Source: Clostridia bacterium
GTDB lineage: Bacteria; Bacillota; Clostridia; Christensenellales; Aristaeellaceae
Assembly: GCA_017481825.1 (NCBI GenBank)
Contig: JAFUOR010000020.1
Location: 753-64,752, forward strand
Reading direction: 5' to 3'
DNA length: 64,000 bases
Shown here in pieces: positions 1-64,000 of the stretch; position 1 is the first letter of the stretch, and each line of letters starts with the position of its first letter. The translations under genes were made by a program, and so were the position numbers. The notes below the pieces were generated by a model. It saw nothing but the letters and a program-made list of their open reading frames with translations, was not told the origin of the DNA and did no database searches.

Positions 1-48
1 GTTGCGGCGATCTTTTGTCATAGCATCTTCTCTTTTTGTTTCGTGGAA

Positions 49-534
49 TCAGCCGGCGTTCCCGGCTTTCTTCTGGCGCACGCGGGATATCAGCACCAGC
101 ACCGCATGAGCGAGCATGACACCCGCAGCCACACCGCAGCTATCCAGCAGCACATCCTGCCACATGGCCGCGCGGGAAGCCACAAACAGCTGATGCAGCT
201 CGTCCGTACAGGCGTACAGCGTACCTGCGAGCCAAGCCAGACGACTGCCCCAACGCAGCCCGTAGCTGTTAATCAGCAAGCGCACAAAGAACCCAAGCAC
301 CGCGAACTCCGTGAAGTGCGCACCCTTGCGCACCAGCTTCTTGACGAAGCTGAAAACGCTGCCCTGTGCCTGAGTTGAAAGCTGATCAAAGTCAGGATCA
401 ATAACCTGAATGATAACTTCTGCCACCGCATCGCTCGCTGCGGAGGAGGCAGGGCCATTCTGCGCAGAAAAACAGAAGATACCCACAGCCACCGCAATCA
501 CGCAGAGCCACAGCAGCATCCGCTGCCACTTCAT
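49..534 (-). CDS. VanZ family membrane protein
   Basis: 161-aa ORF with an N-terminal TM segment and a VanZ-like core (KGAHFTEFAVLGFF, YACTDELHQLFV, DVLLDSCG). Its ATG overlaps the stop of the upstream VanZ-like gene (ATGA at 531-534). Confidence 0.7.
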   Translation of the reverse strand: MKWQRMLLWLCVIAVAVGIFCFSAQNGPASSAASDAVAEVIIQVIDPDFDQLSTQAQGSVFSFVKKLVRKGAHFTEFAVLGFFVRLLINSYGLRWGSRLAWLAGTLYACTDELHQLFVASRAAMWQDVLLDSCGVAAGVMLAHAVLVLISRVRQKKAGNAG

Positions 535-1079
535 ACCTGCGCCCCCTTCCGCACAGGCCGGCGCATCAGCAGTCCGTACAGGATCAGCCCCAGCACACAG
601 CCCATGGTATTGTTGAGCATATCATCATACTCAAACCAGCCGATGCGGAACACCAGCTGCGACACCTCCGTCACCACACTGCACAGGAGAGCGATCAGCA
701 CCACATGCCAGGCCTTCAGCCGCTTAAAGGTAAAGGGCAGCAGATATCCCATGGGAATATACAGCAGAATATTCAGGATGATCTCCTCCAGCAGGGACGG
801 CATCGTCACCTCAACGCTGCCGTTGAGCAGGCTCATCAGCCCATCCGGAAAGGCAAGCGATGCGCGATATGACCACAGCAGTTCCCACTCCGCCCGCCGA
901 TTCGGCTGCACGGCACGGAAGAGAATTGTTTCATACAGATTCGCCAGAATATAAACGCCCAGAATCACATACTTAGCCGCCGCCAGCCATCTCGGATGAC
1001 GACGCAGAACATGCGCCAGAAATGGCAGCAGCAGGGCAGCCAGAAGCACGAAAACCGAAATGCCGGTTACCAAATCCAT
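531..1079 (-). CDS. VanZ-like membrane protein
   Basis: The track ORF 531..1139 begins at a TTG. The in-frame ATG at 1079 has AGGAGGGA 7 nt upstream, so I trimmed the start. Multi-TM protein with a VanZ-like C-terminus (VTEVSQLVFRIGWFEYDDMLNNTMG). Confidence 0.65.
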   Translation of the reverse strand: MDLVTGISVFVLLAALLLPFLAHVLRRHPRWLAAAKYVILGVYILANLYETILFRAVQPNRRAEWELLWSYRASLAFPDGLMSLLNGSVEVTMPSLLEEIILNILLYIPMGYLLPFTFKRLKAWHVVLIALLCSVVTEVSQLVFRIGWFEYDDMLNNTMGCVLGLILYGLLMRRPVRKGAQV

Positions 1080-1213
1080 GCTTCTGTCCCTCCTGGAAAT
1101 AGGTGATGGCTTACTGATCACAGGTGAAGGGTAATCCAAAGGAGACGAATGACAGGATGAGTCTGGTGCTTTTATGTCTGAAAACCGTTAACCACCTGAC
1201 ACCACAGAAGATA

Positions 1214-3208
1214 TCACCCAACCGCCGCAGCATCCTTAACCATCTTCATCTCATCAGCCCTATTGGCCTGCGCATTAACCTCCTCCGGCGTCCTGAACGT
1301 CGGAACGACCTGATGCAGCGCAGCACGCACTGCATCGTCATCGCCGGTTGCCACCGCCTGGCGCAGCACCTCCAGCTTCTGCTGGATGATGTCACCCGTC
1401 AGCGGCTCGTCGCGCTCGATGAAGATCATGCTGTTGTCCGTCTTGTCCAGCTCTTCCGTCTTGATAAGCAGCTCCTCGTAGAGCTTCTCGCCCGGGCGGA
1501 GGCCGGTTTCGATGATGGAGATATCCTTGTAAGGTTCCAGGCCCGACAGGCGGATCATGTTCTCTGCCAGCTCCAGGATCTTGACTGGCTTGCCCATGTC
1601 CAGAACGTAGAGCTCGCCGTTCTTCGCCATGGCGCCGGAAGTCAGCACCAGCTGGCTCGCCTCGGGGATGGTCATGAAGTAGCGGATAATCCGCATGTCC
1701 GTCAGGGTGATGGGGCCGCCGTTGGCGATCTGCCGCCGGAACAGCGGGATCACGCTGCCGTTGCTGCCCAGCACATTGCCAAAGCGCGTGGCGGAGAAGT
1801 TTGTCCTGGTGCCCTTTCTGCTCTGCACGATCATCTCGCACATGCGCTTGGTGGCGCCCATGACGTTGGTCGGATTGACCGCCTTGTCCGTGGAGATCAT
1901 CGTGAATTTCTCCACGCCGTACTTCTCTGCGGTTTCGACAATGTTCAGCGTGCCGAACACGTTGTTCTTCACAGCCTCCACGCAGTTGCGCTCCATCAGC
2001 GGCACGTGCTTGTGCGCTGCTGCGTGCAGCACCACCTGCGGACGGTTACGCTCAAATACGGCCTCCAGCTGCTCCCTGTCGCAGATCGATACGATCTCCA
2101 CCACCAGGTCTAACTGCTTTCCGTAGATGATTTTCAGCTCCTGTTGGATGTCGTAAGCGCCATTTTCGTACACATCAAGGATGATGAGCCTCCTGGGCTT
2201 CATCTGAGCGATCTGACGACACAGCTCGCTGCCGATGGAGCCGCCGCCGCCGGAGATCAGGATGGTCTTCCCCGTGTAGTAGCTGCGGGTCGCCGGATCG
2301 ATGAAGTCCTTCTGCTGACGGAACAGCAGCTCCTCGATGTTGAATTCACGCAGGCGGCGCTTGCCGCTGGATATCTTCTGGGGATTGGCGTAATCGTAGA
2401 CCTTGATCTTGCAGCCGGTCTCCTTGTACTGCTCGTACAGCTGACGCTTGCGCTCAGCGTCCATATCCGGCAGGGCAAAGACGATCTCCTGGATGGGGAA
2501 GGTCGCCAGCACCTCCTGCGTGGCCTCCGCCTCTGCCAGCACCGGGATGCCGTTGATGTTGCGGCCGATCTTCTCGCTGTCGATGTCGATAAAGCAGCGG
2601 GGCTCGTAGGCCGCAGAAGGGTTCTTCATCAGCTCCTCCGCCAGCATAACGCCCACACGGCCAGCACCCACAACCGCAATGTTGATGCGACGGCTGGACA
2701 CAACCGCATGTTCCGGAGCCGCCGGCTCGATCTTGATGCCGGTCAGCACATGCAGCACGCTGCGCAACAGATTGGCGATGGGAGATTCCTTGGTATTGTA
2801 ATCGTAGAGGTACTGGTACAGAAGGCGTGCACCCGTGGACAGCAGGGCGTTGAGCGCCACGATGGACAGCAGATGAATGCTCGACAGTCCTGTATTGGGC
2901 GCCAGCTTGTTGATCACCAGCCAGACCAGTCCGCCCCAGAAATCAGCCAGCAGCAGCCGGATATAAAGCGATGTACGGCTGTAACGCCAGACGAAAACGT
3001 AAATCCTCAGCAAAAAGCGCATGCCAATGATGCACACCAGCGCCAGGACGGTATTCACCGCGATCTGCAGCAGGCCAAGTCCGGTAACGCTGCTGGGATA
3101 AAGGAACAGCATCACCAGGCTGACGATGAGAAGGATCAGCCCGTCATAAAACGCCAGCAGACGGGAATGGCGATAGCCGCGTCGGCGCAAGGGTACCTGT
3201 GTATTCAA
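1214..3208 (-). CDS. CapD/PglF/WbpM-family polysaccharide biosynthesis protein (membrane-anchored NDP-sugar 4,6-dehydratase)
   Basis: 664-aa ORF with N-terminal TM segments, a Rossmann motif (ILISGGGGSIGSEL) and VLHAAAHKHVPLME typical of this family. TTG start at 3208, so the start is uncertain. Confidence 0.85.
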   Translation of the reverse strand: MNTQVPLRRRGYRHSRLLAFYDGLILLIVSLVMLFLYPSSVTGLGLLQIAVNTVLALVCIIGMRFLLRIYVFVWRYSRTSLYIRLLLADFWGGLVWLVINKLAPNTGLSSIHLLSIVALNALLSTGARLLYQYLYDYNTKESPIANLLRSVLHVLTGIKIEPAAPEHAVVSSRRINIAVVGAGRVGVMLAEELMKNPSAAYEPRCFIDIDSEKIGRNINGIPVLAEAEATQEVLATFPIQEIVFALPDMDAERKRQLYEQYKETGCKIKVYDYANPQKISSGKRRLREFNIEELLFRQQKDFIDPATRSYYTGKTILISGGGGSIGSELCRQIAQMKPRRLIILDVYENGAYDIQQELKIIYGKQLDLVVEIVSICDREQLEAVFERNRPQVVLHAAAHKHVPLMERNCVEAVKNNVFGTLNIVETAEKYGVEKFTMISTDKAVNPTNVMGATKRMCEMIVQSRKGTRTNFSATRFGNVLGSNGSVIPLFRRQIANGGPITLTDMRIIRYFMTIPEASQLVLTSGAMAKNGELYVLDMGKPVKILELAENMIRLSGLEPYKDISIIETGLRPGEKLYEELLIKTEELDKTDNSMIFIERDEPLTGDIIQQKLEVLRQAVATGDDDAVRAALHQVVPTFRTPEEVNAQANRADEMKMVKDAAAVG

Positions 3209-3527
3209 TCAATCCAGCTCCCTGTCATCTTCTTTTGTCTTCGGGAAACGAGCCTTGCCGCTATGATGCATATGCCATGTGCAAGGCTCGTGAATATGCG
3301 ATATTGCCTTATTTCAATTCGCGAACCGGGGGCAAATTCCTCTTGGGAATGCTGCCCAACAGCATCCGAAGCGTGTAACCGGCCTGTTCCAGATGGGCAG
3401 ACTCAGTCACTCTTATTAAACCACAGTTCAGCCTCTGCGTCAATAGCAAAAGCCTTATATTGGGAATGTTTTACTGTCGAAAACGTTGTAGTTTTCAGTT
3501 GCCTATCCATTGACAAGATGCACACTT

Positions 3528-3562
3528 TGAAAAACGAGGAGAGCCTCTCGCTGGCTCTCCTC
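3528..3562 (-). terminator. rho-independent terminator after the GH2 gene
   Basis: On the minus strand, GAGGAGAGCC-loop-GGCTCTCCTC (10-bp stem) followed by GTTTTTC, about 20 nt after the GH2 stop. Confidence 0.6.
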
Positions 3563-3581
3563 AATCATTTGGCGAGGAAAA

Positions 3582-6251
3582 TTATCGCACCCTTTCCCGC
3601 ACTTCTTCCACCGTCATTTCCTGCTCCGGCATGTGCGCACAACCCAGATAAGCATAGATCCCCGCCAGCAGCGCCCGTGCCTCGGGGTATTGCTGCAGAT
3701 TCTGCAATCCCATGGAGGAGATCATCAGATGACCGCCATGACAGCGGCATTCGAGCAGCTTGGCCATCGGGCGCAGGTAGGCGTAGCTGTCCATCTCGGT
3801 GATGATGGCCTGCATCCGGCGCGGAAGGATCATCGCGCGCTGGGATGCCATGGGCCACCATTGCCAGTTGGTGTGGGTTTCCGTGGGGAAGGAGGCGAAG
3901 ACGGGATGGGCAGCGTCGATCAATTGTCCCATGCCGCCCTCCTGGCCGGGGAAGGTTCCCACCGACCAGAAATCCGTGGAGAACTGGGCCTGAATAGAGT
4001 CCGGCAGGGCTTCCTTCGTGCTGTCAGGCGAGAGATAAACCGTGCCGCCGCCGGACAGCACCGCAAGCGCCTCGTCATCGAGGGTGCGGCATTCGTGGAC
4101 GTTTGCAGGACAGGCAGGTGCGACAGGCGGATAGACCCACACGGGGTAGGTATTCACCGCATCGCCCAGGCGGACAGTTAGCGCCAGCCTGGCAGCGCGG
4201 CGGACTCCATGCAGCGGAATACTGATTCTCCCCAGCTCTGTCAGGCCGCCGACAGGAGCCGTGACCTCCATCAGCGCACCGGACAGCTTGACGCCCTCGC
4301 CCTCCAGCGTCCATTGCGGCATGCCGGAAATGGACATTTTTCCGTAGTTCGCCAGCTTTACCCGGGCCGTCAGCGTTTCGGTGGATTCGTAGGTGTACTT
4401 CTCCAGAAGCACCAGCGGCAGCACGCTGCGGAAGAAGGAACGGAAGCGCTCTGCCTGCGCGAAGGAATAAGGTTTGGCCTGCAGATGCGCGTTGAGCATC
4501 CCCACCAGGGCAGTTCCCTGACCGGGGAAATCCTGAATGCCCAGGAGGGAGATACCGCTCATACTCTGCGTTCGCATGGCTGCCTCGATCTCCTCACGGT
4601 AGCAGAGGTTGGACAGTTCACCCGTGGCCTCCACCTGCTGCTTCCAGGTGTCCATCAAGCCGTTATCGATCACCTTTCGCCGGATGATCTCATAGTTCAC
4701 CGCCCGGGTTGCGCCCTTGAAATCATCGATCTCGTCGAAATCCGGGAGCACCTCGAACTGGCCCACCTCAAAGGACACCACCGGCTTGTCGCTCTCGCAG
4801 CGGAAGAGGCGCATCGTCTCATCGTAGTCGTGCCTGGCATTGGGGTAGTCATGATTGAGATAACCCTCCATGTTGGCAAAGGTCGCTCGCAGATGATGCT
4901 GGCGCAGGCTGGAGGAGGTGTAGAAGTCACTGCTGTCCGCATAGCCATACCAGCCATAATGGGCGTTGGAGGCGCAGGCGTAGAGACGTGTCGGATCAAG
5001 CGTGCGGGAAAGCGCCAGCAGCGCCTCCATGCGGCTGTGGCCAAGATCACCGCTGGCCAACTCGTTGCCAAAGGTCAGCGTCACGAAGGACGGGTGATTC
5101 GCCAGATGACGCAGCGTTCCACGCAGCTCGGCGGTGTAGTAAGCATAGCTTTCCTCGGATTCAAAGGCCGTTTCCGGATTCCAGTGACTCAGTTCAGGCT
5201 GCATGAGCATGCCCATCTCGTCTGCGGCGATGAAAGCGGCCTCCGGCGGCGTGTGGCTGTGGAAGCGCATGCAGTTCACGCCATAGCTGCGATAGGTTGC
5301 CAGCACCTCGCGCCAGCGCTCGACGTTCATCGGCGGATGGCCCTCTTCCGGGAACACGGCGCAGTTGGCCTCGCTGCGCAGGAAGATGCGGCGGCCGTTG
5401 AGGGTCAGAAAGCCCTTCTCCGCCCGAAAATCGCGCACGCCGAAGCGCACTGTGCTGGTACTGCCCCCCAGCGTGGCAGAGAGCTCGTAAAGGTTGCCCT
5501 CTTCCTCGTCCCAGCGGCGAATGTCAGAAGCCAGCGGCAGATCCCGGAGCCACACCTCCTGCACGCCTGCTTTCACGTGCACCATCTGGCTGACGCCTGC
5601 TCTGAGCGCCGCGCTGGACAGGGAAAGCACAGCATCGCCTGAATCCAGCGCATCGGTCTCCACACACACATCCAGCATATCGCCATGGGGATATGCCCGC
5701 ACGCCCCGCAGACAGGTTTCCTCCTCCTCCCGCAGGCGCACATAGCCCAGCAAGCCGTTCCAGTTGGTCTGGGTTTCGTCCGTTGCGGCGGAAGAAAACA
5801 CAATCGCATCATGGGGCCAGCCGGGATAGCTGTTGTCGGCGATAAAGTCGATCTCGTCGTGTCCTGTCATGCGCCCTGTGACCTCAAACACATAGGGCGT
5901 GCTGACAGAGCATTCCCCGAGGGGAGGAACCATCTGCCCATTCAGGCACAGCGACAGGTGACGGCTGCGCTCCACCTCCAGGAACAGCCTCCCACTGGCA
6001 GGAACCTCCCAGTCCAGCGTGCGGGTGATATGCGCCGCACCCTCGCAGGTCACCACACGGGTGAGGCGGGTCTGAATGCCGCCGTCCGTCTGGTACAGGG
6101 CAGCATTGGTGTCCGTATCAGGATGCCATTTCTTCCCACCCACATCCTGGTATCCGATGCCGCTCTGGTCAAGGGTGCCGGGAATGGCGATGGGCTTTGT
6201 CATGCCGGGAATGGCGCACTGCCATATTCCGCTCAGGTCGATGATACGCAT
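3582..6251 (-). CDS. glycoside hydrolase family 2 protein
   Basis: GH2-like TIM-barrel motifs (NCMRFHSHTPPEAAFIAADEMGMLMQPE, TFGNELASG). The track start is a GTG at 6269. The ATG at 6251 has AAGGAGG 7 nt upstream, so I use 6251. Confidence 0.85.
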   Translation of the reverse strand: MRIIDLSGIWQCAIPGMTKPIAIPGTLDQSGIGYQDVGGKKWHPDTDTNAALYQTDGGIQTRLTRVVTCEGAAHITRTLDWEVPASGRLFLEVERSRHLSLCLNGQMVPPLGECSVSTPYVFEVTGRMTGHDEIDFIADNSYPGWPHDAIVFSSAATDETQTNWNGLLGYVRLREEEETCLRGVRAYPHGDMLDVCVETDALDSGDAVLSLSSAALRAGVSQMVHVKAGVQEVWLRDLPLASDIRRWDEEEGNLYELSATLGGSTSTVRFGVRDFRAEKGFLTLNGRRIFLRSEANCAVFPEEGHPPMNVERWREVLATYRSYGVNCMRFHSHTPPEAAFIAADEMGMLMQPELSHWNPETAFESEESYAYYTAELRGTLRHLANHPSFVTLTFGNELASGDLGHSRMEALLALSRTLDPTRLYACASNAHYGWYGYADSSDFYTSSSLRQHHLRATFANMEGYLNHDYPNARHDYDETMRLFRCESDKPVVSFEVGQFEVLPDFDEIDDFKGATRAVNYEIIRRKVIDNGLMDTWKQQVEATGELSNLCYREEIEAAMRTQSMSGISLLGIQDFPGQGTALVGMLNAHLQAKPYSFAQAERFRSFFRSVLPLVLLEKYTYESTETLTARVKLANYGKMSISGMPQWTLEGEGVKLSGALMEVTAPVGGLTELGRISIPLHGVRRAARLALTVRLGDAVNTYPVWVYPPVAPACPANVHECRTLDDEALAVLSGGGTVYLSPDSTKEALPDSIQAQFSTDFWSVGTFPGQEGGMGQLIDAAHPVFASFPTETHTNWQWWPMASQRAMILPRRMQAIITEMDSYAYLRPMAKLLECRCHGGHLMISSMGLQNLQQYPEARALLAGIYAYLGCAHMPEQEMTVEEVRERVR

Positions 6252-6265
6252 GGTGCATCCTCCTT

Positions 6266-9200
6266 TCACAGCAGCTGGCGATGCAGCACCGCGCCCTGAT
6301 GCGCACAGTCAATGGCCAGCACCGCGTCGTAGCACTTCGCAGCCCGCGCCATATCGCCCAGACCATAACTGCCCAGCGCAATCAGATACTCGCAATGGGC
6401 ACGGTTGCGGACGGTCAGGTCTTCATCAAAGAGCTGCAGATCTGGCAGGGATACGGCAAAGTAGTCGATCCTGACCTCGTCGTAATAGTGCTTCTCCGCA
6501 TAGGAGATCAGCTTGTGGAAGCGGCTGCGCGCGCGCTCCTGGCGGCCCAGGACGCGGTTGGCAAGACCCTGATACAGAATCAGGTCAGCAGGCTGGTCGT
6601 TGTAGTACATCATGCCTGCGGGCTCTTCGTCGCCGGCGGCAGCCAGCTCCAGGTGGCGCAGCGCCGCCTCCTCATTGCCCAGCGCGCGCTCGGCAAGGCC
6701 CAGGTAGTAGTGGATGTTGTTGTCCTTCGCGCCCTCCAGCTTGCCCTCGCCTAAATTGTGGGGGAAGACCAGCGCGCGCTCCAGCAGCTCCCTGGCCCTG
6801 ACAGCGTCGCCCTCCTCCAGCGCCTGGCGTGCCAGCTGGGTCAGCGCCACGGCGTACTGGGTGGTCACCTTGCCTTCGCCGCCCTCCCAGGGGTGGAACT
6901 TGTGGGCCATGATGAGGTCAAGGGCTTCTGCGCAGCGGCCCATGTCGTTGAGGAGCGTGCAGTATTCCACGTAGAGGTCATCGCGTTTGAAGACAACTTC
7001 CTTATGCGCGTCCAGGAAGGCAAAGCGCTCGTCAATGCCCATGCCCAGCTTGCGGTAGAGCTGATCCAGCTCCAGCAGGATGCGGGCGTCGGACTCATCC
7101 AGCCCATAGGCGCGCTCCATACAGATGCGGGCGGTTTCCCTGTCGCCGCGCTTGTTGAAATAGGCCAGGGACAGATTACGCCACACCGTGGGGAAAGCGT
7201 CGTCCGTTCCGGCGCTGCGCTCCCAGCAGGCGATCGCCTCGTCATACTGGCGCTTGTCATACCACAGGCAGCCGAGGTAATAAGGAGCCTTCGCATCGGC
7301 AGAGTTATGCGCCATGGCGTAGCGCAGCGCGGCGATATCCTCCAGCTTGTTGGGGAAGCAGTACAGGCTGGAGCAGCTTGCCGCAGCGGTCAGTTCCTCC
7401 TGATCACCGGTGTACAGGGCCGCATAGTAGTGCACCATGGGGTGTTCCATGGGGCAGCGGCGGAGGATATCCACCGCATCGGCAAAGTAGCCAGCCTCGG
7501 CATAGTCAATCGCGCACTCGATGAAGCTGCTGACGCGGCCGTTCATCATGGCCAGCGCACCGTCGATGTCGCCGGATTCGATGCGGGACACGTAATCAAA
7601 CGCATCCAGCTTCAGGTTCTCCTCGTACCATGCGGCGGCTTCCTCCTCGCGGCCAAGGCTGTCGAGGATCATGCCCTTGAGCGCACGAGCCTTGAGGTTG
7701 TGATAATTCTTCACCAGGCTGCGATCGATGTGCTCCAGCGCCAGGGTATATTCACCGCGCCTGCAGTCAATGCAGGCGATATGGTAGTAGCTGGTCTCCT
7801 GCTCTGCCGCCGTCCAGGTGGCCTTGAAGAAGGCGTCGTAGGCCTCGTCCTCCCGGCCCTGATAGCGCAGGCACAACCCGATGTTCATGTACGCCTCGGA
7901 GCAGTAGGGGTTGGGGTTGCGGCTGGTGATGCGCTCGATGGCGGCACGGAAATATTTCTCCGCCTTTTCAAACTGGCCGCGGCGCAGCAGCAGCAGACCG
8001 TAGGCATTGTTCGCACGGCTGTCGCCGGGGTCGCGCTTGAGAGCCTCGAGGTAGTAAGGATCAGGCAGGTAGGTGGCATGACGGTACTGCTCCAGGTGCA
8101 GGCCGGTCAGGTAGAGCTCCTCGCCCGTGATGATCTCATGTGGGAGCTTCGCCGGAGGCATGGGATCGGGAATGGACTCGATCGTTTTCTCCTGAGGCGT
8201 GTAGGCAAGCAGCCTGCGCCCGGAAGCGGCGTATACCGTCAGCGTCAGCGCCGTTTCGGGAACGGGCACGTTCACAGCGGCCTCCAGCACCTCCACAGGG
8301 CTCAGGTCGCAGACATGATCGTATACCGGCACGCCCTCTGCCGTCAGCACTACGCGGGCCGCCTTGAAGGCCTGGGTGGTGTACACGGTGATATGCGCCG
8401 TGGCGTCCTGCACATCAAGGTTCAGGACGCACTCGCGACTGGCGTTCTTGACATAGCCGCACTTCTTGTAGGGCATGAAATACTGGGTGAAGGTCTTCTC
8501 CTCAAAGGGCTTGAGCCAGGTGAAGTCCGGCTGGTTATCGCAGTACATGCCGGTCATCAGCTCGATGTAGGGGCCGTTTTCGTCCGTCAGGTTGCGGTCC
8601 CACGCCTGGCCAAAGTCGCCGTTGCCCCAGGTCCACTGCTTCTTGCCGGGGCTGACATGATGATCGGCAATATGCAATATGCCCGCCTCCACGCCGTAGT
8701 CATAGCCGCCTACAAAGTCGTAATCGCTGCCCGCGCACATGTAGGAGGTCGGCACGGGGATGTTCTTGTAACGGCTGATATCCACGCCTGCGGAGTAGTC
8801 ATGCTTATAATACACGCCCGTGGCGATGGGGAAGGCGCTCACGTCGCGCTTGCCGTGGTCGTAGACCGCCGTTGTATCCGGCGGGAAGACAGACTGGGTG
8901 TCATCATTGACCGCCACGGCGGGATTCGCCCACCACAGGAAGGTCTGGGGCAGATTGGTGCGGTTGTAGAGCTGACCCTTGATTTCGATATACGCCTTGT
9001 CCGGATAGATGGTGAAGGTCATTTTACCTTTGGTGCCATACATCTGGTCTACCTCGGAGAGCTCCACGGACTTGCTGCCGTCCGCGTTCTCCACGACGCG
9101 CCAGTCCACCGGGGCGAAGGTCGTCGGGCGGTGATGCTGGGGCCAGTTGAACTCGATACCACCGGAGATCCACGGACCGGTCAGGCCCACCAGCGCGGGC

Positions 9201-9502
9201 TTGACGACCTCGTTATAGTACACAAAGTCGTAGCCGTTGGTCTTGTCCAGCGCGCGCTGGATGCGTCCGCCCAGCTCCGGCAGCACCATTACCTGAATGT
9301 AGTCGTTCTCCAGGAACACGGCAGTGTAAGGCTTGTCCGCCTTTTCATCGAGGATTTTATCCACCACGGGCAGCGGATACACCTTGCCGCTGGAACCCTG
9401 ATAGACGCGCTTTTCCAGAAACATGGGATTCTTATCCGCCTGGCCGATGCCGTAGGTAGGGATATTGACCGTCTCCACGCGGATGCTGGCTGTGTTCATC
9501 AT
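6266..9502 (-). CDS. DUF5107-type protein with C-terminal TPR repeats
   Basis: 1078-aa ORF. The N-terminus (NIPTYGIGQADKNPMFLEKRVYQGSSGKVYPLPVVDKI) matches my recollection of DUF5107 proteins. The C-terminal half is TPR-like. AGGAGGA lies 6 nt before the ATG at 9502. The start overlaps the AraC stop, and the stop lies within the RBS region of the GH2 gene. Confidence 0.8.
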   Translation of the reverse strand: MMNTASIRVETVNIPTYGIGQADKNPMFLEKRVYQGSSGKVYPLPVVDKILDEKADKPYTAVFLENDYIQVMVLPELGGRIQRALDKTNGYDFVYYNEVVKPALVGLTGPWISGGIEFNWPQHHRPTTFAPVDWRVVENADGSKSVELSEVDQMYGTKGKMTFTIYPDKAYIEIKGQLYNRTNLPQTFLWWANPAVAVNDDTQSVFPPDTTAVYDHGKRDVSAFPIATGVYYKHDYSAGVDISRYKNIPVPTSYMCAGSDYDFVGGYDYGVEAGILHIADHHVSPGKKQWTWGNGDFGQAWDRNLTDENGPYIELMTGMYCDNQPDFTWLKPFEEKTFTQYFMPYKKCGYVKNASRECVLNLDVQDATAHITVYTTQAFKAARVVLTAEGVPVYDHVCDLSPVEVLEAAVNVPVPETALTLTVYAASGRRLLAYTPQEKTIESIPDPMPPAKLPHEIITGEELYLTGLHLEQYRHATYLPDPYYLEALKRDPGDSRANNAYGLLLLRRGQFEKAEKYFRAAIERITSRNPNPYCSEAYMNIGLCLRYQGREDEAYDAFFKATWTAAEQETSYYHIACIDCRRGEYTLALEHIDRSLVKNYHNLKARALKGMILDSLGREEEAAAWYEENLKLDAFDYVSRIESGDIDGALAMMNGRVSSFIECAIDYAEAGYFADAVDILRRCPMEHPMVHYYAALYTGDQEELTAAASCSSLYCFPNKLEDIAALRYAMAHNSADAKAPYYLGCLWYDKRQYDEAIACWERSAGTDDAFPTVWRNLSLAYFNKRGDRETARICMERAYGLDESDARILLELDQLYRKLGMGIDERFAFLDAHKEVVFKRDDLYVEYCTLLNDMGRCAEALDLIMAHKFHPWEGGEGKVTTQYAVALTQLARQALEEGDAVRARELLERALVFPHNLGEGKLEGAKDNNIHYYLGLAERALGNEEAALRHLELAAAGDEEPAGMMYYNDQPADLILYQGLANRVLGRQERARSRFHKLISYAEKHYYDEVRIDYFAVSLPDLQLFDEDLTVRNRAHCEYLIALGSYGLGDMARAAKCYDAVLAIDCAHQGAVLHRQLL

Positions 9503-10425
9503 CGGTTTTCCTCCTGTGATCCCGGCAGCTTGCCGGCTCTGTATTGGCTGGGCGTGACGCCCTGGGTTCTCTTGAAGGCTGCGGAGAACATGCTCTCCGA
9601 GGCATAGCCCACCATGCTGCCGATCTCCGCAATGGGCAGGGCTGTGGTTTTGAGCAGGTATTTAGCGTGGCTCATGCGGGTGGCGATGACGTACTGTCCC
9701 GGCGTCACGCCCATGGTCTCGCGGAACACACGGATGAAGTGGTACTCGCTCAGGCCCACCATCTTCGCCAGCTGTGCCACCGTGGGTTCTGCACCGATGC
9801 GCTGGCTGATGCTGGCCACCGCCTGGTCGATAAGCCCGAAGCGATCCTGCGCAGGCTCGGGCACGGCGGGCTCCGTCATGGCGGTGAGGGCCTGCGTCAG
9901 GTGCAGGGCCATCTTCGGCTCGCTCAGCGTTTGCTGGCTGCGGAACATCATCAGGATTTCGCGGATGGCCTCATAGATGCTGTGCTGGCGGTGGGTGGTG
10001 AACACCCGCCCATTCTGGCGCAGCACCAGATTGAAGTATCCCGCTGCTGCCGGTCCGTCAAAATGCACCCACACGGCGTGCCAGCCCACGTCCGAGTGAT
10101 ACCGGTGGGGCTTGTTGCAGTCGATCAGCACCGCCTGACCGGTATGGGCGGTCAGCTGCTCGCCCTCTGTTTCAATATTCACCCATCCATCAAGGATGAC
10201 CTCCAGCAGGTAGCTGTCAAAATCCGCTCGCTGCAGATCATACCCTGCCTCGTAGCGGAATTCTCCCACGCACAGCACGTGCAGCAGATGCTCCCTTGCC
10301 AGCGCGCTGGGCGAGAAGTTATAGTAATCAGACGATGGCAGCACATGCTGCTCCAACGATTTCAACGATATCGACCTCCCCATTTCCGCCTTGGAATTGC
10401 GCATGAAGGCGACAGTTGCTTTCAT
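9499..10425 (-). CDS. AraC family transcriptional regulator
   Basis: N-terminal cupin-like sensor domain plus C-terminal double HTH (VAQLAKMVGLSEYHFIRVFRE, IAEIGSMVGYASESMFSAAFKR). The start is uncertain. An extended -10 (TGcTATAAT, plus coordinates 10432-10440) ends only 6 nt before the ATG at 10425. The real start may therefore be the internal ATG at 10404 or 10383, or the mRNA may be leaderless. Confidence 0.85.
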   Translation of the reverse strand: MKATVAFMRNSKAEMGRSISLKSLEQHVLPSSDYYNFSPSALAREHLLHVLCVGEFRYEAGYDLQRADFDSYLLEVILDGWVNIETEGEQLTAHTGQAVLIDCNKPHRYHSDVGWHAVWVHFDGPAAAGYFNLVLRQNGRVFTTHRQHSIYEAIREILMMFRSQQTLSEPKMALHLTQALTAMTEPAVPEPAQDRFGLIDQAVASISQRIGAEPTVAQLAKMVGLSEYHFIRVFRETMGVTPGQYVIATRMSHAKYLLKTTALPIAEIGSMVGYASESMFSAAFKRTQGVTPSQYRAGKLPGSQEENR

Positions 10426-10504
10426 GCCCCCATTATAGCACAGGCAGAGGGCGGAATCCAGTTTTCCTTTTGCGCATAACTATCTTAAAATTGCGATTTG
10501 CAAA

Positions 10505-10580
10505 AGTAAAAAAGAGGCGCTTCCGCCTCTGCATGATGACACAAAACCCCGGAAGCACCGCGCAGGCGCCTCCGGGGTTC
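10505..10580 (-). terminator. tandem rho-independent terminators after purC
   Basis: Two minus-strand hairpins: AACCCCGGA-loop-TCCGGGGTT followed by TTGTGT, then AGAGGCG-gaag-CGCCTCT followed by TTTTTT. Confidence 0.6.
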
Positions 10581-10588
10581 GTTTTGAA

Positions 10589-11278
10589 TTAAGCGAAGAA
10601 CAGCTTGGACAGCGTCATCGGGTCGATGTACTCGCCATCCTTGTAGACGCGCATGTTGCCAGAGGCGATCTCGTCGATCAGCATGACCTTGCCGTCCTTG
10701 TCGTAGCCGTACTCAAACTTGATATCGTAGAGGACGAGGCCCTTCTCCTTCAGATCGTCCGCGACGATCTGGGTGATCTTCTGGGTCATTTCCTTCACGG
10801 TGTCGTACTGCTCCTCGGTCATGACGCCCAGGGCCGCCAGCGCATCCTTGGTGACCAGGGGATCGCCCAGCGCGTCGTTCTTGAAGGTCATTTCGACATA
10901 AGCGGGCAGATCTGCGCCGTTCTCGATATAATCGCCATAGCGGCGGATGAAGGAGCCCACGGCCTTGTGACGGCAGATGACTTCCAGACCATGGCCGAAG
11001 GGCTTGGCAGCAAGCACCTCCATGGTGGTGTCCTCCAGGTTGGCGTTGACATAGTGGGTCAGGATGCCCGCGGCGTTGATCTTCTCGAAGAAGTAGATGG
11101 ACATGCGCAGGTTCACATCGCCCACGCCCTCGATGGTCAGGCCAACGGAATTCTCGCCGGGATCGAACACGCCGTCCTTGCCGGTGCAGTCATCCTTGAA
11201 CTTGAGCAGGTAGTTGCCATTCTCCAGCGCATACACATTCTTGGTCTTACCGGTATAAACAAGCTTCAGATTCTCCAT
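10589..11278 (-). CDS. purC: phosphoribosylaminoimidazole-succinocarboxamide (SAICAR) synthase
   Basis: 229-aa ORF with a typical PurC N-terminus ([11 protein letters not shown] ... [10 protein letters not shown]) and typical length. Confidence 0.9.
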
Positions 11279-11326
11279 GTCGATCCTCTCCGTTTCTCAG
11301 CATTTGAAAGGGAATGAAACGTTGAT

Positions 11327-11355
11327 AGTATACGCCTGCAAGCCCGTCTTTGCAA
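11327..11355 (-). promoter_or_regulatory. putative sigma-A promoter of purC
   Basis: Minus strand TTGCAA - 17 nt - TATACT, about 50 nt upstream of the purC ATG. Confidence 0.45.
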
Positions 11356-11476
11356 GGGTTTTTGGCGAATTTCCGAATCTTTTTTTCATCTTTTTAAAAA
11401 TGATTCGTTCTTTGGATGTTTTTGCACCAAATCGTGCAAATGCGCACCTGCCGCCGTTTTTTTCATGTGCTTTCTC

Positions 11477-11505
11477 TTGTATTTTCTTCCAACGCATGGT
11501 ACAAT
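11477..11505 (+). promoter_or_regulatory. putative sigma-A promoter of the sigma/anti-sigma module
   Basis: TTGTAT - 17 nt - TACAAT with a TG extended -10 (TGgTACAAT), about 100 nt upstream of 11605. Confidence 0.45.
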
Positions 11506-11604
11506 GAAATTGATGGTATTGTTGCGCCGGTACTCATGTCATATCACCAATGCTGCACGAGCATTACATACGAACATTGCATTTGAGAGGAGTCAAAATT
11601 CACC

Positions 11605-12138
11605 ATGATTGATAATGAGTGGATGAGCAGGCTGCATGCGGAAAATTACGCGCTGGTGCTGCGCCATGTGCGGCGACAGCTTTATGCAAGCGTCGGCCAC
11701 GTGGCAGATGCGGAGGATATCACGCAGGAAGTCTTCGCACGGGCGCTGAAGAAGAAGGATCTGCATAAACACCCCAACCCGACCGGCTGGCTGATCACCA
11801 CGGCAACACGCCTTTGTCAGAATTACAATCGATCCACTCTCTCCCGCCAGCATACCCAGCAGCGGTACGTGCAGAACAAGCTTGACGTCCGGGCCGACCG
11901 GTCGCTATTTTTATTTAACGCAGAAAATGATCAGACCGATGTGAGCGACCTGGAAATGACGCTGGAGCAGAGCCTCTCCAAAGAGGACTGGCTGCTCCTG
12001 AAGGAATACTACATTGAGAAAACGCCCGTGAAGGAAATCGCCCGGCGTATGTACATGAGTGAAAACGCTGTGCGTGTCCGGGTTTTCCGTTGTCGAAAAA
12101 AGTTGAAAAAAAGCGAAAAAAATAACAGCGACGTGTAA
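11605..12138 (+). CDS. sigma-70 family (ECF-like) RNA polymerase sigma factor
   Basis: 177 aa. Region 2-like (AEDITQEVFARAL, NPTGWLITTATRLCQNY) and region 4 HTH (VKEIARRMYMSENAVRVRVFRCRKKL). Confidence 0.8.
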   Translation: MIDNEWMSRLHAENYALVLRHVRRQLYASVGHVADAEDITQEVFARALKKKDLHKHPNPTGWLITTATRLCQNYNRSTLSRQHTQQRYVQNKLDVRADRSLFLFNAENDQTDVSDLEMTLEQSLSKEDWLLLKEYYIEKTPVKEIARRMYMSENAVRVRVFRCRKKLKKSEKNNSDV

Positions 12139-12182
12139 TAAAACCGGCTTTTGCAGACATATAGAGAATGGAGCGTTGAAAA

Positions 12183-13058
12183 ATGTTGAACCACAACGAG
12201 AAACTGGAGATCGTCAAACGCTTACAGAACGACCCGGAAGCGGACATGACGCAGGCGGACATGGAAAAACTGCTCGATCAGGAGCTGGCCAAGCCGGAGG
12301 AAGAGATCGACGCAGCCCTTGTGGACGCTCTGCTGGCGCTGCTGGATGAGCATGAACCCACGGAGGAAGAGATCCGTGCCTCCTGGGCGCAGCTTGAGGC
12401 AGCGTCCGGCAAGAAGGCCCTGCCGCCCATCGTGCAGAAGGTCGGCCGCATTGCCGCGATTGTGGTGCTGGCCGTTGCCGCCGTCTTTGCCACCTACGGC
12501 ACGGCGGAAGCCTTCCACTGGGAACAGGTGCTCCGGCTGCTCAGGCCTGTGGCAGAAACCTTCAGCCTGTACAGCAACAACCAGGCCACCGAGCCGCCCG
12601 TCACCAGGGATGGCACTGCTTACAGCGATGCGCCCACCGGGATCAGCCAGCAGGTGTACGCCACGCTGGCAGACTGCCCGCAGACCTTCGACAGCTACCC
12701 CGTGCAGCCGTCGTGGATGCCCGAGCGCTTTGCCTTCCTGCAGGGGTCGCTGTACGCGGATGACAACACGGCTGTGATGACCGTGGCCTATCTGGCCGAC
12801 GAGGGCGCATGCATCCTGACTACGACCTTCTTCCGGAATGAAAAGACCGTTTCGAACTTCGAGTATGAGCGGACGCTGTCAAACCCGGACGTAAGAATCC
12901 TGGCCGGTCAGGAGGTCGCCTATTACCACAACACGGATCAGGGGATGCTGTCCGCATCCTGGGTGATTGAAAAGGCCCATTACTTCATCACGGGCCCCGT
13001 CACCGAGGATGAGCTGACCCGAATCGTCGAATCCACCATTATGCAAGACACGAACTGA
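12183..13058 (+). CDS. anti-sigma-factor-like membrane protein (DUF4367-like C-terminal domain)
   Basis: 291 aa, immediately after the sigma gene. Acidic N-terminal region, one central TM (IAAIVVLAVAAVFATY) and an extracytoplasmic C-terminal domain. The family call rests on architecture and context. Confidence 0.6.
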   Translation: MLNHNEKLEIVKRLQNDPEADMTQADMEKLLDQELAKPEEEIDAALVDALLALLDEHEPTEEEIRASWAQLEAASGKKALPPIVQKVGRIAAIVVLAVAAVFATYGTAEAFHWEQVLRLLRPVAETFSLYSNNQATEPPVTRDGTAYSDAPTGISQQVYATLADCPQTFDSYPVQPSWMPERFAFLQGSLYADDNTAVMTVAYLADEGACILTTTFFRNEKTVSNFEYERTLSNPDVRILAGQEVAYYHNTDQGMLSASWVIEKAHYFITGPVTEDELTRIVESTIMQDTN

Positions 13059-13072
13059 AAGGAACATTCACC

Positions 13073-13495
13073 ATGAAGAAGCGCCTGTCCCTGACCATGG
13101 CAATGATGATGCTGCTGACCGGTATTTTCGCGGGTGCGCTGGCGGAGGGCGTCATGCCCCGCAACAGCAACTATTTCTCCAGCTACGGCGCCAGCCTCAC
13201 CGACGAGGGCGGCGGTACGGTCATGATCATGTTCACCACCACCGGCACGGGCCTGTGCAGCCAGCTGGGCGTGGCGAGCTATTCGGTGCAGCGTCTGGAC
13301 GATGATGGCAACTGGGAAGACGTCTCCGGCCTGCTGACCGGCGAAACAGGCAGCAACATGATCACCTACTCCTTCAGCCGCTACTTCTATGGCGTGCCGG
13401 GGGAGACGTATCGGGTGAATGTGACGTTCCTTTCCACGCTGAACGGCAGCACCGAAACCAAGACATACACCAGCGGCCAGATCACCGTCCAATAA
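13073..13495 (+). CDS. small secreted protein (signal peptide, beta-rich)
   Basis: 140 aa with signal peptide MKKRLSLTMAMMMLLTGIFAGALA. Starts 14 nt after the anti-sigma-like gene, with a GAAAGGA RBS. Confidence 0.6.
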   Translation: MKKRLSLTMAMMMLLTGIFAGALAEGVMPRNSNYFSSYGASLTDEGGGTVMIMFTTTGTGLCSQLGVASYSVQRLDDDGNWEDVSGLLTGETGSNMITYSFSRYFYGVPGETYRVNVTFLSTLNGSTETKTYTSGQITVQ

Positions 13496-13546
13496 GTCCG
13501 TGTTTCCCTGCGCAGTCCGCTGCGCCGACCCCGCCAGAGCAACGAT

Positions 13547-14056
13547 ATGACAGCAAGCAATTCTCCTTTCAGCCCGCAGGAAACGGGTGCGCGCCTTGCG
13601 CTCCTCCGCCGCGCCAAAGGCCTGTCTCCTCTCACCTTTGCGCAGCGGATCAACCAGCCCCTCTGGCTGGCGGAGGTCATGGAGCACGCGCCCGCTGACC
13701 TGTACAGCTGCCTCACGCCCGGCCAGATCAGCGGCTTCCTGCACGCTGTGGCCGACGCCTTCGGCGTATCGACGGCATGGCTGACCACCGGCCAGCCCGA
13801 CCAGGTCCTCCCCTGCCCGCCCTCCGGCGCGGATGATGAAACGACGTTCTTCCTCCCCGTTACCATCAGCCCGCAATCCATGATGGACGCGCTGGATCAT
13901 CTGCTGCTCCTGGTCACCCCGGATGCAAGCCGCGCTGATGAACGGGCCGAGAGCATCCTCTGGTGTGTGAAGACGCTGTTCAGCCTGTCCGGTCTGTCCG
14001 CAGGCCTTGAGGAGATCGAGGCATTGCTCATGGCGAGGATGGCGGAGAACAAGTGA
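13547..14056 (+). CDS. hypothetical protein with an N-terminal HTH-like segment
   Basis: 169-aa ORF with ordinary composition. The N-terminus (GARLALLRRAKGLSPLTFAQRINQP) resembles an XRE-type HTH. The RBS is weak, but a clean terminator follows. Confidence 0.5.
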   Translation: MTASNSPFSPQETGARLALLRRAKGLSPLTFAQRINQPLWLAEVMEHAPADLYSCLTPGQISGFLHAVADAFGVSTAWLTTGQPDQVLPCPPSGADDETTFFLPVTISPQSMMDALDHLLLLVTPDASRADERAESILWCVKTLFSLSGLSAGLEEIEALLMARMAENK

Positions 14057-14065
14057 ATACGAAAG

Positions 14066-14100
14066 AGCCGCTGTGATTTTTCTTCACAGCGGCTTTTGTT
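14066..14100 (+). terminator. rho-independent terminator
   Basis: AGCCGCTGTGA-loop-TCACAGCGGCT (11-bp stem) followed by TTTGTT. Confidence 0.6.
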
Positions 14101-14225
14101 ATACCGGTGAGGCGCGAACCCTCTCAGTTGCAATCATAGATTACCCCATGCCAGTGGCATGTTTTTTACGCCTCGCGCCCCAGGGAGAGCCTTTTGCCAT
14201 GTGCCTTTGGGAGATTGAATCATTC

Positions 14226-14414
14226 TGCTTTGGGGCGCGTCTGCATACGCGGGGCCTCATCCGTCAGTCCCCACTTACTCCCGGGCCGCCTCCCGCTGCC
14301 GCAAGGGCACGTGCAGGCTGCGGGCGCAAGCGAGGGACGATGTTGGATGAATGACTCCTGAGCAGGGTACAGGGACAGCGTCCCTCCCGGGCAGAGGGCA
14401 GCGCCCTCCCCGGG
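14226..14414 (+). repeat. GC-rich REP-like dispersed repeat, copy A
   Basis: Collinear blocks shared with copy B in inverted orientation. The core GCGGGCGcAAGCGAGGGACGATGTtGGATGAA (14320-14351) matches the reverse complement of 16056-16087 at 30 of 32 positions. Contains nested GC hairpins with agc loops (GGGACagcGTCCC, GAGGGCagcGCCCTC). Boundaries are approximate. Confidence 0.6.
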
Positions 14415-15080
14415 TCAGAGAGCAGAGCCCCTTGCCTCGCACAGCTCCGCAATCCTCCGTGGAATCCACGCCTTCAAGTCCTCCCAGGAACACAGCGCAG
14501 CATCTTCCAGCCTTTGTCCGGCTGTGAAGACGAGCGAAGGAGTGAAGGTGAGGTTTTCGCGAATGTAGCGGGCACAGCGTTGGTCGTCCTCCGGGGTCGG
14601 CTGATAAAGGCTGGCAAAGGGACCGCCCACCAGCACCGCGCCGCCCGCGAGCTCGCCGCAGCACTCCCGCCATCCGGGGATGAGGCGGAACAGCTGCCCA
14701 TGGGGTAAAAAGGCATGCTTCCCCGGCTGACAGAAGGCATGCACATGGCCTTCTTCCACCGGGAGCGCAAAGGGCATGCCCTCCTCCCACAGCGTCAGGT
14801 ACTTCCCGTGGAAGCTGCCCTCCGCCCGGGTGACGCGCTCCTGCGTCACGTAGACCCAGATGTGCTCCAGATCGTACATGTGCTGAATGTCATAGTCCCA
14901 GAACAGGGCATATTCGATCACAAACCCGCCCTTTTCCGGCACGACCTCACGTTTGGGGAAGGAATCGCTGCGCCGTCCCTCACGGAAGATGGTATAGCCC
15001 ACCTTCCGCAGAGGGATGGTTTCGTCGATATCGTAGTGAATCAGCGGCGCATACCGCAGCGCCAGTTCAAGGTCAGTCAT
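14415..15080 (-). CDS. hypothetical protein, last gene of the iol operon
   Basis: 221-aa ORF with normal composition. Its ATG at 15080 lies 1 nt after the iolE stop codon (15084-15086). I recognise no family. A YALFWDYDIQHMYDLEHIWVYV segment is noted. Confidence 0.7.
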   Translation of the reverse strand: MTDLELALRYAPLIHYDIDETIPLRKVGYTIFREGRRSDSFPKREVVPEKGGFVIEYALFWDYDIQHMYDLEHIWVYVTQERVTRAEGSFHGKYLTLWEEGMPFALPVEEGHVHAFCQPGKHAFLPHGQLFRLIPGWRECCGELAGGAVLVGGPFASLYQPTPEDDQRCARYIRENLTFTPSLVFTAGQRLEDAALCSWEDLKAWIPRRIAELCEARGSAL

Positions 15081-15083
15081 GGC

Positions 15084-15980
15084 TCACAGCCCCGTTTTCT
15101 CAGCGATGTACTTGCGTGCCTTCACGGCATACTCAAAGGGATTGGCCCTGGCGGGGTCCTGCTCCGCCTCGACAACCACCCAGCCTTCGTAGCCGCTCTT
15201 TTCAAGGATATCGAAGATGGGCGCGAAATCAACATCGCCATCGCCCGGCACGGTGAACACGCCCTCGCGCACCGCCTGCAGGAAGCTCCAGCCTTCCGCG
15301 CGGGCCTGATCGCGGATGGACAGGCGCACATCCTTGAGGTGCACATGCCTGATGCGGCTGATGTACTTCTCCAGCACCGGCACGGGATCGATGCCCGCAA
15401 AGGTCAGGTGGCCGGAGTCAAAAAGGAGGAACACCTTCTCCGGGTCGATCAGGGACATGAAGGTATCGATCTCCTCTGCCGTCTGCACGCCGGTACCCAT
15501 GTGGTGATGGCAGGTCAGCGTCATGCCCTTCTCCTGCGCCAGCGCGCCCAGCTCGTTGTAGCCGCGGGCGATGGTCTCCCACTGCTCCCGGGTGTACACG
15601 GGCTTATCCGCGCCAAAGATATTCAGCGGCTTGCCCTGGATGGAATTGCCCTGCTCCGACGCGCCGATGACCTTCGCCCCCAGCGCGTGCAGGCGGTCAC
15701 GGTGCACAATGAAGTTGCGGATCGTCACCTCATAGGGCTCGGAGGTGAACAGCGTGGAAAACCACGCATTGCAAATCTGAAGCCCGCGCACGTCCAGCTT
15801 GTGCTTGAGCACCGCCACGTCCTGCGGATACTTGTTGCCAATCTCGCTGCCCTTGAAGCCCGCCAGCGCCATTTCGCTCACGCACTGCTCAAAGGTATTC
15901 TCCGCGCCCAGATCAGGCAGATCATCGTTCGTCCAGCCGATGGGGGCGATGGCAAGCCTTACTTTTTTGGGATCAAGCAT
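15084..15980 (-). CDS. iolE: myo-inosose-2 dehydratase
   Basis: Typical IolE N-terminus ([20 protein letters not shown]) and a xylose-isomerase-like TIM barrel. The track ORF extends to 16121 through the REP element. The ATG at 15980 has AAGGAGGA upstream, so I trimmed the start. Confidence 0.9.
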
Positions 15981-15990
15981 GTTTTGTCCT

Positions 15991-16169
15991 CCTTTTTGAT
16001 GAGGGGTCTCTGGCTCCGGCAAGGGCGCTGCCCTTGCTTCCCGCTTAGGGACGCGTTCATCCCACATCGTCCCTCGCTTTCGCCCGCGGCGAACTCCCCA
16101 CTGGGGAGCCGCTCCGAACAATGCCCCCGCGAACCCCTTTTCGCAATCTTTCCTGTGTTCCTTCGGTGC
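15991..16169 (-). repeat. GC-rich REP-like dispersed repeat, copy B (inside the iol operon)
   Basis: Fills the 189-nt iolD-iolE gap. Inverted relative to copy A. Its tail GAACCCCTTTTCGC..TCCTTCGGT is shared with copy C. Confidence 0.6.
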
Positions 16170-18023
16170 TTAAAATTCCCTGGTTTGCTTGACGTGGGCT
16201 ATCAGGTCTTCGTATGCCGCCTGCACACGGGGCTGGGTGGAGACTTCCGCCACGCCGACGCGCCACCAGCTTTCGTAGCCGGGCGTCATGGAGCCGGGCA
16301 GCACCTTGATGTCGTAGAGCACCGGCAGCGGCTGCTCGCGGCCCTCCTTCAGAGCGGCGCGGAGCTCCTCCACCGTACGGATGGTATAGGTCTCCAGGCC
16401 ATAGGCAGCGGCATTTTTGGCAAAGTCGACAGGCATGATATCGCCGTCCAATTCTCCGGTTTTCGGGTTGCGGAAGCGGAACACCGTGCCGAAGGTATCG
16501 TTTCCCTGATTGTTCTGCAGGTTTTCGATGCAGCCCCAGCCGCTGTTGTCAAACAGGCAGAAGTGCACGCGGACGCCCTCCTGCACGCAGGTCAGCAGCT
16601 CCGAATGGGCCATCATGTAGGTGCCATCGCCAAAGAAGGCATAGACCTCCTGCTCCGGCGCAGCCAGCTTCACACCCAGTGCGCCGTTGGTTTCGTAGCC
16701 CATGTTGGAGAAGCCATACTCCATATGATAGGTATCGCGCTTCCCGCTGCGCCACAGGCGCTGCATATCGCCCGGCAGACTGCCTGCCGAACCCACGGCG
16801 ATATCCGTATCCGCCATGAACCGGTTGATCTCGCCCAGCGCCCGGGTCTGACTCAGGCCTCGGGGATCATCTGCGGCATAGTGCGCATCCACGATGGCGT
16901 TCCACTCGTCCACAGCGGCCCTGACCTCCCCGCCCCAACCGGACTTGTAGCCCTCCAGCGCATCCGTCATGGCCTCCAAACCGGCCTTGGCGTCACATAC
17001 AATGGCCTCCGCGTCCATCTTGATCGCATCAAAGGGGCAGATGTTCAGCCCGATGAACTTCGCATCCTGCCGGAACAGCCATTTGGACGAGGTGGTAAAG
17101 TCCGTCAGGCGGGTGCCGACGGCCAGCACCACATCCGCCTGGGGCGCAAGGACATTCGCCGCCTTGCCGCCCGTCACGCCGATGCCACCGATGTTCAGCG
17201 GATGTGTCCACGGCAGCGTCCCCTTGCCCGCCTGGGTTTCGGCAAAGGGGATATTCGCCGCCTCGCACAAAGCCGCCAGGGCGTCTCCGGCCTCGGAATA
17301 GCGCACACCGCCGCCCAGAATGACCAGCGGCTTTTCAGCCTTTTGGAGGATCTCCATCGCGCGTGTCAGCTGGCTTTGCGCCATCGGACGGCGATCCAGA
17401 TGCCACACGCGCTTGCGAAAGAAGTCTGCCGGATAATCATACGCCTCGCCCTCCACATCCTGGGGCATGGCAAGGCAGACAGCACCGGTATCCGCCGAAT
17501 CGGTCAGGACGCGCATGGCATGGAGGGCAGCGGTCATCAGCTGCTCCGGACGCTCGATGCGGTCAAAGTAATGGCAAACGCCGCGGAAGGCGTCCGTCAC
17601 CGTGCGGCCGAAGCTGTCGAAGAACTCCGCCTGCTGCAGCACCGGGTCGGGCTGGCGGCATGCAAAGGTATCGCCGGGCAGGAGCAGCAGCGGGATGCGG
17701 TTCGCCGTAGCACAGCCGGCAGCGGTAACCATGTTCATCGCCCCGGGACCGATGGAGGACACGCAGGGAATGATCTCCCGACGGTTCTTCTGCTTGGCAA
17801 AGGCCGTAGCTGCCAGCGCCATGTTCTGCTCGTTCTTCCCCTGCAGGAAGCGGATGCCGTGTCCGCCCTGGCTGAGAGCCTGACCCACGCCAACCACGCA
17901 TCCATGCCCGAACACACCAAAGATACTGTTCACAAACTTGCTTTCGATGCCGTCCAGGCACACGTACTGCACATCCAGAAAGCGCACCAGCGCCTGCGCC
18001 ATCGTGAGGCGAATCCGTTTCAT
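16170..18023 (-). CDS. iolD: 3D-(3,5/4)-trihydroxycyclohexane-1,2-dione acylhydrolase (TPP enzyme)
   Basis: TPP-dependent enzyme with an IolD-like N-terminus (MKRIRLTMAQALVRFL). The ATG at 18023 has a GGAGGAAAG RBS. The track start at 18134 overlaps iolB and is rejected. Confidence 0.9.
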   Translation of the reverse strand: MKRIRLTMAQALVRFLDVQYVCLDGIESKFVNSIFGVFGHGCVVGVGQALSQGGHGIRFLQGKNEQNMALAATAFAKQKNRREIIPCVSSIGPGAMNMVTAAGCATANRIPLLLLPGDTFACRQPDPVLQQAEFFDSFGRTVTDAFRGVCHYFDRIERPEQLMTAALHAMRVLTDSADTGAVCLAMPQDVEGEAYDYPADFFRKRVWHLDRRPMAQSQLTRAMEILQKAEKPLVILGGGVRYSEAGDALAALCEAANIPFAETQAGKGTLPWTHPLNIGGIGVTGGKAANVLAPQADVVLAVGTRLTDFTTSSKWLFRQDAKFIGLNICPFDAIKMDAEAIVCDAKAGLEAMTDALEGYKSGWGGEVRAAVDEWNAIVDAHYAADDPRGLSQTRALGEINRFMADTDIAVGSAGSLPGDMQRLWRSGKRDTYHMEYGFSNMGYETNGALGVKLAAPEQEVYAFFGDGTYMMAHSELLTCVQEGVRVHFCLFDNSGWGCIENLQNNQGNDTFGTVFRFRNPKTGELDGDIMPVDFAKNAAAYGLETYTIRTVEELRAALKEGREQPLPVLYDIKVLPGSMTPGYESWWRVGVAEVSTQPRVQAAYEDLIAHVKQTREF

Positions 18024-18027
18024 AGGA

Positions 18028-18840
18028 TCACTTTCCTCCATAGTTGTCGCCCCAGTAGGGCGCGTCCTTCTCCTGCACCCAAAGGTGCTCGTCGATGAAA
18101 ACCGGATAGTCAGGCTGCACATAGGGGCATCCATCCAGGTGGCGGATGGCCCACAGATACCACAGCGCGTACCCCGGCGGCGTGCACTGGGGATGTGTCA
18201 GTCCCGGCGCGATGCACACGGTATCATTGTTGTGCACCTTCACCACGTCCTCGCCCAGCTCTGCATAGGCAAAGCCATTGGCCGGGTTGGTCTTGTAATA
18301 GTAAACCTCCGGCTGCGGATGGTGATGGGGCGGATAGCTTGACCACTTGCCCGGGAAGCCGATCACCTCGCCCAGGACGAGGTTGGCATAGGGCGCGTTG
18401 GAATAATCGAAGATCGTTCGGACGATGCGGGTGCTCGTTTCATGCATCGTGCCTGCCCCGCGGAATTCGTCGGGGGTGTCCGTTGGCAGGTAGAGCTTCG
18501 CGGAGAATCCCCGCTCGTTCACCGTACGCAGGATGTTCACCTCGCACTCCTCGGACAGACAGATGATGGTCACGCCCTTCGTCCCCTTGGAGACATGCAG
18601 GGCAGTCGGCGGCACATCGAAGCAGTTCTCGCGGTACTCGGTGTGCTCCTGGCCGTCCCACTTGAAGCAGACCCTGCCATGCACCAGCAGGAACGCACGC
18701 TCCAGCGGGAACGCATCATGGAAACTCTCGCCGCATTTGAGCCGCAGCACGCCGAAGTCCATCATCATGTTGCCGGTATGCCGGGTGATTTCGGTATAGC
18801 CAAAGGCATGCTCGCCTCTGGCGCGGATGATCGCGTCCAT
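18028..18840 (-). CDS. iolB: 5-deoxy-glucuronate isomerase
   Basis: 270-aa cupin-type protein in the position, and of the length, expected for IolB. Sits between iolG and iolD. Confidence 0.85.
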   Translation of the reverse strand: MDAIIRARGEHAFGYTEITRHTGNMMMDFGVLRLKCGESFHDAFPLERAFLLVHGRVCFKWDGQEHTEYRENCFDVPPTALHVSKGTKGVTIICLSEECEVNILRTVNERGFSAKLYLPTDTPDEFRGAGTMHETSTRIVRTIFDYSNAPYANLVLGEVIGFPGKWSSYPPHHHPQPEVYYYKTNPANGFAYAELGEDVVKVHNNDTVCIAPGLTHPQCTPPGYALWYLWAIRHLDGCPYVQPDYPVFIDEHLWVQEKDAPYWGDNYGGK

Positions 18841-18841
18841 C

Positions 18842-19867
18842 TTACGCCTCCAGAATCTCAGAGATCTTCACCGGACGATGCTCGTCCAGGGACTTCTTCG
18901 CAGCCTTAGCCAGCACGACGCTCATCAATCCCGCATGGATGCCCACAGGCACTTCCTTGTCCTCGTTGATGGCGGCGATGAACTGCTTCATCTCCTCAAT
19001 GAAGGAGGCCATGTAGCGCTCCAGGAAGAAGTACTGGGGCTTGTCGCTCATCACGCCCGCCGCAGTGGAGACGCGTACGGTGGAATCACCGTCGTTTTCC
19101 CCTGCCGCCATGCCAAGAGAGCCAAAGACCTCCACGCGCTGGTCATAGCCATAGGCTGCGCGGCGGCTGTTGTCGATCACGCCCAGGGCGCCGTTTGCAA
19201 AGGTCAGCGTGACGATGGCAGTATCCACGTCGCCAGCCTCGCCGATGCGGGGATCGACAAGGGACGTGCCCATGGCATAGACCTCCGTTACATCGCAGCC
19301 CGCCAGGAACATCGCCATGTCAAAATCATGGATCATCATGTCGATATACAGTCCGCCGGAGGAGGCCGCATACTCAGGGCTCGGCGGCTCAGGATCGCGA
19401 GAGGTGATCTTGATCAGTTCCACATGGCCCAGGGTACCGCTCGCCGCCAGCTGCTGCACGCGCCCGTGGTTATGGTCAAAACGGCGGTTGAAGCCGATCT
19501 GCAGCTTCCTGCCGGTTTCTTTGGCAGTCTCGGCAGTTTTCCTGATTTTCTCGATGGTCAGGTCAACCGGCTTTTCGCAGAAGACATGCTTCCCTGCCCT
19601 CATGGCTGCGATGGAAATATCCGCATGGGTCGGTGTGGGTGAGCAGACCAGCACTGCGTCAATCTGAGGATCATTGATGATATCCATATAGTCCGTACCA
19701 TAGGCAGGCACGCCATAGGTCTCCGCCAACGCCCTGGCAGCGGGCTCATACACGTCCGTCACGCGCACGACCTGCGCCTGGGGAATATGATAGGCAATAG
19801 ACGCCGCATGCACCTTGCCGATACGACCTGCGCCAACGATACCGATATTCAGCTTCTTCATAGTCAA
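18842..19867 (-). CDS. iolG: inositol 2-dehydrogenase (Gfo/Idh/MocA family)
   Basis: N-terminal Rossmann motif (LNIGIVGAGRIGKVHA), 341 aa, iol context. Confidence 0.85.
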   Translation of the reverse strand: MTMKKLNIGIVGAGRIGKVHAASIAYHIPQAQVVRVTDVYEPAARALAETYGVPAYGTDYMDIINDPQIDAVLVCSPTPTHADISIAAMRAGKHVFCEKPVDLTIEKIRKTAETAKETGRKLQIGFNRRFDHNHGRVQQLAASGTLGHVELIKITSRDPEPPSPEYAASSGGLYIDMMIHDFDMAMFLAGCDVTEVYAMGTSLVDPRIGEAGDVDTAIVTLTFANGALGVIDNSRRAAYGYDQRVEVFGSLGMAAGENDGDSTVRVSTAAGVMSDKPQYFFLERYMASFIEEMKQFIAAINEDKEVPVGIHAGLMSVVLAKAAKKSLDEHRPVKISEILEA

Positions 19868-19897
19868 TCGCTCTCCTCTATGCCATTGCGAATCTGA

Positions 19898-21409
19898 TCA
19901 CAGGCTTCCGTCCCAGGTGTCCACGGATTTCTTCTGCTTTTCTTCCTCGTCAAACCAGCGGGCAGTCACACACTTGGATTCGGTATAGAACCGGAAGGCG
20001 TCCTTGCCGTGGCAGTGCAGATCGCCGAAGAAACTCTTCTTGTGTCCGCAGAAGGGAAATACGCCAATCGGAACCGGAATACCGACGTTCACACCCACCA
20101 TGCCGCCGTCGGTACGCTTGGCAAACTCGCGGGCGTAGTGACCGCTCTGGGTGAAGATCACCGAACCGTTGGCGTAGGGGTTGCGGTTCATCAGGGCGAG
20201 GCCCTCCTCAAAGTCCTTCACGCGCTTGATGCACAGCACCGGGCCAAAGACCTCACGAGTGCCGATGGTCATATCCTCGGTAACGCGGTCAAAGATGGTG
20301 TGTCCGATGTAGTAGCCATCCTCATAGCCCTCGACCTTCACGCCGCGGCCGTCCAGCACCAGCTGCGCGCCCTCCTGAATCCCCTTTTCGATCCAGTCCA
20401 GCACGAATTTCTGATGACCCTTGCTGCCCACGGGACCCAGGTCGCTGGTCTTGTCGTAGGCGGGGCCGACCTTCTGCTGGCGGCACAGGCGAACAAGCTC
20501 CGCCACCAGCGCATCGGCGATCTCTTCCTCCACCACCACCGCAGGCAGCGCCATGCACCTTTCTCCCGCGCAGCCGAAGGCGGAATTCATGATGCCTGCG
20601 GCCGTGCGGGTGATGGGCGCATCCTTGAGCACCAGCGCATGGTTTTTCGCCTCACACAGGGCCTGCACGCGCTTGCCGTGAGCCGCCGCCGTGGAGTACA
20701 CATGCAATCCCACCTCGGTTGAGCCGACGAAGGTCACGCCTCGCACATCCTCATGGGTCAGGAGGATCTCCGCCTCGCTGCGGCTGCAGGGAACGATGTT
20801 GAACACGCCGTCCGGCACACCCGCTTCCTTGTACAGCTCGGCAAACTTCATACAGGTCATAGGCGTGGTGGATGCAGGCTTGAGGACGAAGGTGTTACCG
20901 CAGACAATCGCCAGAGGCGCCATCCAGCCCACAGGGATCATCGCCGGGAAATTCCACGGCGCAATGCCTGCAAACACGCCCATGGGCTCCCGGTAAAGGG
21001 TCGTGTCATAGCCGGAGGAGGTATCCATAAGGCTCTCTCCCATCAGGAGCGACGGCGCGGAGCAGGCCAGTTCCGTCATTTCAAGGGCCTTGCCGACGTC
21101 GCCCGCCGCCTCCGACCAGCACTTGCCATTCTCCGTGGCGACCATGCGGGTCAGTTCCTCCATATCGCGTTCGATCAGATTGCGCAGCTTCATCATGATG
21201 GACGCACGCTTGCGCACGGGGGTGCTCTTCCACGCCGGATAAGCCGCCCTGGCTGCCGCGATGGCTGCCTCGACCTCGTCCCGGGTGCAGCAGGGCACCT
21301 GTGCAATGGGCTTGCCGGTGGACGGATCGTGGATGGTGTTGAACCTTTCGCTCTTGCTTTCAATCCACTGGCCGCCGATGTAGGGCCTCATGATGGGAAG
21401 GGTGGACAT
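19898..21409 (-). CDS. iolA: methylmalonate/malonate-semialdehyde dehydrogenase (CoA-acylating)
   Basis: 503-aa aldehyde dehydrogenase with an MmsA/IolA-like N-terminus (YIGGQWIESKS...) and the catalytic region FGCAGERCMA. Confidence 0.9.
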   Translation of the reverse strand: MSTLPIMRPYIGGQWIESKSERFNTIHDPSTGKPIAQVPCCTRDEVEAAIAAARAAYPAWKSTPVRKRASIMMKLRNLIERDMEELTRMVATENGKCWSEAAGDVGKALEMTELACSAPSLLMGESLMDTSSGYDTTLYREPMGVFAGIAPWNFPAMIPVGWMAPLAIVCGNTFVLKPASTTPMTCMKFAELYKEAGVPDGVFNIVPCSRSEAEILLTHEDVRGVTFVGSTEVGLHVYSTAAAHGKRVQALCEAKNHALVLKDAPITRTAAGIMNSAFGCAGERCMALPAVVVEEEIADALVAELVRLCRQQKVGPAYDKTSDLGPVGSKGHQKFVLDWIEKGIQEGAQLVLDGRGVKVEGYEDGYYIGHTIFDRVTEDMTIGTREVFGPVLCIKRVKDFEEGLALMNRNPYANGSVIFTQSGHYAREFAKRTDGGMVGVNVGIPVPIGVFPFCGHKKSFFGDLHCHGKDAFRFYTESKCVTARWFDEEEKQKKSVDTWDGSL

Positions 21410-21458
21410 GACCGTGTACCTCGTTTCTTATTGGATTCGGAATTGGGTCGGATAAATG

Positions 21459-22475
21459 TTACAGGGGCGTCACAACGTCGCCGCAGGTTTTCTTTTTTTC
21501 GGCGATGAACGCCAGGAGGGCGTCTTCGGTGGGCATGTCGCGGCTGCAGGCATGGCTGGCCACCAGCATGGCGGCGCTGGCGCTGCCCATTTCGAGGGCC
21601 TCGTTCAGGGGCTTGCCCATCAGCAGACCATGCAAGAAGCTGCTGGCATAGCCATCGCCGCCGCCAAAACCCTTGAGGGCGTCCACCGGGAAGGGCTTCA
21701 CGTCCCAGCTGCCATCGGAAACCGAATAGGCGCAGGAGCCCTTCTTGCCGTGCTTGATCACCAGCACCTGAACGCCCTTTGACTGCCAGTAGGCGGCAGA
21801 AGCCTCGTCCGTACCGTCCAGCCCCAGCAGGCGCTCCATCAGGTCGAACTCCTCGCGGGAACCCAGCACCATGTCGCTCTTCTCCGCCACGAGCGAGGTG
21901 TAGATAGCAATCTCATCCTTGTTCTTCCAGGTGTAGGCGCGGTAGTCCGCATCGAAGATTACCATCGTGCCGGTCTGCTTTGCATAGGCCAGAGCCTTCA
22001 GGCTAGCCTCGCGGGTCGGGCTGGTGCACAGCGCCGTGCCGGAGATCAGCAGCGCCTTGCTGGAGGCGATGTAGGCCTTATCCACATCGTCGGGATGCAG
22101 CATCAGGTCAGCCACGCCCTCGCGGTACATGAGGATAGAGCTCTGGGTGGGCGACAGGATTTCCGTGAAGGTCAGCCCCAGCTTTTCACCGTTTTGGCAG
22201 CGGGTGATGTGGCTGACGTCGATGCCCTCGTTGACAAAATAGTTCGTCACGAAATCGCCGAACTGGTCGTCGGAAACCTTGCCCAGGAAGCCGACCCTGC
22301 GGCCCAGGCGAGCCAGGCCCACCGCGATATTCGCCGGCGAGCCGCCCAGATATTTGTTGAAGTGCTGGCTCTCCGACAGCGGCCTGTTATAATCCGTGGG
22401 ATTGAAATCAATCGCTACACGCCCCACCGGAATCACGTCCAGCGGTCTGGATGCATCAAACTTGATCATGGTCAT
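21459..22475 (-). CDS. iolC: 5-dehydro-2-deoxygluconokinase (PfkB family)
   Basis: 338-aa PfkB-type kinase (LGGSPANIAVGLARLG; C-terminal GGGDGYASSFL), iol context. Confidence 0.85.
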   Translation of the reverse strand: MTMIKFDASRPLDVIPVGRVAIDFNPTDYNRPLSESQHFNKYLGGSPANIAVGLARLGRRVGFLGKVSDDQFGDFVTNYFVNEGIDVSHITRCQNGEKLGLTFTEILSPTQSSILMYREGVADLMLHPDDVDKAYIASSKALLISGTALCTSPTREASLKALAYAKQTGTMVIFDADYRAYTWKNKDEIAIYTSLVAEKSDMVLGSREEFDLMERLLGLDGTDEASAAYWQSKGVQVLVIKHGKKGSCAYSVSDGSWDVKPFPVDALKGFGGGDGYASSFLHGLLMGKPLNEALEMGSASAAMLVASHACSRDMPTEDALLAFIAEKKKTCGDVVTPL

Positions 22476-23293
22476 TCTGCCTTTCCCGCGCTGCCAAAGA
22501 GCGCGATGTATTTTTGTGTCACAAGCTTCACCGCAGCGGCGCCATCGGTGATATTGCGGAAGATATCATCCGTCCTTGGCGCAAGGGCTGCCGCGCGGAA
22601 GATGTCCGTGGCAATGTTGATCTTGCGCATGCCCAGGCCGATCAGCTTCACAAACTGCCCGTCCGTCAGGCCCGTGCCGCCATGCAGCACCAGATACGAG
22701 CGGAGCTTTCCGGACAGCTGCTCCAGAATGTCATAGCGCAGCTCCGGCGTGGCGGCGTAGAGTCCATGAGCGTTGCCGATGCCCACGGCAATGGCGTCAA
22801 TCCCCGCATCGTCCATGGCCAGGCAGTCATCAATGGAGGCCGCCGCCATGGGGCAGTCGCTGCCGTCCTCGCCCCGGCCCACACGTCCGACCTCCGCCTC
22901 CACAGCAGCGCCACTTTCACGGGCCAGAGCCACCACGCGCTTCACCTCGGCGATGTTCTGAGCGATGGGCAGCGTGGAGCCATCCAGCATCACCGATGTG
23001 AAGCCCAGGGCCAGCGCCTCCTGTACACAGGGGATGGTTGCGCCATGATCCAGATGCACCGCTACCGGCACCCTGGCATGGCGTGCTGCGGCCACCATCA
23101 TCGGCCCAAGCATGGCAAGGGGCGTATGCCTGAGGCGCGTTTCGGCGCACTGCATGATGATGGGCGCACGCATCTCCTCAGCGGCCTGAATGACGCCCAT
23201 GACGCACTCCAGATTCGCAACGCTGAAGGATCCCACGGCATATCCGCCCTTGTGCGCGTCGTGCAAAAGCTCCCGCATGTTATATAGAGGCAT
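22472..23293 (-). CDS. iolJ: class II aldolase, probable 6-phospho-5-dehydro-2-deoxy-D-gluconate aldolase
   Basis: 273-aa class II FBP-aldolase family protein (GYAVGSFSVANLE, HLDHG). First gene of the iol operon. The symbol is assigned from context. Confidence 0.8.
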   Translation of the reverse strand: MPLYNMRELLHDAHKGGYAVGSFSVANLECVMGVIQAAEEMRAPIIMQCAETRLRHTPLAMLGPMMVAAARHARVPVAVHLDHGATIPCVQEALALGFTSVMLDGSTLPIAQNIAEVKRVVALARESGAAVEAEVGRVGRGEDGSDCPMAAASIDDCLAMDDAGIDAIAVGIGNAHGLYAATPELRYDILEQLSGKLRSYLVLHGGTGLTDGQFVKLIGLGMRKINIATDIFRAAALAPRTDDIFRNITDGAAAVKLVTQKYIALFGSAGKAE

Positions 23294-23495
23294 GATCGTA
23301 CTCCTTCTTCTGTTCTCGACGTATCTTGCAGCGAAAGAGAATAGGCAGGCACCTCTGTGACTGCAGCCGGTATTATGGGAACGTTCATCATTTTCTCTTA
23401 TAGCATATCACATTACGGAGCAACTTGCAAGCACTTTACACATTACATCATCACAAGTTTACCATCATTTAACCTTTACATGCCTGCAAAATGTG

Positions 23496-23524
23496 TTGCA
23501 AGACGGTGAAACCTCTGCTATACT
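23496..23524 (+). promoter_or_regulatory. putative sigma-A promoter of the GH105 gene
   Basis: TTGCAA - 17 nt - TATACT, about 40 nt before the ATG at 23567. Confidence 0.45.
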
Positions 23525-23566
23525 GAAACCAGCAAAGCCCCCGCAGGGGCACACGGAGGGATCACC

Positions 23567-24637
23567 ATGAACTACAACGAGATCGCAAAGCTGGTCATGA
23601 GCCGCCTGGTCGCCACCAAGGATGGCGGCATGGGCAATCCCGAGGATCATATGAACCTGTCCACCTGGGAGTGGCCCCAGGGCGTGGCGGTGTACGCCAT
23701 GATGAAGGTATACCTCACCACCCGCAGCGAAAGCGACCTGGAGGATATCCGGAGCTGGTATGCAGCCCATATCGAGCGCGGTCTGCCGGTGCGCAACATC
23801 AACACCACCGCGCCCATGCTGGCGCTGACCCTGCTCTATGAGGAAACCCACGACGAAACATACCGCCCGCTGATCGAAGACTGGGCCAACTGGGTCATGA
23901 CAGGGCTTCCCCGTACGCAGGAGGGCGGCTTCCAGCACATCACTACCCACGACATCAACGAGGAGCAGCTTTGGGACGACACCCTGTTCATGACCGTGCT
24001 CTTCCTCTACCGCGCAGGCGTGGCGCTGGGCCGCAGGGATTGGCGCGAGGAAGCCAAGTATCAGTTCCTGCTGCACATCAAATATCTGCACGCCCAGAAG
24101 ACCGGGCTGTGGTATCACGGCTTCTGCTTCATCGGCCGCCATCATTTCGGCGAGGCCTACTGGGCCCGCGGCAACAGCTGGTTCACCGCCGGTGCGGTGG
24201 ACTTCCTGGAATGGCTGGAGCAGGATGAGGACACCAACAACTGCGTGAGGGTCTTCATCCTGAACGCCTGGCGCGAGCAGTGCCTGAAGCTCGTCGAGCT
24301 GCAGGACAAAGAGAGCGGCCTGTGGCACACGCTGCTGGATCACCCCGACAGCTATCTGGAGACCTCCGCCAGCGCTGCCATTGCCTATGGCCTGCTCAAG
24401 GGCGTGCGCCTGGGGCTGCTGGAGGACGAATGCAGATCCGCGGCCGAGCTGGCCCTCAAGGGCGTGATCGCGCAGATCGGCGAGGACGGCATCGTGCAGG
24501 GCGTATCCTACGGCACGCCCATGGGGCATGATCTTGACTTCTACCGCACCATCCCGATCCAGGCCACCGCCTATGGACAGGGGCTGACGTTCCTGATGCT
24601 GACGGAAGCAATGCGGGAACAGGATATTCCAAATTGA
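23567..24637 (+). CDS. glycoside hydrolase family 105 (unsaturated rhamnogalacturonyl/uronyl hydrolase, YteR-like)
   Basis: 356 aa with YteR-like blocks (QEGGFQH, LWDDTLFM, KTGLWYHGF, YWARGNSWF, ESGLWHTLLD, LETSASAA). Confidence 0.85.
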   Translation: MNYNEIAKLVMSRLVATKDGGMGNPEDHMNLSTWEWPQGVAVYAMMKVYLTTRSESDLEDIRSWYAAHIERGLPVRNINTTAPMLALTLLYEETHDETYRPLIEDWANWVMTGLPRTQEGGFQHITTHDINEEQLWDDTLFMTVLFLYRAGVALGRRDWREEAKYQFLLHIKYLHAQKTGLWYHGFCFIGRHHFGEAYWARGNSWFTAGAVDFLEWLEQDEDTNNCVRVFILNAWREQCLKLVELQDKESGLWHTLLDHPDSYLETSASAAIAYGLLKGVRLGLLEDECRSAAELALKGVIAQIGEDGIVQGVSYGTPMGHDLDFYRTIPIQATAYGQGLTFLMLTEAMREQDIPN

Positions 24638-24655
24638 TCGTGCAAACAAAACTGA

Positions 24656-24688
24656 GGCTGCAGCCCGGATTAGACTGCAGCCTTTTTG
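24656..24688. terminator. bidirectional terminator between the convergent GH105 and GH38 genes
   Basis: GGCTGCAG-loop-CTGCAGCC with TTTTT on the plus side and TTTTGTTTG on the minus side. Confidence 0.6.
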
Positions 24689-24692
24689 CACC

Positions 24693-27600
24693 TTAGCTGG
24701 GAATGAAGCGCAGCGTTTTCACCTCAAAGGGACGGAGGGTGATTTTCATTTGCAGACCCTCGTTTTGATATTCGCCCTGGATGCTTTCCGCCATATCGCA
24801 CAGGTACCACTTTCCGGGAGCGGGGGCGATGACCATGCCGCTGGCATGGGTACGCAAACTCTCATACAGACGGAGGATGACGCCGTTTCCGTCGTCTGCC
24901 ACCTTCACGGTTTCCAGAATGATGCTGTCGCTGTCGCACCAGTAGCCGCTGAAGGGTGTGCAGGTGCTGCATGGAAGCTCGATGACCGGCGTGCAGAATT
25001 CATACCCGGCCTTGACCACGCCGCTGTCGGCAAAGCCCGTGGCAAAGGGCATGATGGCATAGCGGAAGGCATGCTCACCCCGATCACAGGTGTCGTCCGG
25101 CACCAGCGGCGCACGCAGCAGAGACAGGGCTATCTCGCCCCGATCGGTGGAGACGCCGCGAATCCCGTCCGTCAGGATGGCAAAGCCGCGTTTCTCCTCG
25201 CACAGCGCTGTCCAGCGGTTGCTACAGGATTCGTAGCGGTCCGCCGCATAGGCATGGGAGGCATGGCAGGGACGGCGAACATGGCCGAACTGTATCTCAT
25301 GCAGCGCATCGTCGCACAGAACATTCGATTCAAAATGCACCTTGAGAAGCCTTCGGCGTTCCTTCCAGTCGATGGAAACCAGGAATTCAAGATGCCGCTC
25401 CCCGCCCTGCAGGGATATCCACTGCTCCGCCCTGCTGCTGCCAAAGGCATATTTCACGTTCAGTACAGCCCGCTGCGGCGTGTTCTCCACAATCCGGCAT
25501 TCGGCGTGGAAATCCGCATCCAAAAGCCCGCGCCGCCAATCGCGATCCATCTCCCAGGCGTCGTAGACCGTTTGCACATTGTCGTAGAGTCGCCAGGCGT
25601 TCATGCGCTGACCGGGGTTCATGAGCGGCAGACCGCTGCGCTTATCTGTAATAGCGGTAACGGCGCCGCTGCGGTCGATCGTCACTGCCATGCAGCTGTT
25701 TTCAAGCAGGAAGCCTGCTGCCGTCTCAGTGATGCATACATCGCCTGGTTGCACCGGCAGGGGCGTCGGCACCGCTGCGCCCGAGGGGGGCAGCTCCGCA
25801 TAAATCTCACCCACCCACGCCCGGCGGTGCCAGGGAAGCGTATTGACCACCACCGCGTCCTCCGCAGGCTTGATGCCAAAGGCACGCTGGCAGCGCCGTT
25901 CCTTCATTTCAGACAGCCTGCTGATCTGCTCGCTCAGCGCCGCCTCAGCCTCCTCATGCACGCGCCTGATGCCCACGCCGCCTGCCACATCGTGGAACTG
26001 GTTGAACATCAGCACGTCCCATGCCTCGTCGATCACGCTCTGGTGCAGCATCCGCTCTCTGGGCGGCAGCAGCGTCATGAGCATCTCGGCCTCGTGCAGC
26101 GCCCGCTCCAAGGACGCCGCCAGCCACTTCGTTTTACGCTGGACCGTGTACGTCCCGCGATGCCAGGACAGATACAATTCGCCCACCCAGCGGTTTCCCT
26201 CGGCCTGGCGGGCTGTTTCCTCAAAGAAGGCCTTCAAGCCGCCGTAATGGGAACGCGGTATGCCTTCCAGATCCTCCAAACGCCGGACGGACTCCAGCAT
26301 GTCGCGAGTTGGGCCGCCGCCGCCATCGCCATAGCCGAAGGGATACAGCAGGGTATCGATGTTTTCCGTCTGGGCGCGGTTATCCTCCCAGCGCTGCACA
26401 TACTGCGCCGGGCTGACCGTCGCGTTGCTCTTGAAGAAGGACAGCGCCGTAACCGCCGAGCCGTCGATGCCCTCCCAAATGAAGTTCTGATAGGGGAAGC
26501 GCTCGCACTCCGGGTCAGCACGCAGCAGCTTCTGCGTCGCAAAGTACGGTATCCCCAGCCCCTTCAATATCTGGGGCAGCGCGCCGGTATAGCCAAAGGT
26601 ATCCGGCTGCCATGCCACCTGGCTGTCCACGCCGAAGTGCTCCCGGAACCATCTTTTACCCCGCAGCAGCTGCCTGATCAGCGATTCGCCCGAGGGGAAA
26701 TTGGTGTCGCACTCTACATAAAATGCGCCCTCCGGATCAATCTGCCCCCGCGCAAATGCAGCCTTCACGCGCTGCCACACCTCCGGGTGCTGCAGGCGCA
26801 GCATGTCCATCAGCCGGGGCTCGCACAGCAGGAAGCAGAACTCAGGATATTCCTCCATCAGCGTCAGCTGGTTGGCATACGTACGGGCAACCTTGTGCCA
26901 GGTTTCCTCCTCCGGCCAGAGCCAGGCGAGGTCAATATGGGACTGCCCGATCAGCCACATGACCGGCGCGGTGGAGCCATTGCGGCACGCCAGCGCATCC
27001 CGGAGCACCCCGCGGGCTTTACGGAAGCTTTCGCGACGCTCCTGCGCAGGCAGGTCGAAATGGACGATGTGGGTATAATCCACCAGCGCTCTGGCCACCT
27101 TCTGCGCCCGCAGGCTCTTGTCCGGCAGCACCTGCAGCAGGCCGGTCAGAGTGTTCACATCCATGAGCAGCTGGTAGGCGTCCTCATTCCAGATGGCCAG
27201 GAAGCTCTCGCCCACCCGGCACTGCTGCTGAGGCGTCTCCGGCACGGCCCTGCACTCCGGCGGGCAAGGGCCGAGGTTCTCCAGGCGCGCACCATGGCCT
27301 GCATAGCTTTCGATCAACAGGCGGAAAGTCTCCCCTGCCCTGGCGCAGCGGCTGAGCGTGATATACCGGTGCTCCTTGTCGATGGAGCCCGCCGCCTGGC
27401 CGTTGACGTACACCAGCTGCTCGCCGCCCAGATGGCTGAAAAACACGATACGCTCGCCCTCGCAGGACGCTGGCAGCGTGACCTGGGCGGCAAACCAGGC
27501 GTACTCCCAGCAGGCGCCCCAGGCCGTTCCCACCGGATAGGGGTGGCGCGGCATGGCCTCCGCCTGGGCAGGGGTGAGACGCTCAAAGGTCGTGAAGCCC

Positions 27601-27698
27601 TCAAAGGACACGCTCTGTACGGTGGTATACTGGTGGCGCGCCAGCTCGTCATTCCAGGCGCGCAGGCGCTGCATCGGCTGTCGGCCCAACGCAATCAT
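24693..27698 (-). CDS. alpha-mannosidase, glycoside hydrolase family 38
   Basis: GH38 N-terminal motif (IGQSHIDLAWLWP), about 1000 aa. The ATG at 27698 has a GGAGGAGGGA RBS. The track start at 27800 overlaps the deoR stop region and is rejected. Confidence 0.9.
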   Translation of the reverse strand: MIALGRQPMQRLRAWNDELARHQYTTVQSVSFEGFTTFERLTPAQAEAMPRHPYPVGTAWGACWEYAWFAAQVTLPASCEGERIVFFSHLGGEQLVYVNGQAAGSIDKEHRYITLSRCARAGETFRLLIESYAGHGARLENLGPCPPECRAVPETPQQQCRVGESFLAIWNEDAYQLLMDVNTLTGLLQVLPDKSLRAQKVARALVDYTHIVHFDLPAQERRESFRKARGVLRDALACRNGSTAPVMWLIGQSHIDLAWLWPEEETWHKVARTYANQLTLMEEYPEFCFLLCEPRLMDMLRLQHPEVWQRVKAAFARGQIDPEGAFYVECDTNFPSGESLIRQLLRGKRWFREHFGVDSQVAWQPDTFGYTGALPQILKGLGIPYFATQKLLRADPECERFPYQNFIWEGIDGSAVTALSFFKSNATVSPAQYVQRWEDNRAQTENIDTLLYPFGYGDGGGGPTRDMLESVRRLEDLEGIPRSHYGGLKAFFEETARQAEGNRWVGELYLSWHRGTYTVQRKTKWLAASLERALHEAEMLMTLLPPRERMLHQSVIDEAWDVLMFNQFHDVAGGVGIRRVHEEAEAALSEQISRLSEMKERRCQRAFGIKPAEDAVVVNTLPWHRRAWVGEIYAELPPSGAAVPTPLPVQPGDVCITETAAGFLLENSCMAVTIDRSGAVTAITDKRSGLPLMNPGQRMNAWRLYDNVQTVYDAWEMDRDWRRGLLDADFHAECRIVENTPQRAVLNVKYAFGSSRAEQWISLQGGERHLEFLVSIDWKERRRLLKVHFESNVLCDDALHEIQFGHVRRPCHASHAYAADRYESCSNRWTALCEEKRGFAILTDGIRGVSTDRGEIALSLLRAPLVPDDTCDRGEHAFRYAIMPFATGFADSGVVKAGYEFCTPVIELPCSTCTPFSGYWCDSDSIILETVKVADDGNGVILRLYESLRTHASGMVIAPAPGKWYLCDMAESIQGEYQNEGLQMKITLRPFEVKTLRFIPS

Positions 27699-27780
27699 GT
27701 GATTCCCTCCTCCATCGATGATGGGATCTATGGAAAAGCGGGAGCCAGGAGCCTCCTCCTCTCTCCCGCTGCGAACCTGC

Positions 27781-28545
27781 TTATGCTTCCCCTGCCACAA
27801 TCAGCTCTGCGCCGCTGTTTTTCACGCGCTGCTGATCCTCCGCGGAGGGCATCTCATCCGTCACCAGAATGTCGAAATCCTCCAGCTGCGCGAAGGTCAT
27901 CAGCCCCGTCACGCCAAACTTGGCCCTGGCAATGAGCAGCACGGTTTTCTCCGCATTTTCCACCGCGCATTTCTTGATTTCATACTCCATCGGGCTGGAG
28001 TTGGTCACCCCGTGACTGGACAGCCCCGTGGACGCCATGAACGCCATACTGATATTGAAGCGTTTCAGATAGCGCACTGCATCATCCCCGGTGAGGGAGC
28101 GCGTCTTGCGGCGCACCTGTCCGGGCAGGGCAATGATGGTGATGTTCTCATGGGGCAGCGCGCGGTTGATGGCCTCCAGGTTGTTGGTGATGATGGTCAG
28201 CTCCCGCCTGTCCGCCAGATAGTCGATCATGTGCAGCGTGGTGGTGCCGGAATCGATGAACACAATATCCCCGTCCCGCACCAGCTCTGCCGCGCGCCTG
28301 CCGATGGCTGCCTTGGCAGCCTCGCTGCCCCGGCGGCGCACCTCATAGGGCGTCAGCGCCTGCTCAGTGGTTCTGGCGCACACACCCCCATAGACCTTCT
28401 CGACGGTGCCGCGCTTGAGCAGCGCCGCCACATCCCGCCGGACTGTATTCATGGATATATCAAAGTGCTCCCGCAGCTCCTCCATCGTGGCTGCACCCTG
28501 CTGCAGGATATAGCGCTCCATGTCCAACATGCGATCTGCCTTCAT
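27781..28545 (-). CDS. DeoR family transcriptional regulator
   Basis: 254 aa with an N-terminal HTH (ATMEELREHFDISMNTVRRDV) and a C-terminal DeoR sugar-phosphate sensor domain. GAGGAGGAA RBS. Confidence 0.9.
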   Translation of the reverse strand: MKADRMLDMERYILQQGAATMEELREHFDISMNTVRRDVAALLKRGTVEKVYGGVCARTTEQALTPYEVRRRGSEAAKAAIGRRAAELVRDGDIVFIDSGTTTLHMIDYLADRRELTIITNNLEAINRALPHENITIIALPGQVRRKTRSLTGDDAVRYLKRFNISMAFMASTGLSSHGVTNSSPMEYEIKKCAVENAEKTVLLIARAKFGVTGLMTFAQLEDFDILVTDEMPSAEDQQRVKNSGAELIVAGEA

Positions 28546-28577
28546 ATGCGATTCCTCCTCATGTCCATCTATCTTCT

Positions 28578-28605
28578 ATTTTACCGCAATTTTATCATTT
28601 GTAAA
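28578..28605 (-). promoter_or_regulatory. putative promoter of the deoR-GH38 unit
   Basis: Minus strand TTTACA - 16 nt - TAAAAT. Confidence 0.4.
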
Positions 28606-28657
28606 GTACATTTTGGGTATATTCTGAGAAATTTATCAAGATTTTTTCATTTCCCGC

Positions 28658-28686
28658 TTGCATAACGTGATTTGCTTTGCTATAAT
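28658..28686 (+). promoter_or_regulatory. putative sigma-A promoter of the lyase-like/ABC importer operon
   Basis: TTGCAT - 17 nt - TATAAT, near consensus. Flanked by inverted 8-mers TTTGCTTT (28671-28678) and AAAGCAAA (28707-28714). Confidence 0.5.
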
Positions 28687-28753
28687 ACAGATAACAGACA
28701 TCCGGAAAAGCAAACTTACCCATACTCTACCCTCATGAGAGGCGTGATGACAG

Positions 28754-30406
28754 ATGACCCATTGCCAAGAGCTGCTGGCACGCCATGACGGTTATATCGA
28801 GGCGCTGCTGGCACGGCAGATCACCCAGCAGAACGATCCCCGTTACGGCGGCTTCTGGACGGAGCAGTTCCATGTCGAGCCCCGGCAGAGCGGCTTCTTC
28901 CTGGGCGACATGATCGCCGCCTACTGCACCAAAGGCAGCCGCTGGTATCTGCAGCCCCGCCTGGCGGAGGCCATCCAGGCGGATCTGACCTACATGACCA
29001 ACCACCAGCGGCCCGATGGCTGCTTTGATCTGACCCCCTGCAACTATGCCTCGCCTCCGGACACCGCCTTTATGATGAACGCCGTGCTGAACGGCTGGTG
29101 GCTGCTGGAGAAGTGCAGCGCACCCGAGGCTGACTTCATCCGCGAGCCGGTGCTCCGCCTGATCGATACGACCTCGCGGGGCATTGCGGCAGGCGGCTTC
29201 CATACGCCGAACCACCGCTGGGCCATCGCGGCCTGCCTGCTGAGCTGCGAGAAGATCACCGGCAATGCCGCCCTTGGCGAGCGCGCCCGCGAATATCTGC
29301 GCGAGGGGCTGGACATCAACGAGGACGGCGAATTCGCCGAGCGCAGCGCAGGCAATTACAATCAGGTCAACGATGACCAGATGATCCGCCTGTACCTGGC
29401 CACGGGCGACAGCACATACCTTGAGGCCGCTGCGAAAAACCTCGAGATGATGTACTGCTACTTTGACCCGGACAACTCCGTGTTCACCAACAACTCCACC
29501 CGCCAGGATCTGGGGAAGAAGGTCTACGCGGAATCCTACTACATTCTATACCTGCTGGTAGGCTATCTGCTCAGGCGTCCCGATCTGGGGGCGATGGCAG
29601 AATGGATCTGGCAGGACTGCCGTCGGCGCGGCACACACCCGGGCGGCGTGGAATGGCTGCTGCTCTTCCCGGAGATGGACGGTTACGGCTCGGATGCACC
29701 CTTCATGAAGCCCTTCGAGCATTATGACCGCCTCTTCCCGGACAGCGATATCGCCCGCATCCGCGAAGGGCGCTGGAGCTGCTCCCTCCTCAGGAGCAAG
29801 GCGAACTGCCTGTACTTCCAGCACGGCTCCTTCAGCATGTACATGACCATCTACTCCAATCTGTGCGACCGCCGCAACTTCCTGGCGGACACCCTCGTCC
29901 CCACAGAAACCGGCTACCGCATGACCGCCCACGCCGCCGGATGGTACTACCTCCCCTTCCCAGAGAAGCCGGACACCTCCGACTGGTGGGCCATGGACAA
30001 CGCAAACCGCCGTCCCCGAACCGAAGGGCTGCCGCTGGATACGATGCTGGACATCGTCAAGCGCCCCGACGGTATCGACCTTCACATCCGCACTACGGGC
30101 ATCGACCAGCTGCCCCTGCGTATGGAATTTTCCTTCCTGCCGGGCGGATATGTGCGCACGGAGCACTTCCTGCAGCGCGCCGGGGCGGGCGAGAGCATCA
30201 ACGTGCTTGACGGTCATGTCGAGGCAGCCGGGCCCTCGGGCGAGACGATCACCATCGGCCCCGCCTTTGGCGCCCACGACTTCACCGATCGCATGGGCGG
30301 CGCCTACCCCCTCAGCCAGAGCCACTACACCGTCTACTTCACGGCCTACACGCCCGTGGAAAAGGTGATCCGGATTCGCGCAGAAGCCCTGGATCACCAC
30401 CTGTAA
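28754..30406 (+). CDS. uncharacterised enzyme, possibly a heparinase II/III-like (alpha/alpha toroid plus beta-sandwich) lyase
   Basis: 550 aa with no signal peptide. GGFHTPNHRWAIAACLL and FQHGSFSMYM resemble the N-H and H-x-GSF motifs of heparinase II/III-type lyases. This is pattern recall only, not an alignment. Confidence 0.75.
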   Translation: MTHCQELLARHDGYIEALLARQITQQNDPRYGGFWTEQFHVEPRQSGFFLGDMIAAYCTKGSRWYLQPRLAEAIQADLTYMTNHQRPDGCFDLTPCNYASPPDTAFMMNAVLNGWWLLEKCSAPEADFIREPVLRLIDTTSRGIAAGGFHTPNHRWAIAACLLSCEKITGNAALGERAREYLREGLDINEDGEFAERSAGNYNQVNDDQMIRLYLATGDSTYLEAAAKNLEMMYCYFDPDNSVFTNNSTRQDLGKKVYAESYYILYLLVGYLLRRPDLGAMAEWIWQDCRRRGTHPGGVEWLLLFPEMDGYGSDAPFMKPFEHYDRLFPDSDIARIREGRWSCSLLRSKANCLYFQHGSFSMYMTIYSNLCDRRNFLADTLVPTETGYRMTAHAAGWYYLPFPEKPDTSDWWAMDNANRRPRTEGLPLDTMLDIVKRPDGIDLHIRTTGIDQLPLRMEFSFLPGGYVRTEHFLQRAGAGESINVLDGHVEAAGPSGETITIGPAFGAHDFTDRMGGAYPLSQSHYTVYFTAYTPVEKVIRIRAEALDHHL

Positions 30407-30466
30407 ACCGATCCTATTCCGCATGGGCATTTGCGGAAAAAGATAAATCATCAAGGAGGAACCCGT

Positions 30467-32341
30467 ATGAAAAAGTTCGTTTCCCTGGCAATGGCGCTGC
30501 TGATGCTCATCAGCATGATCCCCTTTGCCTCCGCCGAGACCGTGACCTACACCCAGGCCCCCTATTGGGATGGCAAGGATCTGCCTGCTGTGGCGGATCG
30601 TCTCCCCACTGAGCCCATGGTCGAGAACGCTGCGTACCTGACCATCGGTACCTACGGCGGCGAATTGAAGACCTCCACCTCCACCAGTTCCTGGACGGCT
30701 GGCAAGATCATCGAAGAAGGCCTGTTCCGTTTCACCACCGAGGGCGTTGCTGAGCCCAACGTGGCCAAGGGCTACACCGTGAACGAGGACTCCACCGTCT
30801 ACACCATTTACCTGCGCGAAGGCATGAAGTGGTCCGACGGCCAGCCCTTCACCGCGGAAGACTGCGTATGGTTCTACAACGCCATCTGCCTGAACAAGGT
30901 TGACTCCAAGGGCGTGCGCGCCTGCCACAAGGACGCCGACGGCAACCCCGCCGTGGTCGAAAAGGTTGATGACTACACCTTCACCGTCACCTTCGGCACC
31001 CCCAAGTACGGCTTCATTGAGGCCCTGTGCGTGGATCTGAAGTGGCACTACGCGCCCAAGCACATCTTCGAGGGCATGGTCGATGACATCATCGCCGGCA
31101 ACAACGATGCTGCGCTGGCCAAGGCCAAGGAAATCTGCGGCGTTGAGTTCGCGGACGTGTCCAAGGCCGGCAAGGAAATGCTCTACTACTTCTGGAACTA
31201 CCCGGGTATCCCCACCCTGAACCCCTACGTCCTGTCCACCGAGGCTGGTAAGAACGACGTCAAGGGCGACTACTACGAGTACGTCCGCAACCCCTACTAC
31301 TGGAAGGTCGACGCGCAGGGCCAGCAGCTGCCCTACATCGACAAGATCACCTACACTGCGATCCAGAACGTTGACCAGTCCCTGATGCTCCTGCTGGATG
31401 GCACCGTCGATTTCCAGACTGTTGGCATGGACAGCCTGGCGACCATCATGTCCGATGCGCAGGTCAAGATCAACATCAACGAATGGTCCTCCGGCTCCTG
31501 GGGCAACACCCAGACCCAGCTGCACATGAACATGTCCATCGCCGATGAAAAGCTGAACGCCCTGTTCAACAACGCAGACTTCCGCCAGGCTGTGTCCATC
31601 GCGGTTGACCGCACCGAGTTCGCGGGCCTGTTCTCCGACGGCTGGCTCGAGGGCGGCCAGGCTGCTCCCTCCCAGGGTGCGCTGGGCTACTCCGAGGAGT
31701 GGGCCTCCAAGTGGACCGAGTACGACACCGCCAAGGCCAAGACCCTGCTGGAGAGCGCGGGTCTGGTCATGGGCGCTGACGGCTACTACGACTTTGCCGA
31801 CGGCACCGACTTCGCGCTGAACATCGTTTCCGTGGCCGACAGCGGCGCTGCCGACACCTACGCTCTGCTTAAGCCCTACTACGATGCTGCGGGCATCAAG
31901 ACCACCTTCCGTGACTATGACCGCTCCAACATCGACAACATGATCCTCGCCAACGAGATCGAATGCATCCTGTTCCCCGTGACCGGCCTGGGCGACATCT
32001 CCATCGTGCTCAAGCCCAACTCCTTCATCCCCGGCACCGCCACCAACGTGGTCTGGTACGGCACGATGACCAAGGAAAACGCTACCGGCGATCTGCTCAA
32101 GCTGATCGAGCTCAAGGAACAGCTGGACGTGACCGCTGATACCGACGCCCGCACCGAGATCGCCAAGCAGATGCTCAAGCTTCACGAGGAGAATATGTGG
32201 GTCATCGCCTACGTGGCTTCCGCTCCCACCTACCACGCTGTGAACGCCCGTATCCAGAATTTCCCCTCCACCGGCGTGTGGTCCGACATCTACCGCGACC
32301 TGGGCATCGCCCACGTGCAGTGCTGGTACATCCAGGAGTAA
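30467..32341 (+). CDS. ABC transporter substrate-binding lipoprotein/secreted protein, family 5 (Opp/Dpp type)
   Basis: Signal peptide MKKFVSLAMALLMLISMIPFASA with an AAGGAGGA RBS. About 620 aa, family-5 SBP-like. The track start (TTG at 30431) is rejected. Confidence 0.9.
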   Translation: MKKFVSLAMALLMLISMIPFASAETVTYTQAPYWDGKDLPAVADRLPTEPMVENAAYLTIGTYGGELKTSTSTSSWTAGKIIEEGLFRFTTEGVAEPNVAKGYTVNEDSTVYTIYLREGMKWSDGQPFTAEDCVWFYNAICLNKVDSKGVRACHKDADGNPAVVEKVDDYTFTVTFGTPKYGFIEALCVDLKWHYAPKHIFEGMVDDIIAGNNDAALAKAKEICGVEFADVSKAGKEMLYYFWNYPGIPTLNPYVLSTEAGKNDVKGDYYEYVRNPYYWKVDAQGQQLPYIDKITYTAIQNVDQSLMLLLDGTVDFQTVGMDSLATIMSDAQVKININEWSSGSWGNTQTQLHMNMSIADEKLNALFNNADFRQAVSIAVDRTEFAGLFSDGWLEGGQAAPSQGALGYSEEWASKWTEYDTAKAKTLLESAGLVMGADGYYDFADGTDFALNIVSVADSGAADTYALLKPYYDAAGIKTTFRDYDRSNIDNMILANEIECILFPVTGLGDISIVLKPNSFIPGTATNVVWYGTMTKENATGDLLKLIELKEQLDVTADTDARTEIAKQMLKLHEENMWVIAYVASAPTYHAVNARIQNFPSTGVWSDIYRDLGIAHVQCWYIQE

Positions 32342-32394
32342 TGCCATCTCCGGTTCCTGAGGTTACCTGAACCAATCAATAATCCCGGTTAAGG

Positions 32395-32435
32395 ATGCGG
32401 GAGGTAACAGCTTTCAAAGACGTTGCCTCCCGCAT
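32395..32435 (+). promoter_or_regulatory. strong intra-operon hairpin after the SBP gene
   Basis: ATGCGGGAGGTAAC - 13-nt loop - GTTGCCTCCCGCAT (14-bp stem including one G-U pair). Only a weak T tract follows (TTCATT). Confidence 0.4.
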
Positions 32436-32476
32436 TTCATTAGAAACAGAAGGCGTAGAAAGGATGCGAGGCATAC

Positions 32477-33472
32477 ATGCTCAAATATATCGGCAAACGC
32501 CTGCTTCTCTTCATTCCTACGATCATCATCATTTCCTTTGTGATCTTCTTCATCATCCAGCTGCCCCCGGGCGACTATGTCACCTCCTACGTCGCCGCCA
32601 TGGCTGCGGAGGGCGAGGTCTTCACGCTGGAGGATATCGCGTACCTGCGCGAACACTACGGATTGGATGATCCCTGGTATGTACAGTATTTCAACTGGAT
32701 CAAGGACATCATCACCAAGGGCGATTTCGGTTACTCCTTTGAATACGGCCGCTCCGTCTGGAGCGTCATCATGGATCGCCTGTACCTGACGCTGGCGGTC
32801 TCCTTCGTCATTCTGATCTTCCAGTACGGCGTATCGCTGCCCATCGGCATCTACTGCGCCAACCACCAGTATTCCGCAGGCGACTACATCTGGTCGTTCT
32901 TCGGCTTCCTGGGCACAGCGACACCGAACTTCCTTCTGGCTATCCTGATCATGTACTGGGTCTATGTGGCCACGGGTCAGGTATATCTGGGCCTTTTCAG
33001 CCATGATATGCTGCAAAACGGCCTGCGGTGGGAGTATGTGCCCGAGTTCCTGGGCCGCTGCCTGATCCCGCTGATCGTCATCGGCACCTCCGGCACCTGC
33101 GGCATCATCCGCACCGTGCGCGCCCAGATGCTGGACGAGCAGGCCCGGCAGTACACCCTCACCGCCCGCGCCAAGGGCTGCTCCGAGGCCACGATCACCT
33201 ACAAGTACTGCCTGCGCGCCGCGCTGAACCCCGTGGTTTCCGGCATGGCTGGCTCCCTGCGAACGATCTTCTCCGGCTCCACCGTATCCGCCATCGTGAT
33301 GAACCTGCAGATTCAGGGGCCTGTGCTGCTGACGGCACTGAAGTCCCAGGATATGTACCTGGCCGGCACCATCGTCATGATTCAGGCGGTGCTGGTGGTC
33401 GTGGGTACGCTGCTGAGCGATATCGCGCTGGCATGGCTCGATCCGCGGATCAGATTCTCAGAAAGGAGCTGA
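32477..33472 (+). CDS. ABC transporter permease (DppB/OppB type)
   Basis: 331 aa with an MLKYIGKRLL N-terminus and BPD-transport motifs, 6 TM. Confidence 0.9.
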   Translation: MLKYIGKRLLLFIPTIIIISFVIFFIIQLPPGDYVTSYVAAMAAEGEVFTLEDIAYLREHYGLDDPWYVQYFNWIKDIITKGDFGYSFEYGRSVWSVIMDRLYLTLAVSFVILIFQYGVSLPIGIYCANHQYSAGDYIWSFFGFLGTATPNFLLAILIMYWVYVATGQVYLGLFSHDMLQNGLRWEYVPEFLGRCLIPLIVIGTSGTCGIIRTVRAQMLDEQARQYTLTARAKGCSEATITYKYCLRAALNPVVSGMAGSLRTIFSGSTVSAIVMNLQIQGPVLLTALKSQDMYLAGTIVMIQAVLVVVGTLLSDIALAWLDPRIRFSERS

Positions 33473-33476
33473 CGAG

Positions 33477-34610
33477 ATGGCACTGTTCAAGAAAAAGACA
33501 GCAAGTGATGAGTCCTACTATCTTGCTTCCCAATGGACGCTGATGTGGCGCAAGCTGCAGAAGCATACGCTGGCCAAGTTCTCGCTGATCCTGCTGGTGA
33601 TTCTGTATCTGGGCGCGCTCTTTGCGGACTTCATCGCTCCCTACGGCCTGGAGGAGTTCTCTGCATTGTATAAGGACACCGCCCCCACCAAGGTTTACTG
33701 GACAGACGAGGAGGGCAATCTCAGCGCCCCGTATGTCCACAAGCTCACCAAGGTCAACGACAAAAAGACCTGGACGGTCATCATCACCGAGGATACGAGC
33801 GAGAAGTTCTATCTGCGTTTCTTCGTCAAGGGCACGTCCTACAAGCTCTTCGGCCTGTTTGACTGCGATATGCATCTCTACGGCCTTGTGAACGAGGCTG
33901 GCGAGGTGGATCGCACCGCCCGCATCAACATCTTCGGCGCTGACAGCGCAGGACGCGATATTTTCTCCCGAATCCTCTTCGGTTCCCGCGTGTCGCTGAC
34001 CATTCCCTTTGTTTCCGCCGCCATCAGCTTCATCCTGGGCATATTGCTGGGCGGCATATCGGGTTACTTCGGAGGCTTGGTGGATAACATCATCCAGCGC
34101 GTCATTGAGGTGCTGTCGGCCATTCCGTCCATCCCGCTGTGGCTGGCGCTGTCCGCAGCCATTCCGCCGGATATTTCCGTGTCGGCAATGTACCTGTACA
34201 TCACGATCATCCTGTCCTTCATCGGCTGGACGGGCCTGGCCCGCGTGGTGCGCGGCAAGTTCATCTCCCTGCGCAAGGAAGATTTCGTCATGGCCGCCAA
34301 GCTCTCGGGCGTGAGCGACTTCAAGATCATCGTCAAGCATCTGGTGCCGGGCTTCCTGAGCTACCTGATTGTGAACCTGACGCTGGGTATCCCCGGTTCC
34401 ATCCTGGGCGAAACGTCCATGAGCTACCTTGGCCTTGGCATGAAGGCCCCCGCCACCAGCTGGGGCGTTCTGCTCAAGGAAACTGAGGATCTGGTGTCCG
34501 TGGCCCAATGCCCGTGGAAGATGATCCCGCTTCTCTTCGTGGTCATCACCGTGCTGGCCTTCAACTTCCTGGGCGACGGCCTGCGCGACGCTGCAGACCC
34601 CTACAAGTAA
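33477..34610 (+). CDS. ABC transporter permease (DppC/OppC type) with an extended extracytoplasmic loop
   Basis: 377 aa, OppC-like. About 100 extra residues follow TM1. Confidence 0.9.
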   Translation: MALFKKKTASDESYYLASQWTLMWRKLQKHTLAKFSLILLVILYLGALFADFIAPYGLEEFSALYKDTAPTKVYWTDEEGNLSAPYVHKLTKVNDKKTWTVIITEDTSEKFYLRFFVKGTSYKLFGLFDCDMHLYGLVNEAGEVDRTARINIFGADSAGRDIFSRILFGSRVSLTIPFVSAAISFILGILLGGISGYFGGLVDNIIQRVIEVLSAIPSIPLWLALSAAIPPDISVSAMYLYITIILSFIGWTGLARVVRGKFISLRKEDFVMAAKLSGVSDFKIIVKHLVPGFLSYLIVNLTLGIPGSILGETSMSYLGLGMKAPATSWGVLLKETEDLVSVAQCPWKMIPLLFVVITVLAFNFLGDGLRDAADPYK

Positions 34611-34628
34611 GAGCAGAAAGGAGTGCGT

Positions 34629-35681
34629 ATGATGGATAATGCTGTGCATAGCAACGACACCATCCTGACGATCAAGGACCTGCATATCAACATCAAGATC
34701 GACGAAGGTACGCTCACTGCTGTTCGCGGGGTCGATTTTGAAATCAAAAAGGGCGAAACCCTGGGCCTGGTAGGCGAAAGCGGCTGCGGCAAGTCCCTGA
34801 CCAGCAAAGCCATCCTGGGCATCAATGACAAGAAATGCAAGGCTGAGGGCGAGATCGTCTTTGAATCGGACAACATGGGCCGCGTCAATCTGCTGGCCCT
34901 TCCGACCCGTGGCAAAGAGATCCGCTCCATCCGCGGCAAGCAGATTTCAATGATCTTCCAGGAGCCCATGGTCGCCTTCTCCCCCATGTACACCATCGGC
35001 AACCAGATCAACGAGGCCACACTGCTTCACATCACCAAGGACAAGAAAAAGGCTAAGGAAATCTCCCTGGGCGTGATGAAGAAGGTCGGCATCGCCAACG
35101 CCGAGAAGCGCTATGACCAGTATCCCCACGAATTCTCCGGCGGCATGCTCCAGCGCGCGCTGATCGCCATGGCACTGGTATGCAACCCCAAGCTGCTCAT
35201 CGCCGACGAGCCCACCACGGCGCTGGACGTAACCATCCAGGCGCAGATTCTGGAGCTGATGAAGGAGCTGCAAAAGGACTTTGGCATGTCCATCCTCTTC
35301 ATCACCCACGATCTGGGGACGGTCGCCAAGATGTGTGACCGCGTGGCGGTCATGTATCTTGGCCGGATTGTCGAATCCGCCCCCGTTTCGGAAATCTACA
35401 ACAACCCGCAGCATCCCTACACCAAGGGCCTGATCGGCTCGGTGCACAAGATTGGCACCAAGAAGCAGGACAGGCTGTTCTCCATCGAAGGCACGGTTCC
35501 GCTGGCGCTGAACCTGCCCGCGGGCTGCGGCTTCTACGACCGGTGCAGCGAGCGCATCGAGGGCGTGTGTAATGTCTACGATCCGTCGCTGGTGGATGTG
35601 GGCAGCGATCACAAGATTGCATGCTTCGCCTGCACAGGCTGTCCTCATGGCTGCAAAAAGGAGGGCAAGGGCAATGAATAA
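34629..35681 (+). CDS. ABC transporter ATP-binding protein (OppD/DppD type)
   Basis: Walker A GESGCGKS, signature FSGGMLQR and a C-terminal oligopeptide-type extension with Cys residues. The ATG at 34629 follows AAAGGAG. Confidence 0.9.
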
Positions 35682-36678
35682 GGGCGATCTGATCATGAAG
35701 ATCCGCGACATTCACATGAACTTCCACTCCAAGGGCATCTGCGTGCGCGCCGTATCCGGCGTATCCTTTGATGTGCACAAGGGCGAGACCATCGGCATCG
35801 TGGGCGAATCCGGCTGCGGCAAAACCACGCTGGGACGCTGCATCGTGCGCGCCATCGAGGCCAGCGAGGGCGAAGTCATCTACACCGCCCTTGACGGCAA
35901 GGAGTATGACTTCCTCAAGATTGACAGGAAAACCATGAAGGGCATCCGCAAGGAGATCCAGATGATCTTCCAGGATCCCTATTCCTCCCTTGACCCGCGC
36001 ATGACGGTGCTGGATATCATCGCCGAGCCCATCAAGGCCAACTACCCCAAGATGCCCAAGGCCGAGCGCGAGGCGATGGTCATCGACATCGCCGACAAGG
36101 TGGGCCTCAACACCTCCTACCTCAAGCGCTATCCCCACGCTTTCTCCGGCGGCCAGCGCCAGCGCATCGGCATCGCCCGCGCACTGATTCTCAAGCCCCA
36201 ACTCATTGTGTGCGACGAGGCCGTATCCGCCCTGGACGTATCCATTCAGGCGCAGATCATCAACCTTCTACGCGATCTGCAAAAGGAAATGGATCTGACC
36301 TACATTTTCATCAGCCATGACCTTTCCGTCGTGGAGCACATCTCCGACAAGGTCGGCGTGATGTACCTGGGCCGCATGGTAGAATTCGGCGAGACGGAGA
36401 AGCTCTTCGCCAGCCCGAAGCACCCCTACACCGAGGCACTGCTCTCTGCCGTACCCGTGGCTGACCCGGATGTGAAGATGGAGCGTATCCCGCTCCAGGG
36501 CGAGATCCCCAATCCGGCCAACCCGCCCAGCGGCTGCCACTTTCACGCCCGCTGCCGCTACTGCACCGAGCGCTGCAAGACGGAAATCCCCCAACTGCAT
36601 GAGGTGGATGGACGCATGGTCGCCTGCCACCGTGCAGAGGAACTGAGCCTGCGCGGCTTTGACTACGCAGACGCGTAA
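35674..36678 (+). CDS. ABC transporter ATP-binding protein (OppF/DppF type)
   Basis: Walker A GESGCGKTT and signature FSGGQRQR. The ATG at 35674 overlaps the previous gene by 8 nt. The track start at 35572 is rejected. Confidence 0.9.
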   Translation: MNKGDLIMKIRDIHMNFHSKGICVRAVSGVSFDVHKGETIGIVGESGCGKTTLGRCIVRAIEASEGEVIYTALDGKEYDFLKIDRKTMKGIRKEIQMIFQDPYSSLDPRMTVLDIIAEPIKANYPKMPKAEREAMVIDIADKVGLNTSYLKRYPHAFSGGQRQRIGIARALILKPQLIVCDEAVSALDVSIQAQIINLLRDLQKEMDLTYIFISHDLSVVEHISDKVGVMYLGRMVEFGETEKLFASPKHPYTEALLSAVPVADPDVKMERIPLQGEIPNPANPPSGCHFHARCRYCTERCKTEIPQLHEVDGRMVACHRAEELSLRGFDYADA

Positions 36679-36685
36679 TCTTTTC

Positions 36686-36718
36686 GGGCATCTCCATCGC
36701 GAGATGCTCTTTTTCTTT
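36686..36718 (+). terminator. rho-independent terminator after the ABC importer operon
   Basis: GGGCATCTC-catcgc-GAGATGCTC followed by TTTTTCTTT. Confidence 0.6.
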
Positions 36719-36777
36719 GCAGGGAAAGTGCCTTTCCCGTCGAATACCCTATCATTAACGAATTGGAGGGATACGTT

Positions 36778-37707
36778 ATGTCCTTCACCAAAGCCGACCT
36801 GGCAATCTCAACCATGTGGAATTTCCGCAAGGCCCACTCCGGCGAGGAGCTGATCGATCAGCTGAACGCTCTTGGTTTTTCCTGGGTCGAATTGAATTAC
36901 CAGGTGCTGCCCGAATGGATTCCCGGCATCCAGAAGCGCATGGCCGAGGGCGCCGTCAAGGTCAGCAGCGTGCATAACGTCTTCCCCAAGACCTTCGACA
37001 AGCGGTTTGACACCGATTCGGTGATGCTGGGCTATGAGGACGAGGCCCTGCGCCGCCAGGCCGTGGAGCTGGCAAAGATCAGCATCGACTGGGCCTGCAA
37101 GCTGGGCGCGGGCGCGGTAGTTTTCCACCCCACGGAGGTTCCGCTGGAACCCAACCGCTACGATGTACCGCTCAAGGCCCTTGTCAAGGCGCACCGGACA
37201 GACAGCGATGAATACCGCACCCTCCATGCCGATATGCTCGCCGCCCGGCAAAGCGCGCCCTACCTGAACCGTATGATGAAGTCCATCGACGAGCTGGCGG
37301 AACATGTCACCCGGCATGATTTACCCGTCAAGCTGGGCATGGAGAACCGCGCCATGTGCCACCAGTGTCCTACCTATCCGGAGTTTGAGCTCATCGCCAG
37401 GCGCTTTGCCGGAAGCCCCGTGGGCATCTGGCTGGATACTGGCCACGGCATCATGATGCAGGAGCTGGGCTTGCAGACCCTGCCCCTGAGCGACAGGGTA
37501 GCCTCCATGATCGTGGGCATGCACATCCACGACGCGGTGGACGCCCTTGACCACTATGCGCCCTGCACCCTCCCCGGTGATGTGCTTGCGCCCTTCCGGG
37601 AGTATATCACAAGCAGCCCCATCAAGGTTCTGGAGCTTTCCGGACGACTGAGCGCTGAGGAAATCATCAGCGGTACAGACCGGTTTGTTGAGCAATACGG
37701 CTGCTGA
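36778..37707 (+). CDS. sugar phosphate isomerase/epimerase-like protein (xylose isomerase-like TIM barrel)
   Basis: 309 aa. AP-endonuclease-2/TIM-barrel style pattern (VVFHPTE, GMENRA, WLDTGHG). ATG at 36778 after GGAGGGA. Confidence 0.8.
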   Translation: MSFTKADLAISTMWNFRKAHSGEELIDQLNALGFSWVELNYQVLPEWIPGIQKRMAEGAVKVSSVHNVFPKTFDKRFDTDSVMLGYEDEALRRQAVELAKISIDWACKLGAGAVVFHPTEVPLEPNRYDVPLKALVKAHRTDSDEYRTLHADMLAARQSAPYLNRMMKSIDELAEHVTRHDLPVKLGMENRAMCHQCPTYPEFELIARRFAGSPVGIWLDTGHGIMMQELGLQTLPLSDRVASMIVGMHIHDAVDALDHYAPCTLPGDVLAPFREYITSSPIKVLELSGRLSAEEIISGTDRFVEQYGC

Positions 37708-37735
37708 ATCACTTAAGAAACGAGGACTCCGCCCC

Positions 37736-38614
37736 TTGAAGCATCACACCGCCATCGCCGCTGCCATCCTGGCTGCCGCCCTCTACGCCCTCAACGCGCC
37801 CCTGTCCAAGCTCCTGCTCGCCGACGTGCCGCCCATGATGATGGCCGCCTTCCTCTACCTCGGCGCAGGGCTGGGGATGTTCATCCTGTCGCTGGCACGC
37901 CGTGCAAGCGGCCATCCCAGCACAGAGAAGCACCTCTCCCGCCGCGATCTGCCCTATACGCTGGGCATGATCGTGCTGGATATCCTGGCGCCCATCTTTC
38001 TGATGATCGGCCTGATGCGCACAACCTCCGCCAACGCATCGCTGCTGAACAACTTCGAGATCGTGGCCACGTCCCTCATTGCGCTGCTGATTTTCAAGGA
38101 GCGCATCAGCAAGCGGCTGTGGCTGGCCATTGGCCTGATCGTCCTTTCCAGCGTGCTGCTAACGCTGGAGGACACCACCAGCCTGCAATTCTCACTGGGT
38201 TCGGTGTTCGTGCTGCTGGCCTGCATCTGCTGGGGCATGGAAAACAACTGTACCCGCATGCTCTCCAGCAGCGATCCCCAGGAGATCGTGGTGGTAAAGG
38301 GGCTTGGCTCCGGCACTGGCGCGTTCATCGTGGCCCTGCTTTCCGGCGAGGTGCTGCCGCTGCTCTCCCGCATCCCCATGGTGCTGCTGCTGGGCTTTGT
38401 GGCCTACGGACTGAGCATCTATTTCTACGTCCGCGCACAGCGCAGCCTCGGCGCGGCACGCACCAGCGCTTACTACGCCATCGCGCCCTTCATCGGCGTG
38501 CTGCTGTCTCTGGTGATCTTCCGCCAATGGCCGGGAATGCTGTTCTTCGCCGCCCTTGGCATCATGATCGCCGCAACCGTGCTGGTCACGAAGGATCAGA
38601 ACGAAACGGAGTGA
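37736..38614 (+). CDS. DMT (EamA-like) family transporter
   Basis: 10-TM EamA-type protein. The start is uncertain: the track gives TTG at 37685, which overlaps the previous gene. I prefer the TTG at 37736, after ACGAGGA and just before TM1. Confidence 0.8.
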   Translation: MKHHTAIAAAILAAALYALNAPLSKLLLADVPPMMMAAFLYLGAGLGMFILSLARRASGHPSTEKHLSRRDLPYTLGMIVLDILAPIFLMIGLMRTTSANASLLNNFEIVATSLIALLIFKERISKRLWLAIGLIVLSSVLLTLEDTTSLQFSLGSVFVLLACICWGMENNCTRMLSSSDPQEIVVVKGLGSGTGAFIVALLSGEVLPLLSRIPMVLLLGFVAYGLSIYFYVRAQRSLGAARTSAYYAIAPFIGVLLSLVIFRQWPGMLFFAALGIMIAATVLVTKDQNETE

Positions 38615-38620
38615 CTCCCC

Positions 38621-39385
38621 GTGAACGAACGTGAGCTCCTGCAGCATGTATGCCTTGCCTACCAGAAGATTCTGGGCAAGAAGCTGGTTGGCTTCTACGT
38701 GCATGGCTCCATCGCCTTCGGCTGCTTTCACTGGGCAACGGGCGATATCGACTTTCTCGCCATGGTCGGCGCTCCGCTCCGCCAGGATGAAAAGGAGGCG
38801 CTGATCCGATTGCTGCTGGATCTGTCCGACAGCACGCCTCCCAAGGGCTTTGAAATGAGCGTCATTTTGCAGCAGGTGTGCAATCCCTTCGTCTATCCGA
38901 CGCCCTTTGAGCTGCATTTCTCCAACACGCACAAATCCCGGGCGGAGGCGGATCTCCCCGGCTTTTGCCGTACAATGAACGGCACCGACCCGGACCTGGC
39001 AGCCCATGTCACCGTGCTGCACAGCGCCGGTCTTACGCTGTACGGCCAAGCGATTCCCGCCGTCTTTGGCGAAGTCCCCCGTGCCTGCTATGTGGACAGC
39101 ATCCTGGCTGACGTGAACGGCGCGGCGGCGGAGATTGCTGACAACCCGGTCTATATCACCCTGAACCTGTGCCGTGTTCTGGCGTATGTGACGGACGGCG
39201 CAGTTCTGTCCAAGGAGCAAGGCGGCAGCTGGGGACTATCCCACCTTCCCCAGGCATATCACCCGCTGCTTTCCAATGCCCTGGGCGCCTACCGGGGTAC
39301 GGAAGGCTTCACCCAGACCACCCTTCTGTCCGCCTTTGCTGCGGACATGACCGCCCGTATCCGCACCGCCCAACAATCTTTCTGA
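38621..39385 (+). CDS. nucleotidyltransferase-domain protein, aminoglycoside adenylyltransferase-like (ANT/AadA-type with DUF4111-like C-terminus)
   Basis: 254 aa. NTase motif (FYVHGSIAFGCFHWATGDIDFL), then an AadA-like helical domain. GTG start 7 nt after the DMT stop. Confidence 0.75.
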   Translation: MNERELLQHVCLAYQKILGKKLVGFYVHGSIAFGCFHWATGDIDFLAMVGAPLRQDEKEALIRLLLDLSDSTPPKGFEMSVILQQVCNPFVYPTPFELHFSNTHKSRAEADLPGFCRTMNGTDPDLAAHVTVLHSAGLTLYGQAIPAVFGEVPRACYVDSILADVNGAAAEIADNPVYITLNLCRVLAYVTDGAVLSKEQGGSWGLSHLPQAYHPLLSNALGAYRGTEGFTQTTLLSAFAADMTARIRTAQQSF

Positions 39386-39399
39386 CAGGAGCTACCGCC

Positions 39400-41373
39400 A
39401 TGAAAAACATCCTGCGCTGCCTGCTGATCGCTCTCCTGATGTGCCTGCCCTTCTCTGCCGTGACAGCAGAGGAGGATGTGCTGTCCTTCAGCCTGGAAAG
39501 CGGCTTCTACGAGCACCCCATGCCCCTGAGCATCCTCTGCGACGTAAGGGGCGTATCCATTTATTACACCACTGACGGTACCGTGCCCGATGAAGACGAT
39601 TATCTCTATGAGGACACCATCACGCTCCTGTACACCACCAATACCAGGGAGCGCCTCGCCCGGGTGCGCGGCACCTCCATCAGCGAGGATTGGCAGGCTG
39701 ATATGGATTTTCCATCGGCTCACGTCATCCGCGCAGTGGCCATCGGCCCGGACGGTGCGCGCAGCAATGTGGTCAGCGGCACGTTCTTCATCGGCTATGA
39801 CCGGGAGAGCCTCTATGGCAAGTTGCCCATCATGTCCCTCATGCTGGACGAGGATGCGCTCTTTGATTACGAAACAGGCATCTACGTCCTTGGCAAAGCC
39901 TACGACGAGTGGAAGGTTCAGCAGACCGGCCCCTACGAATCCTGGCAGACGCAGGGCAATTATAGCCAGCGCGGCCGGGATTGGGAGCGCGCGGTCACGG
40001 TAGAATATCTGCCCTATGAATCCGAGGGCTTCACGCAGGACATGGGTGTGCGCATCAAGGGCGCAGCCTCCCGCGCCAACACCCAGAAAAGCCTGCGCCT
40101 CATCGCCCGGGAGGACTATGGTGAAAAGCAGGTCAAATACCAGCTTTTCCCCGACCACATGCGTCAGGACGGCACGGGGCTGGTGAATCGCTACAAGTCC
40201 TTCACCCTGCGCAACGGCGGCAATGACTGCGATTTCGGCAAAATTCGCGACCCCTACATTCAGCGTCTTGCCACGGGAATGAACTTCACCACCGCAGCCA
40301 CCATGCCCTGCATCGCCTTCATCAACGGCGAATACTGGGGCCTCTACACCCTGCATGAGGAATACAGCGACAACTACATCGAAAACCATTACGAGATCGA
40401 CAACAACAATGTCGTCACCGTGAAGAACAGCGCCGTGGAGGACGGCGAGGAAGAGGACATCGATCTGTACAAGGGCATGTTCGACTTCATCACCGAAAAC
40501 GATATGTCCGATCCTGCCCTCTATGCCCAGGCGGGTGAAATGCTGGACATGGCCTCCTTCATCGACTATCTGGCACTGAACCTCTACATCTACAACGAGG
40601 ACGGCATCTTTGCCAACAACAACTGGCAGATGTGGCGCGTGCGCGTTCCCGGCGAGGATGACGCAGCAGAGGCTGACGGCAAGTGGCGCATGATGGTCTT
40701 CGATACCGACTATTCCTCCGGCATCTACAACGACGGCAAGAACTTCGCCACGGACAACCTCTCCCCCGTCTTCACGGACGACACAGAATATGACTACCGG
40801 CATCCGCTGCTGCTCATCCGCTCCCTGATGGCCAACGAGGTCTTCAGGCGCCAGCTGGTCATGGCCCTTTGTGATGTGCGCAACTTCTATTTTGAGCAGT
40901 CCCGTGCCGGCGCGCTGCTGGACGAGATGACGGCCCAGTATCTCCCCTACGTACCGGACACCTTCCGCCGCTTTGGGCCAGCCTGGGTGGCGCAGTGGAA
41001 TCCGGAAAACCACTTCACAAACGAGCTCAAGCAGATCGGCACCTTCTTCGACGGGCGCTACAAGCGCTTCCCCTGGATCATCAAGAAGGGCATGGGCCTG
41101 ACCACTGAGCCCCGCACCGTCACCCTGTCCGTGTCAGACAGCGCCAAAGGCTCCGTGCAGGTCAACGGCCGCATGGCGCTTGACCTTGCCAATCCGCTGG
41201 AATGCAAGTACTTCAAGGAGTACCCCATCACCCTCACCGCCATTCCCGAAGACGGCGCGACCTTCGTCGGCTGGGAGGTCACGGGCGAGGGCTGCACCCT
41301 GTCCGACCCCACTGCGTTGACGGCAGAGGTCTCCTTCGAGAGCTCCTTCGGGATCAAAGCCATCTTTGAATAA
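39400..41373 (+). CDS. secreted CotH kinase family protein
   Basis: Signal peptide MKNILRCLLIALLMCLPFSAVTA. N-terminal IYYTTDGTVP-type module, CotH core (LRNGGNDCDFGKIRDPYIQ, INGEYWGLYTLHE) and a C-terminal beta-repeat domain. The track start at 39169 overlaps the previous gene and is rejected. Confidence 0.8.
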   Translation: MKNILRCLLIALLMCLPFSAVTAEEDVLSFSLESGFYEHPMPLSILCDVRGVSIYYTTDGTVPDEDDYLYEDTITLLYTTNTRERLARVRGTSISEDWQADMDFPSAHVIRAVAIGPDGARSNVVSGTFFIGYDRESLYGKLPIMSLMLDEDALFDYETGIYVLGKAYDEWKVQQTGPYESWQTQGNYSQRGRDWERAVTVEYLPYESEGFTQDMGVRIKGAASRANTQKSLRLIAREDYGEKQVKYQLFPDHMRQDGTGLVNRYKSFTLRNGGNDCDFGKIRDPYIQRLATGMNFTTAATMPCIAFINGEYWGLYTLHEEYSDNYIENHYEIDNNNVVTVKNSAVEDGEEEDIDLYKGMFDFITENDMSDPALYAQAGEMLDMASFIDYLALNLYIYNEDGIFANNNWQMWRVRVPGEDDAAEADGKWRMMVFDTDYSSGIYNDGKNFATDNLSPVFTDDTEYDYRHPLLLIRSLMANEVFRRQLVMALCDVRNFYFEQSRAGALLDEMTAQYLPYVPDTFRRFGPAWVAQWNPENHFTNELKQIGTFFDGRYKRFPWIIKKGMGLTTEPRTVTLSVSDSAKGSVQVNGRMALDLANPLECKYFKEYPITLTAIPEDGATFVGWEVTGEGCTLSDPTALTAEVSFESSFGIKAIFE

Positions 41374-41386
41374 GACCATCTGCAAT

Positions 41387-41420
41387 CATGCCCCGCCTCC
41401 CAAACAGGAGACGGGGCATG
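41387..41420. terminator. hairpin between the convergent CotH and nitroreductase genes
   Basis: CATGCCCCG - 16-nt loop - CGGGGCATG. T-rich on the plus side (TTCTCGTATT). Confidence 0.5.
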
Positions 41421-41432
41421 TTCTCGTATTCC

Positions 41433-42155
41433 TTACAGCTGTACGCTGCCCACGTAGTCATATCCATCCACGATTCGCGGTGCAGCCTCCTTCCAGAAGC
41501 GGAAGGTCTCCGGGTAGGACACCCGCAGATGCGCCAGCGCGATGCCCATATCAATGGCATTCAGCCTCCCATGGGTGCGCCGCTTGATGCGTCCCAGCGA
41601 TTCGCGGTAGGCATGCAGCACTTCCCCATCGTGGGTGAAGTACCACGGCTGCGAGTTCGTGGCCGAGGGCGCGAGCCGCACCACCTCCAGACGGTCATCC
41701 GCCTGATCGGTGATCTCCGCCATGGCTTTGCGGTTGAATTCCGCCCCATCCGCGCGTTCCGTCACGCCGTCCGGATAGCCGAAGGCCATCATCACCGCCA
41801 GCTTCATGCCCTCCGGCGCCGCTTCGCCATCATTCAGCCAGCCAAGCCCGACCCAGCATGTGCCAAGGCCCAGCGACTGCAAATACAGATCCAGCTGCTG
41901 ATACATAAAGCCGACATTCATCAAAGCATCGTCCGTCTCCTGCGCAAAAATAGCCAGGAAATGCGGATTGCGCCACTTCTGCAGGAAGCTCGCCTGCTCG
42001 CTGCGGATCATGCGCGCCTCCACCCCCGCACCGGAAACCAGCGGTTCAAGCCCCGCCATCACAGCACGGATGCCCGCCATCGTCTTCTCATCCACCGCCT
42101 CTGCACGATAATGCCGCACAGAACGGCGACGGGTGATCATCTCTTTCAATTCCAT
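41433..42155 (-). CDS. nitroreductase family protein
   Basis: 240 aa. N-terminal ITRRRSVRHY and APSATNSQPW motifs typical of the nitroreductase fold. Confidence 0.8.
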   Translation of the reverse strand: MELKEMITRRRSVRHYRAEAVDEKTMAGIRAVMAGLEPLVSGAGVEARMIRSEQASFLQKWRNPHFLAIFAQETDDALMNVGFMYQQLDLYLQSLGLGTCWVGLGWLNDGEAAPEGMKLAVMMAFGYPDGVTERADGAEFNRKAMAEITDQADDRLEVVRLAPSATNSQPWYFTHDGEVLHAYRESLGRIKRRTHGRLNAIDMGIALAHLRVSYPETFRFWKEAAPRIVDGYDYVGSVQL

Positions 42156-42213
42156 AAGCTACCTCCGCTTCAAATGATGCTTTCTGGTTTGCATTGTATC
42201 ATGTTGGTTCAGG

Positions 42214-42400
42214 TTCTGCAAGGGGCAGGCAGGGGCTTTGCCTCTGGACTCCACTCAGGGCCGCTTCATCCCTGAGAACCCCTTTTCGCGCTCTTGCTTG
42301 TGCTCCTTCGGTTGGGGTTGCGCACGCGTGGTTATTGAGGGGACGAAAATGGGTCGACGCCCCCTCCTGCAGAGGTCAGCGGAATGATGAATGGACTAAT
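42214..42400 (-). repeat. GC-rich REP-like dispersed repeat, copy C
   Basis: CTCCACTCAGGGCCGCTTCATCCCTGAGAACCCCTTTTCGCGCTCTTGCTTGTGCTCCTTCGGT is collinear with the copy B tail (16095-16168). Same orientation as B. Boundaries are approximate. Confidence 0.55.
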
Positions 42401-42437
42401 GCATTTGGGATGTTTTCATGATTTTTTTATTTTTCTC

Positions 42438-42482
42438 TTGACAAAATTCAGGTACCTGTATAAAATAATAGTCAGGTACCTG
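42438..42482 (+). promoter_or_regulatory. marR-ABC exporter promoter with twin palindromic operators
   Basis: TTGACA (42438-42443) - 17 nt - TAAAAT (42461-42466). The perfect palindrome CAGGTACCTG occurs twice (42449-42458 and 42473-42482), 24 bp centre to centre, bracketing the -10. Confidence 0.55.
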
Positions 42483-42507
42483 AGCAACATGTCATAAGGA
42501 GCAGCGT

Positions 42508-42933
42508 ATGAACATTGATCAGCAGCTGATGAAACATCTGAAGCAGACCCTCGCATCGGTTCGCAGGCATCCTCACGGCGATCCTGAGCATCATGGGCGA
42601 CACCGGGGGGCGGGGCATATCCTCGACCTGCTTTCCATCGAAAATGGCGTCAGCCAGCAGCAGATTGCCGGTGCGCTGTGCATCCGGCCCCAGTCCGTCT
42701 CCGAGGCCATCGCCACGCTGGAGGCGCGGGGTTTCATCCGCAAGGAAAGCAGCGCGGCTGACCGGCGCATCACGCTGATCTACCTGACGGAGGAGGGCCA
42801 GCGCCACGCCGCGATCCTCGCCCGGGAGCGCGAGGCCCATGCACAGCGGTTCTTCTCCGTCCTGAGAGATGATGAAAAGGCGACGCTCCTGACCCTACTG
42901 ACCAAACTGAACACCACAAAGGAGTGTGATTGA
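42508..42933 (+). CDS. MarR family transcriptional regulator
   Basis: 141 aa, winged-HTH MarR pattern (GVSQQQIAGALCIRPQSVSEAIATLEARGFIRKE..DRR). AAGGAG RBS. Confidence 0.9.
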   Translation: MNIDQQLMKHLKQTLASVRRHPHGDPEHHGRHRGAGHILDLLSIENGVSQQQIAGALCIRPQSVSEAIATLEARGFIRKESSAADRRITLIYLTEEGQRHAAILAREREAHAQRFFSVLRDDEKATLLTLLTKLNTTKECD

Positions 42934-42934
42934 T

Positions 42935-44848
42935 ATGATGAGAGGACCTGGAGGCCCGCCTCAGCCCTATGAGCACAAGCGCGTACCGCTGCCCACGGGC
43001 ATCAAGGATGTGCCGCGCTATCTGACGGAGCTGCTGGGCGGCTTCTTCTCCCGGTTTGCCTATATCGTCAAGCTGGTTTGGCAAACCGGACACTGGATTC
43101 TGTTTCTTCTTTCCTTCATCGCGCTGTTCAAGGGCGTCACGCCCGTTATCGGCGCGCTGATTTCCCAGGGCATCCTCAACGAGCTGCAAAAGGTCATCCA
43201 GCTGGGCGCGCTGCCGGAAGGCGAGTTCTGGCATTCGGCAGTGTTCCGTCTGCTGGTCTTCCTGTTTGTGTACCGCATTCTCAATCAGGTAGTGACCGAT
43301 CTGAGCCGCGCACTGAACCGCATCGCCGGGGAAAAGGTGGTCAAGCAGGTCAAGACGCAGATCATGGAGAAATCCAAGGAACTGGACGTGGCCTCCTTCG
43401 ATGACCCGGCGTTTTACGAGCGGATGGAGAATGCCAGCCGGGAGGCCGGTATGCGCCCGCTGCAGATCCTTACGGAAACCTTCGGCATCGTCAGCACGGT
43501 GATCGAGTTTGTCAGCTATCTGGCCATTCTCTTTGCCGCGCCGGGGCTGTGGTGGGCAACGCTGGTCATCATCGCGGTATCGATCCCCTCCGCAGTCATC
43601 AACTTCATCTACCGCCGCAAAAACTTCCAGTACATGCGCCGCCGCTCCAAGGAGAGGCGCCAGATGGACTACTATTCCAACCTGCTGGTCAACAAGGACA
43701 TGATCAAGGAAGTCCGCATGTACGACCTGGCAGATACCTTCATCGGACGTTATGCGGAGGTCTTCAAGGTCTACTATCGCGGTCTTCGCCGTCTGATCTT
43801 CTCAGAAAGCGCATGGCATATGGCCATCGGCGTTGTTGCAGGCATCACAAACCTGGTGTTCTATGTGCTCATCGCCAGGCAGGTGTTCACCGGGCAGATC
43901 ATGATCGGCGATTACACACTTTACACCAGCGCCATCGCCTCGGTGGCCAACTGCATCAACGCCCTCATCAGCACCTCAGGCACGATCTACGAGGGCACGT
44001 TGTTCATCGACAACCTGATTGCCTTCATGAACGAGCCCACCACCGTCACGCCGCGCATCGCCCAGCCGCGAACCGTGGCGCGCAGCACCGGCCACACCAT
44101 TGAGTTTTCCCATGTGAGCTTCCGCTATCCCGGCACCCGCCGCGATGTGCTGCACGATGTGAGCTTCGCCATCCAACCCGGCGAGACCCTTGCCCTTGTG
44201 GGCCTCAATGGCGCCGGTAAAACGACGCTGATCAAGCTCCTCACCCGCCTCTACGATCCCACGGAGGGGCGCATCCTGCTGGATGGTCACGACCTGCGGG
44301 ACTACGACCTGGCTGATCTGTACGCCACCTTCGGCATCATCTTCCAGGACTTTGGCCGCTATGCCGTGAGCGTGGAGGAAAACATCCGCTACGGCGATAT
44401 CCACAAGCAGGCCGACATGGACGAGGTGCGGTCCGCCGCCCGACAAAGCGCCGCCGGGGAATACATCGACGCGCTGCCCCACGGCTATGACACGCCCCTG
44501 ATGCGCATCTTTGAGCCGAATGGCATGGAGCTCTCCATCGGGCAATGGCAGAAGCTGGCCATCGCCCGCGCCTTCTACGCTGATTCGGAGATCCTCATCC
44601 TTGACGAGCCGACCGCCTCTCTCGACCCCATCGCCGAACAGGAGATCTTCAACCAGTTTGACGCCCTTCGCCACAACAAAACGACCATCTTCGTTTCTCA
44701 CCGCCTCTCCAGCGCCACCATCGCCGATCAGATCATCGTGCTGGAAAACGGCTGTCTGATCGAAAAGGGCTCCCATCAGGCTCTGATGGCGCAGCATGGA
44801 AAATACCACGAGTTGTTCTCCACGCAGGCCAAACGGTATATCTCATAA
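42935..44848 (+). CDS. ABC transporter ATP-binding/permease fusion (type IV exporter, MsbA/LmrA-like)
   Basis: 6-TM domain plus NBD (Walker A GLNGAGKTT, signature LSIGQWQK, Walker B ILILDEPT). ATG at 42935, 10 nt after AAGGAG. The track start is a GTG at 42926. Confidence 0.9.
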   Translation: MMRGPGGPPQPYEHKRVPLPTGIKDVPRYLTELLGGFFSRFAYIVKLVWQTGHWILFLLSFIALFKGVTPVIGALISQGILNELQKVIQLGALPEGEFWHSAVFRLLVFLFVYRILNQVVTDLSRALNRIAGEKVVKQVKTQIMEKSKELDVASFDDPAFYERMENASREAGMRPLQILTETFGIVSTVIEFVSYLAILFAAPGLWWATLVIIAVSIPSAVINFIYRRKNFQYMRRRSKERRQMDYYSNLLVNKDMIKEVRMYDLADTFIGRYAEVFKVYYRGLRRLIFSESAWHMAIGVVAGITNLVFYVLIARQVFTGQIMIGDYTLYTSAIASVANCINALISTSGTIYEGTLFIDNLIAFMNEPTTVTPRIAQPRTVARSTGHTIEFSHVSFRYPGTRRDVLHDVSFAIQPGETLALVGLNGAGKTTLIKLLTRLYDPTEGRILLDGHDLRDYDLADLYATFGIIFQDFGRYAVSVEENIRYGDIHKQADMDEVRSAARQSAAGEYIDALPHGYDTPLMRIFEPNGMELSIGQWQKLAIARAFYADSEILILDEPTASLDPIAEQEIFNQFDALRHNKTTIFVSHRLSSATIADQIIVLENGCLIEKGSHQALMAQHGKYHELFSTQAKRYIS

Positions 44849-44855
44849 AAAGAAT

Positions 44856-44890
44856 GCGGAACCGCCCAAGATGACGGTCCCGCGTTTTTC
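44856..44890. terminator. bidirectional terminator between convergent ABC genes
   Basis: GCGGAACC-loop-GGTCCCGC (one mismatch) with GTTTTTC on the plus side and TTCTTTTT on the minus side. Confidence 0.5.
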
Positions 44891-44927
44891 ATTCTTATCA
44901 TGCGCGTCGCTGACGGGGCTTTGGGGC

Positions 44928-45614
44928 TTACGCCTCTACCACCCTCAGCATTCCGCCGCGCAGGCTGTACATCACGTCTGCCTCCTTCGCCAGATCGCCG
45001 TCGTGGGTGACCATGATGATGGTCTTGCCGGAGCCCGGCTGGCCGTCCTTTTCTCTGACCAGCTGCTTGAGGATCGCCACCACGCGTCGACTGTTCTCTT
45101 CATCGAGATTGCCGGTGGGTTCATCGGCAAGAATCACCTTCGCGCCCGCTGCCAGCGCACGGGCGATGGCCACGCGCTGCTGCTCGCCACCAGATAGATT
45201 GCGGGGCAGGCGTTTGTGCAGCGATTCGGCGATATCCACCTTTGCCAGCAGCTCGGCAGCCGCCTTTCGTGCCTCGGCAGCCTTCACACCATTGAGCAGC
45301 TGCGGATACATCACGTTCTCGATCACCGTTGCATAGGTCAGCAGGTTGAACCGCTGGAAGATGGTCGTCACGCAGCTGTGGCGGTATCTGGCGGTCTTGA
45401 TTTCCTTCAAGGGTGTGCCGTCGTAGAGGATACGCCCCTCCTGCGGGTGATCCAGCGCCGCCATCAGCGACAGCATCGTCGACTTGCCGCAGCCGCTGGG
45501 GCCCTGAATGGTGTAGAACTTGCCCTGCTCAAAGGTGCATGTCACGCCATGCAGCACATCCACGCGGCTGCTGCGTCCGGTATAGGAATAGCTCACATTT
45601 TCAAGCGTCAGCAT
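44928..45614 (-). CDS. ABC transporter ATP-binding protein (MacB/LolD/FtsE type)
   Basis: 228 aa. Walker A GPSGCGKST, signature LSGGEQQR, Walker B ILADEPTGNLD. Confidence 0.9.
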   Translation of the reverse strand: MLTLENVSYSYTGRSSRVDVLHGVTCTFEQGKFYTIQGPSGCGKSTMLSLMAALDHPQEGRILYDGTPLKEIKTARYRHSCVTTIFQRFNLLTYATVIENVMYPQLLNGVKAAEARKAAAELLAKVDIAESLHKRLPRNLSGGEQQRVAIARALAAGAKVILADEPTGNLDEENSRRVVAILKQLVREKDGQPGSGKTIIMVTHDGDLAKEADVMYSLRGGMLRVVEA

Positions 45615-45632
45615 CGTTTTGCCTCCTTCACA

Positions 45633-46730
45633 TTATTCATGCAGCTGATGGATCAGCGGTCGTGTCATATAGATGCAGATGGGGATCAGCGCGCCCAGTG
45701 CATACATTCCGTTCAGGCCAGCCGTCATGCTCACGCGCCAGCCCAGCAGCCATGCTGCCGGGAATACGATCAGGCACGGGATGGCGGTTTCTGCAAGGCC
45801 CTGCAGAATCAACCCGAGCCTTCCCACGCCCATGCTCTGCATGATCGCAATCTCCTGCTTGCGGGCACGCACGGTCAGAAACGAGATCAGCACGCCTGAA
45901 AGGAATACCAGCAGCGTGAAGAGCGGCTCAACAATTTGGAGCAGCAGCTCGTTGCGGCGGCTGGCCTGCTCGACGTTGCGGTAGGCCTCGTCATGCATCA
46001 CCAGCTGCACGAAGGCCGGGTACACGCCATCCTCATTCGGGGTGAAATAGGGCGCGGCGGATTCAAGCCATGCGTCCAGTTGGCTGTTATCCTTGAGGAT
46101 AAAGGACAGCCGCTCACCGTTCAGGGCAATCGTCCAATCGTAGAGGGCATAGAAGGGGCACCAGAGCGCGTCCCTCTCGCTGCATTCGCCGATGACGCGC
46201 CATGTGCGGCTTTCATCGTTCAGGGTGAGGGTCAGCGTGCGGGCGCCGTCCTCCGACACCCTCACATAGGGCAGGAGGGCCGCGCCGACCATGCAGACGG
46301 GCTCCTGCGTGTCGAAGACCTCTTCGTCCCAGCCCCCGTCATAGCTGATGGCAGGCGCGTCGCCAAGGCTGCGCAGCTCCCGGAGGCAGGGCAGCGTCAC
46401 ACCGGTGATGACGGTATCCGCGCCGTCAGGCAGCTTCACCGCAGTCTCGCTGCGGATGGAGAATTGCGACACATACTGCTTCCAACCGCCCTGCACAAAG
46501 GAATACACGAGGCCGTTCATGATGCTCACGTCCTCCGTGCGGCCATCCGGCGTAGCAAGCACACATTTGATGGGTGAAGCCATCAGCAGCTGACGCGTCG
46601 CCTCAGCGCGGGTGGCGATAGAGCCCTGCACCTGCTCTGTCAGCAGGATCAGCACGAAGATGAGCAGCACCGATCGCACCCACACCCCCGCGCAGCGCAG
46701 CCAGCGCGCCCATGTCAATCGAACAAGCAT
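45633..46730 (-). CDS. FtsX/MacB-type ABC permease, small-ectodomain paralogue
   Basis: TM1, an ectodomain of about 230 aa, then 3 C-terminal TMs (FtsX-like: RKQEIAIMQSMGVGR). The ATG at 46730 follows GAAGGAAGG. The track start at 46796 is rejected. Confidence 0.75.
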   Translation of the reverse strand: MLVRLTWARWLRCAGVWVRSVLLIFVLILLTEQVQGSIATRAEATRQLLMASPIKCVLATPDGRTEDVSIMNGLVYSFVQGGWKQYVSQFSIRSETAVKLPDGADTVITGVTLPCLRELRSLGDAPAISYDGGWDEEVFDTQEPVCMVGAALLPYVRVSEDGARTLTLTLNDESRTWRVIGECSERDALWCPFYALYDWTIALNGERLSFILKDNSQLDAWLESAAPYFTPNEDGVYPAFVQLVMHDEAYRNVEQASRRNELLLQIVEPLFTLLVFLSGVLISFLTVRARKQEIAIMQSMGVGRLGLILQGLAETAIPCLIVFPAAWLLGWRVSMTAGLNGMYALGALIPICIYMTRPLIHQLHE

Positions 46731-48454
46731 TGATTCACCTTCCTTCTGGTAAAAACCACGCTCTGCACCGCCGTCACCAGCAGGAACACGCAGCAAGTCA
46801 TCCCCATGGCAATCAGGATGGGCAGCAGCTCAACGCGCATCCCCTCCTCGGAGAACGCACCCACACGGATAGCGCTGAAATCCATGCTGGCGGTAATGTA
46901 GACCTCATTCAGCGCGATCGATACGTACTCCCGCGCACCGGACACCACCAGCAGCGCAAGGCCGCAGCCCGCCATCACCAGCAGAACGCAGCACAGGAGC
47001 ATCCGCAGCGTCACGCGCATGCGTCCAGTCCCCAGCATGGCGAGGATGGCGTTTTCCTTCCGCCACGAGCGGGCGTAAAGGGCGAGGATAATCACCAGCA
47101 TCAGCACACCCACCGCCACGCTGACCGCAAGGAGCGTGATGCTGTCGGCAATCATGAGGGCAAGGATTTCCTTCACCTCATCGTAGTTGGTCTCCTCGAT
47201 GGTATAGATGCCGTCAGGATAGCCCGCGTCTTTCACCGCCTGCAGGAAAGCGTCGCCCTGGCCGTTGTGGAGGATGATGTTCTGGGTATGGATGGGATAT
47301 CGACAGAAGGTTCGGTTCATCTCCAGCGATACTGCGTCATAGGGCGCAAACACGGTATCGGGCGTAAATTCATCGATGGTGCTCGTGTACAGAGGTGCGG
47401 TGTAAATGCCAACGATCTCCAACACAACTTTTTCATTCGCGGCATTGTCCACATCTGTGAAGGTATACTGCTCCTCAAGCATATCTTCCTGCGCCCACAG
47501 GTTCAGGCGGATGGAGGGCACATACGCCGTCATGGAGATGGTATCACCAATGGACAACCTATTGGCTTTTGCCAGCTCCTGACTGATCAGGCAGACCTTC
47601 GCGCCGGAAGCCTGCTCCTCCTCCGTAAAGGCCCGACCTTCAACAATACTCGCCGTACCGTTATTGAACCAGGCCAGGCGCTCCAGATCATTGATGCAAT
47701 TCAGGCGCAGCATGCGGTTGTTCATACTGCCGATGCGTACCGCCGCGTGCCGCCACGGGGTATCATCCGGAGTCGAAGCATACTTCATCCACGGGTCCAT
47801 ATCCCACCAGTCGTACAGGCGAAGCAGCGGCGGCTCGTCCTTCATCTGCTTATAGACCGGGTCATAGTAGCCCTTGATCAGACTGGCGTCCACATCAAGA
47901 TTCACAAAATAGTCCTCATAGCGGCCACAGATGAGATAGCTTTGTCCTGGCGTGAAGTCAATGTCCCTCTCCAAATAGCCGGTGACTCTGATTTTCTCCG
48001 GAATATCATAGGGCAAGGACAGATGTACCTCATCCACACGCACGAGCGCATATCCCCGCTGATCAAGCAGTTTTTCGCAGGTAACGGTCATGACGGTATA
48101 CGCATGATCCACGTCGCGGGACCAGCTGTAATATGCCCCTTCAACCTGACCAGAGTACACGGGCGTGACACTCACGTCACGGGCAGCATAGGGCTTTGTC
48201 AGCGCTGGAACCTTCACGCTTTCATGCGCATTCAGCGCATCGATCAGCTTCGCATCATTGTCCAGATAATAGCTGACTCCGTCAAAGGAGCCGGTATGCC
48301 GCACTGCCAGCGTCACGGTACTGTCCTCCACCTCCTGCGTCTGCTGCAAGGTGAAAACATGCACCGTCGCACCCAGCCCGGCAATCGCTGCCGCGCAGGC
48401 GACCAGCAATATGACCAGCAGGCTTCGGCCCATATCACGGTATAATCGCTTCAT
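46715..48454 (-). CDS. FtsX/MacB-type ABC permease with an ectodomain of about 430 aa (paralogue 2)
   Basis: 579 aa. TM1 (LLVILLVACAAAIAGLG), a MacB-periplasmic-core-like block (GRAFTEEEQASGAKVCLISQELAKANRLSIGDTISM) and a C-terminal FtsX bundle (RKENAILAMLGTGR...). Confidence 0.8.
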   Translation of the reverse strand: MKRLYRDMGRSLLVILLVACAAAIAGLGATVHVFTLQQTQEVEDSTVTLAVRHTGSFDGVSYYLDNDAKLIDALNAHESVKVPALTKPYAARDVSVTPVYSGQVEGAYYSWSRDVDHAYTVMTVTCEKLLDQRGYALVRVDEVHLSLPYDIPEKIRVTGYLERDIDFTPGQSYLICGRYEDYFVNLDVDASLIKGYYDPVYKQMKDEPPLLRLYDWWDMDPWMKYASTPDDTPWRHAAVRIGSMNNRMLRLNCINDLERLAWFNNGTASIVEGRAFTEEEQASGAKVCLISQELAKANRLSIGDTISMTAYVPSIRLNLWAQEDMLEEQYTFTDVDNAANEKVVLEIVGIYTAPLYTSTIDEFTPDTVFAPYDAVSLEMNRTFCRYPIHTQNIILHNGQGDAFLQAVKDAGYPDGIYTIEETNYDEVKEILALMIADSITLLAVSVAVGVLMLVIILALYARSWRKENAILAMLGTGRMRVTLRMLLCCVLLVMAGCGLALLVVSGAREYVSIALNEVYITASMDFSAIRVGAFSEEGMRVELLPILIAMGMTCCVFLLVTAVQSVVFTRRKVNQCLFD

Positions 48455-48472
48455 CCTCTATCCCCTTCCGTA

Positions 48473-50260
48473 TCAGTCAAACAGGCCCTTGCGGGGCGTC
48501 CGCAACGCAGCAATGGCCGCCTGCACTGTTGTCACCAGCAGGAATGCGCCGCAGGTCAAGCCCATGGCGAGCAGCACCGGCAGCAGTTCCACGCGCATGC
48601 CCTTCTCGGAGAACGCACTCACACGGATGGCGCTGAAATCCATGCTGGAGGTGATGTAGACCTCGTTCAGCGCGCTTGATATGTACTCCCGCGCTCCGGC
48701 AATGGCCGCCAGCGCCAACGTGCAGCCTGCGATCACCAGCACCGTGCAGCACAGGAGCATCCGCAGCGTTACACGCAGGCGGTTCGTCCCCAGCATGACG
48801 AGGATGGCGTTCTCCTTCCTCCACGAACGAGCGTAGAGCGCGAGAATAATCACCAACATCAGCAAACCCACCACCGCGCTGACCGCAAAAAGCGTGATGC
48901 TGTCGGCTGCCATGAGGGCGAGAACCTGCCGCACCTCGTCATAGTTGGTCTCCTCGATGGTGTAGAGGCCGTCGGGGTAGCCCGCATCGCGTACAGCTTG
49001 CAGGAAGGCCTCGCCCTGGCCGTTGTGGAGAATGAGGTTCTGGGTGTGGATGGGCAGGCGGCGTATCAGGAAATTATACTCAAGCTGCACCGCGTTGTAG
49101 GGGGCAAACACCGTGTTGGGTGTGAACTCGTCGATGGTGTTCGTGTACAGAGGCGCGGAATAGATGCCGACGATCTCCAGCGCTACGTCCACACCGCGGA
49201 AATCGTAGTAGTCATCGTTCGGTAAATCAACCACATTGGTGAAGGCATAATACTCGCTCAAAGTATCTTCATATCGCCCACTCCAAATGTCCAGACTGAT
49301 TCCAGGCTGGTTGGCGTTCATGGTGATGGTATCGCCCACGGTAAGGCCGTTGGCATCCGCCAGTTCCTTGCTGATGAGGCAGACCTGTGCGCCGCTGTCC
49401 TGCTCCTCCTGGGTGAAGCTGCGGCCTTCGACGATACTGGCCGTACCGTTCTGGAACCAGCGCAGACGGCTCAGGTCATTGATGCAGTTCAATCGGAGCA
49501 TGCGGTTGTTCATGTCGCCCATGCGGACGGCTTCCGCCAGCCATTGGGTATCGTCTGGCGTTGTGATGTACTTCATGTAGTCGTTCAAATCCCACCAGTC
49601 CATCAGGCGCAGGCGAGGCAGATCGGATTTGTCCGGCTTATAAACCGGGTCGTAATACCCCATGATGAGGCTGGCGGACATATCCAAATCCATAAAATAG
49701 TCTTCATATCGTCCACACAGCAGATATGTTTCCCCTGGAATCAGCGGTTCCTGAGCCCGGGAACCCGATGAGATTCTTTCCACTCGGATGACATCGGGTA
49801 TATCATAGGGCAGCTCAAGGTGAATTTCATCTACTTGAACAAGGTAGTACCATGCGTTCGTATCTTTCTCAAGTCCCAAATCCTCCAGGCAGGTGACGGT
49901 CATGACCGTATGGGCATGGGCACGGTCACGGCTCCAGTTATACAAATCCACATTGCCGGAGTACACTGGCGTCACGTCAGCGTCAATGCCGGCATAAGCC
50001 CGTATCAGCGCCGGTATCTTTACACTTTCATGGCCATTGAGGAATTCGAGCATCTGCACGTCCTTCCGGACATCATAGGCAACCGTTGCACGAGAACCCA
50101 CATGCCGCACCGCCATGGTGATAACGCTGTCCTCCACCGCATGTGTCTGCTGCAAAGTGAAGAGATGCACCGTTGCGCCCAGCCCAGCGATGGCCGCCGC
50201 GCAGGCGATCAGCAGGATAAGGAGCAGGCTGCGGCCTGCATCGCGGTATAATCGCTTCAT
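48473..50260 (-). CDS. FtsX/MacB-type ABC permease with an ectodomain of about 430 aa (paralogue 1)
   Basis: 595 aa, same architecture as 46715..48454 and clearly homologous along its whole length. The first 60 aa match at 47 of 60 positions by hand count. Confidence 0.8.
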   Translation of the reverse strand: MKRLYRDAGRSLLLILLIACAAAIAGLGATVHLFTLQQTHAVEDSVITMAVRHVGSRATVAYDVRKDVQMLEFLNGHESVKIPALIRAYAGIDADVTPVYSGNVDLYNWSRDRAHAHTVMTVTCLEDLGLEKDTNAWYYLVQVDEIHLELPYDIPDVIRVERISSGSRAQEPLIPGETYLLCGRYEDYFMDLDMSASLIMGYYDPVYKPDKSDLPRLRLMDWWDLNDYMKYITTPDDTQWLAEAVRMGDMNNRMLRLNCINDLSRLRWFQNGTASIVEGRSFTQEEQDSGAQVCLISKELADANGLTVGDTITMNANQPGISLDIWSGRYEDTLSEYYAFTNVVDLPNDDYYDFRGVDVALEIVGIYSAPLYTNTIDEFTPNTVFAPYNAVQLEYNFLIRRLPIHTQNLILHNGQGEAFLQAVRDAGYPDGLYTIEETNYDEVRQVLALMAADSITLFAVSAVVGLLMLVIILALYARSWRKENAILVMLGTNRLRVTLRMLLCCTVLVIAGCTLALAAIAGAREYISSALNEVYITSSMDFSAIRVSAFSEKGMRVELLPVLLAMGLTCGAFLLVTTVQAAIAALRTPRKGLFD

Positions 50261-51774
50261 TGACGTTCCCCCCTATGTCTGCGCCCCGTCACCCGCGCCG
50301 CCATCAGGCAAATGCCTGCCATCATGACTGCCGCCGCACCATGCTGGCGAGCCTCCTGCGCACGGGCCACAGCGGCCTCCTTCGCCGCCACATCGCCGAT
50401 CTGGCGTACCTCGTAGAGTTCCTCCGGCAGTTCACTGTCCTTGAGGTGCTGGATAAAAGCCTCGCCCTGTCCGTCCGCCAGAATAGGATTCATCAGGCAC
50501 AGCGGAAGCTGCTGGGAAATACTGCCGGACGCCTCTGCCACACCGCAGGGCGCGAAGATCGCGTTGAAGGAGAAATCTTCCGCCTTGTAGTCCGGCACGG
50601 GTGCAGAATACACCCCGATGATTTGCAGCGTCACCGTCTGCATCGCGTCCATCTCCACCTGGGCATAGTTGGTGGTGAGGTGGTAATAGTCGTTCACGCC
50701 GTTCATCGCCGCCGTGTATTCACCCTGGATCAGCTGCATGGTGATGCTGTCGCCCACGGTAAGGCCGTTGGCCGCAGCCAGCTCCTGGCTGACGATACAC
50801 ACCGCCGCCCCCTGCGCCATTTCCTCCGCCGTGAAGGTGCGGCCCTGCGTCACCCGCGCCGCACCCGTGGCGAAATGCTCTACGCAGCGCAGATCATTGA
50901 CACAGTAGAGTGCAAGGCGGGCATTGCTGTACCTGGCAATTTCCACCGCCCGCGCAAGCCACGCCGTATCGTCAGGGCTGGAAATGTAGTGCACCCCCTC
51001 CAGGTACCACGGCCATTTCCGCAGGAGCAGGAGAGGCTTGGTATTCACCTGCTGACTGGCCGCCACTTGCGGATAGTAGTGATTGCTGCCGCGGTCATTC
51101 CAGTAGCGGAACACCGCATTGTCCCGATATTGCCCGCAGAGGACATAGCTTTCGCCCACGACAAGGGGCTTCTGCAGGCATTGAACGCTGTTGGGAATAA
51201 GGCAGTCCGGCAGCGTCTCCCCTGACACGAGGAACGCCTGCGGATCGGACGCTTCCGCGCCGCCGCAGCAGACGGTGATCTGTGCCGGTACGGTATACAT
51301 GTCCGCGATGGCGTTGACCGCTTCGACCCGCACCTGCGCCTCCCAGCAGCTATCGGGGCTGTCCGTATACTGCCGGATAGAGGTGCAGGTCACCGTCAAC
51401 ACAGCGTAGCTCCAGTCCGCATCCAGTCCCGCGCTGTACTGATGCAGGCTGCGCGCGCCGCTGGAAACAGGATGCACGCCCTCCGCCACACCCACGAAGG
51501 CCTCGCCCCCCACAGGAACGCGCACCGCCTCGCTGGCATTGACGAGCCGGGTGATCTTCTCCTGTTGCGGCACGACGAACTCCGTCGCCTCCGGATGACT
51601 CTCCAACACCGCACTGATGAAGCTGTACGGCTGCCTCATCGCCAGCGTGAAGGCGGTCTGCGAAAGAGCCTCTGCCTCCTGCGCAGCCTGACGCCAGCGC
51701 CATGCACTCACCCCCGCCATCACGACGGCAGCCAGTGCCAGCAGCAGAAAACAGGCACGGATGGTTCGCTTCAT
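50257..51774 (-). CDS. membrane-anchored MacB-ectodomain paralogue lacking the FtsX bundle
   Basis: 505 aa. N-terminal TM, a homologous ectodomain (GRTFTAEEMAQGAAVCIVSQELAAANGLTVGDSITM) and only one C-terminal TM (AAAVMMAGICLMAA). ATG at 51774, 7 nt after GAGGTGA. Its stop overlaps the next start (ATGA). Confidence 0.7.
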   Translation of the reverse strand: MKRTIRACFLLLALAAVVMAGVSAWRWRQAAQEAEALSQTAFTLAMRQPYSFISAVLESHPEATEFVVPQQEKITRLVNASEAVRVPVGGEAFVGVAEGVHPVSSGARSLHQYSAGLDADWSYAVLTVTCTSIRQYTDSPDSCWEAQVRVEAVNAIADMYTVPAQITVCCGGAEASDPQAFLVSGETLPDCLIPNSVQCLQKPLVVGESYVLCGQYRDNAVFRYWNDRGSNHYYPQVAASQQVNTKPLLLLRKWPWYLEGVHYISSPDDTAWLARAVEIARYSNARLALYCVNDLRCVEHFATGAARVTQGRTFTAEEMAQGAAVCIVSQELAAANGLTVGDSITMQLIQGEYTAAMNGVNDYYHLTTNYAQVEMDAMQTVTLQIIGVYSAPVPDYKAEDFSFNAIFAPCGVAEASGSISQQLPLCLMNPILADGQGEAFIQHLKDSELPEELYEVRQIGDVAAKEAAVARAQEARQHGAAAVMMAGICLMAARVTGRRHRGERQ

Positions 51775-51912
51775 CAATCATTCACCTCAGTCAAACAGAT
51801 TCTTCCGAAGGCTTCCCTCCCATAGGGCGCAACGCCTCTATATGGTGAATATTGCGTGAAAAACGGAAATATGGACAAAAAACATTGTTCTGAATAAGAA
51901 CATTCCCAAGCC

Positions 51913-51942
51913 TTTACAAGGGCGTGAAAGGGGTGCTATAAT
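51913..51942 (+). promoter_or_regulatory. putative sigma-A promoter of the second sigma/anti-sigma module
   Basis: TTTACA - 18 nt - TATAAT with a TG extended -10 (TGcTATAAT), about 40 nt before 51983. Confidence 0.45.
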
Positions 51943-51982
51943 CCGCGTAAGCTGCCCTATTCTGCGTAAATGAGGATGCAAG

Positions 51983-52552
51983 ATGAGCAAAAGCGTGCTG
52001 GAGAGAATCTATCACGAACGCCGCAATGACCTGATCCGTTATTGTGAGGCGTTGCTTTTGCATGACCCGAAATATCGCGCGCAGGCAGAGGAGATCGTAC
52101 AGGATGCATTCATGAGTGCCGTTGCCCAGTGGCAGCAGCTGCAAAACCACCCCAACCTCATCGGCTGGCTGATGACCACCTGCCGCAACAAGTGCCAGTC
52201 CATGGTGCGACGCGACAAGAACCGCCGGCGCATCACCGGCATGCAGGTGGAATATAACGATGAGGACGACCTGACCTCCTCGCAGCATCCAGGGGCGGAC
52301 CCTGCCATCGCCCGGCAGCAGGATGCTCTCCTGCGCTATCTGGAGGCCACCGAGGCGCGCGAAAAGCTGGACGCGCTGCATGCCCAGCTCTCCCCGCTGG
52401 AGCGCAAGGTATATGATGAATATTTCCTCCAACACGCCACGCTGAAGGACACCGCGCAGAAGCTGGGCGTGAAGCCGGACGCTGTGAACGACGCCGTGCG
52501 CCGCATCCGCCGGAAGGCACTGAAAATGGACTGGGAAGGGAGGCTGTCATGA
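51983..52552 (+). CDS. sigma-70 family (ECF-like) RNA polymerase sigma factor
   Basis: 189 aa. Region 2-like (AEEIVQDAFMSAV, NLIGWLMTTCRNKCQSM) and region 4 HTH (LKDTAQKLGVKPDAVNDAVRRIRRKA). Paralogous in layout to 11605..12138. Confidence 0.8.
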   Translation: MSKSVLERIYHERRNDLIRYCEALLLHDPKYRAQAEEIVQDAFMSAVAQWQQLQNHPNLIGWLMTTCRNKCQSMVRRDKNRRRITGMQVEYNDEDDLTSSQHPGADPAIARQQDALLRYLEATEAREKLDALHAQLSPLERKVYDEYFLQHATLKDTAQKLGVKPDAVNDAVRRIRRKALKMDWEGRLS

Positions 52553-53367
52553 TGAACACGAAAGCAAGCCATACCAAACAAATCCTCGACGCCATCCATC
52601 ACGGCGGGCTACCCCCCGCCCAAACCGAGGCAAGGCTGCTCGGCATCATTCAGGAAGAATCGGAACGCACCGACCGCGAGGCAGATATGGTCCTGGTGAA
52701 CGCCTGCCTCGATCTGCTGGAGCAGCTGCACAGCGCATCCGCAGCAGGGCGCCCTGCGCGGCAGCCTAAGCTGCGCCGCCTTGCACGCCTGCGTCCCGCG
52801 GCTGCTCTGGCCGCAGCACTGGTGCTGGTCGTCATTGGGGGGCTCATGCTCCGCACGCCGCAGGAGCAGCCTCAGGCTGTACTCGGCCCATCGCTGGACA
52901 TGATCGCCACAGCCATGGCGGAAGGCAATCCCACCGAGACGATCATCGTCGAGGACATTTCACAGCTGGACAGCCTGCTGGGCTTGCAGCTGCAATTGCC
53001 GGCGCAGTTGTGCGGCGAATGGACAGCCACACAGGGGCAGATCCGCTATCTGCCTGAGTACATCCGCATTGAGTTCGCCTATGCCCATGCCGCGTCGCCC
53101 GAAAAGGATATCGTCTGCGTTATCTCCCTCTTCACGGAGACGGACAACCTCTACATATCCTCCGAGCAGACCGGCGAAGGCGGCACCGTGCACGCCAACG
53201 GACGCAGCATCTACATCAGCGCCGTCAGCGGTGATCTGCCAGCGAACGACCGCATCGCCGCCTACTGGCAAGAGCAGGGCGTGAGCATGCGTCTGTCCGG
53301 GCGCATCACCGCATCGGAAGCCGTCAGGCTGATGCTGGCGCTGGCGGAATCGCAGGACGCAAACTGA
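52549..53367 (+). CDS. anti-sigma-factor-like membrane protein (DUF4367-like C-terminal domain)
   Basis: 272 aa. Its start overlaps the sigma stop (ATGA). One central TM (AAALAAALVLVVIGGLML) and an extracytoplasmic C-terminal domain. Confidence 0.6.
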   Translation: MMNTKASHTKQILDAIHHGGLPPAQTEARLLGIIQEESERTDREADMVLVNACLDLLEQLHSASAAGRPARQPKLRRLARLRPAAALAAALVLVVIGGLMLRTPQEQPQAVLGPSLDMIATAMAEGNPTETIIVEDISQLDSLLGLQLQLPAQLCGEWTATQGQIRYLPEYIRIEFAYAHAASPEKDIVCVISLFTETDNLYISSEQTGEGGTVHANGRSIYISAVSGDLPANDRIAAYWQEQGVSMRLSGRITASEAVRLMLALAESQDAN

Positions 53368-53378
53368 ACAGATAAAGC

Positions 53379-53430
53379 AAACCGCCTGCACACTCCGGTA
53401 CCGCGCCGGGGTGTGCAGGCGGTTTATTGC
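53379..53430 (+). terminator. rho-independent terminator after the sigma/anti-sigma pair
   Basis: AAACCGCCTGCACAC - loop - GTGTGCAGGCGGTTT (15-bp stem) followed by ATTG. Confidence 0.65.
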
Positions 53431-53584
53431 GTATATGCTTCAACCAATTCACAAAAATGACATATGTGTAAAAACGTTCAATCGCATGAAAAATCTGTCA
53501 TGAAAACGGGCGATATATCGTTTTCTCAACGAAAGGTCAAATACGCACTCTTCTCCAAGAGTGACCACCATAGGAGGAATAACG

Positions 53585-55099
53585 ATGAAACGCTTACTGA
53601 TCCTGCTGACCATCCTGCTGGGGCTGTGCTGCGTCGCCCATGCTGAGCAGCAGGCGGAGGAGGCTGCGCTGCAGGCAATGCTGGATGCCTACTCGGGGTA
53701 CACCATCCTGTCCTGCGACCAGTGGGGAAACACCGCCGCCGCAGCCCTGGGAAAGGGCGAGAAGCGCATCCTGTGCGTCGCGGAGAAGAACAAGGATGCA
53801 TGGGAATTGGTCATTTACAACCCTGCGGCCCTGCCCGATGGCGTTACGCCCAGCATCCACATGGATACGGACACAGCGCTGTTTTGGTCATACGAGGATG
53901 ACTACCACCATTACAGCTACACCAGCGTGAAGGAAAAGGACGTCTGGCGAGCGCCCAGCTGCATACAGTCCGATCTGCTGAGGGAAGACGCGATGTTACA
54001 TGACGAGCGTGAACACCATTGGGAAGACGGCCTGCTGTCCTACACGTTGTACAGGCGGGATCAGAACGAGAATCTTCATAGCATCCATCACTATGGTCCT
54101 TTTCCGGCAGCATGGCTGACGGTTTACAGCAGCCTGGCATCCTATGATGACAGCGTCTACCCCACAGCCGCCAAAGTCACCGATACCTCCTGGCTGAATC
54201 AGGATGCGCTGCTTCTCAGCGCGGCAGAAATCGCGCCGGAATACACCTTTGTGGACGGTGCAGCCACGGATGATGGTCTTGAATTGCTGATGCAGGGAGA
54301 AGACGGCTCGCTGCGGATGATCACCTGGGCCGTCGTGAATGGCACGCCGATCACCAACATCAGCGCCGCGCTGCCGGAGGGCACACGCTATGGCTCCAAG
54401 CATGTATGGCTTCCCACCCAGACGCTGGCGTGGCTGGGCCTTTATGCCGATGGTGTGTGGCACGTGAAGGACGTCTGCCCGGATACAGCGTGGGGCTCGC
54501 CGGTGCACATGGGCCGGAACTGGATTTCGGACTTCACAACATTCGGGGACAAGCGCTATGTGGGCGACCATCCCTGGAGCAGCCTGAGCATGGACTGGAG
54601 CACCCTTCCCACCACCCTGGACGAGGCGCTTGAATCCCTCGACGCCAGCCGCTGGGCTGTGGTGAACAACCCCGATCCTGCCGACCGCCTGCACCTGCGG
54701 GAACGGGCGAATAAGAATTCCGCCTCCACCGGCAAGTATTACAACGGCACCCCCGCAGAAGTGCTGCAAAAGGGCGACGTCTGGACGAGGGTGCGGGTTG
54801 CCGGCTGGACGGGCTGGATGATGACGAAGTACCTGGCCTTCGGCGAGGATGGCTGGGCGGTGGAGAACGCCTTCCCTCAGCTGAATTTCGTGGAGGGAGC
54901 ATCCACCTTCCCCGTCTGGAAGCCGGAAAGCATCCATGCAGACAAGAAAATCTCCTCCACCGGAGACTGGACGGTGGAAACAGGCGAGGACTTCTGCATC
55001 ATCGGCACTCTGGACGAGGAGTGGTATCACATCTGGTTCACCGACCTGGATGTGGGCGGCTATATGCGCCAAAGCGATTTCTGGCCGGGCAATGGCTGA
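53585..55099 (+). CDS. secreted protein with C-terminal SH3b-like domains
   Basis: Signal peptide MKRLLILLTILLGLCCVAHA after AGGAGGAA. The C-terminus (LHLRERANKNSASTGKYYNGTPAEVLQKGDVWTRVRVAGWTGWMMTKYL) resembles a bacterial SH3 domain. I do not recognise the N-terminal 330 aa. Confidence 0.7.
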   Translation: MKRLLILLTILLGLCCVAHAEQQAEEAALQAMLDAYSGYTILSCDQWGNTAAAALGKGEKRILCVAEKNKDAWELVIYNPAALPDGVTPSIHMDTDTALFWSYEDDYHHYSYTSVKEKDVWRAPSCIQSDLLREDAMLHDEREHHWEDGLLSYTLYRRDQNENLHSIHHYGPFPAAWLTVYSSLASYDDSVYPTAAKVTDTSWLNQDALLLSAAEIAPEYTFVDGAATDDGLELLMQGEDGSLRMITWAVVNGTPITNISAALPEGTRYGSKHVWLPTQTLAWLGLYADGVWHVKDVCPDTAWGSPVHMGRNWISDFTTFGDKRYVGDHPWSSLSMDWSTLPTTLDEALESLDASRWAVVNNPDPADRLHLRERANKNSASTGKYYNGTPAEVLQKGDVWTRVRVAGWTGWMMTKYLAFGEDGWAVENAFPQLNFVEGASTFPVWKPESIHADKKISSTGDWTVETGEDFCIIGTLDEEWYHIWFTDLDVGGYMRQSDFWPGNG

Positions 55100-55717
55100 T
55101 GGTCTGCTGTTAGCAAATGATTCAGTGATGGCACTGCGATTCCACCTTGCGCTTTGTGAAACCAAACTCTTTGTCCATGGATTCTTTCGGTAAGGCTAAT
55201 CATCTCTTGGGTGCCACGGGAACGAATCAAATCCCAGGCAGAGACTCCGGCTTTGGTTTTTGCATATACAGCCTGGCTCGACGCGCCTTGAATACAGGCA
55301 GACAGGAAGGCTTTGGTTTCCTCATTGCAGTTTGATGGGATCATTATGGCAAAAACCATTGAATGCAAACCGTTCATTCCCCGCCGACCGGCAACACCCA
55401 AATCAGAGCCTGCTTCCAACAGCGCACACCCCAAGCAAGTAGCACCGGGGCTGCCGATTCGAGACGCCAACAAGTTTATCTCATTACCGTTAGTGACAAT
55501 CGAGGATGTATGCCGATCGCCTTTTTGATATGCAGTGCGACGCCAAATTTTCGTTACTGATCAAAGGTGCTTTGATGCTGTCACCATATTTGCGCAAACA
55601 TTCGTCCAATTGTTCAAATGCAACCTGGAGCCTCGACATTGCATCCAAAACTGACTGATCCGTACCACATCGCACCTCGCGCATAACATCCCTATCCTGC
55701 ATTGTATTATCTTCCAC
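55060..55717 (-). pseudogene. possible frameshifted ankyrin-repeat-like gene in a low-GC patch
   Basis: Two consecutive minus-strand ORFs in different frames (55490..55717 and 55060..55473). The second continues open upstream to about 55556. It contains ankyrin-like strings (ALLEAGSDLGVAGRRGMNGLH, GVSAWDLIRSRGTQEMISL). It overlaps the convergent upstream gene by 40 nt. Confidence 0.3.
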
Positions 55718-55825
55718 AATATGCGCCTCATCTCTTTTCTATGCTTGTGCGACAAATTCAAACCTGGAAGTTCGGGATCCAGCGTCAGCCCATGCGCGCC
55801 ACCGTTTGCCTTCCTTGATTCCCCA

Positions 55826-57298
55826 TCAATTGAAGCTCGGCAGTTCATCCAGCGTGATGAAATAATCGCTCTGATAAATCTCCTTCAATGATGCGGGCGT
55901 GTTGCTCTTGCCATCGGTCAGATAGGTGGTATGCCACACCATGAACATCAGCCACGGTGCGTTGGCACTCTCCATTTGCGCCTCCGTCGGAATGCTGCCG
56001 CACTCATGGAACACGATTGGCATGCCCTCTGCGGCAATGGATTCAACCTCCTGATACAGTCGGCCATTCGCACCGGGGGAATAGCTGTCTGCACCGATGA
56101 GATCCACATAATCATCGCCGGGATACCACGCTGCCATGTTGCCGCCGTTGCCGGAATAGCCCAGCAGCCAGATCAGATTGTCCAGCCCCCAGTAATCGGT
56201 GTAGCGGCTGTACATCAGCTGCCACAGCTTCACAAAGGACTCACTGCCGCCCTTGGACCACCAGAACCAGCCGCCATCCAGCTCGTGGAAGGGCCGCCAC
56301 AGCACTGGCACACCGGCATCCTCCAACTGCTGCAGGTAGGGCACCGCCCGGTCCATATCCGCAAGCAGCTTGGCATATTCGGACGTTCCCGGCGTGAGAG
56401 CTGCCTCCCAGTTCAGGTTGTGCGCCTTGCTTTCATTGTAGCCGGAAGCAAAATCGCTGCCGGTATGCCAGCAGATGTGCGGAATGCCGCCCTTCTCCCA
56501 CCACTGGATGGAGCGATCCACCACGCCCTGGAAATCATTGTGCATAAAGTCCAGCCCACGGATCGCAGGCAGCTCACCAGTGTGCTTTTCAACGAAGTCC
56601 ATTTCATAATCCGGAGAGCTCATCCAGGTGGATTCCATCTGACCAGTCAGGCAATAGCTGCCCCAGATCTGCTGGAGGTATGCATACACCCTTTGGGCCG
56701 CCGGGATGGCGTTTTCATTGGAAAGATCGCCGTCATAGGTATGGATGATCTTTTCTGATTCTGCCACCAGCGCAAGATGCGCCTGCATTTCAGCCGCCAC
56801 ATCCGCGTTCAGGAAATACAGCCCCGCAATACGGCCTCCATTCCAGGCACCGAGGGCAAACTGCTTCACGTCCGCAGGCGCGGAAACGCCGCCCCTGGCA
56901 GCCAGTTCACCCACGGAGATCACCATCAGCCGCTCCTTGTCCGGCTGATCAGACACGGCAGCAATGTCCTCCTGCTTGTTGTTTACACTCAGGCCCAGCA
57001 CACCCCAACCACCATGGGTCACATCGTCGCAGGCCCAGACCAGGGCCACAGCATCCTCAGGAGAAGCGCCCGTGAGCCAGGTAATGTCGGCAGGATAGTA
57101 GCCCTGATTGGTCTTACCGGAATAGAGCAGCGTCCCCTTTTCCAAAATGGCGGCCTGAACCGCAAGGCACTCCGCCTCATCCATGCTGTTGCGTACAGCC
57201 GGAGCCTCGACAGGCGTCCAGACCGCCTCCTCCGCACCCGCACAGCAGCAAGCAAGAACCAGCATCAGGGCAACCACTAAGCTCAGAATACGTTTCAT
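55826..57298 (-). CDS. secreted glycoside hydrolase family 26 (beta-mannanase-like) with an extra N-terminal domain
   Basis: GH26-like blocks (IRGLDFMHND, GGIPHICWH, VLWRPFHELDGGWFWW). Signal peptide MKRILSLVVALMLVLACCCAGA. ATG at 57298, 6 nt after AGGAGG. About 190 aa lie between the signal peptide and the catalytic domain. Confidence 0.85.
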   Translation of the reverse strand: MKRILSLVVALMLVLACCCAGAEEAVWTPVEAPAVRNSMDEAECLAVQAAILEKGTLLYSGKTNQGYYPADITWLTGASPEDAVALVWACDDVTHGGWGVLGLSVNNKQEDIAAVSDQPDKERLMVISVGELAARGGVSAPADVKQFALGAWNGGRIAGLYFLNADVAAEMQAHLALVAESEKIIHTYDGDLSNENAIPAAQRVYAYLQQIWGSYCLTGQMESTWMSSPDYEMDFVEKHTGELPAIRGLDFMHNDFQGVVDRSIQWWEKGGIPHICWHTGSDFASGYNESKAHNLNWEAALTPGTSEYAKLLADMDRAVPYLQQLEDAGVPVLWRPFHELDGGWFWWSKGGSESFVKLWQLMYSRYTDYWGLDNLIWLLGYSGNGGNMAAWYPGDDYVDLIGADSYSPGANGRLYQEVESIAAEGMPIVFHECGSIPTEAQMESANAPWLMFMVWHTTYLTDGKSNTPASLKEIYQSDYFITLDELPSFN

Positions 57299-57392
57299 TT
57301 TCATCCTCCTTTGGAAGCCGAACTTCACCGCGACGAACGAAGTCATGTGTTTGTGAACTGTGCCATGAAACAACTTCCCTCAATAATATGAT

Positions 57393-57421
57393 ATCATAAC
57401 ATGAAGACCGCATAGTTTCAA
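57393..57421 (-). promoter_or_regulatory. putative promoter of the GH26 gene
   Basis: Minus strand TTGAAA - 17 nt - TATGAT with a TG extended -10. Confidence 0.45.
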
Positions 57422-57447
57422 TAGCAAATTTGGAACAGGCCTCCATG

Positions 57448-57810
57448 TCATTCTGCCTGTACAACGGCTTCCTTCATGGCCTTCACATACGCGCCCGCAA
57501 TTGACGCTTGGGGCTGGCCGGTTTGATCAGCAGGCCGAAGATGTTGAACACCACGCAGAAGCGGAGTTTTCCGGCCTTCATTTCGCCGTTCATGCAGGTG
57601 ATCTCCGGCTTTGGATCGAAGCCAAGGAATGTACAGCAGCCCCGTTTTTTCTGCTCCGTCACCGATTCCGGCAGGCAGCAGTGGGGGGATACGCAACGTC
57701 TCGATGGGCATGAGGACGCCCCAGAGCATTTCGCAGCTCGCGGGGAGCATCCTGCACTCGCCGGATGCGGCGATGTGCCTGACTTCCTCGATACCGGGTC
57801 TGACCTTCAT
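57448..57810 (-). pseudogene. trpE: truncated, frameshifted anthranilate synthase component I relic
   Basis: Frame 1 reads MKVRPGIEEVRHIAASGECRMLPASCEMLWGVLMPIETLRI. A second frame then reads HCCLPESVTEQKKRGCCTFLGFDPKPEITCMNGEMK. Together these match the conserved TrpE N-terminus (..TPIE.LR......HCFLLES....GRYSFLGFDP..). Only about 120 of about 490 codons remain. A GGAGGTG RBS is retained. Confidence 0.6.
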
Positions 57811-57823
57811 AACGACACCTCCA

Positions 57824-57858
57824 AACAAAAAGTTCCTCTGACTTCCGCCCGAGGAACG
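57824..57858 (-). terminator. attenuator-like terminator hairpin in the trpE relic leader
   Basis: Minus strand GTTCCTC - 12-nt loop - GAGGAAC followed by TTTTTG, ending about 15 nt before the RBS. Confidence 0.5.
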
Positions 57859-58038
57859 AAAAACGTCCCTGACAGAAATCCACTCTCTGTCAAGGACGAA
57901 TAATTCAAATATACTATCCGAGATACTCCCTTGATTCACGGCCAAAACAGCCCTGCACTCAGCGAAGTACCAACACACCTCCAGCAACTGACGTATGACC
58001 GCACGTTATACTACTTCTTTACGACTTTTCTCCCATCC

Positions 58039-58680
58039 TTAAATGAAGTATTCCACTGTCTTCTCTGCCGTTTGTCTGGTTGTCTGGTTATACAGCAGCA
58101 TGGCCTCGCGGATGGCAAACTCACCCATGCTGTAATTGTCATGCGTTTGCGCATCCAGAATATCAGCGCGAACGATGCGGTTCATCACGCAGGGCTGCCC
58201 CTCCACGATGCGGATGCCGTTTGCCTGCAGCTTCTCGGCAGAAAAGCCCTCCGGGTGGACGGCGTAGGGGTCGAACAGGCCAATCTCATCGCCCAGTGCG
58301 CGGGTCAGCAGCACATAATGCCCGTCACCGCCCAGATAGCAGCGGATCACGGCCACGCCGCCCTGCTGCAGGCAGCTGACGATGGCGCTGTTGGGCTGGA
58401 TGCGAACCTGCTCCTCCTTCAGGAACGTAGCGGAGATGGGGAATTTTTTGCACTTGCCATACTGCTCGAACCAGTTGGCAAGGAACTGCATCGCCATGGC
58501 GGAGGTACCGCTTTTGCCGCTTTCGCCCTCGGCGTTGTAGGCGTCCAGCGTGTAGAGCGCAATAGTCTTAAGCATCTCCGGGGCGATCTCGCAGCGCTCG
58601 AAGAGATAGCGCAGCGCGTTGGTCAGCGTCGTGGGGCCGCAGTCGTATTCGCTGCTCTGGTAATTCAGCACATTCTTCAT
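58039..58680 (-). CDS. C39-like (papain-fold) cysteine peptidase, cytoplasmic
   Basis: 213 aa with no signal peptide. Candidate catalytic Cys in YQSSEYDCGPTTLTNAL and candidate His in GGDGHYVLL, followed by LFDPY. GGGAGGAA RBS. Starts 22 nt after the permease gene stop. Confidence 0.7.
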   Translation of the reverse strand: MKNVLNYQSSEYDCGPTTLTNALRYLFERCEIAPEMLKTIALYTLDAYNAEGESGKSGTSAMAMQFLANWFEQYGKCKKFPISATFLKEEQVRIQPNSAIVSCLQQGGVAVIRCYLGGDGHYVLLTRALGDEIGLFDPYAVHPEGFSAEKLQANGIRIVEGQPCVMNRIVRADILDAQTHDNYSMGEFAIREAMLLYNQTTRQTAEKTVEYFI

Positions 58681-58702
58681 GGTCTGTTCCTCCCATATTG
58701 CG

Positions 58703-59554
58703 TCAGCCGCGTTCGGTGTTTCGCGGATCCATCGCGTCGCGCAGGGCGTCGCCGATAAAGTAGATACAGATCACAAGGACAATGATCAGAATGCCTGCTG
58801 GCAGCCACAGCCAGGGCTTGCCAGTGAGGATGGAGATGGATTCCGCGCCGTTGAGAAGATTGCCCAGGGACGCCGTGGGCGCCTGCACGCCCATGCCAAG
58901 GTAGCTCAGCGCCGCCTCATCCAGAATAGAGATGGCAAAGACGCTGGTAGCATACACCAGCACAGGGGCGATGGTGTTGGGCAACACCTCCGAAAAGAGG
59001 ATGTAGCGCCGAGGCATGCCAGCAGCGATATCGCCCTTGAAGAAATTCGTTTCCCGCAGGGAAAGAACGTTGCCGCGAACCAATCGCGTCACGCCGGGCC
59101 AGTCCACAAAGCCCAGGATAAGGATGATGCTCCACATGCCCGGCTCAAAAATGGCCGCTGCCACCAGCACCAGCAGGATGTAGGGAAAGGACATGACCAT
59201 GTCCGTGACGCTCATGATGAGCTGATCCACCCAGCCGCCGAAATATCCGGCGAGGAGGCCCAGCACCACACCGATCACCGTGGAGATCAGCGTTGCCAGT
59301 GCGCCTACCAGCAGCGACACGCGGGTGGCATAGAGCAGCCGGCTAAGTACATCCCGGCCGATCTGATCCGTACCCAGCCAGTGCTCTGCATTCGGAGGCT
59401 TGGAGAATCCGCCGGAAATCTTCGTGGGGCTGTAGGGCGCGATCACCGGGGCAAGGATCGCCAGCAGGGAGATCAGCGTCAACAGGATGAGACTGACCAG
59501 CGCCAGACGGTGCTTGGCGAATCGCCTGAATACAATCAGCAGATGGTTATTCAT
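58703..59554 (-). CDS. ABC transporter permease (DppC/OppC type)
   Basis: 283 aa, OppC-like N-terminus and BPD-transport domain. Confidence 0.9.
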   Translation of the reverse strand: MNNHLLIVFRRFAKHRLALVSLILLTLISLLAILAPVIAPYSPTKISGGFSKPPNAEHWLGTDQIGRDVLSRLLYATRVSLLVGALATLISTVIGVVLGLLAGYFGGWVDQLIMSVTDMVMSFPYILLVLVAAAIFEPGMWSIILILGFVDWPGVTRLVRGNVLSLRETNFFKGDIAAGMPRRYILFSEVLPNTIAPVLVYATSVFAISILDEAALSYLGMGVQAPTASLGNLLNGAESISILTGKPWLWLPAGILIIVLVICIYFIGDALRDAMDPRNTERG

Positions 59555-59569
59555 GACTGCACCGCCCTT

Positions 59570-60523
59570 TCAGTACTTGATCGTGGGGTCAACGAGCGCG
59601 TAGACGATATCCGTCAGCAAATTGGCGGCCAGCACCACCACCGCAGAAAGCAGACACACGCCCATAATGACCGGGTAATCACGCCCGGTAATCGCATTCA
59701 TCGCCACCAGCCCCAGCCCCGGCCAGGAGAAGATCTGCTCCACGATCACCGCGCCGCCAAAGAGCATCGGGATCTGCATGCCGATCACCGTCACGATGGG
59801 CAGCAGCGCATTGCGCAGGGCATGCTTGTTGATCACCAGAAAGCGTCCCATGCCCTTGGCCTTGGCCGTGCGCAGGTAATCCATCTCGAGGATTTCCAGC
59901 ACGGCGGAGCGGATGTAGCGGATGTTGCTGCCCGCAAGGGACACCGCCAGCACCAGCACCGGCATCACCATATGCTGCGCCACATCGAGGAAGTCGCCGC
60001 CGGTCCCTGGCGTTGCCATACCGCTGGAAGGCAGCCAGCCCAGACGAACGGTGAAAATGTAGATCAGGATCAGCGCCAGAAAGAAGCTGGGTACGCTGGA
60101 GCCGACGAACGACGCCGTCACGACGGCAAAGTCCCGCTTCTGGTAACGGTGCACGGCGCTGTAAATACCAACGGGAATGGCAATCAGAAAGGCGACGAGC
60201 ATCGACACGCCCATGAGCAGCAGGGTCGGCGCAATATGGCTGCCAATCATGTCAGATACAGCCTCGTAGCTCTTGTAGGAATAGCCCAGATTTCCCTGAA
60301 GCACCTGCCCCAACCATGTGAGATACTGCACGAAAAACGGCTGATCCAGCCCCAGCTTTTCCGCCTTGAAGGCGATGGCCTCCTGCGTGACCCTCGGCCC
60401 GGCCATCATGTCCAGCGGGTTTCCGGCAAGGCTCATCAGCAGATAGTCAATGATGGTGATGCCCAGCAGCACAGGGATGGCCAGCAGGATTTTCTTGATG
60501 ACATACCGGCGCAAATCATTCAC
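59570..60523 (-). CDS. ABC transporter permease (DppB/OppB type)
   Basis: 317 aa (RRYVIKKILLAIPVLLGITII...), DppB-like. Confidence 0.9.
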   Translation of the reverse strand: MNDLRRYVIKKILLAIPVLLGITIIDYLLMSLAGNPLDMMAGPRVTQEAIAFKAEKLGLDQPFFVQYLTWLGQVLQGNLGYSYKSYEAVSDMIGSHIAPTLLLMGVSMLVAFLIAIPVGIYSAVHRYQKRDFAVVTASFVGSSVPSFFLALILIYIFTVRLGWLPSSGMATPGTGGDFLDVAQHMVMPVLVLAVSLAGSNIRYIRSAVLEILEMDYLRTAKAKGMGRFLVINKHALRNALLPIVTVIGMQIPMLFGGAVIVEQIFSWPGLGLVAMNAITGRDYPVIMGVCLLSAVVVLAANLLTDIVYALVDPTIKY

Positions 60524-61511
60524 CCCTTTCCTGCGTTCCCGCCATGCAGACGGACAAATGCCCCGGTCTTCCCGCTGCTGTCATGGTACAGCTCGCATGC
60601 GCGCACTGCGAAGTCGCATACGGGCAGCGCCGGCGGAAGGCGCAGCCCTCCGTCCAGTCTGTATGGCCGATTTCGCCGCGTAGCACAATGCGTTCGCGAT
60701 TGCGGGCGTCATAGTCGGCCAGAGGCGCAGCATCCAGCAGCGCGCGGGTGTAGGGATGCACCGGGTGACGGAACAGCTCCTGAGAATCGCCGGTTTCCAC
60801 GATTCTCCCCCGGTACATCACGGCAATCCGGTGGCTGATGTAGTGCACCGCCCCCAGTCCGTGCCCAATGAACAGGTAGGAAACGCCGAGTTTTTCCTGC
60901 AAATCCCGCAGCAGGTTCAATATCTGCGCCTGAACGGATACGTCCAGCGCGCTGACTGGCTCGTCAAGGATGATCAGTTCGGGATCAAGCGACAGCGCCT
61001 TGGCGATGCAGATGCGCTGTCGCTGGCCGCCGGAAAATTCATGAGGATAGCGCAGCTTGGCGCTGGGAGACAGACCGACCATGTCCAGCAGCGCGTCGAT
61101 GCGGGCGTCTACCTTATCCTTGGCAACGATGCGGTGATAGAGCATTGGCTCCCGCAGAATATCCACCACGCGTTTGCGACCATTGAGGCTGGATCCACTG
61201 TCCTGAAAGACCATCTGAAAACGTGGGCGCAGAGACCGAAGGCTGCGCTCGGGCAGCTGATCGATGCGCGTGTCATGGAAGAAGACGCTGCCTGCATCCG
61301 GCTTTTCAAGCCCCATCACCATCCGGGCGACGGTGGATTTGCCGCACCCGGATTCACCGACGATGCCCAGCGTTTCGCCCCTGTACAGCTCGAAGCTGAC
61401 ACGCTGCACTGCATGGTTCATTGCGCGGCTGAACAGGCGGTTCTTCTCAGGCTCGGGGTAGTTCCTGCTCAGCTCGCGTACCGTAAGGATGGGCGTATGC
61501 TCATTCTGCAT
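60516..61511 (-). CDS. ABC transporter ATP-binding protein (DppF/OppF type)
   Basis: Walker [10 protein letters not shown] and signature FSGGQRQR. C-terminal oligopeptide-type Cys-rich tail. Confidence 0.9.
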   Translation of the reverse strand: MQNEHTPILTVRELSRNYPEPEKNRLFSRAMNHAVQRVSFELYRGETLGIVGESGCGKSTVARMVMGLEKPDAGSVFFHDTRIDQLPERSLRSLRPRFQMVFQDSGSSLNGRKRVVDILREPMLYHRIVAKDKVDARIDALLDMVGLSPSAKLRYPHEFSGGQRQRICIAKALSLDPELIILDEPVSALDVSVQAQILNLLRDLQEKLGVSYLFIGHGLGAVHYISHRIAVMYRGRIVETGDSQELFRHPVHPYTRALLDAAPLADYDARNRERIVLRGEIGHTDWTEGCAFRRRCPYATSQCAHASCTMTAAGRPGHLSVCMAGTQERGE

Positions 61512-62487
61512 CGTTTGTCTGCCTCCTCATCAGGATTGCGCAGCATGCCACCTCATGTCCGGGGCCAATCTCGACCCGCTGGGCATTCCGGCAGCAGATA
61601 TCCCCATATGGGCAGCGCGGCGCAAACCGGCAGCCGGTGATGGACTGATACTCCTCCGGCACCGTACCGGGGATCGACGTAAGGCGCTGGCTTCGGTCAT
61701 CATGGATGCCGGGCACGGCCTTCAAAAGCGCCTGGGTATAGGGGTGGGCGGGTTCAGCCAGAAGATTGCGGGTATCGGCCCTTTCCACGCACTGACCGGC
61801 GTACATGACCACCACCCGATCGGCCATCTCCGCCACCACACCGATATCATGGGTGATGAGCAGAATCGCCATGCCGGTCTCATCGCGCAGCTGTTTGAGC
61901 AGCTGCATGATCTGCAGTTGAATGGTCACGTCCAGCGCGGTGGTGGGTTCGTCGGCAATGAGCAGCTTGGGCTTGCAGGCCAGCGCCATGGCGATCATCA
62001 CCCTCTGGCGCATGCCGCCGGAGAGCTGGTGAGGAAACTTGTGCATGACGGTTTCCGGCTGGGTGATGCCGGTCTTTTGCAAAAGCTCCACAGAGAGGGC
62101 CTCTGCATCTTTTTGCTTGTAGTGCAGATGGCGGCGGATGACCTCCGTCATCTGATTGCCGATGGTGAACACGGGGTTGAGGCTGTACATAATATCCTGA
62201 AAGACCATGGCGATTTCACTGCCACGGATGGCGTCCAGCTCCCTCTCCCGCAGCTTCAGCAGGTCGCACCCCTGATAGAGAATTTCACCCTTCGTCACCC
62301 GGCCCGGACGGCTGAGCAGCCCCAGCACAGAAAGGGCAGTTATGCTCTTGCCGCACCCAGATTCGCCCACCAGGCACAGGATCTCGCCGGGCTTCACATC
62401 AAAGCTGACCTGATCCGTACACCTGACTTGGCGCTTCCCATGGAAGAAGGAAACCTCCAGATCCTTGACTTCAAGCAATGGCTTCAT
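61501..62487 (-). CDS. ABC transporter ATP-binding protein (DppD/OppD type)
   Basis: Walker A GESGCGKS and signature LSGGMRQR. Overlaps the next gene by 11 nt. Confidence 0.9.
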
Positions 62488-62520
62488 CGCATAACTGCCT
62501 TTCTATGCTGTTTTGTGGAA

Positions 62521-64000
62521 TTACTCAGCGATATCCCACTGGTGGACGTTGATGAAGGTGCCGAACACATCCGGCGTAGCGTTCAGCAATCGATTGCTGG
62601 TGGCGCCCAGCGCGCTGAGGATGTAGGCGGAGATCATCGGCACATCCTGCTGCACATGCTGATCGGTCAGCAGGTAGCGGGCGGTGATCTCGGCCTGATC
62701 GGTCAGGGTCTGGCTCTCAGCCAGGGCGGTGGCGACTTCTTCGTTCTGATACTTTGTCCAGCCGTCGACGGAGAGCAGCCATGCCACATCGGTATAGGGA
62801 TCAACCGGCGCGTAGGTGTACTGCACGGACATGACCTCGATCTCGCCGTTGTTGGCCACGGTCATCAGGGTCGCAAGATCCACAGTCTTGATCTCGATAT
62901 CCAGTCCCAGCTCCGCAAACACGGCGGCGATGAAGCTGGCGGCCTGCACGAAAGTGGTATCGCCGCTGTTGACGTGCCAGGTGAGATGGGTGTCCGCGCC
63001 GTCCGCCTTCGCTTCGGCGATCAGCCCAGCCGCCTTTGCAGGATCGAAGGCCGTTACGCCAAGGCTCTCGTCATAGTAGGGGCTGGCGCTGCACAGGAAC
63101 GCGTCGACGATCTCGCCGTTGCCCAGAACAAGCTCGTTCAGAATCGTTTCCCGGTCAATGCCGTAGAGCAGCGCCTGACGGATACGCACATCCGGCACAT
63201 TCTCCACGTTGATGAAGATGGACTGGTTGGTCACCGGTGTGCCGGCGTAGGCGGTCACGTTGCTCAGAGCCCTGACATGTTCATAATCCTCCAGCAGGAT
63301 GCTGCCGGTGGTCTGCTGAATCAGGTCGATCTCGCCGGACTGCAATCCGCTGAGCAGCTGGGAGGAGGTCAGCACATTGATGTTCAGGTACTTGATCTTC
63401 GCCGCACCCTGCCAGTAGTTTTCGTTGGCGGTGTAGTGGACGTAGTGGTTCAGGTCATAATCCGCGATGAAGTACGGGCCGCTGACGACGGTGGGGGCGC
63501 GGAACCAGTCATGGGTGAGCAGCTGATCCTTTGGAATGTCACCCAGAATATGTTCAGGAAGAATCAGCACATAGCGACCATAGTTGTTCTCGAAGGTGTA
63601 CAGCGCCGTTTCCCACTTGGTGGTGATGGTCAGCGTCTTGTCGTCGATGATCTTGATACCGGAGATCTCCGTGGCGCCGGGCTCGGTATAGCCGTCGTCG
63701 CCCACACCCTCGATGGCGTAGACGTTGAGTCCCGTGTTGCCCACCTCAGGGCTGGCCCACAGCAGGAAGGTAAACAGCACATCAGCAGAGGTGACGGGCG
63801 TGCCGTCGGACCAGGCGGCGTTTTCATTCAGCTTGATGGTGAAGGTGCGGTTGTCCTCCGTGGTGATCTCCTCTGCCAGCTGGCCGACAAATTCCAGCTC
63901 GCGGTTCAGCTCCACCAGCGGCAGGAAGGCCAGCGAAGTGGCGTACTTCACCACTTCGGTGTTGTCCATCAGCAGCGGGTGAAGCGTACCAATGGTGTCG
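62521..64000 (-). CDS. ABC transporter substrate-binding protein, family 5 (Opp/Dpp type), 5' end outside the window
   Basis: The reading frame stays open to the window edge. Family-5 SBP-like sequence (AWSDGTPVTSADVLFTF, GPYFIADYD). Confidence 0.85.
   Translation of the reverse strand, partial: DTIGTLHPLLMDNTEVVKYATSLAFLPLVELNRELEFVGQLAEEITTEDNRTFTIKLNENAAWSDGTPVTSADVLFTFLLWASPEVGNTGLNVYAIEGVGDDGYTEPGATEISGIKIIDDKTLTITTKWETALYTFENNYGRYVLILPEHILGDIPKDQLLTHDWFRAPTVVSGPYFIADYDLNHYVHYTANENYWQGAAKIKYLNINVLTSSQLLSGLQSGEIDLIQQTTGSILLEDYEHVRALSNVTAYAGTPVTNQSIFINVENVPDVRIRQALLYGIDRETILNELVLGNGEIVDAFLCSASPYYDESLGVTAFDPAKAAGLIAEAKADGADTHLTWHVNSGDTTFVQAASFIAAVFAELGLDIEIKTVDLATLMTVANNGEIEVMSVQYTYAPVDPYTDVAWLLSVDGWTKYQNEEVATALAESQTLTDQAEITARYLLTDQHVQQDVPMISAYILSALGATSNRLLNATPDVFGTFINVHQWDIAE

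Follow-up and report, generated by a model that had tools for sequence, protein, structure and literature searches.

A five-gene type VII ABC operon with enlarged ectodomains beside an ECF sigma and putative anti-sigma pair in an uncultured Clostridia bacterium

What kind of machine is encoded by an operon in which a single ABC ATPase gene accompanies four different ectodomain proteins, and which lies divergent from a sigma/anti-sigma pair? This question was raised by a locus in a 64,000-nucleotide stretch of DNA (the window) from the metagenome-assembled genome of an uncultured member of the Clostridia, from gut or rumen (NCBI source name 'Clostridia bacterium'). The reading favoured here, at about even odds (roughly 0.5), is an inducible envelope-defence module built on a type VII ABC system, probably heteromeric in the manner of LolCDE, with exchangeable ectodomain subunits. 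The features of the locus are collected in Table 1, with the operon genes labelled A to E in the order of transcription.

Table 1. Features of the locus, by position in the window (L014 is one of the related metagenomic loci used for comparison).
Feature	Positions	Strand	Basis or remark
Intrinsic terminator-like hairpin, 11-bp stem and T-rich tail	44856..44883	-	directly 3' of the ATPase stop; operon end
Gene E, ABC ATPase of LolD/MacB/FtsE type, 228 aa	44928..45614	-	motifs, profile matches, PDB matches
Gene D, small FtsX-type permease, 365 aa	45633..46730	-	Pfam FtsX, AF2/Foldseek
Gene C, large-ectodomain FtsX-type permease, 579 aa	46715..48454	-	Pfam, hydropathy, identity to B
Gene B, large-ectodomain FtsX-type permease, 595 aa	48473..50260	-	Pfam, hydropathy, AF2/Foldseek
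Gene A, 2-TM paralogue (TM1, large ectodomain, C-terminal helix), 505 aa	50257..51774	-	hydropathy, alignments
Promoter-like block, TTGTCCATATTTCCGTTTTTCACGCAATATTCACCATATAGAGG	51835..51878	-	upstream of operon; conserved, without sigmaA consensus; candidate ECF-dependent promoter
Perfect palindrome TGTTCT-N5-AGAACA	51886..51902	.	between the divergent promoters; conserved in L014
SigmaA-type promoter of the sigma gene, TTTACA-18-TGcTATAAT	51913..51942	+	near-consensus, 11/12 matches plus TG
ECF-type sigma-70 family factor, 189 aa	51983..52552	+	Pfam, TIGR02937
Putative anti-sigma factor, single-pass membrane protein, 272 aa	52549..53367	+	topology, synteny

The initial annotation had described five co-directional, tightly packed minus-strand genes, and the coordinates of all five ORFs (44928-51774 in total), their spacing and the motifs of the ATPase were borne out. 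Each ORF began with ATG behind a plausible RBS; A and B overlapped by 4 nt and C and D by 16 nt, while 18-nt gaps separated B from C and D from E. Given this tight spacing, the lack of any noteworthy sigmaA promoter or terminator inside the operon and the terminator past E, the five genes form a single operon. No family of membrane-fusion (HlyD-type) adaptors was found in the five genes, in the flanking genes or in the Pfam lists of the related loci, and no substrate, immunity, bacteriocin, hydrolase, lipoprotein, secreted-partner or adaptor gene consistently adjoined the module across the compared loci. An SH3_3 protein (53561-55099) was peculiar to the window among these loci.

The system is a type VII (MacB/FtsX fold) ABC system, as had been proposed from the sequence, on the joint basis of Pfam matches, Foldseek searches with moderate-confidence models and the type of its nucleotide-binding domain (NBD). 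Gene E carried Walker A (GPSGCGKST), signature (LSGGEQQR), Walker B (ILADEPT) and H-loop (VTHD) motifs, and its NBD was placed in the LolD/MacB/FtsE clade both by its top NCBIfam matches (LolD first, with L_ocin_972_ABC, FtsE, DevA and MacB) and by its single-domain PDB matches (MJ0796, 5xu1_A, LolD, YtrE, YbbA and the MacB NBD). Its scores stayed below the cut-offs of the LolD equivalog TIGR02211 (178.1 against 307.75 bits), to which it was consequently not assigned, and of FtsE TIGR02673 (169.2 against 264.85 bits). Type VII permeases have a coupling helix between TM2 and TM3 and work as homodimers or, in LolCE, as heterodimers (PMC5985334). By hydropathy, with AF2 secondary structure in agreement, B, C and D each had a 4-TM form (TM1, an ectodomain and three C-terminal TMs). 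Pfam MacB_PCD (PF12704; cut-off 27) matched A, B and C above the gathering score (28.4, 36.5 and 33.0 bits, respectively), while Pfam FtsX (PF02687; cut-off 25.5) matched D at 26.9 bits, C weakly at 13.5 bits and B not at all. AF2 models of B and D, of moderate quality (pLDDT 65.7 and 58.4, respectively), matched solved type VII permeases in Foldseek (5xu1, LolE, LolC, MacB, YbbP, YtrF, HrtB and YknZ) at E 8e-9 to 1e-4 for the model of B and 3e-8 to 7e-4 for that of D; the best match of B was 5xu1, and D matched MacB, 5xu1, LolE and the YknZ ectodomain.

The ectodomains of B and C (about 425 and 410 aa) had been thought to be roughly twice the usual size, and this held against the 207 positions of the Pfam MacB_PCD model. 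The doubling was due to an inserted beta-rich domain, located in B at roughly residues 116-255 and OB/NTR-like by weak Foldseek matches (E about 1e-2). B also had a long, strongly conserved extracytoplasmic loop between TM3 and TM4 (DFSAIRVsAFSE). B and C were 67% identical. For D, the topology given in the initial annotation (TM1, an ectodomain of about 230 aa and three C-terminal TMs) stood, and the ectodomain was of canonical size and Porter/Sabre-like by fold; paralogy to A, B and C was not recognisable in the sequence, as D had no BLASTP similarity to B and profile-profile comparison gave E 0.05, in the coupling-helix region only.

Gene A had been described as a homologous ectodomain lacking the FtsX bundle, which was correct in that the large ectodomain was kept (31% of ectodomain positions identical in A and B, E 1e-54) and TM2, the coupling helix and TM3 were missing. 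Hydropathy revealed one N-terminal TM only, and alignments added a short C-terminal hydrophobic helix that matched the end of TM4 in orthologues, so that A is an internal-deletion 2-TM form rather than a simple truncation. Without a coupling helix, it cannot be directly coupled to the ATPase. The lack of these parts, and the fact that a minimal trio of big permease, small permease and ATPase suffices in most related loci, would suit an origin of A, and of B or C, as decaying or unexpressed duplicates of a simpler system, but this is highly improbable: A-type genes formed a clade of their own in three locus types, kept a length of about 490-505 aa despite 41-46% identity and had a dN/dS of 0.34 (at dS 0.77), and the B and C ORFs were intact with good RBSs. 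The operon was identical in four other assemblies, all ORFs being intact in five assemblies. The core genes had dN/dS values of 0.07-0.19, and every gene tested, A type included, was under purifying selection; the check for decay among the paralogues thus found the opposite.

Related metagenomic loci defined a conserved unit consisting of a divergent ECF sigma/anti-sigma pair, one to three large-ectodomain subunits, one small permease and one ATPase. The cluster is not confined to one strain, and of six distinct locus types the sigma pair adjoined the operon in five, whose flanks are unrelated (L001/L003/L008/L009, L005/L006, L004/L007, L014/L015 and the window, each with one or two big subunits, with or without an A type, followed by the small permease and ATPase). 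In L010, the gene directly upstream of the operon was not a sigma gene, and sigma adjacency is therefore not universal. Most related loci had only the minimal trio of big permease, small permease and ATPase, and the five-gene layout is an expansion of this simpler conserved trio, not a unique invention. The large subunits fell into the A-type clade and at least four other paralogue lineages, in a different combination at each locus, and the set in the window was the largest seen. Close relatives of B numbered about 20 among 5.8 billion clusters, all of them metagenomic, within a broad uncharacterised superfamily of large-ectodomain FtsX permeases (108 representative clusters at E<1e-30). One remote relative was located in a yabP-yabQ-divIC cluster. 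As the initial annotation had suspected, the layout matched no characterised system in the PDB, the family libraries or the searchable literature; the machine is of a known class, in a form that is real, rare and uncharacterised.

The composition of these loci bears on how the permeases pair. Every related locus with the downstream genes on its contig had exactly one small permease, at least one large subunit and a single ATPase, and a constant small permease and ATPase combined with one to three variable large subunits is a pattern that would fit a heteromer or subunit-swapping machine. It is fairly unlikely that B, C and D instead form independent homodimers (B2, C2 and D2) that share one ATPase gene and handle their own substrates, with no pairing of big and small permeases and with A as a spare or regulatory fragment. 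Such an arrangement would agree with the homodimeric state of every MacB-type system predicted in B. subtilis (PMC11466899), and, since sequence similarity between B and D could be detected only around the coupling helix, a matched interface is not evident. The strict co-inheritance of one small and at least one large permease with a single ATPase, which extended to remote trios, is however a mark of obligate pairs like LolC and LolE, and the small subunit was far more conserved than the large ones: identity across loci was 66-80% for D (and 82-86% for E), relative to only 45-74% for the large subunits of the window against those of other loci.

The sigma/anti-sigma pair had been put forward as the candidate regulator of the operon, and both the linkage in five of the six locus types and the conserved promoter-like block without sigmaA character support it in this role. 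The sigma factor had regions 2 and 4 only (Pfam Sigma70_r2 32.7, Sigma70_r4_2 31.3 and Sigma70_ECF 28.0 bits) and exceeded the cut-off of the ECF superfamily model TIGR02937 (62.1 against 42.9 bits); its nearest relatives among the compared loci were the sigmas in the equivalent position. The putative anti-sigma gene overlapped the sigma gene by 4 nt, and its product was predicted to cross the membrane once (residues 83-101), with the N-terminus in the cytoplasm and an extracytoplasmic domain some 170 aa long. Homologues occurred in conserved synteny in L004, L007 and L014. No Pfam family, anti-sigma domains included, was assigned to it and its ectodomain matched no known sensor family, with weak matches only to NF052375 (E 0.011) and a DUF4367-like model (E 0.0018, probability 15%).

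The divergent gap between the operon and the sigma gene was 208 bp. The 44-nt promoter-like block occurred once in the 64 kb and was common to the window, L014 and L010 even though their large subunits were only 46-74% identical, and loci with sigmas only about 29% identical to that of the window had a variant block. The region upstream of the operon gave no match to a sigmaA promoter, and the block is not known to match any ECF consensus (no GAAC...CGT pattern). The palindrome next to the block is a possible operator. The sigma gene, with its sigmaA-type promoter, appears to lack autoregulation, which is unusual among ECF sigmas.

A housekeeping promoter in front of the sigma/anti-sigma operon means that regulation must be post-translational, and this, together with the co-inheritance of anti-sigma and transporter across loci and an anti-sigma ectodomain outside known sensor families, would fit a transporter that is chiefly a sensor, the extracytoplasmic or TM region of the anti-sigma reading the activity or conformation of the ABC system as in BceAB-BceS flux sensing, under mutual control with the sigma. 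We regard this as quite unlikely, since the regulator lineages did not track those of the large subunits: the window and L014 had similar regulators (sigma 80%, anti-sigma 68% identity) yet different large-subunit lineages.

Among known systems, LolCDE, which extracts lipoproteins in Gram-negative bacteria, offers close parallels for a heteromeric machine: the type VII fold, two different 4-TM permeases with a single ATPase gene, and asymmetric ectodomains. LolE and LolC were among the top structural matches of B and D, LolD was the top NCBIfam model of E, and the gene content (one small and at least one large permease per locus) fits a two-permease heterodimer, as far as genes alone can tell. 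The present system differs from LolCDE in its Clostridia host, for which the LolA/LolB partners of an outer-membrane lipoprotein pathway would not be expected, and in an ATPase below the LolD cut-off, a large-subunit ectodomain roughly doubled in size by an inserted beta domain, a variable number of large subunits, a coupling-less A type and an attached ECF sigma pair. The MacB-type systems of Firmicutes (YknYZ with YknX, Spr0693-0695/5xu1, YtrEF, YvrON and HrtAB) share the fold and the separate ATPase; they are, however, homodimers of one permease, several of which need a membrane-fusion adaptor, whereas here two unrelated-looking permease types, much larger ectodomains and a dedicated adjoining sigma pair were found with no HlyD-like gene. 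A tripartite pump of the MacAB, YknXYZ or Spr0693-0695 type was rejected for want of an adaptor gene at the window or the related loci. In FtsEX, too, an FtsX-fold permease works with a separate ATPase of FtsE type, and the complex mechanotransmits outward rather than transporting across the membrane. Its ectodomains are far smaller than those found here, and multiple permease types and a non-division context set the present system apart. Scores below the FtsE cut-off for E and negligible against FtsX_Gpos for D (12.1 bits; cut-off 225) placed the system outside FtsEX.

BceAB-BceRS likewise ties a type VII ABC system genetically to a transmembrane signalling pair of its own, and BceAB-type transporters have a large variable ectodomain thought to determine specificity (PMC11466899); it is a possible functional analogy for sensing and defence. 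BceB has its 10 TMs and one ectodomain in a single polypeptide, served by a histidine kinase and a response regulator, in contrast to the separate 4-TM subunits and ECF sigma/anti-sigma pair found here, and with BceAB Foldseek matches also weak (E about 1e-2) the system was not assigned to the BceAB type. A linkage of ECF sigmas to ABC systems in Firmicutes has already been noted bioinformatically for ECF258 of the ECF classification 2.0, a Firmicutes-only group described as 'associated to ABC transporters', whose membrane anti-sigma contains DUF4179 (PMC7826278). The main text of that work mentions neither FtsX nor MacB, and, with E values as high as 10 admitted, DUF4179 was found neither in the anti-sigma of the window nor in four of its orthologues.

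In the mechanism that we infer, with its sigma dependence, heterodimer formation, subunit exchange and defensive role, the constitutively transcribed ECF sigma would be kept at the membrane by the single-pass anti-sigma, and the divergent operon would be read from a non-housekeeping promoter, probably recognised by the adjoining sigma. Two copies of E with the small permease D would make up the engine, D most likely partnering one large permease (B or C) as in LolCE. ATP binding and hydrolysis would be relayed via the TM2-TM3 coupling helices to asymmetric ectodomains that do work outside the membrane, most probably the removal or expulsion of a harmful membrane- or wall-associated compound, for which a peptide, a bacteriocin or a lipid-like agent are candidates. 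B, C and the large-subunit lineages of other loci would be interchangeable specificity subunits, and A, its coupling helix missing, an accessory ectodomain subunit present in the complex but not directly driven.

As no substrate, immunity, hydrolase, adaptor or bacteriocin gene consistently adjoins the module, the case for a defensive role is made by analogy and by the types of regulator. Distant trios of large permease, small permease and ATPase had a PadR-like regulator (L013) or a BlaI/BlaR1-like pair (L021/L022) beside them, and stress-type regulators of these kinds, like the ECF pair, suit inducible defence better than housekeeping morphogenesis. That the machine is a mechanotransducer like FtsEX or LolCDE rather than a detoxifier, activating an extracellular enzyme or releasing or extracting a surface protein or lipoprotein with its ectodomains as docking platforms, is therefore doubtful. 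Type VII does include FtsEX with its hydrolase and LolCDE (PMC5985334, PMC11466899), the extra OB/NTR-like domain could bind protein, and the remote relative in the yabP-yabQ-divIC cluster would accord with such a role; no conserved neighbouring hydrolase, lipoprotein, adaptor or secreted partner was found, however, and the SH3_3 protein is specific to the window.

For the envelope-defence module favoured here, the yknWXYZ operon, a member of the sigmaW regulon that confers protection from the SDP toxin, would set a precedent of ECF-controlled MacB-type defence. In a bolder and rather improbable version, the conserved engine of D and the ATPase dimer would alternate between large-ectodomain lineages, recruit the uncoupled A type and serve as both effector and input sensor for the ECF anti-sigma. 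If true, such an effector-plus-sensor swapping machine would do through an ECF pathway what Bce-type systems do by flux sensing, and its specificity would be combinatorial.

All five co-directional minus-strand open reading frames of the initial annotation (A to E; B and C, large-ectodomain permeases; D, small permease; E, ATPase) were found as described, each with an ATG start and a purine-rich ribosome binding site in front of it. Neighbouring genes overlap by 4 nt at A/B and by 16 nt at C/D, and are 18 nt apart at B/C and at D/E. Scanning of the operon interior gave only weak sigmaA-like matches (9/12) and two short hairpins, with no excess over shuffled sequence. Given this interior, the tight junctions and the hairpin after E, one transcript covering A to E is the simplest reading of the sequence. 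The best family models for E were LolD, the lactococcin-972-type exporter, FtsE, DevA and MacB, all under equivalog cut-offs, and its nearest single-domain structural relatives were MJ0796, the 5xu1 ATPase, LolD, YtrE, YbbA and the MacB NBD. The MarR/exporter pair (42508-44848) that converges on the operon end is a separate, ordinary-looking efflux module, the MarR gene overlapping the start of the exporter gene.

Features of the ABC operon, the divergent sigma region and other genes in the window
Feature	Position	Strand	Remarks
A	50257-51774	-	505 aa
B	48473-50260	-	595 aa
C	46715-48454	-	579 aa
D	45633-46730	-	365 aa
E	44928-45614	-	228 aa, ABC ATPase
Strong terminator-like hairpin	44883-44856	-	Directly 3' of E
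Promoter-like block, ~44 nt	51878-51835	-	Upstream of ABC operon
Perfect palindrome	51886-51902	.	TGTTCT-N5-AGAACA, between sigma promoter and ABC-operon block
Near-consensus housekeeping promoter	51913-51942		TTTACA-18-TGcTATAAT, sigma gene
ECF sigma	51983-52552	+
Putative anti-sigma	52549-53367	+	272 aa
Second ECF sigma	11605-12138	+	177 aa
DUF4367 protein	12183-13058		291 aa, probable anti-sigma
MarR-family regulator	42508-42933	+
Fused TMD-NBD ABC exporter	42926-44848	+
SH3_3-like protein	53561-55099	+	512 aa, N-terminal signal-like sequence
GH26 glycoside hydrolase	55826-57373		Intact

Hydropathy agreed with the TM1 and C-terminal helices claimed for B, C and D, and the suggested Pfam check placed MacB_PCD above threshold in A, B and C and FtsX above threshold in D. 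B and C were 67% identical over their full length, and A and B were 31% identical across the ectodomain (E 1e-54). No similarity of D to B was found by BLASTP, and homology between large and small permeases was set aside after profile-profile comparison gave only E 0.05, confined to the coupling-helix region. PDB sequence searches with B and with D returned no significant match. An AF2 model of B, built from 18 family members (pLDDT 65.7), had type VII permeases as its best PDB matches (S. pneumoniae 5xu1, LolE/LolC, MacB, YbbP, YtrF and HrtB; E 8e-9 to 1e-4). The surplus size of the B ectodomain mainly consisted of a confidently modelled beta-rich domain (residues ~116-255), placed between the first Porter-like strands and the Sabre-like region bearing the MacB_PCD match; the sole matches of this domain were weak ones to OB/NTR-like folds (E about 1e-2). 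Within the B family, conservation was high in the TM helices, the final part of the ectodomain and the TM3-TM4 loop, and residues 321-360 were the most variable stretch. The loop forms an unusually long extracytoplasmic 'shoulder' (~23 aa), one of the best-conserved parts of the large-subunit family, in which DFSAIRVgAFSE (B residues 541-552) is nearly invariant across all large subunits; it may be a functional site on the outer face of the membrane. The TM3-TM4 loop of MacB has been described as short (PMC5985334). The AF2 model of D (overall pLDDT 58.4; membrane part poor, ectodomain good) matched MacB, 5xu1, LolE and the isolated ectodomains of MacB, YknZ and LolC/E, and by these matches D is a type VII permease of canonical size.

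The first gene, A, had been annotated as a homologous ectodomain without the FtsX bundle, which was borne out by its ectodomain match to B and by the missing TM2, coupling helix and TM3. By hydropathy A had the N-terminal TM only, a short C-terminal hydrophobic helix being visible in alignments alone. In L014, one of the related metagenomic loci fetched for comparison (L001 to L022), the C-terminal helix and tail of the A-type protein, LLLVTAAQVMALPRRKVKACLFG, matched the TM4 end of full-length proteins (FLLVTAVQSVVFTRRKVNQCLFD in C), so that the A type is an internal-deletion form without TM2, coupling helix and TM3, not a simple truncation. The major coupling helix of MacB is situated between TM2 and TM3, and through it movements of the NBD reach the membrane domain (PMC5985334). 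Lacking this helix, A is a subunit that the ATPase cannot drive directly.

Close relatives of this system are rare. Among 5.8 billion protein clusters, a word-indexed search recovered about 20 proteins closely related to B (43-73% identity) and 13 closely related to D (64-79%), every one from metagenomes or MAGs; NCBI names for the window proteins were only 'ABC transporter permease' or 'hypothetical protein' of a 'Clostridia bacterium' MAG. A profile search run exhaustively over 1.84 billion representatives yielded just two 50%-identity clusters belonging to the B family proper and another two to the A type, surrounded by a broad halo of 600-720-aa FtsX permeases (108, 872 and 2102 representatives at E<1e-30, E<1e-10 and E<1e-3, respectively). 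Ten of the halo members were looked up by name, of which nine were nameless and one was an 'ABC transporter permease, partial' from a Synergistaceae MAG. No relative was found in species-representative genome contigs, scanned with the large-subunit and the small-subunit alignments, or in one JGI metagenome scan, and the taxonomic spread was therefore sampled solely through exact-protein look-ups. PLSDB plasmids likewise gave no match to B by tblastn.

A survey of gene neighbourhoods, as proposed in the initial annotation, showed that a unit of sigma pair, large permease, small permease and ATPase recurs in several locus types, and that the five-gene layout expands this simpler trio of permeases and ATPase, which belongs to a wide, unstudied superfamily. 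In L001/L003/L008/L009 and L005/L006, anti-sigma and sigma genes stand divergent from one large permease, the small permease and the ATPase; L004/L007 carry the sigma pair with two large permeases, the small permease and the ATPase; and L014/L015 carry the sigma pair with a large permease, an A-type gene, the small permease and the ATPase, L016 being a fragment with the same operon genes. A-type, large and small genes follow an upstream gene other than sigma in L010, and in the window the sigma pair faces the A type, B, C, the small permease and the ATPase. The flanks vary among these loci, which indicates inheritance of the module as a unit; the cluster is not strain-specific. Identity to the window was 82-86% for the ATPase, 66-80% for the small permease, 45-74% for large subunits and 43-46% for the A type. 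The sigma and anti-sigma were 80% and 68% identical to those of L014, respectively, and 27-31% and 23-32% identical to those of the remaining loci; despite this low identity, their best matches among the fetched loci were the positional counterparts (sigma, E 1e-13 to 1e-10; anti-sigma, E 9e-12 and 3e-7), which argues that these are fast-diverging orthologues. For dN/dS, orthologues taken from other loci were paired; the ratio was 0.07-0.19 for the large, small, ATPase, sigma and anti-sigma genes and 0.34 for the A type (dS 0.77). To judge from these values selection maintains all components, the A type included, which speaks against the decay of paralogues considered in the initial annotation. 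The full five-gene operon and sigma pair were present in four more assemblies, essentially identical and hence uninformative for within-strain dN/dS. In L011/L012 (8001-10061) a lone 686-aa remote large-subunit relative was found without neighbouring ATPase or small permease, right after yabP-yabQ-divIC-like sporulation/division genes.

A neighbour-joining tree separated at least four large-subunit lineages and an A-type clade, in combinations that differ by locus. Most of the interpretation in the initial annotation was upheld, and the proposed heteromer or subunit swapping fits the comparative data. The small subunit and ATPase would serve as a constant engine, for which the large subunits would be exchangeable modules that set specificity. 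One of the main rivals is a set of separate homodimers sharing one common ATPase. To our knowledge, the type VII ABC systems characterised so far form homodimers or fused pseudo-dimers, with LolCE as the single heterodimer. In B. subtilis eight type VII systems are predicted, each of them either homodimeric MacB-type or Bce-type (PMC11466899), and LolCE is the heterodimeric example in a review of the MacB family (PMC5985334). The window system is closest to LolCDE in subunit logic and to MacB/YknYZ/Spr0693-0695 in fold, but judged by the defining features of LolCDE, FtsEX, BceAB-type and tripartite MacAB-type systems it is a member of none. As in the initial annotation, the layout was not recognised as a characterised system, the literature searched containing no matching description and none of an ECF-linked multi-permease FtsX/MacB system.

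The sigma gene on the opposite strand, 208 bp from the operon, is of ECF type (TIGR02937, 62 bits) and overlaps by 4 nt the gene for the putative anti-sigma, a single-pass membrane protein with no family in Pfam. A DUF4367/LolA-like assignment of the anti-sigma ectodomain had a weak hhalign signal and is a lead only. ECF258 of ECF classification 2.0 is a Firmicutes group 'associated to ABC transporters' whose anti-sigma has DUF4179 (PMC7826278); in contrast, the window anti-sigma is without DUF4179. A promoter element like that of the window sigma gene was seen by eye before the sigma genes of orthologous loci. No sigmaA-like promoter was found upstream of the ABC operon, where the ~44-nt block has a nearly identical counterpart in L014 and a recognisable one in L010, loci whose large subunits share only 46-74% identity with B and C. 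The core pattern of the block was found at a single place in the 64-kb window (0 expected by chance). In loci with sigmas only ~29% identical to that of the window, a variant block reads TGTGCGG...GGCGGCTAT, against TGTCCAT...ACGCAATAT in the window, and keeps the downstream TATAGAGG. By eye the block had no convincing fit to a sigmaA or common ECF GAAC...CGT promoter, and it matches no ECF consensus known to us. It looks as a sigma-specific promoter would, from which we infer sigma dependence. The palindrome, conserved exactly in L014, may be an operator of some regulator. Rfam gave no RNA element in 42000-56000 (E up to 1).

Orthologous sigmas (L001 9279-9857, L004 7493-8077, L014 3321-3932) carry a hydrophobic tail at the C-terminus (...FPELCVLVLLGSYIK is one example; ...WSLLLTLLPLLHILTEGRLL in L014), an unusual extension for an ECF sigma; the window sigma has no such tail and ends ...MDWEGRLS. 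The second ECF sigma pair (11605-13058) has no ABC genes alongside, and its sigma matches the ABC-linked sigma with E 2e-11, similar to the positional orthologues of the latter. More ECF sigma genes were found beside ~695-760-aa proteins, one with faint solute-binding-protein matches, and two BPD_transp_1 permeases (L001 13639-17832, L003 6260-9671, L008 13639-17832, L004 2046-8077 and L007 2492-8077). Such a string starts with the ABC-linked sigma pair itself in L004 and L007, and next to the strings of these two loci lie genes for a MacB_PCD protein of 368 aa and a protein of 408-412 aa without Pfam match. ECF-coupled ABC modules seem to recur in this lineage. A supposed second ABC module at 14415-18134 (ORFs of 654, 345 and 221 aa, similar lengths) proved to be a TPP enzyme, a xylose-isomerase-like protein and a 221-aa ORF without family match.

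Type VII ABC systems perform highly diverse mechanical jobs beyond the membrane, and no neighbour conserved across the related loci indicates a substrate here. The 512-aa protein encoded 194 bp 3' of the anti-sigma gene (sub-threshold SH3_3, 24 bits; cut-off 27) is absent beside the module in other locus types and so probably unrelated to it. The GH26 gene is in two pieces (358 and 129 aa) in L017 (2963-4435) and in one (490 aa) in L018 (2537-4009), from the same strain, the split probably being a frameshift or assembly error. Neither in the window nor in related loci did a conserved membrane-fusion adaptor, hydrolase or lipoprotein partner adjoin the module. Among remote trios (~25% identity), a PadR-like repressor adjoins in L013 and a BlaI/BlaR1-like pair lies upstream in L021/L022; such regulators, like ECF pairs, typically govern inducible responses to compounds that are toxic or act on the envelope. 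Anti-phage defence was rejected, PADLOC having no match for the permeases, sigma or anti-sigma and only generic similarity for the ATPase. On these indirect hints (the regulator types, the lack of a conserved adaptor, hydrolase or lipoprotein, and the negative PADLOC, plasmid and Rfam searches) we favour an inducible envelope-defence or detoxification machine acting by mechanotransmission. Besides the separate homodimers, its main rivals are a non-detoxifying mechanotransducer resembling FtsEX or LolCDE and a Bce-like system whose transporter would also pass a signal to the anti-sigma.

Practical value is limited at present by the uncultured organism and the rarity of the family. The dedicated ECF pair and the compact, conserved candidate promoter make the regulatory link easily testable in a heterologous host, and the system may offer a handle on the broad family of 600-720-aa FtsX permeases, none of whose members is known to have been named or studied. 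If the predicted features hold, the range of type VII systems in monoderms would be widened by a system of two permeases whose ectodomains are strongly asymmetric, in which the set of large-ectodomain subunits varies and one ectodomain subunit is naturally coupling-less.
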